Below are positions 1 to 64,000 of a stretch of DNA of 64,000 nucleotides, in pieces. This stretch comes from Vairimorpha necatrix (lineage: Eukaryota). The position numbers and the translations under genes are program-made. A model generated the notes under the pieces. That model was not told where the DNA came from, made no database searches, and saw only the letters and a list, made by a program, of their open reading frames with translations. Position 1 is the stretch's first letter; every line of letters starts with the position of its first letter. Location of the stretch: the NCBI GenBank assembly GCA_036630325.1, contig CP142730.1, positions 434,001-498,000 on the forward strand. The letters run 5' to 3'.

Positions 1-386
1 TTAAGCATATTATTAAGAATGTCTATTGACCCAAAACTGACTATTATTAAGTCCATGTAAGACATTTTATCTTCGTAGTCAGGAAATGTCTTTTTAAAAA
101 CCAAGTCGTCTTTCTCATTGAGAATAATGACTAAGTCCATAAAGGGATATTAAAATAAACAAAATATATTTACTTAATAAAACTTGATAGGTTAATTATG
201 TTAATAAATATTTATCTTATAAAATATGTTCAAAATTTATCTTTTGAATATAGAAAAATATGTTAAATATTATTGTAAATTTTTGTTAACATAATTAATC
301 TATAAAGTATTAGTAAGTAAATATTTGTTATAAATATTTATTATGTTCTATATTTGTTATAAATATTTATTTGTTTAAATTAATAT

Positions 387-893
387 TTACATATCTTCTT
401 CATTATCATTCATAAACTCGCCACTATTAAAACTACTCTGTTTAAATTGATTACTCCCTTTAGATACCATCGGAGATTTCCCTAAAACTATAGGCATATT
501 TTGATACAATTTATCACTCGAACTAAGCATTCTATCAAAAACATTATTCATTTCACATCTTGGAACAACATAAACTAAAAAATCAAACATCTCTGACGTC
601 TTTACCGCCACAGAAATATCTCCTATTTGTAATATTCGTCTTTTACTTTCTTCCGTATTAATCCACGCTCTCAATGTGAGTTCTTCAACAAACTTCTCTG
701 CTACAAGACTGAATATTATTGGCACCTCTTGCGCCACCATTCTGACTCCTTCTTCTACTTTCATAAGCCTTTTAATTCGGGCTAGTGGTAAAATAACTTC
801 TTTTAAATTCATTCTGTCGTCTGTGGCATTTATATAAGTCTTTTGCCAAAATAATTCTAACTTTTTGTCTGGGCTTATATTCGAGTCGCGCAT
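387..893 (-). CDS. CCAAT-binding factor subunit C (NF-YC/HAP5-like), histone-fold transcription factor
   Basis: 168-aa ORF with LPLARIKRLMK...EVPIIF...EKFVEELTLRAW...KRRILQ..DI..AV...EMFDFL, the NF-YC histone-fold signature. TTTCCC lies immediately before the ATG. Confidence 0.92.
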   Translation of the reverse strand: MRDSNISPDKKLELFWQKTYINATDDRMNLKEVILPLARIKRLMKVEEGVRMVAQEVPIIFSLVAEKFVEELTLRAWINTEESKRRILQIGDISVAVKTSEMFDFLVYVVPRCEMNNVFDRMLSSSDKLYQNMPIVLGKSPMVSKGSNQFKQSSFNSGEFMNDNEEDM

Positions 894-1410
894 GGGAAAA
901 TATTTATTATGGGTTTTATTATAAAAAAGAGCTGAAACTGTATGTTTTAAATGATCATATTTACAATGTAAAACATTTTAAAACAAAAAAAAATATAAGT
1001 TTTATAATAAATAAATAAAAAAAATAAGTGCTTAATTAAAAACGGTATATTAAATTATAATTTAGACAATTTATAACTACATTTTGATGTCTAAAAAAAG
1101 TAGATTTTTATGTCATAAAATGTAATTTCAATTTTTCAGAAAACCAAACTAGTTAGGTTGTACAAAAATTTTGTAAATATTGTTTTTTGAATTATATTTG
1201 ATTTTGTAAATGTAGTAATTTATGACTTTTAAAATTTGATGTCTTTTCAAATTATGACATTTATTTTTTAAAATTGTTCCAATCATTTTGACACTTTAAT
1301 ATATCAAATGTAAAAGTTTTTGAATATGAGATTTTTACTTTCATATTAATTTTTCACTTAATTGTGTTATATTAATTTTTTAGTTAACCTTAATACATTT
1401 CTAATTATCT

Positions 1411-1472
1411 TGTATATGACAGATAAATACATTTAAAATGATTCTGTATATGACAGATAAATACATTTAAAA
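1411..1472. repeat. Direct repeat, 2 x 28 bp (period 34), upstream of the HAD gene
   Basis: TGTATATGACAGATAAATACATTTAAAA at 1411-1438 and 1445-1472. Confidence 0.9.
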
Positions 1473-1521
1473 CAAAAAAATGACATTTTTAATATAAAAA
1501 TAAATCAAATATTTACCCTCA

Positions 1522-2220
1522 ATGAAAATAATCAAATTAACGGAAAATATCTCCAATCTTGACACTTCTGCATATGCAGAAGATGATAAATTCCTTGTAT
1601 TTGATATTGATGGTACTTTGTACAAAGAAAATAAAGAACTAGTCTCAAAAAGGAGATTAGCGCAATGGAAGCATCTCAATAGAGATCTAAATATCTCATT
1701 CGACGAATTCGAATCTAAAAGTAAAATTTATACAAAAAAATACGGAACTAATTATAAAGGTTTTTTAAAAGATTATAAAATAGGTGAGGATTTAATAAAA
1801 AATATTGATAATGTTTACGGGGAGATTTCTGATCATCTTACTGATCCTTCAGCATCAATCGAATTATTAAAAAATTTATCGAACTCGCAAAAGCGAGTTC
1901 GAATATTTTGTTTTTCGAATTCTACTAGTAAACAATCAGAATACACTTTGAATATACTAAATATTAGTAAATATGTTGATACATTGTTTTGTACTGGGTA
2001 TTGCACAAAAAACGAAATCATAACTAAACCGATGGTCGAAGCATTTGATTATGTTAACAAAGTAGTACAAAATAATGGTGATAAAAAAATTTTATTTTTT
2101 GATGATAATGATATGAACATTGAATCAGCTAAAAAATCGGGATGGATAGCAATAAAAGTTGATGATGCTGATAATATAAATAATATAGTGGAACGGGAAA
2201 TAAAAAACCATTTTGGGTGA
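1522..2220 (+). CDS. HAD-superfamily hydrolase, pyrimidine 5'-nucleotidase (Sdt1/Phm8)-like
   Basis: 232 aa with motif I FDIDGTLY, motif II FSN, motif III KP and motif IV FFDD. TACCCTCA precedes the ATG. The subfamily assignment is inference. Confidence 0.85.
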   Translation: MKIIKLTENISNLDTSAYAEDDKFLVFDIDGTLYKENKELVSKRRLAQWKHLNRDLNISFDEFESKSKIYTKKYGTNYKGFLKDYKIGEDLIKNIDNVYGEISDHLTDPSASIELLKNLSNSQKRVRIFCFSNSTSKQSEYTLNILNISKYVDTLFCTGYCTKNEIITKPMVEAFDYVNKVVQNNGDKKILFFDDNDMNIESAKKSGWIAIKVDDADNINNIVEREIKNHFG

Positions 2221-2399
2221 CATAATTAAATATTAATAAAATTTTAAAAAACTATTTTACAAAAAATATTCAATAAAATTTATATGATTAAAAGTATAGT
2301 AGTATAATTTGTAAGCCAAGGATTTATTGTTATTGATACAGCCTCTAAAATGTTCGACTCCAAGTATTGTCAACTGCTCCTCGCGCCACAATTTTGCTC

Positions 2400-2720
2400 T
2401 TAGATAATTATTTTTTCGTATGGTCTAAAGATATGGAAATTTAAGTCCTTTTCAAGGTATTCTATTTAATAAAAGGTCCAATTTGGTTGTATATATCAAT
2501 ATTTTTTAATGTATTTGTAAAATTTATATATTATACGAGCTCAAGTTCCCATATACAGCATCGTTGTAGTTAATTCTTCGTGTATTAAAAACAATTCGTC
2601 GGCAAATAGATAGTATTTTTTAAATTTCCGGCAATTGTTATTGTAGATTTTTTAAAGATGTAAATTTAACTTATATGTTAGAATCTTTATATTTTTTTGG
2701 TGCAATATCAATTGGAACCC
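2400..2720 (-). mobile_element. Highly degraded RLE-type non-LTR retrotransposon C-terminal remnant
   Basis: The minus strand reads KKYYLFADELFLIH...TMLYMGT*ARII, alignable to KYDxxADELGLIY...IIPYVITWDGIV of the better-preserved RLE fragments at 26206 and 57197. Confidence 0.5.
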
Positions 2721-2819
2721 GTATTAGAAATTTTAAAGGTTTTCTATAAAAAATAACAAAATTTGTTTAAAATGAAGTATTTTTGAATATGGAAAATAAT
2801 TAAATTTAATTTAAAAAAA

Positions 2820-3268
2820 TGAATAATGCATAACCAGCGTATCCCTTACTTGTATTGTGCTGGTAGAAATGCGGATATTCTCCTTGGGGATCCAAAACTT
2901 ATCTTCAGTCTATTATGATCATTATCAATGATAGTTAATTATGCAGCATTAGACAGATTACTGGAAAGGAGCATAGGACTGTAAATCTCGTCGTCAGTTT
3001 CGTAAATTGCAACGATCCCGAGACACAATACCACCAAATTAAAAGATTTATGTTTTTTTCCCAAAGAAATATGCGGTCTAGACATGAAACAAACCAGGAC
3101 CAACACTATGAGTACCTTTTACTTATTCTCTGGTCTTATCATATACCGAAAAATTGACCTAATAAACATCTTCTTTTATAATTTAAAATAACTCGTGTAG
3201 TCTCTCTTCATAATTTTATTTATTTTCCTTTTTTTAATTTTCAAAGCGGGTTCCAAACGGTCATGTAC
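2820..3268 (+). mobile_element. Merlin/IS1595-family DNA transposon remnant (right end)
   Basis: Ends in TTTCAAAGCGGGTTCCAAACGGTCATGTAC, the same TIR as the element at 8698-9337, and its internal sequence is similar to 8900-9290. The left end could not be resolved. Confidence 0.7.
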
Positions 3269-3429
3269 AATATATTTAATTGGTTTCTCAGATTTATGGT
3301 GAAAGATATGATAGACGCAGGCTTGATTTTAGGGTTTACAATTATAAATATGTTATAGATGAATTATGTGGTTTTTAAATCGAATTCGCAGCACAATGGC
3401 TTTAAATTCTTTACACTGAATCTTAGGTT

Positions 3430-3980
3430 TCGACCATAAACTATATTCTCGTATTATTTCATTGATACCAGTCCTCTTATAATATAAATAAATTTGCAGG
3501 AGCCTTCTTCAAGACTATTTCATTTACTGCCTCGATTTTAGCATACTCTGTGTCTTTCATGCATTTTTCGTGATTTCGATTCCAATTCATCACAAGTCTT
3601 TACATATGTAACTGTAATGCATTCATACCCAAGCATGTGGGAATTTTGATTTATAATATATATATATTTTCTCTTGATTTTTCGTCTAGATAAGATGTAC
3701 ACAAAACTAATATACACAAACGAAAAAATTAAATACATTGATTTGCAAAAAACCAATCTTCAAAAACTGTATATTTATTGAAATTTTTACATGTAACTTG
3801 AAAACAAAGAGACAATTATTATTGACCAGCATCAAACACGTTAAGTATTAGTGAATGTGCAACGTTCTGAATCTGCGAGCTAGAAATACAATGCAGGTAA
3901 TATTAAATTAAAGTTAAAGGTTTCTAATGTTATTATATCCTAATGGTCTTGTTTGTAAGAATTTATGTGATGAGATATTA
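3430..3980 (-). mobile_element. Possible degraded RLE-type retroposon remnant
   Basis: LGYECITVTYVKTCDELESK resembles YGFKTEIIPYVITWDGIVTK of the 26206 fragment. The match is weak. Confidence 0.35.
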
Positions 3981-4089
3981 AGAAACTTATAGAAATATTT
4001 GAAAATTTTGCAAAAATGATATTTGCAGAAATTCAAATAAATGATCCCAATAATTTTTAAATAATTTATTAGATCATAAAATTTTTTTA

Positions 4090-4290
4090 ATGAAGCGTAT
4101 TTTATATTCTTAGATTTCTATTTCAGTCTTCGTATACATCTCTTTGTGAGTAGAGATGATCAGATTCTCCGTCCCTCGTCTTTCCCTATCGCTTCCAAGA
4201 TCTTCTGATCTTGTATATTTCAATGAGATACTTTCAATAGTCTTTTTCAGAATAAGAGATTGGACATGATAATTTATCAAAAAACAATAT
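4090..4290 (-). mobile_element. RLE-type retroposon extreme 3' fragment
   Basis: The minus strand encodes HVQSLILKKTIESISLKYTR, matching IQSRVLKMTLESI (near 57822) and IQMITLKKTPESISLDYRR (near 26390). Confidence 0.55.
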
Positions 4291-4980
4291 ATTAACTTAA
4301 TGAGTCAATGGGTTTTTTAAATTTATTCAAATTTTGCTGATCAATCACAAAATACAAAAAATAATAATATCAAATAAACTTGTGTAAAATAATTGAGCTA
4401 CTTAATACAACTTTTAACTGCAAAAATATAATTATAAAGACCTTTTTTTGCGCGAAATATAAGGCAGGTTTCCAGCAATTTAATAATTTTTTAATGTAAA
4501 GGCAGATATAAATATAAATTTGCTCTAGTGCCATATAACATAAGAGATAAATGCTATTGATCCATTAAAAATAAAGCAAAATTTTGTAAAACAGATATGT
4601 TTCTATGCAGTATATGGAAGTAAAATTCCGATATAAAACTTATTAATCGAAAAACCATCCATTGTTAAATGCATACATTTTATGGTCTTATTAATCCTGT
4701 TTATTTTCATCCATTCGCTGCTATATTAATTGTGAAAATAATGATACCAAAGACATAAAGGCCGATTTTTCATAAAAATCTTTTTCTTTGCGTGCAGGGA
4801 ATTATAGAAGATTTAAAAAAACATAAACTAGAGATATTTAGTCTCAAAAAAATTAGTAATTAATTTCTCTACAAGTTGATGGATTTGTTTGCCTAAAGAA
4901 TTCTGAACATTTTATTAGAAAATCTTAAAAATGCAATACTAAAATTTATATTTTTTTAAAAAAAATTTACAGCCCCATAA

Positions 4981-5630
4981 ATGTTTTCAGTCCTAATATT
5001 ATTCATTTTGAATTTACAAAAATCAACAGCAACCCATGAGAATAATGAAAGTATTTTAACACAAAAAAATACTTACGGAACCAATGAAAATAAACAACTG
5101 AGTTTTATGAAGTCGAACTTGACTACATTAAAAACATGGATTTAGGTATTAAACAATCAATAATCGGGATGATATACGACGTTGTTTTAGAAAAAATGAG
5201 GTTTCCTATATTAATGCAACATAGCTGGCCAAAAGAATTAAACGAAAATGAATATGAAATTCGGAAAGAAGACTTGCATTTTGATTTTTTTATGCAACTT
5301 AAAAGTCATTCTGGTGACATTAATTTCCTTTCGTGCAAACAATTGGCTGTTAGCAAATTATTATTGGCTCTTTACAAAAATATTTCTAAGTTATATATTA
5401 AGTTGTTAAATTTTATATTTTTGGGAATAAAAGTTAATGTTAATGATGCGAAAAAAATTATTGATGGATTTGTCCAAATAAAAATGAATGAAGAAAATAA
5501 TTTATGCATTGAACAAGTTTTTAAAAATGATGTGTATGAAAAACTTGATGAATATATCATAGATAGTAATATTGAAAAACTAATATGAATACTCTGATAG
5601 GGAGGATAAAATATATAAATATTATTTTTT
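4981..5630 (+). pseudogene. Frameshifted gene of a lineage-specific, probably secreted family (family A)
   Basis: CCCC-ATAA-ATG start and hydrophobic N-terminus MFSVLILFILNL. The frame stops near 5145 and continues in ORF 5136-5588 (VLEKMRFP..SWPKEL..EYEI.KEDL.F). Confidence 0.65.
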
Positions 5631-6789
5631 CTTACAATGTTATATTCTATATTAGATTAATTTACCCTGTTTATAATATAACTTTTTAATGTTTTTAATA
5701 AAGCACATCGTTCTGTAAACCAACTTCTTTCATTTCTAAATAATAACATCTCTTCGACAAATTTATTCAACAAAAACTTGCTAGGTCAATAATATATTCT
5801 TAAAACTATAGGATTTCATGAAGTTCAAATCTGCCTTTAATTTGATTCAAGAAATTTGAAGTCTCATTATATTAAAAAATGTGTCAATGCTATCAAAAAC
5901 AGTTATCTTAGCAATTTCAATTTGTAGCATACATGAAAAGGAAGATGTAAAAAAATTACCCACACATTTTTTCGACAAGTATAAGTATTAAGGCTTAAAA
6001 AAACAATACAATTATTAAAACATAATCCAATTCCATAACGACTGCAAATAAAACTATGTCATTAAAAGACTTTTTTTTATCCAAGTAATCTATTTTTATT
6101 GCAAAGTGAATATTAATAATGAATCTAAATCTAAGAAATACAATTAGCGTTAAATATTAAAGCATAAAAAATGAATTTTAAATTAGTCATAGGCTAAGGA
6201 TTTCCTTGAGCTAGCTTAATATTTATATAGTTATATATGCGCCAAAATACACACTAAGTTGTGTAAAATATAATATAATTTATCTTATACGCATGTGTTT
6301 TATAGTTTGCGTTAATAATGATAATATATTCCATAAACTTTAATCTAATGTCTATTCATTCCTCAAACTTAAATATATTTATAAAAGAAATATATGCTCG
6401 ATTTTAATCAATTAGATAATCTTTTTCATATAATGTATTTTCTATTGTACATAAAGATGTGTATAACATATTTAATATGTTGCGTTTGTAATTCATTGGA
6501 ATAAAATTGTATACCCGTATATGCCTGTAAAAACATGACCAAGAGAAGGCCGTATGAAAGTGTTTTTAGGTAGATTTATAAAAATTTTATATTTAATGTT
6601 TCTAGGATATAACGAAAAATCGGCGTATAGGTCTGTGCCTGACTTTATTTCTCTCTTATGGATTTTTATAGAGAAACGAAAAAAAATAATTTTAAAAACA
6701 TTTATCCTAAGAAAACTTTAATAATTTTAATAAAAAATACTCTACGTAACTCTTGATATTTTAATATATTGCGCACCTCTTCTCCATTT

Positions 6790-7320
6790 AAATTCTCAAA
6801 AAAAAAAGTCGGAGTCTCACTTTCTTTGACCTTTTTTAGCTATTATATCACATTTAAAATGTGATCAGACTTCTCTATTAAATTTGCGGGCTCTCCTGCT
6901 TCGTTTTTAAAACCAGCATCGTAGATTACAGCGCGATTATCATCGTTGATAGATTTTACTACTGTGTGATCTGATTTATGCCTATCAGTTATGCAAATCG
7001 TTTCGTTTTTCATGTTGTTTTTAAAAAACTGAGCCAATATCTGAATAGTCCGGTAGGTATTGTCTCAACTCTCAATTCTAACGTCGCTCGTCTATTGTAC
7101 CTACCCACCATGCACAGTTTTTGACTGTGTCATATCTTTCTGAAGGTGGTTTGACATATTTCCCTTTATTATAACCGTTTCGTCGCCTATGCCACTTTTT
7201 CATTCCTCCTATTTTTTTTGTTTTTAATGTTTTCCTTTTTTGTTGTTTCGTATAATTTTTTTATAGCCCTGAAATCACTGGAAGCTTGCACACAAAATTT
7301 TTTATTTAGGTATTGTGTAG
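6790..7320 (-). mobile_element. Merlin/IS1595 (ISXO2-like) transposase remnant
   Basis: ORF 6843-7037 reads TICITD[RG]HK...VIYDAGFKNEAGEPANLIE, matching the ISXO2-like pattern I.TDG..Y...VNH..F......TN.IE. A KIGG motif lies upstream. Confidence 0.7.
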
Positions 7321-8697
7321 ACTGCTTTTAAGTTAATGAATACGTAATATACAAATAATTATTGTCAGGCGACGAACCTACGCCGACAATAAGAATCCAC
7401 AAATGTGATTAATTCTTATTTAATATAAATGTTAAGGATGATATAAGTAACAGGTGAGTAATTAATATTGAATACGAGCATTTAGAGAGTTACTTTTATT
7501 TTGGCAATTTACCCTTTTCGGAATAGAACGTCGAAATGGTCTATTCCAAATATTGCCTATTTATAAATTTTACAGCCCTACCCTTGATCATGAGTGCAAC
7601 TAACAATCCAAATATATCTGTATGTGATACTTCGTCTTCTATTTTAGATCGCCCTCGTGTCTGATCACAATTATGTATAGGTATTCGGGGATTCGTAAGT
7701 GCAGTTTTTTTTAAAAAAACTCTCATTTATGTTCCACATATCGTCTTTTCTCTACACTTAAATGGTGACAGTTTATGTAGGAATCGTCCGACGTTAATAT
7801 AATCATGCTGAAACAACTAGTAAATCTATGGTTGTATTTAGTTAGGGGACCATCTTCTAGCCAACATATTGACTCATTTGGGCCTTGGAAGATTTTTGAC
7901 CTACTGCCAAGCGGCCCTAGACATAACATAAGGGTAAAATATTTTGGAAAAAGAACATTGAAAAAAAAAGTACAGCTCAAGAATGTTAATCCGGCCGATT
8001 AAAACAAATCTTTAAAATTTTGATTTTTGTGGATAAAGTTCGAAAAAAACATTTCATTAATTTACGGCCTGTGCCCGGATTCAGTACGTAAAAAAAATAG
8101 AGAACGTCCAGGCACAGAGCGTTGCGATGAGAAATTTATAAAAAATTTTTTTGAGAAAAAAGGACCACAAAGGAATTGCCGAAAACGAATTAGGATTTTA
8201 CAGTATGTTGTAAATATACTTTCTTGCTTTTTTGAATTGTGTAAAATCGTAAATCGGAGGAATGTTCTCTGTAAAATATAACCCTAAAGTATAAATTTTA
8301 CATAACTACTTAATAAATATCAAAAATGTAATTTAGGATTCATAATGATTTTCCGAACCTCGTAAAATAATCAAATCTTCCTATGTGTAAACTCATTTAA
8401 AAGGCTTTAAATATATAAAAATTTATATATAGCAATATGTTGGCTAATAAAATGGAATGATCTAAACATGAATAAATATTAATTGTTACGGAATTTTAGT
8501 AAAATCAAATGACTGTACATATATCTACGCAAAAACAAATGGAAGAAGACTACTTTTGTGAAATTTGTTATATCTGAAAAAACTTAAGCACCATAATACT
8601 TTTTATAAAGTTTAGATTTAAATCTATTTTTTTTCTTTCAATCTACTTGAAAGATATATAATAATGTTTTTTGACCAATTCCCTAATCATAAAAATA

Positions 8698-9337
8698 GGT
8701 ATATGGCCGTTTGCAACCCGCTTTGAAATTTTAATGGACCCACCTTTATAAAAAATGGCAAAATTGGCAAAAAAATGTTTGTTGAGGCAGATGGGCTTTT
8801 TAGTGATGAAATGTATTTCTACATGGAAAACAAAGTAAAGTTTATTTTGGATTTATTTGATGCTGAATAGGCGTGCGCCTTGCTCATTTCTGTAACTAGT
8901 AGAAATGCTGCTATTCTCTTGAGGTTATGCAAGATAATGTATAACCTGTTTCTATTGTGATTTCTAATCAATGTGTAGGATATGAGGACACATTAGACAA
9001 GCAAAGGGATGGAGGACAGTACTATTAATCACTCTATCAATGATGTAAAATTTAGGGATTCTGAGACACAATACCAAATAATTTATTTGGCGTTGGCTCA
9101 TTTCAAAAAGAAATATTCGATCTATATATGGAATAAACAATGACGAACACTATTAGCACATTTTACAGTTCCTCTGGGCATTCAAAATCTCCAAAAATCA
9201 ACGGATAAATTGTCTTCTTTCGTTATTTAAAATAAATCGTTAAGTCTTTTTTTTTATAATTTTTTTTATTTTTCCCTTTTTTTTATTTTTCAAAGCGGGT
9301 TCATTTTCCCAAAGCGGGTTCCAAACGGTCATGTACC
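8698..9337 (+). mobile_element. Non-autonomous Merlin element with TIRs and 8-bp TSD
   Basis: Left TIR GGTATATGGCCGTTTGCAACCCGCTTTG and right TIR CAAAGCGGGTTCCAAACGGTCATGTACC. TSD TAAAAATA at 8690-8697 and 9338-9345. Internal decayed KIG..VEAD, SIVIS and TINHS motifs. Confidence 0.88.
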
Positions 9338-10259
9338 TAAAAATAATATCATTAAAGCGATAAAGAAACTTTGAATATGAAAAAACATTGTGTCGGGGAA
9401 GAACAAAATGACAAATTGCCTATGTATTAATAATTACGTTAAGTTTCTTAAAATAAATTAATTTTCTTTTAAATTTTACATTTCTGGTAAATCCAAGAAC
9501 ACAAAGACCAAATATATAAAATTTGAATGTTTTTGTACAATAAGACATTAAAATACGAAGTTTTTTTTTTGTAAATATTAAAAAATATTAAACTAGTATT
9601 GTCAATATTCGAACTCCGTAAATAGGTGAAACAATCAAATTGAACAAAAAACAAAGAAGGAAAAAGGTAAACTGCAGAGTCTAGTACAGTTTAAGGGAAA
9701 TGTCCATTGACAATTTTTATTGGCTCAGGAAATGTAAAGAAGCGGGGCTTATGTCTAATTTGCAGAACAATTATGTTGCGAGTGCGCTAGCTAAACATAA
9801 TACTACAAGAATTTTGCTATAAAAGCTATAAGTAATTCTAGAGAAACAGGTTTTTTTATTGACCTAAAAAGTCTTTTGACAAAGCCCAAGTAAGTCGAAA
9901 TTTGAATGCCTATCTTGGAAAATATGCATTCAAGAGTGGAAGAGAGCATAGAGAATACAAAGAAGATAAGATAGATGACTTCGGCTAACAATAATATATT
10001 TTGATGATATTTGAAGAATATATAAGGACGAAAATTTCCCAGTATGGTACCTTATGGGATTATATATGTAGAAATTAAAGGCGTCGAAATCGATTACTTA
10101 TTTTGGCGCTACTTAAATTCAAAAGTACATGGGATAAAAAAAATAAAACAATTATTCTAACAATAGTATTTTGATAAAAGTCTCTGCATAAGTTTCAGTA
10201 TTTCTTTTTTAAATTTCTAGATATAAATTGGAACTCGTATATATTATCCTATATTTAAC

Positions 10260-11030
10260 TCATGATTTCTCTTCTTGTTCTCAATTGGGTCTTAAATGAC
10301 TTCAAAGATTGTCTGTTTAGTTAATATGTTGTTCATGCTGATTAGTGAAGCCAATACTATAAATAACAACTTCATGAAAAAATCCGAAGTCGCGAACAGC
10401 AGAACGTAAGAAGCAAAAGCATCAGCTCCTATTGGAATTCCTGCAACTATATTATCCCTATAAATCTTTTATTATGGGGCAAACATATGAGAAACAATTT
10501 TAATAATCAGTTGTTGCTATCATTGTTTGCACCTTTAACCATATAGATTGTTTAATGTATATCTTCCTCTTGTGTATAATTCGTAATTATACGACCCTTA
10601 CATATTGCCGTGTCGTCGACCTGAATAGTTTTTCCTATTCCCCTATTTTTACAAAAAATGTATTATTTCATTTTTTTTTAGAAAAAGCCCTTAAAAAAAT
10701 GTGGTATAACTCGGAGGCCTCACATGTTGCCGATGCCATTGAGTCAGTCATTTTGATCCAGCATTGAAATATTATCAGTTGTATGTATGCGGGCATCCAG
10801 GACTTTGCAGTATAGCGACATTTTAGGTCTTTTCGTTTTTTTGCAGCTTTTTGTACAGTAAAAAGAGACTCCTTCCGAGTAGTTTTTAGAATTTACTTGG
10901 TTCATAAAACAACCACATTCACACTTTAGAATATTTCTATATAGTTTATAACCTATAATACAATTGGCTGCTTTTCTTCAACAAATATTGTGCTTAGAGA
11001 TTTCGACTTGCATTAGGGTGTAAAAAATCA
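10260..11030 (-). mobile_element. Merlin/IS1595 transposase pseudogene
   Basis: Minus-strand fragments include a Cys-rich N-terminus (KCECG..YCTKSC), KIG.IGKTIQVDDTAICKGRII, and SAVRDFGFFHEVVIYSIGFTNQHEQHIN..DNL*SHL. Confidence 0.72.
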
Positions 11031-11563
11031 ACATGTACAAAATCTCTTTCCATAAATTCACAATCATTCAGCATTTAGAATTTTTTGTACAATGTTTACA
11101 ATACATGTTCGCGATTTTTTTCTTTTTAAGCCCTATTTTATTATTAATGAGCGCCCTAATTTCTATACTGGTCAAAATTTTAATAATTTATCTAATCACA
11201 TTAGTGGTACTTCTATAGGTCTTTAGCATGCTGAATGCTCCATGCAATTTTTTGAGGAGGATACAATGAATGCATCATTTATAACTACTCTTTTATCAAT
11301 TCATAACTATGTTCAAAACATTTTGTAGATACAACATACTTGTAAAAGTTTCTCTTAGTATATGCCTCCCTTATTTCTACGACATAAATAGGATACACTT
11401 GAGAAGATGAACACATAAAAAGTAATTCGTTTAATCGGCGTGTTTTATAGTGAAAAATATAAATTATTCATAATATAAAACGATAGATAATTGTAGAGCC
11501 AAAAATGATTATTAGACAAAAACAAACTTATAAAACCATCGATGTAAGTATAAATGCAAACTT

Positions 11564-13788
11564 TTAATATTTGTATAATATTTCTACTAATTTATTATGC
11601 AAATCTATGGCCAAATCTCCCTCCAGTAAATATACTAATATGTCTTTGTATCCTATTTTTAAAATAATATCACAGATTTTATTATCATATTCGACATCTC
11701 TAACCCTCGAATTTACTATATTTTTAAAATTTTCCAACAATAAATTTTTTACTATATGGGTTTGCTGTTTTTTATTCATTGTTATCTTTTCTTTAATTTT
11801 ATCAGTAAAGGTATTTTTGATTTCATCTTCATATTCACTAATCAAATATTCAGATAATGCTTTTTCAAAATTTTCTACTAATTTATCTTCAAAATTTAAA
11901 ATTTTTGGTTTATATTTTTTTATAGAATATTTAAACAATTTTTTATAATTTTGTATCTGAGTTGACGAAATAATATTTCTAATAGCTATACTGACTTTTT
12001 GTTTTAATTCAAATTCCATTTCACTTATTTTATATTGTGTAATCTCCAACATATCTATATTTATTGTTTCGTTTAGTAATTTTTCATAACTTTCTCTACA
12101 TAATTTCTGTAAAACTGTTTCATAATTTTTTCTTGATTCCAACATTTCATTTTTGTCTTTTTCTTGTATTCTACTTATTAGTATATTTCTATCTAATTTT
12201 TTTATTAAATTTTTTGTATTCCTTTCTATTTCTTTTTTGTCGAAGCCCAGATTGTTCAAAAATCCATTTTTCATGAAAGTATATTCATTTCCATCTTGTA
12301 TTATATAAAAAACATCATCGTTTGTAAATAATGTCATCATTTTCAATAAAAAATTTTCAATGTTTTTGTTATATGTTTTAATATCAGTTATATGAGCATC
12401 TATAACATCATATATTTTTATTAAATCAATTGAGTTGTTGCCTTCTTCTGATATCAAGTTTCCAATGTTTATTAGAGTTTTAAATATTGGTTCATTGAGA
12501 GCCTCTGTTTTTTGAATGAACCTGTCTGCTTCTAAAAACAAACAACCTTTCATGATAAAACTACAGATATCGAATCTTTCCGAAAGAGCTTTTATTAGTT
12601 TTTCCACTAAATATATATTACTTTCATTGTTTTCAGAAAACTCTCTTTTTCTTATTATCATATTTTTTTCGTCTCTGGTAATCTCCCCCAAATATTCACC
12701 TAGGTGAGCAATCAATATATTAAGTACTGTGCCAGGTTTGTCTAAAATCATATTTAGCAGGAATTCAAATCTGTTATTTACTTTTAATAAATGGTAAAAT
12801 AATTCGAAACCAGGAAACTTATTTTTTACCACTAAATAAAAAAATTGAAAAATCATTTTAAATTTGTCAAAACATTTTTGATCGATAAATTCGTGATTTT
12901 CTTTGGAGTTTGCATTTTTTCCGACCAAATAAGAATTAGAACTAGTGTAACTAGAAAATGTTATTTTTCCATTTCCGATCGTGATCTTGAAATCGTCGTA
13001 GTTAATTTCGTTTTCATTAAAAACCTCTACAATGTCTTCGTCATCAAAAAAATCTACAATCGTATCAAGGTTCACATTGGTGTATAATTTTTGCACATTA
13101 TTGAATATTATACCATCAAAATTGTCTGGGATTGGATGTATTTCAAAGTACAACTTTTCGGCCTCATGTATACTGATATTGAAATCAAATCTACTATAAC
13201 CATATTTGCTATAAATATTCGAATGGATACAGTGCATATTATCTTTTTTTAAATAGGAAATTATTGGAATATAAATATTAGAATCACTTGCATCATTTTG
13301 TTTTTTAAATTTTATCATTAAGTGCTTCTCGTCATGATAAAAATTTTGTTCAAGAAAATGATCAAAAAATATTTCATTATTTTGATCTTTGATATATATT
13401 ACAAGATCTCTCATAATAGGATAGTTTAAAATATCTTCAAACGAGTACTTTAGTATTAAAGTGTCAATAAACAATATCATACTGTTATTTTGAATTTGTT
13501 TGTCAATCTCTTCAGCAATTAGCTTTACTGATTTTTCTCCACATTCAATTTCAAAAAAAAAAGCTAAATTTTTAAATTCGAAAATGCACATTCTAAATAT
13601 ATATCACAATTTATAACATGATCTCCGTCAATGTAATTAATTGATACACTCCAATAACGTTTACTATTATCAAAGATTATATATTTTTTGTTCCTTATTA
13701 AATTATTTAAATAATGACTTAAGTTATCATAACCGAGGTTTGTAGTTGTAACAAATAAAATTGTAAAAAATAAATTCATATAATTCAT
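11564..13788 (-). CDS. Lineage-specific ~741-aa protein (family B), split by a 1-nt homopolymer frameshift
   Basis: ORFs 13564-13788 plus 11564-13591 together match the intact 741-aa ORF at 45482-47707. There is T5 at 13569-13573 versus T6 in copy 2. AACCCC-AT-ATG start. Confidence 0.8.
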
Positions 13789-15241
13789 ATGGGGTTAATT
13801 TTTTAATAATAATATTTGTCGGTTATCTTGTGTCATACTATAAGCCTTATTTCCTATATTGATGGATGACGCGCCATAGAATGAATTGTATAGTATTTAG
13901 TCAACGTATATATAAGGCTATGTTCAGAAATAACAAAATTTTAATTTGATACGGAAACATCTTTTAAGTCGACCGTTTGTCTGCAATTGTGTGATGCATT
14001 TGAGTACAATACATAGACAGATGTCATGCATATCACCTGTCACACGTGTTCAAAAACATGTTAATCATTTCAAGCGACCCATCAATATGAGTCACACAAA
14101 GAAAGAAACAAACAAACGAAAGTTGTATAGTTGTAACTGCTTTCGTAAATACGCCAATATTTGTAGTTTAGTATGACAGCAAATAAAAAGTTAAAAATGA
14201 AATATAAAAGAAAGGCTGTCTTCGAAGGGTATGGAATATATGAGAAAGAAAATTACCAACAATAAAAGAATCAAATGTAAAAGCTATTTCGAAAAATACT
14301 TTAAAATGGCTATATCGCCGAAAACATGACAAATTGCATCAAAAAGAATTGAAGATCTTAGAACGGTGATATTTTTTAACCGACAATGAGGTTATATTAG
14401 TTGCTATTACGCTTTCAATTAAATTTTAAGAACTGAAAGCTCCGTCCGTAAAACGAACTTTGGATTCAGCAAAATTGATACTATCTATATCGCGCCGAGT
14501 GGATTTCCCCCAGACAGCAAATTATATCTTTAGGGGAGGCATCATCTGAAAACTATGAAAGGCCCATATTATCATCCGCATCCTGCTCTTAGTCATTTTC
14601 ACATCTAGCCACCAACCGAATTTTATGTTTTGCGTTGACTTATTTTTTTTCAATAGCATTGCCGCCTTAGCTAAAAGAATATAGATGGGCATTCACAAAC
14701 TTTTCCTACATCGTAAAGTTTTTTTTAGTGTACCGAAGGATCACGCTTTTAGGACATAAACAGGGTTTTTTTTATTGTCCATATAGTATTTTATGGAGTT
14801 TGAAATAACAATAAAATTACAACATCCTTGCTAAAAGTACGTTTTATTATAAAACTAATTTTTTGAGAACCACATTTCTAAATAATCGGTTTTTATTGAC
14901 AGAATAAATTAAACATTTGAACAAATGTAAAATTTTTAGTAGTACAAAAACAAATGCCCCTCGAGAAACGCGAACTCGATTTCTTTTGCATAAAAAACCG
15001 CTTCCGAGTACTAAAATAGGACATTCTTGGCGATCCCGTAATTTATAGACGTTATGGAATTTATTGACACTTAGCACCGAGACCTTTGAGTGAAACATAT
15101 GACGAAGATTAATCTGTCGTACATAAGGATAAATTCTATTTCTAAGAAATGTGCATCATTATAGACTTTGTAAATTTTTTTAAAAAAAAAGTAGCAGAAC
15201 CTAAGATTACATAGAAAAAGATATAGATCAGATAAAATAAA

Positions 15242-16009
15242 TTTTTTTTGCAAGTAAGTGTTAAAAATCTCTTATTGGCCTAGATGAATTGGATGTGATC
15301 CTTTTCCAATTGTACTGTTAAATTATTACTTACTTAAACTCCACCATATTACATACCGATGCAGCAATCTCCGCCTTGCCCATTGAACTTGGCTCCAAAA
15401 GTCATTTTTCTATTTATACCTTTAATCGCGTTTAAGTGACCTCACGGCTGATATACCTAACAGGCATGGTTTTTTAAGCCCGAGGAGTGACAACATTATG
15501 CTAACTCATAGGTCTCAAAGAACATCTGTTTCGCACACTAGGGGTGTACAATCATTACAAAACAAGCCAGGTATTCTCAATAGCTGCCGACCTTAGTTCC
15601 TCCCACTAGATTCGTTTGCCGGATCACATACCCTGTAGAACAAGGTCCAAAAGGACTTCTGTTGCTTTACTTCGTCTAGTCTTTAGTTAGCTTTAATATC
15701 ACACTCTAGAGTGCACCTGCCATGGGCTTCAATGAGGCCATATCCACCAGATACTTTCATGTATTATAAAGCCACTTCTAAAAGTTAGTGCTTCTGGCAT
15801 TAAGTCTGTTCCTATACCAGACACCAATTCACTTATTTCTGGGCCCATACAGGTTTCATTGAATCAACTTAATGATTTTGTAGACATTTTCATCCTCTGA
15901 GTTGATCCGACTGCATCATTGAAAGTAGAAAAAAATTTTGGTAGCCCTGACATTCGAACTTAGCATTGTATAATTATAGCGTCGCCTTCTACATCTATGC
16001 TAAAAACTA
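15242..16009 (-). mobile_element. tRNA-headed SINE-like element, subfamily 1
   Basis: The reverse complement aligns end to end with 16535-17310. Degenerate tRNA head with GTTCGAAT box B and an A8 tail at 15242-15249. Confidence 0.65.
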
Positions 16010-16534
16010 TTTTGAAGTTTTTTGTTAATTGTGATTTTTATGAAGATTGATCACCGCAATTTTCTTTCATAATGTTGTAATGGTAAGATCCAAAAACGAA
16101 TAAATATTTGACTATTGCAATAGACCGAGCAAATGTTCTATTTTAAATTGGGGAAATTAATAAAAAAAAATTTCCTGTATTTATAACACCACAATTTTTG
16201 CATTTAAGAATTATGTCAATACTTTTAAAACACATAGAAAAAAAATCTTTTTGTTAGTGTATTGACACATTGGTCGCTTACACTTGCAGTTTAATCATAC
16301 CTCTCTAAATATGTAATACTCTTTGGGCCCTCTGTATTTTTTCAAAATATATGATTATTTTTATGCTTTAAATACCTTGTAACGAGTATACAAGCATTTT
16401 TATTGGGCAATAACTAGATGTTTTCCAATGAGAATATATACTATGTAAAATAAATCAGTGTATCTATCCTCGAATAAAATAAAGTTTAATATAAAATACA
16501 CATGAATTTTTAGCTATCCCTCTATATTTGTATA

Positions 16535-17310
16535 GGTGCCCTTAGCTCAGTGGTGAAGGCGATGATTCCATTGAGCAACGGCTGGGTTCGATTCCCGTGG
16601 CAATAAAATAGTTTCTACTTTCTATGATGCAGTTGGAACAACTCAGATGATGAAAATCTCCACGATAATCATTAATTGATTCATTGAAACTTGTGTGTGT
16701 CCAGCCACAAGGGGATTAGCTGCTATTTAGAAACGCACCTAAAGGCCAAAAAAATAGTATCACCCCCTTGGTGATTTAATGATACATAAAAGTATCTAAT
16801 GGGTACGGCCTAGTTGGAGCCCATGTCTGGTGCACTCTAGAGTGGGATCCTAGAGCCAACTAAGAGAAAAGACGAAGTTAAGCAACAGAAGTCCTTTTGG
16901 ACCTTGTTCTACGGGGTATGTGATCCGGTGGACGAATCTAGTGGCAGAGACTAAGGTCGACAACCAATGAAAATACCGGGCTGGTTATGTTGTGATTGTA
17001 CACCCCCTGTGTGCTAAACAGATGAAAGTAGGGACCTTTGAGTCAGTACGATGATGTCTCTCCTCGGGTTATAGATAACCATGCCAATAAGTATATCTGC
17101 TGTGAGGTTATTTTGGTGCAATTTGAGGTATTAATAGACAATGTTCTTTAATATCCAAATTTCAATAATATAAGAAAAGGGTTCTGCGCTTAAAAGTAAT
17201 TTAATAGGAGTTTAAGTGAGTAAGAATTTAAGTAGCAGTTGAATGAGGATTAATTTTGAATCCCTCTAGTCCCTACGTAACTGATATTTTCAACTTTAAT
17301 TATAAAAAAA
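16535..17310 (+). mobile_element. tRNA-headed SINE-like element, subfamily 2
   Basis: Box A TAGCTCAGTGG (16543) and box B GGTTCGATTCC (16585), followed by a ~700-bp non-coding body and an A7 tail. Confidence 0.72.
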
Positions 17311-17763
17311 TATGACAAAACGCGCCGAACAAAAAGTATTTTCTCAATAAATTTTTTTTTTAATTAGCATGGTAAAATAAAATGCAAATATTTTTTTCAC
17401 AAAAAGCATTATGTGAATACTAAAACAATTTTCTATCAACGAGTCAACTATTGAACATGTATTAGATAATTCATAAGTTATATGATTTAACCTCACTTCT
17501 AAGTTTGTTCATAAATTTTTTTCATTTAACACAAAATTATTTGTGGCTAATTTAAGAAAGAAAGCTGATTTTGTATAGATGCCTTCTTTTTTGTTGTGTA
17601 ATTGCTTTGTCTAGTGATCTGGGAGAGATAATATAAGATACTTGATGTGCTAGAAAAAAAGCAAATACGATGTCTCGTTGAAGTTATACTAAGGGGGTTT
17701 TGTATCTGTCCTGTATTTAAAAGAGTTTATAATTTTAAAAATTGTGATGAAGTGGCCTAATCA

Positions 17764-18293
17764 TAGTAGAAAATGTCAACCACATCGTCTGTCAATAGTT
17801 TTATCACTGACGACGCGGCTACTCAACATTTAAACAAAATAGTACTTTAGAAATGTGTTTATAATTGTAAAGTCATTAATAGTTAGTAAGTGTTCATAAA
17901 AATTTAATATAAAAAGAAGTTAATGTAAAGGGTTGGAATACAAAAGCGACAAAGAAGCCATCAATAAAAATCATAATATAGATGGTTATTCAGAAAAATA
18001 TTATAAAAATAGTATCGTTCCCATAATACAGGACAATAATATTTTTCTGAATAACCATAAATATTATAATTTTTATTGATGGCTTCCTTGTCGCTTTTGC
18101 ATTCCACCCCCTACAACAAACTTCTTTTTATATTTTATTTTTAATTTAATTATTTGCATAAGACTTATTAACTATTAATGACTTTACAATTATAAACACA
18201 TTTCTAAAGTACTATTTTGTTTGCTTGTTGACGCGCCGAGTCGTCATTGATGAAACTTTTGACAGATGATGTGGTTGACATCTTTTATTACTA
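17764..18293. repeat. Long imperfect inverted repeat (~240-bp arms, 31-nt spacer)
   Basis: TGTCAACCACATC...GGTTATTCAGAAAAATATTAT, spacer 18005-18035, then ATAATATTTTTCTGAATAACC...GATGTGGTTGACA. Confidence 0.93.
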
Positions 18294-20772
18294 ATTATTA
18301 ACGATATTAGACGAAATCAAAAAAACAAGTAATGCAGTATAAGGATGCGTAATCTAAGAGCAATGACAATAAGGCTTTATCAATAAACGTATGCATGCTT
18401 AATATGTCATTTAAGCCATCTTCAAAAATATTTGGACTATGTAGCATCCTGAGCGCGCTAGATCTTAAAATAATTCCTTTTGCAAAGTCTGATGTTCATC
18501 GAAATCTTCAACATAAACAACTTCAGAAAGTAGCTGTTTTTTGTTTAAAATCTGTAAAGCAATAGCAGAAAAGAATCATAGATTTGAGTCTTCTTATTTT
18601 ATATGTAAAGTGTTCCGCCTGCTTTCCTATATATTCAAATATTAGTATGTTAATATTATTGGTTTAATACAAATTAATTTAAAATTCGTCAGGAAAAAAA
18701 CCAGTTATAAAAAAAGTTATTATCTAATTATAAAGATAAAAATACATGTATTAGAATTAATTATTGTGTTTTTATTTACATATAATCACGCAATGAATAA
18801 TAAAATTGATTTCAAAATGTAAACACATGTTTCTACATAAATCAAGAATTTTCAATACAGCAATATCTACAGTACTTTTTTTGCATTTGAGTTTAATACT
18901 ATAATATAATTTTGTTATCTTATAAACTTATATGTGGTTCAATGTTTTAAAGACATAAATCATGGAATTAAGATTATAATTACTGCTATTTCTTTATAAA
19001 GCACAAAACATGATTTTCTTAATATATTTTGGTAAATACAAAACTTTTATATATGAATCGCAATAGTATTGCGGTAGAATAAGAGTTGTTTTTTTGCTTC
19101 AGTGCATATATTTTATCCTGATAGAGCTAATATTTAGTCATATTACTTAATGCAACCACTATAGCTGTGGGGGAAACATGGCTTATGTGATCGTGTCGAT
19201 TGCCTATATAAATATTTGATTATAAATTATTATAAAATTTAAAAATAGCCTTAATGATTTGCTAAAAAACTATGTTGTCTGTAAAAGCACTTATTGTTCA
19301 CATTTAAGACTTATAAAACACATCTAAAAATATTGTAAGAACAATTAAGAAAGGAGAACACTACAAAATTCTATTTTTAATAAATAATTAGAGGCTAACA
19401 CAATTTTATTTTTTAATTTCCTTTAAATACTAGTAAAAATTTTATTCGATCGCATACTATCGTTTTTTAGGTCTTGTTCGTCAGATATGGGTAAATGTAT
19501 ATAAATTTATAATATTAATGCTACCAATGCATTACACTGATGCGCAAATGAATGGCTGGAAAAATCTAAATCTTGTTATTTGTTTATATAGATTAACAAT
19601 ATGTTGATTGCTAATAGAAGGATTTCACTGTGCTAATATGTTATAGTTTAACATAAAATGAACTATCCGAGATCTTTAAGATTAAAATTACATCTAGCCA
19701 CGCGAAATTAGCAAATATACAATCTTAGAAGGTTTTTATGCAGAATTAATTTTCAATATAATAATGTAAGTACACAAAAATAGTATTGACACAAATTATG
19801 TGATGATTGCTAATGAGGTAATAAGTTAAGAATTAACAATATATACATATATGGTATAAATATGAAAAAATATGTTCTTTTTCGTCTATATATAAAATGA
19901 TGTGATTATAAATGTTTTAATCACCAAAGAAAGGTCAATATTCAATCATAAAAATTTTATTAAATGTGTAACATCAAAGAAAAGTTTTTTAATAACTCTT
20001 TATTAAACAAATCGCGAAATTTAGAGGGATGAGTATTGAGAAAATAAGAGCCAAATCATTTACTAAAAGACAGAATCTAGTAAGGCTTAAGCTAAAGGCT
20101 TAGTATTTTATTGATTTTTTATTTTCTATTTTATTATATAGCCCAAATGATAGGCAATTTATTCGCTCATAGCATTTACTAAAAAATTTAGAAGGTATGG
20201 TGATTCTAGGTATTAAACAATTAGTCTATCAATTGCTGAAATATTATAAAATCATTTCATTTTATTTATTTTTGTCGTTGCTTTAATTGTTTGTAGCTTT
20301 TTGTCATGTTTGTTGTTTTTTTATTGTATAAAAAATTAATAGTATGACAACATTTTCGCATAGCATAATATCAAATAATCGAAGTAAATTTTCAACCTTT
20401 GAAAATAAACAAAGAACATTGCGCTACATTAATAACTAATTTATATTTTTTATAATTAGCAATTTCTTTAAATTATTAAGAAAAGTTGTAAATACTACTC
20501 TAAGATTTAAATTAAAATTTTGATTTTAACCTCCGTCATACATATCTACAAACTAGATATGGCCCGTGTTTGAGTTTTTCCATTTTAAATTTTTATATTT
20601 TTTGTTTGTTTTTTAATTTATAATATTTGTAATATTAAAAAACGAATATTTTTTGCACGATCGCAAATAACTTCAATTTAAATATTCGTATTTATGTCAT
20701 AAAGGCATCAAATTTACCAAAATTTAATTAATTTTAATCTTATAAAAGAAAAGAAAAAACCAACCCCATCGG

Positions 20773-21340
20773 ATGTTTTCTTATTTAGAGTTTTTATTTA
20801 CATACAAGAAAAATCCGCTGCTAACAGTGTAAACAACTCAGATAAACCTTTACAAGAAAATATCGTTGAATTGCATGAATATGAAAATTCTCACATCTAA
20901 GGGAATAATGGGAAAATAATGATAATTTTTACAGTTTTTTAGATGAAATGAGATTTCCAAAAAATCCAACCTGGTTGGCCAAAAGCACCTAACTGAGGAA
21001 TATGAAATTCTACAAGAAGATTTAGATTTTCAAATATTTTAAAAAGCTCTTCTTAACAATTCTGATTAAGTAGAACATCATGCCAAAGGAAAAGTTGTTT
21101 GTATATTCTCTTGCTAATCAGCTTAAAAAATTGTGTAAAGCCGCCTTATAAATTGATTTTTGAGAGAAAAAAAGAAATTCTGAAGGTATTAAACGATCTG
21201 TAAATACATTAGTTGCTAGTAAATAAGACAAAGAAATCAATTTATCAGATGTTCAAGAAAACAAAGAACAATGTAAAAGAACAAATTAATGATATAATCA
21301 ATACAATTTGTATCATCATAAAAAATAAATTTATCCTTTT
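20773..21340 (+). pseudogene. Diverged paralogue of family A, pseudogene
   Basis: CCCC-ATCGG-ATG start. Fragments FLDEMRFPK..WPK..EEYEILQEDLDFQIF align with the 5136 ORF motif. Multiple stops and frameshifts. Confidence 0.6.
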
Positions 21341-24300
21341 AACTATACGCGTCATTTATACTCGCATGTTGTTGAAACAATTTCTCATCTTAATTGTCTC
21401 GTGTTCTATTTATTTCATATGTTCATTGGTTTGCCCTACTTCAGCAATATCCTCTGATGTTCATCGAAATTACCTTTTGAGGGATTCGTAGTTATTGGGA
21501 ATATTAGACTATATATTAATAGCTTTTAAAATAGGTAAATTTTAATGTTTATGAAGAAAGTCGTAATTTTTTAGTTTTGTCTATATTAATCTAGGTTTTA
21601 CTATTGAATATTGCAAAATCTTATTAAATAAATGTGGCATTTAAATAAATTAAATGAATTATATTATAATAGATTTATTATTTGATTCATAGACCAAAGC
21701 TTTAAGACTTAAATATATATATGTTTTTAATTTTTTTTTGTCTAAAACACTCTTCTGCTTTAAAAATTCTAAAAAATGTATGATTCTGAATTTTTACTAG
21801 CATAATTACAGCTTTTGTTCATTATTAGCTTTAAGGACAACATATTGTTGCAATAGTAACCAGATTAAGTCCTATGGGGACAAACATTACAGATTTTATT
21901 ACATAACAAGTCGTAGCGATGATTCATGCTCCTTTAGTGGGGATGGTTTTTTTTTGATGTAGTCCTGGACCTTGAGAGCGAATTTAGACAGAATGGACTT
22001 GATATAAAAAGGATTTAGTAATTTTTTACTTAGATGCTTAAATATGACTCATAAAGGTTCTGTATAGTTGTATCGTGTTGACATCAAATTATAATGTATG
22101 CTTGCCATTTTAAAACAATTTACAGTTCGTCTTTCGAAAAAAAATAAGACATGATTTATTATCATAAATTGCATATCAATTGCTTCTAACCCTTAATTTT
22201 TACTAGATAATTTTTCTGCAGAACTAGCACAACAGTCGAACGTAATTTTATCCATATAAAAAAAAAAAACTAAAAAACAAATATTGTTAGCAAAGAAAAG
22301 CCACCCAGCAAATAAAAACTTCAACAGCCAATAACTTGTGATACACTTTAGCATACCATAAAGGCCTTGCTTGTAGGAGAAAAATGTCCCTTAGGATTAG
22401 AACCACAAACATTTCTGTCTGTGACCTGCGTTCAGCAGGATTCTAAGAGAATAACACGTCTGACCCACTCGTCAGTCAAGAACCTAACTAGTTCAACGTA
22501 AATGCTACGGCACCAGCAGCTTGCCATACCTCCCCCGGGTAAAAGTGTGTTTTTTTTCTTCTAGATTTCTCTAGATCTGTTCTGGCTTACAAGCCTTTCC
22601 TTTTCTCGTATAACGATATATCGTTGTACAATCATCTTGTCTAAGAACTCTACTCTTACAAGTAGAAACTTACTTTTATCAAAACAAGCTTTTATGTCAT
22701 TGATGTTACCAATAATCATCTTAACTAGCTCCTCTTTTGTTTGAGTTAAAGATCTCAACTCAGATATTTTATCCTCATATAGAGATTTTGTGTTAGAGAG
22801 CGTCGGACAGTCTAACAAGAAGTGTTCAAGGTCTTCTCGTTGTCCCTCACATAGGAAACAGTGAGTCCTATAAAAGAAGGAGGGATTCTGTTGGCATTGG
22901 CCGAAGCAGAAGACCATCTGGCTAAATTACACCGAAGCCTTGTAATTCCCGATCTGCTTATTGTTTACTTTTGATAGTATGTACTTAATCTGCGAGTCAC
23001 AGATTCCATACTTATCTGCTATTAGAGCACCTAAGGTGGTGTTGTAGAACCCCTTGCCTCAAGTATCTCTAAAATCTTGTTCTTGCCTATAATGTAGGCA
23101 ATGCTTTCATAATAATTCCTGATATATCTTTTACACCAAAGCCTAGTCCTCGAACTCCACGTTGTTTTCCTTTCCCTCGGAGGTTAATTAATAAATTCCG
23201 AGATAATAATTTTATTGTGTTTCCACTTCTTTAATGCCCTAAATCTACTTAGGGCCGCCTGTATGTGAACTCTATTCATACAGAGTTCGTCCATTATCCT
23301 ATCTAATGGCACTATTTTTGTTCGAAATATCATTCGGATCGCTTTTCTTAGGATTCATTTGATCTTACCAGACCTTATACTAGACATCCTTCATATTTCA
23401 TTTCCGTACATTAGTGAGGAAAATAGCACATTTTTTATTAATATATCTTAAAAGCATTATTAATGCCTTTATTTAGAAGCTTTGGTTCCAAGACTTCTAA
23501 AGCTTTTTTGCCTCTGAAGGCTCCATCTCTTACTAAGTGTTCTTCTAAAGTAGATCTTTTTATAAGAACTCCCAAATACCTGTATTCGGCGACTTCACCG
23601 ATTTTCCAAAGTCAGTCCTGATAACGACATCTACCGACTCGGATCTATTATTGGCATCCCATACTAAGATACCACTTTTGTCACAGTTGATCTTCATACG
23701 ATTCTCAACTGCTCATCTGCTGATTTGACAAAGTTTGTGTTTCAAATCAGCAAGAGTATTGCCTAGAACTACGATGTCATCTGCAAACATCAGTCCGGGC
23801 AGGCTTATATTTGAGCGAGGAATGCTCACTCCCGTTATGCCGTCAAAAATATCATTTATGAATAGATTGAACAGCGTAGGAGAACAGGGGCACCCCGTCG
23901 CACACCTTTTTTGTAGAGATATCCACTACTTGTGTCTCCGTATATACGGATTCTAATCTTAGTATTTCCATAGATATCTTTCACTGTGTTTATAAGATAT
24001 CTTGGAATACTATACCTTTCTAGCTTATTAAATAGTAGCTCATGGCTAACATTGTCGTAAGCTTTTTTAAAGTCAATAAAACATAGAAATGTTTGTTGAC
24101 TTCGAAATTCTCTTCTTTTGACCACCCCCAGCAAATTTGCAATCTGATTCATACATTCTTCTCCTGCTCTAAATCCGGCTTGGAAAGGAGAAAGAATGTT
24201 CTTTTCTTCAACAAACTGTGTAAGTTTGTCGTTTACTATTTTTGAGTAAATTTTGCTTATTGTGTTAATTAGCGCAATTCCTCTATAGTTGTTGAGATCT

Positions 24301-26205
24301 GACACATCTCCTTTTTTATGGAGGCAAATCATGTCAGCAGCACTCCAGCTAACAGGAGGGCTGTCTCCTGTTAGTATTCTGTTGAACTTGTTCACAAGGA
24401 ACGGAAGTAGCTTTTTATCTGCTAAACTAGGTTTAAGTAGTGCCTTGTATAGCTCGGTTGGAATCTCATCCGGTCCAGCTGCCTTGTTGTTGCCACAGTT
24501 ATTAGTGGCTCTCAATAATTCCTCCATAGTGATGTTCTCTGAAGTATCCCTTTCGATATTTTTTTGATAGACATTTTCAACGTATGAGATTGAGTTAGCT
24601 AGATTAGCGTAAAAGTCATTGGCTATCTCTAACTTCTTTTTGCTTGTTATGAGCCATGCCTGATACATCTTTCAAGCAAACATTGTCTAATCTAACAGTG
24701 ACGTTAGAAGAACTTTTCAACCATTTCCAGAAGTTTCTGGATCTGTTACTTTTATAGAGCTCAATGCCCTTGAAGGCCCAAAGTTTGCTCGATCTTTCCG
24801 AACTTTTATCTTTGTTGCCTTAACCTTATCCTTCAATACCATGTACCTATGCACAGAAGTTACGGACCTATTCGTTAGCATACGCTTAGTGAATATCTAA
24901 AACTTTTAAGACATTTACGTGTCTCCATCTGATGGGCAGTCCTTTGAATGTCCCTACTTTACTGTATATCTTGGAGGATATACAAACGTCTTTTAAACTC
25001 TAGAGAGTTCATCTAGTGTATATGTTTTTTCATTCAACTTTCTTGGAACCTTAGCTTCCATTCCTGAATGCTAAGTTTCTTCCTATTGTAGGCAAATGAC
25101 CGTTCTCTCACTGGAGAGGAAGAGATATCATTCTCTTCAGCAAGAGATGATCACTTACTGTCCATCTTTGAGAAATTGTTATTTTATCGTTGTCCTGAAT
25201 TAAGACCCTAAATATCGTATCAATACGTCTTTTAGAGACTTGTCCATCACTCAGGATTCTTGTCCCTGATAATCTGTTATAGTTTATTGCAGGGCTTAAC
25301 CCTGCGATAGCAAGCTTCTTTTTAATAAAGAATCACTAGTATTCATATCCCACATCACTACAATCTCCTTGTAGTTTCTTTTATCCTTCTCAATACTAAG
25401 AAGGTTAATTACTTTTCTTTGAGTTTCAGCCTTGCACTCTCTTTTGTAGGACGTAAATATTGACTATTAAAATCTTTGTCCATCCCGTACTAGTTTTGAA
25501 TTCAACGACAGTTTGCAGAATTGTCGTCATCCCCTTTTTTGGAACATCTTAATGCCCCGTCTTTTCTGACTAGAGTCATTAGACCCGGCCGATTCTTTCC
25601 TATGGCTGTTGTCTCCACCATCATAACTTTTCTAGTCTCGTAGAACCTAAGGATTTCTTCCAAGTTTCTTGGAGACATAGAATGTTGGCTTTTCTACTTT
25701 AAAAGGAATTCTAAATCCTCCTTCTTTCCGTAGAAATGGATGATGTTAGGACTATAGAGCTTTGCCTTCTATATCGACTTGAATCTTCTTTTATTCTCCA
25801 CTTTATCACGAATTGGAATTTCTTTTAATATTTCTAGGCCAAGTATATCCATGGCTTCAGAAATTTCTTTTTTTCTTGACCTTCTGACTACGCAGAAGAT
25901 GAAGTTGGCATCTTTTCTGCGATTATTTCTAGTATAGATAAGAGAGTCCGATAATCCCGTTGACACTCTGTCTAACTGTTGTCGGAGTTCTTCTCCTTTG
26001 ATATGGTTGGCCATTGTTTTAACTGGACACAACCCCTTTTGAATGCTTGTTCTCAGCATTCTAGCTTTTACCATGATATAGACATGAGATTTAAATCTCA
26101 GTTTACATCCATTACTTTTATTAGTAAAGTTACTAACTTTTGGTGAATTGTTGGGTAGAAAATAATTTTTGGTACAGCTAAGAAGCCGTATAACTTGTTT
26201 TTTAT

Positions 26206-26663
26206 AAATGAATTTAATCAGGGTATGTTTATTGCAGTTTATATTTATAGTTTAACAAGGGTAGGTTCCGCGTTAGCGTCTCCTGCTTAAAGGTAGCTTT
26301 GTGGCTACATAGTCCTTTCCACATCAGCTTCGTCTCCTCTCCTTCGATAGTCCAGAGAAATGCTTTCTGGCGTCTTCTTTAGCGTGATCATCTGGATGTA
26401 CACTTCTACCTATTTAGGGATTCAAAGTCTTGTGGTATATGATTTGTGGAACTTAGTCACTATACCGTCCCAAGTGATTACGTAGGGAATTATTTCTGTT
26501 TTAAAACCATATATTAAGCCCAGTTCGTCTGCACGGACATCATACTTTCTTAACTTATCGTTTTCTACTTGCTGTATATTCTCTTGTGATGTGACTCCTA
26601 TTTCAATTATTCTAATTAATTTATTCTTTTTGTCTACTACGACAATATCAGGTTTATTATATT
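26206..26663 (-). mobile_element. 5'-truncated RLE-type non-LTR retrotransposon with 11-bp TSD
   Basis: KYNKPDIVVVD...IIEIGVT...KLRKYD...IIPYVITWDG (PD-(D/E)xK nuclease). TSD TTGTTTTTTAT at 26195-26205 and 26664-26674. The empty site is at about 62916 in copy 2. Confidence 0.88.
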
Positions 26664-26685
26664 TTGTTTTTTATTAAAATATATA

Positions 26686-29600
26686 TCATCATCATATATA
26701 TAAAAGAATTTTATTTAATTTTTTACCCCTCTATTTTGTGACTTTGAAATTTCTAAACTACATATTTAATGCTTAATATGTTATTAAAATATCGTTTTTA
26801 GATTTAATGTTTCAATTTGATAATTGTAGATGCGTATACTATATGTTAATACTTTTCGTTTTCAATAAAGTTTTTTGTAAAACTCAGTTCCAAAATATCG
26901 TCAGAATCGTTTTTTAGAATTTATTTAACCCTTCTAGAAAAAATTCACAAAACATGTACCAAAAAAAAAGTTAAATAAAATGTCAAAAATTGAGCTTAAA
27001 AGTTCCCACAATTATCTCATTATAATTATTAAATGTTTTTAGCTCGACTTTACTCCTTCTATGTTACTAAAAAGTATTTTTAATAAACATGTCTTCACCC
27101 TGTCAAATTCAATCATCCCAAAATGGAAACTTAACAAAATTCACTGAGACTGGACATATTAAAAAACTAAACATTTAGATCCCGTTTTCAAAACGGGAAA
27201 GCATACGCTAGTCATCATATATATAAAAGAATTTTATTTAATTTTTTACCCCTCTTTTTTGTGATTTTGAAATTCCTAAACGATACATTTTGAGCCTTTT
27301 ACGTTAATATAATATCGTTTTTAGATTTAATGTTTTAATTTGATAATTGTAAGTGCATATATTATATATTGATGCATTTCCATTTTAATTCTTTGTTTTG
27401 TAAAACTCAGTTCCAAAATATCGTCAGAATCGTTTTTTAGAATTTATTTAACCCTTCTATGAAAAATTTTAAAAACAATTGACAAAAGAAGAAATTGAAT
27501 GTAAGTGTCAAATTTTGAACTAAAAAGCATTTAGAAGTTATAGCATTGAATTTTATATAATAATTTGAATCGAATTCTGTATTTAAGCCTGCCACTAATA
27601 TAATATTTACTGTTGTTAAGAATTATATTCTCTCCTTTTCTTATTCCAACCCAAAATGGTAAATCAAAAGAAAAATGCAATGTGCACACACATTAATCCC
27701 GTTTTCAAAACGGGAAGGCATACGCTAGTCATCATATATATAAAAGAATTTTATTTAATTTTTTACCCCTCTTTTTTGTGATTTTGAAATTCCTAAACGA
27801 TACATTTTGAGCCTTTTACGTTAATATAATATCGTTTTTAGATTTAATGTTTTAATTTGATAATTGTAAGTGCATATATTATATATTGATGCATTTCCAT
27901 TTTAATTCTTTGTTTTGTAAAACTCAGTTCCAAAATATCGTCAGAATCGTTTTTTAGAATTTATTTAACCCTTCTAGAAAAAATTCACAAAACATGTACC
28001 AAAAAAAAAGTTGAATAAAAGTGTCAAAAAATGAGCTTAGAAAATCCAAAATTATCCCATTGAGATTAATAAGTGTTTTTAGCTCAACTTTACTCCTTAT
28101 ATGTTACTAAAAAGTATTTTTCAAAATCATACCTCTCCTTTTAAATTTATTCCGAAATATAAAGAAAAAAATTAAAGGAGGTACATACTAAAAAACTAAA
28201 CATATAATTCCCGTTTTCAAAACGGGAAAGCATACGCTAGTCATATATATAAAAGAATTTTATTTAATTTTTTAACCCTCTTTTTTGTGGTTTTTTAAAA
28301 TCTAAATTTCTAATTATAGCTTATTGTGATATTGTAATATAAAATATTAATTAAATGAAGGATTTTGACTATCATAGGTGCGTGTACTGTATGTTAATAC
28401 ATTTGTATTTTATTTATTATTTTTGAGAAACTCAGTCTCAAAATATCGTCAGAATCGTTTTTAAGAATTTATTTAACCCTTCTAGAAAAATTCACAAAAA
28501 TATGTACCAAAAAAAAAGTTGAATAAAAGTGTCAAAACTTGAGCTTAGAAGTTCCCAAAATTATCTCATTATAATTATTAAATGTTTTTAGCTCAACTTT
28601 GCCCTTATATATGTTACTAAAATAATTTTTCCAAATCATGTTTTCTCCTTTTCAAATTCATTCATCCCCAAATGGAAACTTAACAAAATTAAAAGGGGAA
28701 ATACATATTAAAAAACTAAACATTTAGATCCCGTTTTCAAAACGGGAAAGCATACGCTAGTCATATATATAAAAGAATTTTATTTAATTTTTTACCCCTC
28801 TTTTTTGTAGTCTTGAAATTTCTAAACTATTTGTTTTAGTCTTATTAAGTTACTAGCGTATGCTTTCCAGTTTTAAAAACGGGATCTAAATGTTTGTTTT
28901 ATAATATGCACCTCCTTTATCTTTTTGTGAATTTTCATTTTTTGATGAATGAATTTGAAAAGGAAAAAACATGATTTTGGAAAATACTTTTTAGTAACAT
29001 ATAAGGAGTAAAGTTTAGCTAAAAACATTTAATAATTATAATAAGATAATTTTGGGAACTTCTAAGCTCATTTTTCGACACTTACATTCAATTTCTTCTT
29101 TTGTCAATTATTTTTGTGAATTTTTTCTAGAAGGGTTAAATAAATTCTAAAAAACGATTCTGACGATATTTTGGAACTGAGTTTTACAAAAATAATAATA
29201 TGAATTAAAATGCATTAATATATAATATACGCACTCACAATTATCAAATTAAAACGTTAAATCTATATATGATATTTTATTAACGTAAAAGGCTTAAAAT
29301 GTATCGTTTAGAAATTTCAAAATCACAAAAAAGAGGGGTAAAAAATTAAATAAAATTCTTTTATATATATGATAAAAATTGTGTTTTTGGATTTAATGTT
29401 TCAATTTGATAATTTTGAGTGCGTATATTATATATTAATGCATTTTTATTCTAACTATTATTTTTGTAAAACTCAGTTCCAAAATATCGTCAGAATCGTT
29501 TTTTAGAATTTATTTAACCCTTCTAGAAAAAATTCACTAAACATGTACCAAAAAAAAAAGTTGAATAAAAGTGTCAAAAATTGAGCTTAGAAATTTCCAG

Positions 29601-29804
29601 AATTATCTCATTATAATTATTAAATGTTTTGGTCTCAATGTTACTCCTTCTATGTCACTAAAAAGTTTTTTTTAATATACATGTCTTTACCCTGTCAAAT
29701 TCAATCATCACCAAAATGGAAACTTACTAAAACTTACCGAGGTAGGACATATTATAAAACAAAACGGTTTATGCCCGTTTTCAAAACGGGAAAGCATACG
29801 CTAG
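26686..29804 (+). mobile_element. Array of six ~515-bp non-autonomous Helitrons (five tandem, one inverted and nested)
   Basis: Units run from 5'-TC to CTAG-3' with the subterminal hairpin CCCGTTTTCAAAACGGG: 26686-27211, 27212-27728, 27729-28240, 28241-28760 and 28761-29804. The last is split by an inverted unit at 28853-29372. Insertion is between A and T with no TSD, and the site is empty in copy 2. Confidence 0.92.
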
Positions 29805-31513
29805 TTTTTTAATAAAATTCTTTAAATAATTGATTTTTATCACTGTTCATTGTGAAGTTTACTATTAACTTTCATGTCTTTCCCGAGCTGTTTCGCATTC
29901 AGCTCGGAAAGGAAGAACTCTTCATGGCTTACTGTAGAATTATCAGATAGCCCCCTTTTTATAACTTTTATTGCCTTATCAACGGGCACATACTTCTTCC
30001 AATTTTGACGAAGATCGGAGAATATTTTCGTCAAAGATGATTTGTTCCTAGAGATATAGTCGCCTACTTCGTTTTCGGCAAATAATACTCTTGCCTTTTT
30101 TGAAGAGCTCCCTGAAGTTTCTGCAGCTTGAAAGCAGAATTCATCTCTAATAAGAAACCCCCTGCCCTCTCCTTCAATATCTTTTACTAGAGGAATATTC
30201 TTTTACTCTATGCCTATTATTTTGGCCGCGATCACCCTAATGATGTGTTCCCCTCGGGGGAAACCATAAGCGACTACAATTTTGTATTTGTAGTCCTTGA
30301 GGCTCTTTCCTTTGATTGCTAGGTCTAGAAACTCTTCTCTGGATAGCTTATCTATCCAATTCGGCTGTTTCTTCCTCGATGTGTGAGGAGAAGTTACCTT
30401 AGGCGAAGAGGTTTTCTTCATCCTGGATTTGCGCTTAGTCATAAATTTCGACTTCGCACGAGCTTTTATAGATACATAAACAAACATCTTTCAGTATTTT
30501 ATTACAGGGTTTAAAACTTGAAACGGGTACTTTCAACTGTTTCTTATCACAGTTGAAATTCTTTTTTACACCCCCTAGGAATGGGGCAAACATATTGGTA
30601 TCGACTGTTTTTGATGTTTTTGAGACATCAGATTTCTTTGAAACCTTTGGTTTCATATCACAATTTTTGAAAATGACTGTCCGGTCATTCTCCGTCTTTT
30701 CTGTTAGAAGAATATTTTTCTTCAACAACTTTCTTTTTCCTTTTACGGCAGCGGGAAACTTCCGTAAAAACACATTAAAGGCATTGGATGATGGTATCCT
30801 TTTACCAATAACCTTTATTTGCTCTTTATCTTGAGCTTTGCGAAGCCATCAAACTTCTCCTTTTCCTTTTTTTTGATCAGTACGATCAGCTTTTATGGTG
30901 ATTGGTTCTTCACACTCTCCTCTTTTAGCAGTAAGAATCATGTCAATTCTCTGCTCTAATCTTTCATTTGAAGCCTTTAGGGCATCAATTTGTGTGTTGA
31001 GTTGGTTTCTCATTACAAAAATCTCAATCTCATGCTGTTTCTTCAAGTTTTTAAGCTTGAATCTCTGTTCACTGAGCTCTTCACAGATGGCATCTAAGTA
31101 CTCCTGATGAATACTTGTCGCTCCATGTGAACTCTTACTGTATATTTTAAGATATCTTAGGGGTAATAAAAATACAAATTTATAAATATTCAACACTTAC
31201 AATAGGAAGCAAGGCTAGCTATCAGCCTAGCTCTCCCACAGTACCTTTGGTTGGCGTTTCTGCCTTCTTCTATCTTTATTCTGTTGAATAAAGTCTCTGT
31301 TTGTGACCAGAATTTTATCAATTATTGGTCTATGAAAGCAGCCCTGCGGAGGCTGCTAACATCACAATCTTGTTTGTAACCTTCCAATACTAGTGAATTA
31401 ACACTTTCTTGTACTCCAGAGGTCGATAAGTCGGCCTCAATCTCGCAAGTTTCTTCCCCCCTTTTATGCGTTTGGTGAACCCCGTTACCTTTAAATATAT
31501 CTCATAGAACGAT

Positions 31514-31692
31514 AAAAAAAAAACTAAAAAACTTTTATTGTTATTAAAAAAAAGACACCCAGCAAATAAGAACTTCAACAGCAAAAAAAAACTTTTATTG
31601 TTATTAAAGAAAAGTCACATATCAAATAAAAACTTTAACAGCCAATAACTTGTGATACACATCAGCATACCATAAAGGCCTTGCTTGTAGGA
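31514..31692 (-). mobile_element. Severely 5'-truncated copy of the LINE 3' end with 15-bp TSD
   Basis: Matches 22258-22380 with an internal ~60-bp duplication. Flanked by ATCTCATAGAACGAT at 31499-31513 and 31693-31707. Confidence 0.88.
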
Positions 31693-32439
31693 ATCTCATA
31701 GAACGATGCCGAGTAAATAGTCAAAAGGATTTAGAAGAGGAAAATAAAAAAATTGTAAGTGACTAGCTGAGAATATAACCTTAAAAAGTTGTGTGTTTAG
31801 AAGGATATGGTGTTAATAATTTGGAGCAAATAGAGAAATAAAACATAAAAAATATATTTTGTTAGAGCCGATATCATGATAGTAAACATACTGGCTCTAA
31901 TATAAATATCTAATACATGTTGTGGATCAACTAAAAAATATATTATAAGTAGAAATATCATTGTATAAAATAAGGAAATTTTAATTGTTTTTCAAATACA
32001 ATGTTTAGATAATTGTTAATAGTTTCTATTTTTGATATAATTAATCTTTCACTACTGCTTCAATTATTAAAATAGGGGTTGTTGGTAATTTGTTGTCTCA
32101 ACGAACATTTGCTCATTTTTATTGTTTTCTGTAGTACAATAATTTGTTTTTTTACTGTTTTCCTTATAGTATTGCGATTTATTTTTTGATTTTGTATATG
32201 CGAATTCGCCCATATTCAAATGCAATGCTCTACATAAATTCTTATTATTTTTTATTTGAAATAATTTGTTCGAATGACATTAAAAAAACATCTTTCCAAA
32301 TATTTTCTTGAAATTTCTTCTTTTTCCTCAATCAATAAAACTATCAACTACTTTTAAATTTCAAAGTAATGTTAACAATTATTTTCATATGCCAATCTAG
32401 TTGTATTTGAATTGCAATATTTACGTATTTCTTATTTTC

Positions 32440-34098
32440 TTACATTTTCTCAGTTTTTTCTCTTAATTTTTCTTTTAACTCTTCATTATATTTTTTTATC
32501 TTCAACACTTCGAGATTAGATTCTTTAGCATCAGTTTTCATTTCAATCTTATTTTTTTTAATTAGTTTTCCTTTATATTCATAAATATTTATAGAATTGG
32601 ATCCAGTGAATAATGCGATTGTTTTATAGGTCATTTCCAATAATTTGTTATTACTTATAGTTACTATCTCCTTAAGAATATTAAATAAATCAATATTTTT
32701 TTCAGTTGTGCTCGTATCAACTGTAGTTGTTTTATTTTTTTCGTCAATAATTTCGCCAATTTCTTTAAGTGTTTTAAAAATCTTATCATCACTTACATCA
32801 TTTTCTTGGATATATGCTTCTGCTTCTATTATTAAACAAATAACAATTACATATAGATCAATGCCTTTTAAATCCTCTTTTACAAGTTTTGTCAATTTTC
32901 TAATTACATGCGTTATATGATGTTCGCTGTCTTTTTTATTTCCAATCATAAATTTTTCACCACTTCGAAATTTTTTTTTATTTTTTCTATATTGAAAAGA
33001 AAATATCATATGTATGGCGGATTCTGGTTTGGATATAATTCTTTTGACAAGGAATTCTATCTTGTTATGATTTTTTAATAAATTGTAAAACAACTCAATT
33101 TCGTTTGTATACTCAGTGTTAGTTAGCTTAGAACATATTTTCTCAAATTCCATATTGCATGTCTCACTTACTTTATATTTATATATATTGGGCGTGCACG
33201 GGCCCTCTGAAGGGCAGCTAGGATAGATATTAAAATATTCAAAATACAGCTCGTCTGTTTTTATATATATTGAATATTTTTCCTCTTTTTTCCTTATGTT
33301 GATATGACTACTAGTTATATTTATATATTCATCATTGTCACGCAAAGACAGATTACAATTATCGGGCGATAACTCATATATATCTTGAAGTTTATGCAGT
33401 ATTTTATCTTCACAAGTATCAGCTACATTCACTTCAAAATCAAACTTGTGATATAGTTCATTAATGCAAAATTCAAAAAAATAAAGCACGTTTTCTATAT
33501 CAATAGTCAACACAATAAATTTCTTACCTGTCTTTAAATTATCATAATAACATATTGAAGATTGTTGTTCTGTAATAGACCCGTCTTTAAGAGTTCTGAT
33601 TTCAGTGATTATTTTTTCAAATATATCTCCACTATGACAAATGTTTTCATAGATAATTTTTGAATATTCCTTATTGATTCTTCTCAAAACGTTTCTTTTT
33701 TTTACTTCTTCTACTAACTCTTTAGTAATGGGACAATTATAATAATCATATTCTTCATATATAAAACTATATGCATTTTCGTTCTTATAGTTAACTAATG
33801 TTTTTAGTTTATCCTCTAATAGCTTAATAATATTTTTAACTGATTTCTGTCCTTCGGGTATAATAGTCAATATTTTTTGAAAAATTGGTTCCTGTCGAGT
33901 CGTCCATTTCAAATAAAATTTATATTTATTTCTTTTATAAACTGCAATTATATCAATGTAATTCTTTCCTTTTCTCATATCACAAAAACGATAATTTCCC
34001 GTTTTAATTTTTTTTAAAAGATCATCTTGAATTATTTTGCATGTTTCTAAGTTTGCTTGTACAAACAATATTGCAGAAACGACTTTCAAGATATTCAT
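32440..34098 (-). CDS. Diverged family B paralogue, 552 aa, probably C-terminally truncated
   Basis: ACCCTCC-ATG start and hydrophobic N-terminus. Shares ELFY.LLK..N..EFL...I..KP, CL..EA, IFKTL..IG..I.E and IDL..I with the 741-aa protein. Coding-like decayed sequence continues to about 31950. Confidence 0.82.
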   Translation of the reverse strand: MNILKVVSAILFVQANLETCKIIQDDLLKKIKTGNYRFCDMRKGKNYIDIIAVYKRNKYKFYLKWTTRQEPIFQKILTIIPEGQKSVKNIIKLLEDKLKTLVNYKNENAYSFIYEEYDYYNCPITKELVEEVKKRNVLRRINKEYSKIIYENICHSGDIFEKIITEIRTLKDGSITEQQSSICYYDNLKTGKKFIVLTIDIENVLYFFEFCINELYHKFDFEVNVADTCEDKILHKLQDIYELSPDNCNLSLRDNDEYINITSSHINIRKKEEKYSIYIKTDELYFEYFNIYPSCPSEGPCTPNIYKYKVSETCNMEFEKICSKLTNTEYTNEIELFYNLLKNHNKIEFLVKRIISKPESAIHMIFSFQYRKNKKKFRSGEKFMIGNKKDSEHHITHVIRKLTKLVKEDLKGIDLYVIVICLIIEAEAYIQENDVSDDKIFKTLKEIGEIIDEKNKTTTVDTSTTEKNIDLFNILKEIVTISNNKLLEMTYKTIALFTGSNSINIYEYKGKLIKKNKIEMKTDAKESNLEVLKIKKYNEELKEKLREKTEKM

Positions 34099-34675
34099 GG
34101 AGGGTAGCAGAAAAATTTGTTTTTATATGAAAATAAATTAAAATATTCAAATATTTAGAAAAAATCACATCAAATTAAATATTATTTCTGTAGATTAAAA
34201 AATGAAAAACAGTGTTATTGTATTAGCTTTTGGATATTATTGAAAAAGACAAGATAATTATTAAATTTACATATAAACATAAAAAATTACCGGACCATTT
34301 TCACTTTAGCCCCCCCTACCAATATGAATTTAGAATTTTAAAAAATATCACTTTTTTCAAAAGTCGAAGCTGAAAAAATGTGGAGGAGGAAAAAACAAAA
34401 AAATATTTTGAAATAAAATAGCTTAATAACCAAAACAAACTAAATTATTTTTGTTTATTTTTCTAAATATATTTGATCGTTTTCTTCTTCCAGTTATTGA
34501 TCAATAATTATCTTGATTGTACATTGTAAAGTATAACAAAAATAATTCTTAAACAATTTTTATATTAACAATATTATATAAGGGAATTACTTTGTTATAA
34601 AGTATATTTTTTAAGAAATAAACAGTTTTATAAATATGTGAAATTTCACTTTTGGAAATAAAATTGATAATATTA

Positions 34676-37600
34676 TGTTGAAGGAGTTAATGTTGAATAA
34701 CTATAAATAGCTATAATATTATTAAATACCCCTTATGTCTACTATTCTCAACAGTTAACAAGCATAAGGGTTTATTTATTAAATAGTATAAAGACACCAA
34801 CATCCCCCTCAAAAGCACCTTATCGGTTAACTTCTCTCACTTTTATTTTCATTTAAGAATTTTTGAAATTTTGTAAGCTGAGCGTGATTACGCTTAACCT
34901 CTTTTCAGTTGTTAAAACATAATAAGAATCACCTTCTAGGATTTCTACAATTTTCCCTACAAATACGTATTTACTATCTGCTTTGGCAAATGATGTATTA
35001 GTAAGAATGTCTTGTGATAGTACATATTCTCCAATCTCAAATTTTTCTCTTTATAACGACTTAAATTCCTTCTCGTATTTTATTCGTTGCGCTTCTTTTT
35101 CTTCTGGCGTAATTCTATTTTCCCACATCTCATTTGAGTACACTTAATACCGCTGTGATAGGTATTATTAAATCGTTTAACTATATCTGGTAAATTTATT
35201 TCCAAATTATAATTGGGAATTTCTAAAAACTTTTTCCTTATAATCTGCCATATATTTCTATTTAGTCTTTCGACTCTTCCGTTGGACTGATTTTTTCCCG
35301 GGCTTGCTATGAACTATAATTGAGTTTTTCTCGCACCACATTGAGAACTCTTTCGAAATGAATTCTCTCCCATTATCTATTATAATTTGTTTCGGAAGTC
35401 CCCATTCTTCAAAGATTTCTTTCATTTTTTTAAACGTTTCCTTGTTCGTTTTGTTCTTTAGATATTTTATATTAACTTTTCATGTGTAAAGATCAATACA
35501 TGTAAGTAGGGTATAGCCTGTTCTAGGAATAAAAGGTCCATGCTAACCTTTTCCAATTTGTAATTTGCTTCCACTAACTTTTCTCCCCCTCGTGTCTTTT
35601 GTTGATTGCATTGACAAGGTTTACAACGTTTTAAGTATTGAGCAATTGATTCTTTTATTTTAGCCCAAAAATATTTTCTCTTTATTGTATAAATCATTGC
35701 ATCTCTTCCACCGTGGGTTGTAAGTTTTTCGTGTGCTTCCTTAAGGAGCGCTGGTCTATCTTCGACGCGCGGAAAGAGCTTTGTTTCTGTGTCGTTTACT
35801 TTATAGTACCACATACCTTTAGAATCGATGAGCACATTTTTTGGCAGTTTTAAGTCATGAGTTTAATCCTCCTTTTCAGAAAATCTACTTAACACATCAG
35901 CCTCAATAATTTCGGTGCCTTTCTTATAATGTATTGTGAAGTCATAACTTTGAAGTTTCTCTCTCATTCGTTCTAATTTCATATTTCCAAATATATATTT
36001 GTTTTAGCGAACGTAAGGGCGGTGTGATCGGTTATTACTTTAAACTTATAGCCTTTTAAATATAATTCATAGTTGTAGTATTCCCCAAGCCATAGCTAGA
36101 AATTCTCTCTCTGTTATTGTATATTTTTTCTCTGCTTCAGACAGCTTTTTGGATGCTTAATCTATAACTATAAGTTCGCCATCTTTTTCTTGTTGATGAC
36201 AAGCTCCTATTCCTGTATTTGAGGCATCTGTTGTTAAGACAAATGGTTTTGTGAAGTCTGCTACATTTATTGCTATGTTAGAATTTATCTTTAGTTTTAT
36301 GTTGCTAAAAGTTTCCTCGCATTCTTTAGTCCATTTTACTTGGTCGTTGTCCATGAGACCTTTAAGTGCATCATATAATGGTTGCGAAATTGTTGCAAGG
36401 TCGCAATATATTTTCTATAGTAATTTGCAAATCCAAGAAATTTTTGTAAGTCTTTTTTGGTTTTGGCGTTTTGAAATCCATTATCTTTCTCTGGTGTTCT
36501 CCTATTGGCCATAAGTTGACCCGTTGATCATAGATCCTAAAAGCTTTACTGTTTTGCTTTTATATTGCATTTTATCTGCGTTAATTTTAAAATTATTATC
36601 TGCGAGCATTTGAAGAACTTCTTAAAAGTTCTGGTCATGTTCTTTTTCTGTTTTTCCATATACTATTATATCGTCCATATATACCATACATTTAGTTTCA
36701 ATGATATCACTTAAAATATTATCCATTATCATTGAAAGATTGCTGGTGAATTTTTGAAGCCTTGAGGCATTCTGGTGTATTTGTACAAATTATTTCTAAA
36801 ATAAAAGGCTGTTTTATGCTTATCTTTAGGGTCAATTTTTATTTGGAAGAAGCCGTCTGATAGATCAAATACTGTAAAAATCTTTTTGCCCTGTGTCATA
36901 TTTTTGATATCATTTATTTTTTGGATCGTGTAATTGTTTTCCTCTACAACTTTGTTTAACCATTGCATATTACAGGTTATTCTATATTCTCCATTCGGTT
37001 TTTTTACTGGGCGCATAGGATTGCGCCATGACGAGGTAGATCTTTCCATATAACCCAAATTTAGAAGTTTTGTTATTGTTTTTTTTGGATACCTTCTATG
37101 TCGTATTGTGGTATGTTTCTTTTTTTTAATATTGATTTTGGCACCTTCTTTTGTATCTATTGTGCACATTATTTTATTATAACCTCCGGATGGTTTATCA
37201 TTAAAGAGTTTACAGAACTTTTTCTTAAGTTCTCCTATTTTATGACTCGATTTTTGGACATTAACTATAGTTGGATTACCAATAAAAAGGGAAATTGATC
37301 AACTGTCCATGATGTAAAAAGTGGTTGTTATCTGTATGTGATTTATTTTCACAGTTAATTCTATGTATTCTGTTAGGGTATTTTCTTGTCCAAAAATGTT
37401 TGTTGCCGTAATCTCTTTCGTCTCTATGTTAAGAAATCCTTTTTCTTCAACAAGCTTCCTACTAATTAAATTTAGATTGCTACCTGTATCTACCACTGCA
37501 TTTATTATATCCCCAGCAAGAAATACTTCCATAGTCTTAACTTCTCCTAGTGGTGTTTGTAGATTGTTAATCAAAAATCTTTCCAGATGCAAATTTTGTT

Positions 37601-38233
37601 CTTCTTTAAGAGGTTGCATATTGGTTCTTATCTGCTCAATGTTCTGAGTTTGAGGTTTCTTATTTTATGATTTTCTCTTTTTAATATTAACAATTCTCTT
37701 CTCCTTAATAGTTCTATCTTGTTCTGATAATCATCGTATACTGATTGGTTAGCAAAGTAGTCTCTAAAAGTTAAGAATCCTTCTAAAGTTAAAAATGTTC
37801 TTGAAATTATTTTTTTAGCAAATTCTTCATCCATACCAGAATCATAAGCAACAGTTATAATTCCATCTAACCATTCCCTCACTTGTTCATTTAGCCTTTG
37901 TCTAGCTTCCAATAAATTCAAAAGAGTTATTTCCTCTGTTATTTTTTTATTCGACCCTTTAATTGTCTCCATGTAACATTTGTAAATTTTTGTTTTTTTT
38001 GATTATTAAAATTTGGGCCTTATTATCAAGAATCCTATGGAAGATTGATATTTTTTCCTTGTCTTGAATAATGTTGTGAGCTTTAAACTGGAGCTCCAAA
38101 TTTTCCATGTCTGCTTTGGCTTTAGCGATTCTGAATGTTAGTCCTTCTATTTTCTGTTCCGTACAGGGCGCCATGTTGAAGGAGTTAACAAGCATAAGGG
38201 GGTTGTTTATTAAATATTATAAAAACACCAACA
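34676..38233 (-). mobile_element. Ty3/gypsy LTR retrotransposon, decayed, with ~60-bp LTRs
   Basis: Domain order gag, protease (VVDTGS), RT (DLSDGFFQI, MPQGFKNSPAIFQ, YMDD), RNase H (TTDAS), integrase (H..H..CKPC). LTRs TGTTG..CAACA at 38174-38233 and 34676-34802. PBS TGGCGCCC abuts 38173 and PPT GAGGGGGA abuts 34803. Confidence 0.95.
34691..34753 (+). mobile_element. 63-bp solo LTR of a related family nested in the gypsy 3' LTR
   Basis: TGTTGA...TCAACA flanked by the 5-bp TSD GTTAA (34686-34690, 34754-34758). Absent from the partner LTR at 38174. Confidence 0.85.
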
Positions 38234-38564
38234 CCATCCATTGTTATATGCATACATTTTATGGTCTAATTAATCCTGTTTATTTTCGTCCATTCGCTGC
38301 TATATTAATTGTGAGAATTTTGATACCAAAGACGTAAAGGCCGATTTTTCATAAAAATCTTTTTCTTTGCGTGCAGGGAATTATAAAAGATTTTTAAAAA
38401 ACATAAACCAAAGATATTTAGTCTCAAAAATATTAGCTATTAATTTCTCTAAAGGTTGATGGATTTGTTTGTCTAGAAAAGAATTCTAAACATTTTATTG
38501 GAAAATCTTAATAAATGTAATACTAAAATTTATATTTTTTTAAAAAAATTTTACAGCCCCATAA

Positions 38565-39425
38565 ATGTTAACAGTCTCAATATTATTCATTTTGAATTTA
38601 CAAAAATCAAAAGCAATTCATGAAAATAATGAAAGTGCTTTAACACAAAAAAGTACGTACGGAACCAATTAATATGAAATAACTGAGTTTTATGAAGTCG
38701 AACTTGACTCTATTAAAAACATGGACTCAAGTATTAAACAATAAATAATCGGGATGATATACGACGTTGTTTTAGAAAAAATGAGGTTTCCTATATTAAT
38801 GCAACATAGCTGGCCAAAAGAATTAGACGAAAATGAATATGAAATTCGGAAAGAAGACATATATTTTAATTTTTTCATGCAACTTAAAAGTCATTCTGGG
38901 GACATTAATTTCCTTTCGTGTACACAATTGGCCGTTAGCACATTATTATTGGCTCTTCACAAAAATATTTCTAAACTATATATTAAATTGTTAAATTTTA
39001 TATTTTTGGGAATAAAAGTTAATGTTAATTGTCAAGGGACAGATCTCCAGTGGTTCTAAGATGGCCCTGGAGACCAGAGAATACCATGCTGTAGGTATTC
39101 TTCTTCTCCTCTCTAATTATGTTTTGGAGGGAAATACTTTATTTTCCCTCCCACAAACATAAAAGAAAATCATACCCATAAGGGTATGAAGAAGTTAAAT
39201 AAACAATTAAGTAAAACTAACTCTTCTCGGACTGCTGGGCAACCAGTAGTCCACATTAATGATGCGAAAAAAATCATTGAAGGATTTGTATAAATAAAAT
39301 GAATGAAGAAAATAATTTATGCATTGAACAAGTTTTTAAAAATGATGTGTATGAAAAACTTGATGAATATATCATAGATAGTAATATTGAAAAAAAATAT
39401 GAATACTCTGAGAAGGAGGATAAAA
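38565..39425 (+). pseudogene. Family A pseudogene, copy 2, disrupted by stops and a solo LTR
   Basis: Homologous to 4981-5630. ORF pieces 38754-39059 and 39299-39547 are separated by the 226-bp insertion. Confidence 0.7.
39030..39255. mobile_element. 226-bp solo LTR
   Basis: TGT...ACA termini with TSD TTAAT (39025-39029, 39256-39260). The empty site is at about 5440 in copy 1. Confidence 0.85.
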
Positions 39426-39430
39426 TATAT

Positions 39431-39540
39431 TGTAGGAAGTGCTACACGTGTCAAATATATAGTGTCATTGTTTTGATATATTTGAAACTTTGTTTAATTA
39501 AATATTTTAGAATAAATAAACCCATGTTTTCATTCCAACA
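39431..39540 (+). mobile_element. 110-bp solo LTR
   Basis: TGTAGGAA...TTCCAACA with TSD TATAT (39426-39430, 39541-39545). The empty site is at about 5612 in copy 1. Confidence 0.85.
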
Positions 39541-40719
39541 TATATAAATATTACTTTTTCTCACAATGTTTAATTATATATTAGATTAATTTACACTGTC
39601 TATAATATAACTTTTTAATGTTTTTGATTAAGCACATCGTTCTGTAAACCAACTTCTTTCATTTCTAAATAATAACATCTTTTCGACAAATTTATTTAAA
39701 AAAAACTTACAAGAGCAATAATAGATTCTTAAAACTTTAGGATTTCATGAAGTTCAAATCCGCCCTTAATTTAATTCAAGAAATTTGAAGTCTCATAAAA
39801 AAAAATGTGTCAATGCTATCAAAAACAGTTATCTTAGCAATTTCAATTTGTAGCATACATGAAAAGGAAGATGTAAAAAATTACCCACGCATTTTTATAA
39901 CAAGTATAGGTATAAAGGCTTAAAAAAACAATATTACCATCAAAACATAGTCTAATTACATAACGACTGAAAAAAAACAAAGTCATTAAAAGACTATTTT
40001 TATTTAAGTGATCTATTTTTTATTGCAAAGTGTATATTAATAATGCAATCCAAAGGTAAGAAATACAATTAGCATCAATTTTTAAAGCGTAAAAAATGAA
40101 TTCAAAATTAGTCATAGATTAAGGATTTCCTAGAGCTAGCTAATAAGTTATATATGCTCCAAAATACATACAAAGTTTTTTAAAATATAATATAATTTAT
40201 CTTATACGCATGTGTTTTATGGTTTGCGTTAATAACATTAATATATTTTATAAACTTTAATCTAATGTCCATTCATTCCTCAAACTTAAATATATTTATA
40301 AAAGAAATATATGCTCGATTTTAATCAATTAGATAATCTTTTTCATATAATGTATTTTCTATTATACATAAAGATGTGTATAACATATTTAATATGTTGC
40401 GCTTGTCATTCATTGGAATAAAATTGTATCCCTGTATATGCCTTTAAAACATGACCAAGAGAAAGCCGTATGAAAGTGTTTTTAGGTAGTTTTATAAAAA
40501 TTTTATATTTAATGTGTCTAGGATATAACGAAAAATCGGCGTATAGGTCTGTGCCTGACTTTATTTCTCTCTTATGGATTTTTATAGAGAAACGAAAAAA
40601 AATAACTTCAAATATTTATCCTAAGAAAACTTTAATAATTTATATAAAAATAAGCTCTACGTAACTCTTGATATTTTAATATATTGCGCACCCTTTCTCC
40701 ATTTAAATTAACAAAAAAA

Positions 40720-41250
40720 AGTCGTAGTTACTTTTTCTTTGATCATTTTTTAGCTATTATATCACATTTAAGATGTGATCAGACTCCTCTATTAAATTTG
40801 CGGCCTCTCCTGCTTCGTTTTTAAAACCAGCATCGTAGATTACAACGCGATGATCATCGTTGATAGATTTTACTACTTTGTGATCTAATTTATGCCCATC
40901 AGTTATGCAAATCGTTTCGTTTTTTATGTTGTTTTTAAAAAACTGAGCCAATATCTGAATAGTCCGGTAGGTATTGTCTCGACTCTCAATTCTAACGTCG
41001 CTCGTCTATTGTACCTACCAACCATGCACAGTTTTTCACTGTGTCATATCTTTCTGAAAATGGTTGAACATATTTCCATTAATTATAACCGTTTTGTCGC
41101 CTATGCCACTTTTTCAACCCTCCTATTATTTTTTTGTGTTTAATTTTTCCTTTTTTGTTGTTTCATATAATTTTTTTATAGCCCTGAAGACACTGGAAGC
41201 TTGCACACAAAATTTTTTATTTAGGTATAGTGTAGACAGCTTTTAAGTGA
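40720..41250 (-). mobile_element. Merlin/IS1595 transposase remnant, copy 2
   Basis: Duplicate of 6790-7320 (ORF 40757-40951, ITDGHK). Confidence 0.7.
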
Positions 41251-42615
41251 ATGAATACGTAATTTACAAATAATTATTGTCAGGCGACGAACCTACGCTG
41301 ACAATAAGAATCCCCAAATGTGATTGATTCTTATTTAATATAAATGTGAAGGATAATATAAGTGACAGGTGAGTAATTAGTATTAAACACGAGCATTTAG
41401 AGAGTTACTTTAATTTTAGCAATTTACACTTTCGGAATAGAACGTCGAAATGGCCTATTCCAAATATTTCCTATTTATTTATTCTCCAGTCCTTACCCTT
41501 GATCATGAAAGCAACTAACAATCCAAATAAATCTATTATTGATACTCCGTCTTCTATTTCGGATCAGACCACGTGTCTGATCACAAATATATATAGGTAT
41601 TCGGGTATTCGTAAGTGCAGTTTTTTTTAAAAAAACTCTCATTTATGTTCCACATATCGTCTTTCCTCTACACTTAAACAATGACAAATTATGTACGAAT
41701 CGTCCGACGTTAATATAATCATACCGGGACAACTAGTAAATTCTATGATTGTATTCAGTTAGGGGACCTTCTTCTTCCCAACATATTGACTCATTTGGGT
41801 CTTGGAAGATTTTTGACCTACTGTCAAGTGGCTCTAGACATAACATAAGGGTAAAAAAAATTTGAAAAAAACATTTAAAAAAATGTATAACTCAAGAAAT
41901 GTTAATCCGAATGATTAAAACAAATCTGTAAAATTTTGATTCTTGTGGATAAAGTTCGAAAAAAAAATTTCATTAATTTGCCGTCTGTGCCCGGATTCAG
42001 TACGTAAAAAAAATATAGAACGTCCAGGCACAGAGCGTTGCGATGAGAAATTTATTAAAATTTTTTTTTGAGAAAAAAAGACCACAAAGGAATTGCCGAA
42101 AACGAATTAGGATTTTACAGCGGGTTGTAAATATACTTTTCTTGCTTTTTTGAATTGTGTAAAATCGTAAATCGGAGGAATGTTCTCTGTAAAATATAAC
42201 CCTAAAGTATAAATTTTACATAACTACTTAATAAATATCAAAAATGTGATTTAGGATTCATAATGATTTTCCGAACCTCGTATAAAATAATCAAATCTTC
42301 CTATGTGTAAACCCATTTAAAAGGCTTTAAATATATAAAAATTTATATATAGCAATATGTTGGCTAATAAAATGGAATGATCTAAACATGAATAAATATT
42401 AATTGTTACGGAATTTTAGTAAAATCAAATGACTGTACATAGATCTACGCAAAAACAAAAGCGAAGAAGACTACTTTTGTGAAATTTGTTATATCTGAAA
42501 AAACTTAAGTACCATAATACTTTTTAAAAATAGATTTAAATCTATTTTTTTTCTTACAATCTACTTGAAAGATATATAATAATGTTTTTTGACCAATTCC
42601 CTAATCATAAAAATA

Positions 42616-43255
42616 GGTATATGGCCGTTTGCAACCCGCTTTGAAATTTTAACGGACCCAACTTTCATAAAAAATGGCAAAATTGGCAAAACAATGTTTG
42701 TTGAGGCAGATGGGCTTTTTAGTGATGAAATGTAATTCTACATGGAAAACAAAGTAAAGTTTATTTTGGATTCATTTGATGCTGAATAGGCGTGCGCCTT
42801 GCTCATTTCTGTAACTAGTAGGAATGCTGCTATTCTCTTGAGGTTATGCAAGATAATGTATAACCTGTTTCTATTGTGATTTCTAGTCAATGGGTAGCAT
42901 ATGAGAACACATTAGGAAAGCAAAGGGATAAAGAACAATACTATTAATCACTCTATCAATGCTGTAAAATTTAGCGATTCCGAAACACAATACCAAATAA
43001 GTTATTTGGCGTTGGCTCGTTTCTAAAAGAAATATTCGATCTATATATGGACTAAACCATGACGAACACTATTAGCACATTTTACAGTTCCTCTGGGCAT
43101 TCAAAATCTCCAAAAAAACAACGGATAAATCGTCCTTTTTCATTATTTAAAATAAGTCGTTAAGTCTTTTTTTATAATTTTTTTTATTTTTCCCTTTTTT
43201 TTATTTTTCAAAGCGGGTTCATTTTCCCAAAGCGGGTTCCAAACGGTCATGTACC
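42616..43255 (+). mobile_element. Non-autonomous Merlin element, copy 2
   Basis: Same TIRs and TAAAAATA TSD at the equivalent site. Confidence 0.88.
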
Positions 43256-44179
43256 TAAAAATAATATCATTAAAGCGATAAAGAAACTTTGAATATGAAA
43301 AAACATTGTGTCGGGGAAGAACAAAATGACAAATTGCCTATGTATTAATAATTACGTTAAGTTTCTTAAAATAAATTAATTTTCTTTTAAATTTTACATT
43401 TCTGGTAAATCCAAGAACACAAAGACCAAATATATAAAATTTGAATGTTTTTGTACAATAAGACATTAAAATACGAAGTTTTTTTTTTGTAAATATTAAA
43501 AAATATTAAACTAGTATTGTCAATATTCGAACTCCGTAAATAGGTGAAACAATCAAATTGAACAAAAAACAAAGAAGGAAAAAGGTAAACTGCAGAGTCT
43601 AGTACAGTTTAAGGGAAATGTCCATTGACAATTTTTATTGGCTCAGGAAATGTAAAGAAGCGGGGCTTATGTCTAATTTGCAGAACAATTATGTTGCGAG
43701 TGCGCTAGCTAAACATAATACTACAAGAATTTTGCTATAAAAGCTATAAGTAATTCTAGAGAAACAGGTTTTTTTATTGACCTAAAAAGTCTTTTGACAA
43801 AGCCCAAGTAAGTCGAAATTTGAATGCCTATCTTGGAAAATATGCATTCAAGAGTGGAAGAGAGCATAGAGAATACAAAGAAGATAAGATAGATGACTTC
43901 GGCTAACAATAATATATTTTGATGATATTTGAAGAATATATAAGGACGAAAATTTCCCAGTATGGTACCTTATGGGATTATATATGTAGAAATTAAAGGC
44001 GTCGAAATCGATTACTTATTTTGGCGCTACTTAAATTCAAAAGTACATGGGATAAAAAAAATAAAACAATTATTCTAACAATAGTATTTTGATAAAAGTC
44101 TCTGCATAAGTTTCAGTATTTCTTTTTTAAATTTCTAGATATAAATTGGAACTCGTATATATTAACCTACATACTTATC

Positions 44180-44950
44180 TTCATGATTTCTCTTCTTGTT
44201 CTCAATTAGGTCTTAAATGACTTCAAAGATTGTCTGTTTAGTTAATATGTTGTTCATGCTGATTAGTGAAGCCAATACTATAAATAACAACTTCATGAAA
44301 AAATCCGAAGTCGCGAACAGCAGAACGTAAGAAGCAAAAACATCAGCTCCCATTGTAATTCCTGCAATTATATTATTCCTATAAATCTTTTATTATGGGA
44401 GCAGTCCTATTAGAAACAATTTTAATAATCAGTTGTTGCTATCATTTTTTTTCACCTTAAACCAGACAAATTGCTTTATGTATATCTTCTTCTTATGTAT
44501 AATTCGTAATTATACGGCCCTTACATATTGCAATGTCGTCGACCTGAATAGTTTTTCCTATTCCCCTATTTTTACAAAAAATGTATTTTTCATTTTTTTT
44601 GAGAAAAAGCCCTTAAAAATGTGGTATAACTCGGAGGCCTCACATGTTGCCGATGCCATTGAGTCATTCATTTCGATCCAGCATTACAAGATTATCAGTT
44701 GTATGTATGCGGGCATCCAGGACCTTGCAGTATAGCGATATTTTAGGCTTTTCGTTTTTTGCACCCATTTGTACAGTAAGAGAGATTACTCCAAGTTGAT
44801 TTTAAAATTTATTTGGTTCATAAAACAACTACAGTCATATTTTATAAGATTTCTATATAGTTTAAGCCTATACGTATTCTTGGCTGCTTTTCTTCAACAA
44901 ATATTGTGCTTAGAGATTTCGACTTGCATTGGGGTGTAAAAAATTAACAT
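44180..44950 (-). mobile_element. Merlin/IS1595 transposase pseudogene, copy 2
   Basis: Duplicate of 10260-11030. Confidence 0.7.
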
Positions 44951-45481
44951 GTACAAAATCGCATTCCTTAAATTCACAATCATTCAGTATTTAGAATTTT
45001 TTGTACAATGTTTACAATACATGCCCGCGATTTTTTTCTTTTTAAGCCCTGTGATTTTAGTATTAATGAGCGCCCTAATTTATATATTAGTCATAATTTT
45101 AAAAATTTCTCTAATCACATTAGGAACTTCTATAGGTCTTTAGCGTGCGGGATGCTCCATGCAATTTTTTGAGGAGGTTACAATGAATGCATCATTTATA
45201 ACTACTCTTTTATCAATTCATAACTATGTCCAAAACATTTTGTAGATACAATATTGTTGTAAAAGATTCTCTTAGTATATGCCTCCCTTATTTCTACGAC
45301 ATACATAGGATACACTTGAGAAGATGAACACATAAAAAGTAATTCGTTTAATCGGCGTGTTTAATAGTGAAAAATATAAATTATTCATAATATAAAACGA
45401 TAGATAATTGTAGAGCCACTAAATGATTATTAGACAAAAACAAACTTATAAAACCATCGATGTAAGTATAAATGCAAACTT

Positions 45482-47707
45482 TTAATAATTGTATAATATT
45501 TCTACTAATTTATTATGCAAATCTATGGCCGAATCTCCTTCCAGTAAATATGCTAATATGTCTTTGTATTCTATTTTTAAAATAATATCACAGATTTTAT
45601 TATCATATGCGACATCTCTAACACTCGAATTTACTATATTTTTAAAATTTTCCAACAATAAATTTTTTACTATATAGGTTTGCTGTTTTTTATTCATTGT
45701 TATCTTTTCTTTAATTTTATCAGTAAAGGTATTTTTGATTTCATCTTCATATTCACTAATCAAATATTCAGATAATGCTTTTTCAAAATTTTCTACTAAT
45801 TTATCTTCAAAATTTAAAATTTTTGGTTTATATTTTTTTATAGAATATTTAAACAATTTTTTATAATTTTGTATCTGAGTTGACGAAATAATATTTCTAA
45901 TAGCTATACAGACTTTTTGTTTTAATTCAAATTCCATTTCACTTATTTTATATTGTGTAATCTCCAACATATCTATATTTATTGTTTCGTTTAGTAATTT
46001 TTCATAACTTTCTCTACATAATTTCTGTAAAACTGTTTCGTAATTTTTCCTTGATTCCAACATTTCATTTTTGTCTTTTTCTTGTATTCTACTTATTAGT
46101 ATATTTCTATCTAATTTTTTTATTAAATTTTTTGTATTCCTTTCTATTTCTTTTTTGTCGAAGCCCAGATTGTTCAAAAATCCATTTTTCATGAAAGTAT
46201 ATTCATTTCCATCTTGTATTTTATAAAAAACATCATCGTTTGTAAATAATGTCATCATTTTCAATAAAAAATTTTCAATGTTTTTGTTATATGTTTTAAT
46301 ATCAGTTATATGAGCATCTATAACATCATATATTTTTATTAAATCAATTGAGTTGTTGCCTTCTTCTGATATCAAGTTTCCAATGTTTATTAGAGTTTTA
46401 AATATTGGCTCATTGAGAGCCTCGGTTTTTTGAAAAAACCTGTCTGCTTCTAAAAATAAACAACCTTTCATGATAAAACTACAGATATCGAATCTTTCCG
46501 AAAGAGCTTTTATTAGTTTCCCCACTAAATATATATTACTTTCATTGTTTTCAGAAAACTCTCTTTTTCTTATTATCATATTTTTTTCGTCTCTGGTAAT
46601 CTCCCCCAAATATTCACCTAGGTGAGCAATCAATATATTAAGTACTGTGCCAGGTTTGTCTAAAATCATATTTAGCAGGAATTCAAGTCTGTTATTTACT
46701 TTTAATATTTGGTAAAATAATTCGAAACCAGGAAACTTATTTTTTACCACTAAATAAAAAAATTGAAAAATCATTTTAAATTTGTCAAAACATTTTTGGT
46801 CGATAAATTCGTGATTTTCTTTGGAGTTTGCATTTTTTCCGACCAAATAAGAATTAGAACTAGTGTAACTAGAAAATGTTATTTTTCCATTTCCGATCGT
46901 GATCTTGAAATCGTCGTAGTTAATTTCGTTTTCATTAAAAACCTCTTCAATGGCTTCGTCATCAAAAAAATCTACGATCGTATCAAGGTTCACATTGGTG
47001 TATAATTTTTGCACATTATTGAATATTATACCATAAAAATTATCCGGGATTGGATGTATTTCAAAGTACAACTTTTCGGCCTCATGTATACTGATATTGA
47101 AATCAAATCTACTATAACCATATTTGCTATAAATATTCGAATGGATACAGTGCATATTATCTTTTTTTAAATAGGAAATTATTGGAATATAAATATTAGA
47201 ATCACTTGCATCATTTTGTTTTTTAAATTTTATCATTAAGTGCTTCTCGTCATGATAAAAATTTTGTTCAAGAAAATGATCAAAAATTATTTCATTATTT
47301 TGATCTTTGATATATATTACAAGATCTCTAATAATAGGATAGTTTAAAATATCTTCAAACGAGTACTTTAGTATTAAAGTGTCAATAAACAATATCATAC
47401 TGTTATTTTGAATTTGTTTGTCAATCTCTTCAGCAATTAGCTTTATTGATTTTTCTCCACATTCAATTTCAAAAAAAAAAGTTAAATTTTTTAAATTCGA
47501 AAATGCACATTCTAAATATATATCACAATTTATAACATGATCTCCGTCATCGTAATTGATTAATACACTCCAATAACGTTTACTATTATCAAAGATAATA
47601 TATTTTTTGTTCCTTATTAAATTATTTAAATAATGACTTAAGTTATCATAACCGAGGTTTGTAGTTGTAACAAATAAAATTGTAAAAAATAAATTCATAT
47701 AATTCAT
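45482..47707 (-). CDS. Lineage-specific 741-aa protein (family B), putative signal peptide, function unknown
   Basis: Long intact ORF with CCCC before the ATG, hydrophobic N-terminus (MNYMNLFFTILFV) and a K/E-rich, probably helical C-terminus. Confidence 0.88.
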   Translation of the reverse strand: MNYMNLFFTILFVTTTNLGYDNLSHYLNNLIRNKKYIIFDNSKRYWSVLINYDDGDHVINCDIYLECAFSNLKNLTFFFEIECGEKSIKLIAEEIDKQIQNNSMILFIDTLILKYSFEDILNYPIIRDLVIYIKDQNNEIIFDHFLEQNFYHDEKHLMIKFKKQNDASDSNIYIPIISYLKKDNMHCIHSNIYSKYGYSRFDFNISIHEAEKLYFEIHPIPDNFYGIIFNNVQKLYTNVNLDTIVDFFDDEAIEEVFNENEINYDDFKITIGNGKITFSSYTSSNSYLVGKNANSKENHEFIDQKCFDKFKMIFQFFYLVVKNKFPGFELFYQILKVNNRLEFLLNMILDKPGTVLNILIAHLGEYLGEITRDEKNMIIRKREFSENNESNIYLVGKLIKALSERFDICSFIMKGCLFLEADRFFQKTEALNEPIFKTLINIGNLISEEGNNSIDLIKIYDVIDAHITDIKTYNKNIENFLLKMMTLFTNDDVFYKIQDGNEYTFMKNGFLNNLGFDKKEIERNTKNLIKKLDRNILISRIQEKDKNEMLESRKNYETVLQKLCRESYEKLLNETINIDMLEITQYKISEMEFELKQKVCIAIRNIISSTQIQNYKKLFKYSIKKYKPKILNFEDKLVENFEKALSEYLISEYEDEIKNTFTDKIKEKITMNKKQQTYIVKNLLLENFKNIVNSSVRDVAYDNKICDIILKIEYKDILAYLLEGDSAIDLHNKLVEILYNY

Positions 47708-49156
47708 ATGGGGTTAATTTTTTAATAATAATATTTGTCGGCGATCTTGTGTCAAACTATAAATCTTATTTCCTATATTGATTGATGACACGCCATAGAA
47801 TGAATTGTATAGTATTTAGTCAACGGATATATAAGGCTATGTTCAGAAATAACAAAATTTTAATTTGATACGGAAACATCTTTAAAGTCGACCGTTTGTC
47901 TGCAATTGTGTGATGCATTTGAGTACAATACATAGACAGATGTCATGTATATCACCTGTCACACGTGTTCAAAAACATGTTAATCATTTCAAGCGACCCA
48001 TCAATATGAGTCGCACAAAGAAACAAACAAACGAAAGTTGTATAGTTGTAACTGCTTTCGTAAATACGCCAATATTTGTAGTTTAGTATGACAACAAATA
48101 ATAAGTTAAAAATGAAATATAAAAGAAAGGCTGTCTTCGAAGGGTATGGAATATATGAGAAAGAAAACTACCATGCATAAAAGAAACAAATGTAAAAGCT
48201 ATTTCGAAAAATCCTTTAAAATGGCCATATCGCCGGAAACATGAAAAATTGCATCAAAATGAATTGAAGATCTTAGAACGGTGATATTTTTCTAACCGAC
48301 AATGAGGTTATATTAGTTGCTATTACGCTTTCAATTAAATTTTAAAAACAGAAAGCTCCGTCCGTAAGACGAACTTTGGATTCAGCAAAATTGGTACTAT
48401 CTATATCGCGCCGAGTGGATTTTCCCCAGACAGCAAATTATATCTTTAGGCGAGGCATCATCTGAAAACTATGAAAGGCCCATATTATCATCCGCATCCT
48501 GCTATTCGTCATTTTCACATATAGCTACCAACCGCATTTTATGTTTTGCGTTGACTTATTTTTTCAATAGCATTGCCGTCTTAGCTAATAGAATATAGAT
48601 GGGCATTCACAACCTTTTCCTACATCGTAAAGTTTTTTTAGTGTACCGAAGGATCACGCTTTCAGGACATAAACAGGGTCTTTTTTATTGTCCATATAGT
48701 ATTTTATTGAGTTTGAAATAACAATAAAATAACAACAACCTTGCTAAAAGTACGTTTTATTATAAAACAAATTTTTCGAGAACCACATGTCTAAATAATC
48801 GGTTTTTATTGACAGAATAAATTAAACATGTGAACAAATGTAAAATTTTTAGTAGTACAAGAACAAATGTCTCTCGAAAAAAACGAATTCGATTTCTTTT
48901 GAATCAAAAAACCTCTTTCGAGTACTAAAATGAGACATTCTTAGAGATCTCGTAATTTATAGACGTTATGGAATTTATTGACACTTAGCACCGAGACCTT
49001 TGAGTAAAACATATGACTAAGATTAATCTGTCGTACATGAGGATAAATTCTATTTCTAAAAAATGTGCATCATTATAGACTTTGTAAAATTTTTATAAAA
49101 AATTAGTAGCAAAACCTAGGATTACATAAAAAAAAGATATAGATCAGATAAAATAA

Positions 49157-49920
49157 TTTTTTTTGCAAGTAAGTGTTAAAAATCTTATTGGCCTAGATGA
49201 ATCGGATGTGATCCTTTTCCAATTTTACTGTTAAATTATTACTTACTTAAACTCCCCCATATTACATGCCGATGCAGCAATCTCCGCCTTGCCCATTGAA
49301 CTTGGCTCCAAAAGTCATTTTTTATTTATGCCTTTAATCGCGTTTAAGTGACCTCACGGCTGATATACTTAACAGGCATGGTTTTTTTAGCCCGAGGAGT
49401 GACATCATTATGCTAACTCAAAGGTCTCAAAGAACATCTGTTAAGCACACAAGGGGTGTACAATCATTACATAACCAGCCAGGTATTTTCATTAGCTGTC
49501 AACCTTAGTTCCTACCACTAGATTCATCCGCCAGATCACATACCCTGTAGAACAAGGTCCAAAAGGACTTCTGTTGCTTACTTCGTCTTGTCTTTGTTTA
49601 GCTTTAATATAACACTCTAGAGTGCTCCTGCCATGGGCTTCAATGAGGCCATATCCATCAGACACTTTCATGTATTATAAAGCCACTTTTAGAGGTTAGT
49701 GCTTCTGGTATTAAGTGCTGTTCCTATACCAGACACCAATTCACTTATTCCTGGGCCCATACAGGTTTCATTGAATCAACTTAATGATTTTGTAGACATT
49801 TCATCCTCTGAGTTGATCCACTGCACCATAGAAAGTAGAAAAAAATTTTGGTAGCCCTGACATTCGAACTTAGCATTGTATAATGATAGCGTCGCCTTCT
49901 ACATCTAAGGCTAAAAACTA
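49157..49920 (-). mobile_element. SINE-like element subfamily 1, copy 2
   Basis: Duplicate of 15242-16009. Confidence 0.65.
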
Positions 49921-50444
49921 TTTTGAAGTTTTTTGTTAATTGTGATTTTTATGAAGATTGATCGCCGCAATTTTCTTTCATAATGTTGTAATGGTAAAAT
50001 CCAAAAACGAATAAATATTTAACTATTGCATTAGACCGAGCAAATGTTCTAATTTAAATTGGGGAAATTAATAAAAAAATTTCCTGTATTTATAACACCA
50101 CAATTTTTGCCATTCAAGATCAATGTTCATACTTTTAATACACATAGAAAAAAATCTTTTTGTTAGTGTATTGACACATTGGTCGCTTACACTTGCAGTT
50201 TAATCATACCTCTCTAAATACACAATACTCTTTGGGCCCTCCGTATTTTTTCAATATATATGATTATTTTTATGCTTTAAATACCTTGTAACAAGTATAC
50301 AAGCATTTTATTGGGCAATAACTAGATCTTTTCCAATAAATATATATATTATATAAAATAACTCAGTATATCTATCCTGTGAATAAAATATAGTTTAATT
50401 TAAAATACACATGAATTTTTAGCTTATCCCTCTATATTTGTATA

Positions 50445-51221
50445 GGTGCCCTTAGCTCAGTGTTGAAGGCGATGATTCTATTGAGCAACGGCTGGGTTCG
50501 ATTCCCGTGGCAATAAAATAGCTTCTACTTTCTATGACGCAGTTGGAACAACTCAGATGATGAAAATCTCCATGATAATCATTAAATTGATTCATTGAAA
50601 CTTGTGTGTGTCCAGCCACAAAGGGATTAGCATATATTGTAGAACGCACCTAAAGGCCAAAAAAATAGTATCACCTCCTTGGTAATTTAATGATACATAA
50701 AAGTATCTAATGGGTACGGCCTAGTTGGAGCCCATGGCTGGTGCACTCTAGAGTGGGATCCTAGAGCTAACTAAGAAAAAAGACGAAGTTAAGAAACAGA
50801 AGTCCTTTTGGACCTTGTTCTACGGGGTATGTGATCCGGTGGACGAATCTAGTGGGAGAGACTAAGGTCGAAAGCCAATGAAAATACCTGGCTGGTTATG
50901 TTGTGATTGTACACCCCTTGAATGCAATATGGATGATTGTAGGGACCTTTGAGTCAGTACGATGATGTCTCTCCTCGGGTTATAGATAACCATGTCAATA
51001 AGGATATCTGCTGTGAGGTTATTTTGGACGCAATTTGAGGTATTAATAGACAATGTTCTTTAATATCCAAATTTCAATATTATACGATAGGGGTTCTGCG
51101 CTTAAAAGTAATTTAATAGGAGTTTAAGTGAGTAAGAATTTAAGTAGCAGTTGGATGAGGATTAACATTGAATCCCTTTAGTCCTTACGTAACTGATATT
51201 TTCAACTTTTATTATAAAAAA
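50445..51221 (+). mobile_element. SINE-like element subfamily 2, copy 2
   Basis: Duplicate of 16535-17310. Confidence 0.72.
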
Positions 51222-51674
51222 TATGACAAAACGCGCTGAACAAAAAGTATTTTCTCAATAAATTTTTTTTTAATTAGCATGGTAAAATAAAATGCAAATA
51301 TTTTTTTCACAAAAAGCATTATGTGAATACTAAAACAATTTTCTATCAACGAGTCCAACTATTGAACATGTATTAGATAATTCCTAAGTTATATGATTTT
51401 ACCTCACTTCTAAGTTTGTTCATAAATTCTTATAATTTTACACAAGAAGATTTGTGGCTAGTTTAAGAAAGTGAAGCTTATTATGATGAAGATGCCTTCG
51501 CTTTTGTTGTATAATTGCTTTGTCTAGTGATCTGAGAGAGATAATATAAGATACTTGATGTGCTAGAAAAAAGCAAATACGATGTCTCGTTAAAGTTATC
51601 CTAAGGGTTTTTTGTATCTGTCCTGCATTAAAAAGAGTTTATAATTTTAAAAATTGTGATGAAGTGGCCATATC

Positions 51675-52205
51675 ATAGTAGAAAATGCTAACCACATCGT
51701 CTTTAAAAAGTTTTATCACTGACGACGCGGCTACTCAACATTTAAACAAAATAGTACTTTAGAAATGTGTAAATAATTGCAAAATCATTTATAGTTAGTA
51801 AGTGCTAAATAAAAATTTAATATAAAAAGAAGTTAATGTAAAGGGCTGGAATACAAAAGCGACAAAGAAGCCATCAATAAAAACCATAATATTGATGGTT
51901 ATTCAGAAAAATATTATAAAAATAGTATCGTTCCCATAATACAGGACAATAATATTTTTCTGAATAACCATCAATATTATAATTTTTATCGATGGCTTCC
52001 TTGTCGCTTTTGCATTCCACCCCTTACAACAAACTTCTTTTTATATTTTATTTTTAATTTAATTAGTTACTCAAGACTTATTAACTATTAATGACTTTAC
52101 AATTAAAAACACATTTCTAAAGTACTATTTTGTTTGCTTGTTGACGCGCCGAGTCGTCATTGATGAAACTTTTGACAGATGATGTGGTTGACATCTTTTA
52201 TTACT
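51675..52205. repeat. Long inverted repeat, copy 2
   Basis: Duplicate of 17764-18293 with the spacer at 51918-51948. Confidence 0.92.
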
Positions 52206-55200
52206 AATTATTAACGATATTAGACGAAATAAAAAAAAACAAGTAATGCAGTATAAGGATGCGTAATTTAAGAGCAATAACAATAAGGCTTTATCAATAA
52301 ACGTATGCATGCTTAATATGCCATTTAAGCCATCTTCAATATTTGGACTATGTAGCGTCCTGAGCGCGCTATATCTTAAAGTAATTCCTTTTGCAAAGTC
52401 TGATAGTTCGTCAAAATCTTCAACATAAACAACTTCTGAAAGTAGCTGTTTTTTGTATAAAATTTGTAAAGCAATAGCAGAAAAGAATCATAGATTTGAG
52501 TCTTCTTATTCTATATGTAAAGTGTTCCGCCTGCTTTCCTATATATTCAAATATTAGTATGTTAATATTATTGGTTTAATACAAATTAATTAAAAATTCG
52601 TCGGGAAAAAAGCAGTTATAAAAAAAGTCATTATCTAATTTTTAAGATAAAAATACATGTATTAGAATTACTTATTGTGATTTTTATTACATATAATCGC
52701 GCAATGAGCAATAAAATTGATTTAAAATGTAAACACATGTTTCTACATAAATCAAGAATTTTCAATACAGCAACATCTATAGTACTTTTTTTGCATTTGA
52801 GTTTAATACTATAACATAATTTTGTTATCTTAATCTTATTATATGTGGTCTCATGTTTAAAGACAAAAATCATGGAATTAAAAAAACAATTTGCTGTCAT
52901 TTGTTTATAAAGCACAAAACATGATTTTCTTAATATATTTTGGTAAATACAAAACTTTTATATATGAATCGCAATAGTATTGCGGTAGAATAAGAGTTGT
53001 TTTTTTGCTTCGGTGCATATATTTTATCCTGATAGAGCTAATATATAGTCATATTACTTAGTGTAAGCACTATAGTTGTGGGAAACCATGGCTTATGTGG
53101 TCGTGTCGATTACCTATATATTTATTTGATTATAAGTTATTGTAAAATAAAGAAAAAACCTCAATGAGTTGCTAAAAACTATGTTGTCTGTAAAGGCATT
53201 TATTGTTTACATTTAAGACGTATAAAACACATCTAAAAATATGTCAAATATAATTAAGAAAAGAAAACACTACAAAATTCTATTTTTGATAATTAAAAAG
53301 AGGTTTAACACTTTTTAATTTATTATTTTAATTTAAATGCCAGTAAATTTAAAATTGGTCGCATACTATCGTTTTTTAAGTCTTGTTCGCCAGATTTGGG
53401 TAAATGTATATAAATTTATAAAATTAATGCTACCAATGAAGTACATTGATGCGTAAATGAATGGCTGGAAAAAACTAAATCATGTATAACGATTATATAG
53501 ATAAAAATGTGTTGATTGTTAAAAGAAGGATTTCACTATGCTATTATGATATAGTTTATCATACAACGAAGTATCTAGTGATCTTTAAGATTAAAATATC
53601 ATCTAGCCACGTTAAATTAGCAAATATACAATTTTGAAAGGTTTTTTATGTAGAATTAAGTTTTAATATAATAATGTAAATATACAAAAAATTAGTATTG
53701 ACACAAATTATGTGATGATTACTAATGAGGAAATAGATTAAGAATTAAATATAAAAGAAGTTAATGTAAAAGGTTGGAATACAAAAGCGACAAAGAAGCC
53801 ATCAATAAAAACAATAATATTGATGGTTATTCAGAAAAATATTATTGTCCTGTATTATGGGAACGATACTATTTTTATAATACTTTTCTGAATAACCATC
53901 AATATTATGGTTTTTATTGATGGCTTCCTTGTCGCTTTTGCATTCCACCCCTTACAAAAAACTTCTTTTTATGTTTTACTTTTAATTTAATTAGTTACTC
54001 AAAACTTATTAACTTTTAATGACTTTACAATTATAAACACTTTTTAAAGTACTATTTTGTTTGTTTGTTGACACGCCGCGTCGTCATTGATGAAACTTTT
54101 GACAGATGACGTGGTTGACATCTTTTATTACTAGTTATTAACGATATTAGACGAAATCAAAAAAAAAAAAGTAATGCAGTATAAGGTCCGAAATCGAAGA
54201 ACAATGACAATAAAGCTATATCAATAAACGCATGCATGCTTTATATGTCATTTAAGCTATCTTCAAAATATTTGGACTATGTAGCGTCCTGAGCGCGCTA
54301 TATCTTAAAGTAATTCCTTTTGCAAAGTCTGATGGTCTGTCGAAATCTTCAACATAAACAACTTCGGAAAGAAGCTGTTTTTTGTATAAAATTTATACAG
54401 CAATAGTAGAAAAGAATCATATATTTGAGTCTTTCTATTCTTTCGTAAGGTGTCCCGCCTGCTTTACTATTTGAAAATATATTAGTATGTATATATTATT
54501 GGTTTAACACAAATTAATTTAAAATTCGTCACAAAAAAACCAGTTTATAATATAAAAGCCATTATGTAATTTTTAAGATAAAAATACATGTAGAAGTCTT
54601 AATTTATTGTGATTTTTATTGCTCATAATCACGCAATAAGTAATAAAATAGATTTAAAAATAGAAACACATATTTCACATAGATTCAATTTTCAATACAG
54701 CAACATCTATAGTATTTTTTTTGCATTAAAATTGATACTCTAACATAATTTTGTTATCTTATTCAAAATTATATGTGGTCTCATGTTTTAAAGACAAAAA
54801 ATATGGAATTACAATTATAATTTACTGTCATTTAATTATAAGACAAAAAATATAGTATTCTTATTATATTTTAGTAAATGAAAAAGTTTTATACATGAAT
54901 TGCAATAATATTGGGGTATAATAAGAGTGTTACGATGCCTCAATGCATATATTCTATTCTGACAGAGCTAATATTATATCAAATTAATTAGTGCAAGCAC
55001 TATAAATGGGAAAATTGTGGCCTTTATGGTCAGTCGATTACTTATAATTTATTTGATTATAAGTTATTGTAAATTAAGAAATATCCTCGATGAGTTGCTA
55101 AAAACTATGTTGTCTGTAAAGGCATTTATTGGTCACATTTAAGACTTATAAAACGCATCTAAAATATTGTAAAAACAATTAAGAAAGGAGAACACTACAA

Positions 55201-55667
55201 AATTCTATTTTTATAATTAAAAAGAGGTTAACACTATTTATTAATTATTTTCCTTTAAATGCCAGTAAATTTTAATAGGGTCGTTTACTATCGTTTTTAG
55301 GTCTCCTTCGTCCGATTTGGGTAAAAGTATATAAATTAACAAAAATTAACGCTACCAATGAAGTATGCCGATGCGTAAATGAATGTCTGGAAAAATCTAA
55401 ATCTTTATAACGATTATATAGATAAAAATGAGTTGATTGCTAATAGATGGATTTCGCTATGCTCATATGGTATAGTTTATCATAAATGAACTATCTAGAG
55501 ACCTTATGAGAAAATTTATTCCAAGACTCGACAATATAGTAAATAAACAATTTTGAAAGGTTTTTAAAGAAGATTAAGTTTCAATATAATAATGTTAGCA
55601 TACAAAAAATAGTATTGACATAAATAATGTGATGATTACTAATGAGAAAATGAATTATGAATTAACA
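51820..55667 (+). repeat. ~1.9-kb tandem duplication (about 51820-53748 and 53749-55667)
   Basis: Two diverged head-to-tail units where duplication copy 1 has a single unit (about 17908-19837). The second unit starts within the left palindrome arm. Confidence 0.9.
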
Positions 55668-55693
55668 ATATATATATATATATATATATATAT
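55668..55693. repeat. (AT)n microsatellite
   Basis: Expanded relative to the short interrupted run at about 19838-19852. Confidence 0.85.
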
Positions 55694-56622
55694 GGTATAG
55701 ATATGAAAAAATATGTTCTTTTTTGTCTATATATAAAATGATGTGATTATAAATGTTTTAATACACCAAAGGAAGGTAAATATACAATCATGAAAATTAT
55801 ATATTAAATGTAATAATATCAAAAAAAGATTTTTGATAACTCTTTATTAAAGAAATCGCGAAATTTAGAAGGAATGAGTATTGAGAAAATATGAGCCGAA
55901 TCATTTACTAAAAGACAGAATCAAATAAGGCTTAAGCTAAAGGCTTAGTTTTTTTTTGATTTTTTATTCTTCTATTTTATTATATCTTAGCCCAAATGAT
56001 AGGCAATTTATTCGCTCATAGCATAAACTAAAAAATTTAGAAGGTATGGTGATTCTAGTTATTTAACAATTTGTATATCAATTACTGAAATATTAAAAAA
56101 AAATTTCATTTTATTTATTTTTGTCGTTGCTTTAATTGTTTGTAGCTTTTTGTCATGTTTGTTTTTTTTTATTGTATAAAAAATTGATAGTATAACAACA
56201 TTTTCGTATAGCATAATATCAAATAATCGAAGTAAATTTTCAACCTTTGAAGTAATAAACAATGAACATTGCGCTACATTAGAAACTAATTTATATATTT
56301 TATAATTAGCAATTTCTTTAAATTATTAAGAAAAGTTGTAAATACTACTCTAAGATTTAAATTAAAATTTTGATTTTAACCTCCGTCATACATATCTACA
56401 AACTAGATATGGCCCGTGTTTGAGTTTTTCCATTTTAAATTTTTATATTTTTTGTTTGTTTTTTAATTTATAATATTTGTAATATTAAAAAACGAATATT
56501 TTTTGCACGATCGCAAATAACTTCAATTTAAATATTCGTATTTATGTCATAAAGGCATCAAATTTACCAAAATTTAATTAATTTTAATCTTATAAAAGAA
56601 AAGAAAAAACCAACCCCATCGG

Positions 56623-57190
56623 ATGTTTTCTTATTAAGAGTTTTTATTTACATACAAGAAAAATCCGCTGCTAACAGTGTAAACAACTCAGATAAACCTT
56701 TACAAGAAAATATCGAGGAATTGCATGAATATAAAAATTCTCACATCTAAGGGAACAAAGGGAAAATAAAGATAATTTTTACAGTTTTTTAGATGAAATG
56801 AGATTTCCTAAAAATCCAACCTGGTTGGCCAAAAGCATCTAACGGAGGAATATGAAATTCTAAAGAAGATTTAGATTTTCAAATATTTTAAAAAGCTCTT
56901 CAAACAATTCTGATTAAATAGAACATCATGCCAAAGGAAAAGCTGTTTGTATATTCCCTTGCTAATCAGCTTAAAAAATTGTGTAAAGCCGCCTTATAAA
57001 TTGATTTTTGAGAGAAAAAAAGAAATTCTGAAGGTATTAAACGATCTGTAAATACATTAGTTGCCAGTAAATAAGACAAAGAAATCAATTTATCAGATGT
57101 TCAAGAAAACAAAGAACAATGTAAAAGAACAAATTAATGATATAATCAATACAATTTGTATCATCATAAAAAATAAATTTATCTTTTTAA
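56623..57190 (+). pseudogene. Family A paralogue pseudogene, copy 2
   Basis: Duplicate of 20773-21340. Confidence 0.6.
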
Positions 57191-57196
57191 CTACAC

Positions 57197-58026
57197 TTAT
57201 TGATATAAAACAGGCTGCCGCGTGGCTCACAAAAGGAAATATAAGCCAGAGAGAGGAAGGCAATTTATGTGCATTACAGGACCGAAATATTTTCTTAGAG
57301 AAACAGATAAAATGCCCACACTGCCATGAATATGCAAAGACAGTAGATCATATGGCCACCCAATGTGATCGTATGCTTCACATGATTACTTGAGACGGCA
57401 CAATGAGGCACTGCGATGCATCCACCTGCAGTTGTGTAAGACGTATGGTCTATCCCATGCCAAAAATATTAGAAATCATTCAATCCAGGAATGTGTAGCT
57501 AATGAGTATGTTATGATACGAATCGACAGTAGGATACATTCAAGTATTAATATAAAGTATAACAAGCCTGATATACTAATTGTAGACAAGTTGAGGAAAG
57601 AAGTGATCGTTGTAGAAGTTGGAATCACAAGTTTTAACAACCTCCATGCAGTAGAAACAGAAAAGAAACATAAATACGACTTGCTCGCATATCACGTGGC
57701 TTCTCTCTACAAATACAAGCCGAAAATTATTCCTTATGTGATGACGTGGGATGGATTAGTTACTAATTTTCACCGTACACATATGAAAATGCTCAGATTA
57801 GAACCCAGAACGGAAGCATAAATACAGTCAAGAGTCCTTAAAATGACTTTAGAAAGCATTTTATGTCAGCCAGACATGGGCTTGATACAGATCAGGAAGG
57901 GGTTTTCGAGAGCCCAATGAGTGAATCTCAGAAGGAAGTCCTGGAACTGCCAGATGAGACTGTAAGCGTATCATGTGAAAAGTAATTAATAAGCCGAATA
58001 TTATACCCAAATAAATTATATATATT
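57197..58026 (+). mobile_element. 5'-truncated RLE-type non-LTR retrotransposon with ~13-bp TSD
   Basis: CPHC..TVDHMATQC zinc knuckle, RHN, and KPDI..VVEVG..K..KY. TSD TTTTTAACTA[C/T]AC at 57184-57196 and 58027-58039. The empty site is at about 21337-21348. Confidence 0.9.
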
Positions 58027-58401
58027 TTTTTAACTATACGCGTCATTTATACTCGCATGTTGTTAAAACAATTTCTCATCTTGTATTGTCTCGTGTTCTA
58101 TTTATTTCATATGTTCATTGGTTTGCCCTACTTCAGCAATATCCTCTGATGTTCATCGAAATTACCTTTTGAGGGATTCGTAGTTATTGGGAATATTAGA
58201 CTATATATTAATAGCTTTTAGAATAGGTAAATTTTAATGTTTATGAAGATTGTCGTAATTTTTTAGTTTTTTCTATATTAATCTAGGTTTCACTATTGAA
58301 TATTGCAAACTCTTATTAAATAAATGTGGCATTTAAATAAATTAAATGACATATATTATAATAGATTTATTATTTGATTCATAGACAAAAGCTTTAAGAC
58401 T

Positions 58402-58404
<3 letters not shown>

Positions 58405-58434
<30 letters not shown>
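58405..58434. repeat. (AT)n microsatellite
   Basis: Expanded relative to the short run at about 21713-21722. Confidence 0.85.
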
Positions 58435-58437
<3 letters not shown>

Positions 58438-58971
58438 TTTAATTTTTTTCTTGTCTAAAGCACTCTTCTGCTTTATATATTCAAAAAAATGTATGATTCT
58501 GAATTTTTACTTGCATAATTACAGCTTTTGTTCATTATTGGCTTTATAGACAACATGTTGTTTCAATAGTAACCAGATTAAGTCCCATGAGGACAAACAT
58601 TATAGATTTAATTACATAACAAGTCGTAGCGATGATTCATGCTCTTTTAGTGGGGATGATTTTTTTTATGTGGTCCTGGGCCTTGAGAGCGAATTTAGAC
58701 AGGATGGACTTGATATAAAAAGGATTTAGTATAATTTTTTACTTAGATGCTTAAATATGACTCATGAAGGTTCTGTATAGTTGTATCGTGTTGACATCAA
58801 ATTATAATGTATGCTTGCCATTCTAAGACAATTTACAGTTAGTGTTTAATAAAAAAACAAGACATGATTTATTATCATAAATTTGCATATCAATTGCTTC
58901 TAACCCTTAATTTTTACTCGATAATTTTTCTGCAGAACTAGCACAACAGTCGAACGTAATAATATCCGTAT

Positions 58972-61900
58972 AAAAAAAAAACTAAAAACTAAAAAACTAT
59001 TATTGTTATTAAAGAAAATTCACCCAGCAAATAAAAACTTCAACAGCCAATAACTTGTGATACACTTTAGCATACCATAAAGGTTTTGCTTGTAGAAAAA
59101 AATATCCCTTGGGATTAGAACCACAAACATTCCTGTCTGTGACCTGCGTTCAGCTGGGTTCTAAGAGAATAACACGTCTGACCCACTCGTCAGTTAAGAA
59201 CCTAACTAGTTCAACGTAAATGCTACGGCACCAGCAGCTTGCCATACATCCCCCAGGTAAGAGTGTGTTTTTTTCTTCTAGATTTCTCTAGGTCTGTTCT
59301 GGCTTACAAGCCTTTTCTTTTCTCGTACTACGATATATCGTTGTACGATCATCTTTTCTGAGAACTCTACTCTTACAAGTAGAGACTTCCTCTTATGAAA
59401 ACAAGTTTTGATGTCATTGATGCTACCAATAAATATCTTAACTAGCTCCTCTTTTGCTTGAGTTGAAGATCTCAACTTAGATATTTAATCCTCATGTAGA
59501 GATCTTGTGTTAGAGAGCGTCGGACAGTCTAACAAAAAGTGTTCAAGGTCTTCTCGTTCTCCCTCACATAGGAAACAATGAGTCCTATAAAAAGGAGGGA
59601 TTCTGTTGGCATTTGCCAAAGCAGAAGACCATCTGACTAAATTACACCGAAGCCTGGTGTAATTCCTGATCTGCCTGTTGTTTACTTTTGATAGTATGTG
59701 CTTAATCTGCGAGTCACAGATTCCATACTTATCTGCTACTAGAGCACCTAAAGTGGAGTTGTAGGAACCCCTTGCCTTAAGTACCTCTAAAATCTTGTTC
59801 TTGCCTATAATGTAGGCAATGCTTTCATAATCGTTTCCGATATATCTCTTACACCAACGTCTAGTCCTCGAACTCCACGTTGTTTTCCCTCCCCTCGGAG
59901 ATTGGTTAATAAATTCCGAGATAATAATTTTATTGTGTTTCCACTTCCTTAATGCCCTAAATCTACTAAAGGCCGCCTGTATGTGAACTTTATTCATACA
60001 GAGTTCGTCCATTTTCCTATATAATGGCACTATTTTTGTTCGAAATATCATTTGGATCGCTTTTCTTAGGATTCTATTGATCACACCAGACCTTATACTA
60101 GACATCTCCCATAATTCACTTCCGTACATTAGTGAGGGAAATAGCACATTTTTATATATATATACCTTTAAAAACTATTTTAATTCCTTTATTTAGAAGC
60201 TTTGGTTTTAAAACTTCAGAGCTTTTTTGCCTCTGAATGCTCCATCTCTTACTAAGTGTTCTTCTAAAGTAGATCTTTTTATAAGAACACCCAAATACCT
60301 GTATTCGGCGACTTCCCCGATTTTTCCAAAGTCAGTCCTGATAGCGACATCTACCGACTCGGATCTATATTGGCATCCCACACTAAAATACCACTTTTGT
60401 CACGGTTGATCTTCATACGATTCTCAACTGCCCATCTGCTGATTTGACACACTTTGAGTTTCAAATCAGCAAGAGTATTGCCTAGAACTACGATGTCATC
60501 TGCAAACATCAGTCCGGGCTGGCTTATATTTGAGCGAAGAACGCTCAATCCTTTTATGCCGTCAAAAATATCATTTATGAATAGATTGAACAGCGTAGGA
60601 GAACAGGGGCTTCCGGTCGCACACCTTTTTTGTAGAGATATCCACTACTTGTGTCTCCGTTTATACGGATTCTCCTCTTAGTATTTCCAAGATATCATTC
60701 AATGTAGTTATAAGATATCTTGGAATACTATACCTTTCTAGCTTATTAAAAAGTAGCTCATGGCTAACATTGTCGTAAGCTTTTTCAAAGTCAATAAAAC
60801 ATAGAAAAGTTTGTTGGCTTCGAAATTGTTTTCTTTAACCACCTCCAGCAAGGTTGCAATCTGATTCATACATTCTTCTCCTGCTCTAAATCCGGCTTGG
60901 AAGGAGAAAGAATGTTATTTTCTTCAACAAACTGTGTAAGTCTGTCGTTTACTATTTTTAAGTAAATTTTGCTTATTGTGTTAATTAGCGCAATTCCTCT
61001 ATAGTTGTTGAGATCTGACACATCTCCTTTTTTATGAAGGCAAATCATGTCAGAAGCACTCCAGCTAACAGGGGGGCTGTCTCCTGTTAGTATTCTGTTA
61101 AACTCGTTCACTAGGAACAGGGTCAGCTATTTATCTACTAAACTAGGTTTAAGTAGTACCTTGTATAGCTCGATAGGAATCTCATCCGGCCCAGCTGCCC
61201 TGTTATTCTTCAGTTATCAGTGGCTCTCAATACTTTCTTCATAGTGATGTTCTCTGGAGTATCCCTTTCGATATTCTTTTATGACAATTTCAACGTCTGA
61301 AATTGAGTTAGCTAGATTAGCGTAAAAGTCATTGGCCATCTCTAACTTCTTTTTATGCTTGTTATGAGCCATGCCCGATACATTTTTCAAGCAAACATTG
61401 TCTAATCTAACAGTGACGTTAGAAGAACTTTTCAACCATTTCCAGAAGTCTCTGGATCTGTTACTTTAATAGAGCTCGATGCCCTTGAAGGCCCAAAGTA
61501 CGGCTCGATCAATCCGAACTTTTATCTTTCAAGCCTTAATCTTATCCTGTAGTAACATGTACCTATGCACAGACGGTACGGACCTATTCGTTAGCATACG
61601 CTTAGTAGCATTTTTAAAACTTTTAAAGAATTTACGTGTCTCAATCTGATGGGCAGTCCTTTAAATGTCCCCACTTTACTGTGTATCTTGGAGGATATAC
61701 AAACGTCTTTTATAACTCCAGAGAGTTCATCTAGTGTGAAGTTTTTTTCATTCAACTTTCTTGAAAGCTTAGCTTTCATTCCTGGATGCTCAAGTTTCTT
61801 CCTATTGTAGGCAAATGACCATTCTCTCACTGGAGAAGGAAGAGATATCATTCTTTTCAGCAAGAGATGATCACTTACCGCCAATCTTCGAGAAATTGTT

Positions 61901-64000
61901 ATTTTCTCGTTGTTGAATTAAGACCCCAAATATCGTATCAATACGTCTTTTAGAGACTTGTCCATCACTCAGGATTCTTGTCCCTGATAATCTGTTATAG
62001 TTTATTGCGGGGTTTTACCCTGCGATAGCAAGCTTCTTTTTGAGGGAAGAATCAAAGGTATTCATAACCCCCATCACTACAATCTCCTTGTAGTTTCTTT
62101 TATCCTTCTCAATACTTAGAAGGTTAATTACTTTACTTAGAGTTTCGGCCTTGCACTCTCTCTTGTGGGACGTAAACATTGACTATTAAAATCTTTGTCC
62201 ATCCCGTACTAGTTTTGAATTCAACGACAGTTTGCAGGAAATTGTCGTCATCCCCCTTTTGGAACATCTTACTGCCCCGTCTTTTCTGACTAGAGTCATT
62301 AGACCCGGCCGATTCTTTCCTATGGCTGTTGTCTCCACCATCATATACTTTTCTAGTCTCGTAGAACCTAAGGATTTCTTCCAAGTTTCTTTAAGACATA
62401 AGACTGTTGCCTTTTCTATTTTAAAAGGAATTCTAAGTCCTCCTTCTTTCCGTAGAAATGGTTGATGTTAAGACTATAGAGCTTGGCCTTCTCTATGGAC
62501 TTGCATCTTCTTTTATTCTCCACTATATCACGAGTTGGAATTTCTTTTAATATTTCTAGGCCAAGTTTATCCATGGCTTTAGAAATTTCTTTTTTTCTTA
62601 ACCTTCTGACTACGCAGAAGGTGAAGTTAGCATCTTTTCTGCGATTCTTTCTAGTATAGATAAGAGAGTTCGATAATCTCGTTGACACTCTGTCTAACTG
62701 TTGTCGGAGTTCTTCTCCTTTGATATGGTTGGCCATTGTTTTAACTGGACACAACCCCCCTTGAATGCTTGTTCTCAGCATTCTAGCTTTTATTATGATA
62801 TAGACATGAGATTTAAATCTCAGTTTACATCCATTACTTTTATTAGTAAAGTTACTAACTTTTGGTGAATCGTTGGGTAGACAATAATTTTTGGTACAGC
62901 TAAGAAGCCGTATAACTTGTTTTTTATTAAAATATATATTATTATATAAAATTCTTTTAATAATAGGATTTTTATCACTGTTCATTGTGATGTTTACTAT
63001 CAACTTTCATGTCTTTCCCGAGCTGTTTCGCATTCAGCTCGGAAAGGAAGAACTCTTTATGACTTACTGTAGAATTATCAGATAGCCCCCTTTTTATAAC
63101 TTTTATTGCCTTATCAACAGGCACATACTTCCTCCAATTTTGACGAAGATCGGAGAATATTTTCGTCGAAGCTGATCTGTTCCTAGAGATATAATTCCAT
63201 ACTTCGTTTTCGGCAACTAATACTCTTACATTTTCTGAAGCATTCTTAAGAGCTTCTGCAGCTTGAAAGCAGAATTCATCTCTTATGAGAAAAATTCTGC
63301 CCTCGCCTTCAATATTTTTTACTAGAGGAATGTTCTTTTCCTCTATGCCCATTAATTTGCCCCAGGTCTCCCTGATTATGTGTTCCCCTCGGTAGAAACC
63401 ATGAGCGACCACAATTTTGTATTTGCAGCCTTTGAGCCTCTTTCCGTTTATTGCTAGGTCTAGCAACTCTTCTCTGGATAGTTTAGCTATCCAATTCGTT
63501 TGTTTCTTCCTCGTAATATGAGAAGAAGATGCCTTTGTTGAAGAAGTTTTCTTCATCTTGAATTTGCGCTTAGTCATAAATTTCGACTTCGCACAACCTT
63601 TTATAGATGACAGTAACAAATCATCTTTCAGTATTTTTTACAAGTTTTAGAACTTGAAGTGGGTACTTTCAACTGTTTCGTATCACAGTTGAAGTTCTTT
63701 TTTATACCTTCTAGGAATGGGGCAAACCTTTTGGCATCTGCTGTTTTTAATGTTTTTGAGGCATCAGCTTTTTTTGAGACCTTTGGTTTCATATCACAAT
63801 TTTTAAGAATGATTGTCCAGTCATTCTCCGTCTTTTCTGTTAGAAGAATAAATTTCTTCAACAATTTCCTGTTTCCTTTTACTGCAGCGGCTACCTTCCG
63901 TAAAAACACATTAATGGTATTGGATGATGGGATCCTTTTATCCGTAACCTTTATTTGCTCTTTATCTTGAGCTTTAGAGAAGACACCAAACAACTCCTAT
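58972..64000 (-). mobile_element. Same LINE in duplication copy 2 (no nested insertions; 5' part outside the window)
   Basis: Same motifs across ORFs 59278-63993 and the same 3' junction as 22258. Confidence 0.92.

Follow-up and report, generated by a model that had tools for sequence, protein, structure and literature searches.

Ty1 and Ty3 of S. cerevisiae carry long terminal repeats (LTRs) of about 330 bp in the case of Ty1 and of much more than 60 bp in the case of Ty3, and we know of no start codon built at the junction of LTR and primer-binding site (PBS) in Ty1. The PBS of Ty1 is located inside the GAG ORF at nt 94–104 (PMC4974528) and the 5' UTR is reported to be only 53 nt long (PMC3592414), so that translation would begin in the LTR, ahead of the PBS. 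The sequence-only reading of the locus described here, which took gag to start normally downstream of the PBS, was thus too general with respect to Ty1. In Ty3 the PBS is bipartite and lies outside GAG (PMC4974528).

Microsporidian elements provide closer parallels. In Table S1 of Parisot et al. 2014 (PMC4202319) we counted 43 of 50 complete consensus elements of Anncaliia whose ORF begins within the LTR, and the table includes LTRs of 45, 50, 73 and 90 bp. One of these elements, Aalg retro L, has an LTR of 50 bp and an ORF starting at position 32, with the order AATAAA, CCC, ATG, six codons and an in-frame ATG at the junction. The main-text passages of that paper emphasize the single polyprotein and are silent on the overlap of LTR and ORF. 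A literature search, which most subscription papers lay outside, returned no paper on an overlap of start codon and LTR in microsporidia. For an expressed POL element of A. algerae, for which SILAC detected the protein, Panek et al. 2014 (PMC4072689) describe a host-type GGG motif ahead of its start codon and read it as domestication of one element.

Host gene starts have been characterized in E. cuniculi, where 5' UTRs stay below 7 nt and most starts are preceded by a CCC- or GGG-like motif that follows an A/T tract (PMC2803860). The same source describes the A/T tracts ahead of CCC as promoter signals, gives AAUAAA for about half of the genes examined and states that not all microsporidia commonly have canonical poly(A) signals.

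The window analyzed here, a stretch of 64,000 nucleotides from Vairimorpha necatrix, contains a decayed Ty3/gypsy-type retrotransposon of 3558 bp on the minus strand (34676–38233). Like Aalg retro L it shows an AATAAA-CCC-ATG cassette in a tiny LTR together with a junction ATG, although host and family are different and the window copy is dead. The coding PBS is shared with Ty1, which unlike the window element belongs to the Ty1/copia superfamily and has another domain order, a tRNA-iMet primer and two ORFs.

Anatomy and decay of the window element

Pfam searches on natural ORFs together with tblastn revealed the domain order PR-RT-RH-IN of the Metaviridae, with the protease match below the cut-off; the IN-before-RT order of Ty1/copia was not found (Table 1). 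Two direct LTRs with TG...CA ends fitting the consensus TGTTRNR...YNYAACA (PMC3601003), a tRNA PBS and a polypurine tract are likewise shared with Ty3 and its relatives. The target duplication of 4–6 bp typical of Metaviridae is seen for the family, with 5 bp, and is absent in the window copy. Ty3 differs from the window element in having two ORFs. A length of 3558 bp with remnants of PR, RT, RH and IN sets the element apart from TRIMs.

Table 1. Positions of the features of the retrotransposon in the window
Feature	Position	Strand	Remarks
5' LTR	38174..38233	-	60 bp, TGTTGG...TCAACA; ends identical in 7 solo LTRs
AATAAA in A/T tract	38206..38211	-	candidate poly(A) signal and/or promoter tract; not in every copy
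CCCCC, host-type CCC-like motif	38198..38202	-	2 nt ahead of LTR ATG
LTR ATG	38193..38195	-	22 nt from LTR end; most likely the polyprotein start
Junction ATG	38172..38174	-	LTR terminal A plus PBS TG; in frame, seven codons after LTR ATG
PBS for tRNA-Lys	38156..38173	-	no spacer; read in gag frame
First gag-region ORF	37959..38195	-	78 aa; crosses LTR end and PBS; early stop, copy broken
Second gag-region ORF	37628..37972	-	114 aa, different frame; assigned by position ahead of protease
Aspartic protease fragment	37299..37619	-	PF13975 E=5.5e-4, below cut-off
Reverse transcriptase fragment	36729..37169	-	RVT_1 E=1.9e-15
RNase H fragment	36157..36354	-	RT_RNaseH_2 E=1.7e-13
Integrase remnants (H2C2 zinc finger and core)	35137..35814	-	Integrase_H2C2 E=4e-14; tblastn with L214 protein
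Polypurine tract	34803..34810	-	directly ahead of 3' LTR
3' LTR, 49 + 10 nt	34676..34802	-	split by nested solo LTR
Nested 63-bp solo LTR, sister family	34691..34753	+	opposite orientation; 5-bp duplication; CCCCTT-ATG cassette 19 nt from end

Two claims about the 5' end could be reproduced directly: the first gag-region ORF opens at the LTR ATG and crosses LTR end and PBS in frame, and the terminal A of the LTR forms a second in-frame ATG with the TG of the PBS (38174–38172). The 78-aa ORF is assigned to gag by its position. Its Pfam match to Ty3_capsid has an E value of 0.027, below the cut-off, and a search for it among longer proteins gave 39 candidates, none of them at E<=0.01, which is weak evidence.

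A target duplication is missing at the window element (GATGG vs TAATA), whose two LTRs are 4 substitutions and 1 gap apart over the first 50 nt. It is situated at the edge of a segmental repeat of 34–37 kb, and a duplicate with 97% identity is located 75 kb off. Probably the window element is a recombinant of two insertions. The paralogous flank at 4651–4721 runs on without the element and the right flank of the element does not match, so this comparison yielded no clean pre-insertion site. RNA folding of 38120–38200 indicated no special structure (z=0.10); the G+C content of the window is 29%. Contigs of one sequencing run cover 29 of 30 bins and are silent on transcript starts.

LTR length and copies of the family

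We searched the genome (15 Mb, 12 contigs) for the LTR region and obtained 32 matches; 30 distinct real LTR sequences were kept after five spurious or partial rows had been dropped. The ends are identical in 5', 3' and solo LTRs of the family. All seven solo LTRs are flanked by target duplications, perfect (5/5) in four and 4/5 in three, mostly of the TAATA/TATTA type, and the paired copy L036/L056 shows a 5/5 duplication. These common ends, together with the target duplications, show that the length of 60 bp is real, as had been proposed, and rule out a longer true LTR. One could argue from the diverged LTRs and the lacking target duplication of the window copy that the repeat was cut down from a longer LTR or arose as an assembly artefact, but this is refuted by the common ends, and LTRs of 49–87 bp with 5/5 duplications also occur in related lineages. 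We assign it next to no probability.

Twenty-four of the 30 sequences carry the LTR ATG, always 22 nt (seven codons plus one nucleotide) from the uninterrupted end, and indels fall upstream of it. This constancy counts in favor of a putative start at the LTR ATG. The junction ATG was found in 10 of 15 distinct 5' ends. All 14 translated 5' ends of the family stop early, so the frame cannot be traced to pol within the family, and because no examined copy is intact the test of the layout was done on other families. The six sequences without the LTR ATG comprise one decayed 3' LTR and five members of a subgroup B, which shares about 73% identity with the window copy. Eight subgroup B loci share a common upstream flank and a damaged first base, while the flank of L020 differs; the shared features make subgroup B look like one insertion that was copied with its flank. 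In two of its sequences the junction ATG is kept and the LTR ATG is gone. Eight codons past the junction, subgroup B and L028 carry an ATG; the window subfamily reads ATA at that codon.

Substitutions were also sorted by codon position in 10 of 12 picked 5' ends, with L024 and L020 left out for indels. The LTR codons gave 4/3/3 substitutions without third-position bias, but the gag control with 3/4/5 was also nearly unbiased, so that the lack of a codon pattern in the LTR carries no weight.

Six members of subgroup B (L008–L011, L014 and L015) are 3'-truncated copies on several contigs with one common upstream flank, which suggests that a larger repeat or mobile unit carried them along. One solo LTR of the family (L046, G000:C3:1222577-1222742) is located 35 bp from a tRNA-Gly gene; this is a single case.

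The primer-binding site and host tRNA-Lys

The PBS was compared with the host tRNA set of 63 genes representing 50 distinct sequences. For all six PBS variants scored, tRNA-Lys was the best match of the 50, and the PBS of the window copy is read in the gag frame, which agrees with the earlier description of a protein-coding PBS. The PBS of L034/L054 has 15 contiguous matches to tRNA-Lys(CTT), and that of the window copy reaches its highest score with the tRNA-Lys genes. At the variable position the window copy has the base of the TTT genes and other copies have the base of the second CTT gene. The variants match three host tRNA-Lys sequences and thereby encode Gly, Asp or Cys at one codon of the gag frame. 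That they follow the host genes counts for the reading of the locus preferred below. The variation is consistent with a PBS copied from whichever tRNA served as primer and not shaped by selection for the encoded peptide, though it may alternatively reflect chance substitution in dead copies.

A sister family and the clade of small LTRs

The nested 63-bp insert in the 3' LTR is a solo LTR of another family with 28 matches in the genome. By reverse transcriptase this sister family is the closest relative of the window family (55% identical, tree support 95/92). Its cassette consists of ATTAAA, CCCC, an ATG 19 nt from the end, a junction ATG and a tRNA-Lys PBS in 7 of 7 translated 5' ends, and one frame continues without a stop for at least 200 codons. 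In the sister family the conserved downstream Met is located 9 nt beyond its place in the window family. Each of the two differences in spacing is a multiple of 3, which again counts for a start at the LTR ATG as judged from the spacing. The sister family includes young copies with near-identical LTRs and broken frames.

In an RT tree built with rows from this one genome, window family, sister family, L212 and L214–L217 form one clade (100/100). These seven members have LTRs of 49–87 bp, no spacer before the PBS and an in-frame junction ATG in every case. Six of them carry an upstream ATG close behind CCC at 16, 19, 22, 25, 28 or 40 nt from the end, that is at 3n+1. The remaining member, L216, is young: it has identical LTRs of 57 bp, a 5/5 duplication and a frame of 1091 aa. 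It lacks an LTR ATG, and the first ATG after its CCCC is the junction ATG; three 5' ends of this type are identical over 85 nt. A solo LTR of the L216 family (57 bp, 98% identical, perfect 5-bp duplication) lies in the window at 31139–31195 on the minus strand.

In-frame ATGs inside LTRs across lineages of the genome

We selected 40 loci from the 150 best RT matches and the sister family, mostly chosen for long open frames. The automatic search found an LTR pair for 35 of them and none for five (L198, L219–L221, L227). LTRs ranged from 49 to 350 bp and 27 of the 35 pairs showed perfect 5-bp duplications; the other eight, including the representatives L218, L222 and L226, have imperfect duplications or uncertain ends, and their boundaries are used as placed automatically. 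At 60% protein identity the loci fall into 16 lineages. The nearest unbroken lineages have single frames of 1017–1137 aa.

An ATG wholly inside the LTR and in frame with the long ORF is present in 14 of the 16 lineages vs 2.7 expected from LTR shuffles, whereas in the other two frames such an ATG was found in 1 of 32 cases. The corresponding P=2e-10 overstates independence, as the lineages are related, and 14 of 16 is therefore to be read as an inherited rule and not as 14 independent events. The excess counts in support of an LTR that may work like a host gene start, and the in-frame ATG is usually found close behind CCC or GGG. On the sequences compared, an in-frame ATG after CCC/GGG inside the LTR is the rule in the lineages of this genome and forms a clade-wide layout. 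The two exceptions are L216, with the junction ATG only, and L226, where the LTR ATG is in frame with a first ORF that breaks before pol and which we counted as a miss. The claim that the ATG stays in frame across copies thus holds for 24 of 30 family LTRs and 14 of 16 lineages and fails for subgroup B and L216. Intact copies without the LTR ATG had been named in advance as evidence against it; they exist in part, in that the young L216 has only the junction ATG and subgroup B lacks the LTR ATG.

Length differences between related lineages are also informative. Compared with L194/L196/L200, the pair L204/L205 is 1 nt shorter between ATG and LTR end and 4 nt longer after the PBS. The same CCC-ATG thereby keeps its frame with about 1180 codons; the reading frame across the PBS differs, and a junction ATG is missing. 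This compensated frameshift counts for a start at the LTR ATG, as far as frames can indicate it. Among L191, L201 and L202 the indel after the ATG measures 3 nt, while those before the ATG measure 1–2 nt. Lineages with spacers of 1–3 nt have no in-frame junction ATG and keep the LTR ATG. AATAAA or ATTAAA directly before CCC occurs in the window family, the sister family, the L194 type, L215 and L217. AATAAA is not universal: it is missing in subgroup B and in some 3' LTRs, and it precedes CCC in only some lineages.

In L189, L191, L193, L201, L207, L210 and L217 the stop codon of the polyprotein lies 41–110 nt into the 3' LTR, so that the polypurine tract is also coding. For the L218 lineage, with a frame of 1285 aa, no tRNA match was detected at the automatically placed LTR end. 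In L198 an open frame of 1921 aa joins a host-like N-terminus to an RT-bearing frame and probably arose when an element inserted in the reading frame of a host gene.

Host gene starts and a possible reading of the LTR

Among window ORFs of at least 150 aa, CCC or GGG occurs within 22 nt of the first ATG in 5 of 10, vs 14% of 2335 ATGs. This bears out in part the CCC-then-ATG layout that had been noted for host genes of the window; the AATAAA part of the cassette is found within 30 nt upstream in only 2 of those five. The other five ORFs may be fragments of broken paralogues.

Reverse transcription needs an RNA that starts within the LTR, upstream of U5 and PBS. If the host machinery starts RNA a few bases after A/T tract and CCC, it would leave a 5' UTR of less than 7 nt, as measured in E. 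cuniculi. Such an RNA start within the LTR, combined with near-leaderless host mRNA, would place the first AUG inside the LTR and cause R, U5 and PBS to be translated. U3 would then comprise about 32–38 nt, with the RNA start at or just before 38195. Lying in U3, AATAAA would enter the RNA only from the 3' LTR, and cleavage about 20 nt beyond it would give an R and a U5 of about 10 nt each. The peptide encoded by the LTR would be a tolerated leader in which the frame matters and the sequence hardly does, and the codons of the PBS would be dictated by the priming tRNA. We consider it likely that the window element is a dead copy of a microsporidian-type Ty3/gypsy element with a single polyprotein, whose 60-bp LTR would work like a host gene start. 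The LTR ATG is accordingly placed by us, with good though not full confidence, as the start of the polyprotein, and for the poly(A) and R part of the model our expectation is evenly divided. The Anncaliia elements listed with an ORF start inside the LTR, and the cassette of Aalg retro L (PMC4202319), count for this reading by analogy; the subgroup B sequences without LTR ATG, L216 with its junction ATG only and the patchy occurrence of AATAAA count against it.

The junction ATG could instead be the real start, the LTR ATG being optional or bypassed and only the PBS coding. All seven members of the small-LTR clade have it in frame without a spacer, L216 offers no earlier ATG, and two subgroup B sequences have kept it after loss of the LTR ATG; its +4 base is G, which is described as favored in E. 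cuniculi (PMC2803860). The same clade, however, retains the upstream ATG at 3n+1 nt close behind CCC in six of its seven members, and in the lineages with 1–3 nt spacers it is the LTR ATG that is kept and the in-frame junction ATG that is missing. A scanning ribosome would also reach the LTR ATG first if the RNA begins ahead of it. We regard a start at the junction as improbable. Still less credit, a small residual chance, goes to a conventional gag start after the PBS, at the Met 8 codons past the junction or at a later Met in DME, with a frame that extends into the LTR incidentally. An ATG is found 8 codons past the junction in L028, L015 and L008 and 3 codons further in the sister family, and copies without it mostly have a later ATG, but the window subfamily has ATA at this place. 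An incidental in-frame LTR ATG would be expected in about 17% of lineages and not in 14 of 16, and a start downstream of the PBS gives no reason for the compensated frameshift between L204/L205 and L194/L196/L200.

A further possibility concerns only the hexamer and is compatible with a start in the LTR and with the remainder of the preferred reading except its poly(A) step: AATAAA may be part of the A/T promoter tract, or a product of chance at 71% A+T, with poly(A) addition set otherwise. We think this somewhat doubtful but a serious contender. The gaps in its distribution speak for it, as do the promoter role described for A/T tracts before CCC and the uneven use of canonical poly(A) signals among microsporidia (PMC2803860). 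Its recurrence or that of ATTAAA just before CCC in window family, sister family, L194 type, L215, L217 and Aalg retro L argues the other way, as does its position, which leaves room for cleavage inside the LTR.

For the clade with LTRs of 49–87 bp we tentatively go one step further, to a reading that we hold to be possible rather than probable. Here the replication signals would write the N-terminus of the protein: the start codon would consist of the A of the integrase end and the TG copied from the CCA of the tRNA (in L216 the first ATG available), and the next codons would be rewritten in each round by the priming tRNA, as Gly, Asp or Cys from three tRNA-Lys genes. With R and U5 of about 10 nt each, such an LTR would come close to the smallest size at which an LTR can function, a state forced by the host's almost leaderless mRNAs.

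Provided that RNA data agree, the rules of host gene starts would reshape microsporidian Ty3 elements. Near-leaderless mRNAs would push the start codon into the LTR, U5 with the integrase end and the PBS would become codons, and LTRs would shrink to 49–70 bp. The minimum size of U3, R and U5 would become a question that is testable on natural elements. LTR finders with a default minimum LTR length of 100 bp would miss such elements. The domestication signal of the Anncaliia element could then be re-read as ordinary grammar of the clade: Panek et al. (PMC4072689) describe the motif for a single domesticated element, whereas here young elements of recent insertion generally show it. The arrangement cannot be called unique, given the coding PBS of Ty1 and the Anncaliia data published in 2014, which the main-text passages of that paper leave undiscussed. 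Nor is it specific to this element or to tiny LTRs, as the idea of a minimal design had implied, since it holds for LTRs of 49–350 bp in this genome and appears in the Anncaliia table (PMC4202319). The value of the present locus is limited to this extent, and also by the window copy being dead.

Other repeats and genes in the window

The segmental repeat at whose edge the element lies is a tandem one (4651–30861 vs 38230–63998, about 34–37 kb, 88–94% identity) with further units beyond the window (L002, L125). Two host ORFs on the minus strand, 32440–34098 (552 aa) and 45482–47707 (741 aa), show CCC ahead of the ATG, and their N-termini are hydrophobic; no Pfam match was obtained for the 552-aa ORF. 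The gene of 552 aa adjoins the element and is duplicated together with it 75 kb away. Between the two lies a stretch of 370 bp (~34290–34675) with 11 other matches at 76–78%, perhaps the upstream region of a gene family. Solo LTRs of other families were found on the plus strand at 39030–39255 (226 bp, L201 type) and 39431–39540 (110 bp, L194 type), and a partial match of the L189 type at 41516–41585. An array of repeats of about 520 bp, partly inverted, occupies 26650–29850, and similar nested inverted repeats, possibly MITE-like, are located at 15400–18300 and 49300–54100.
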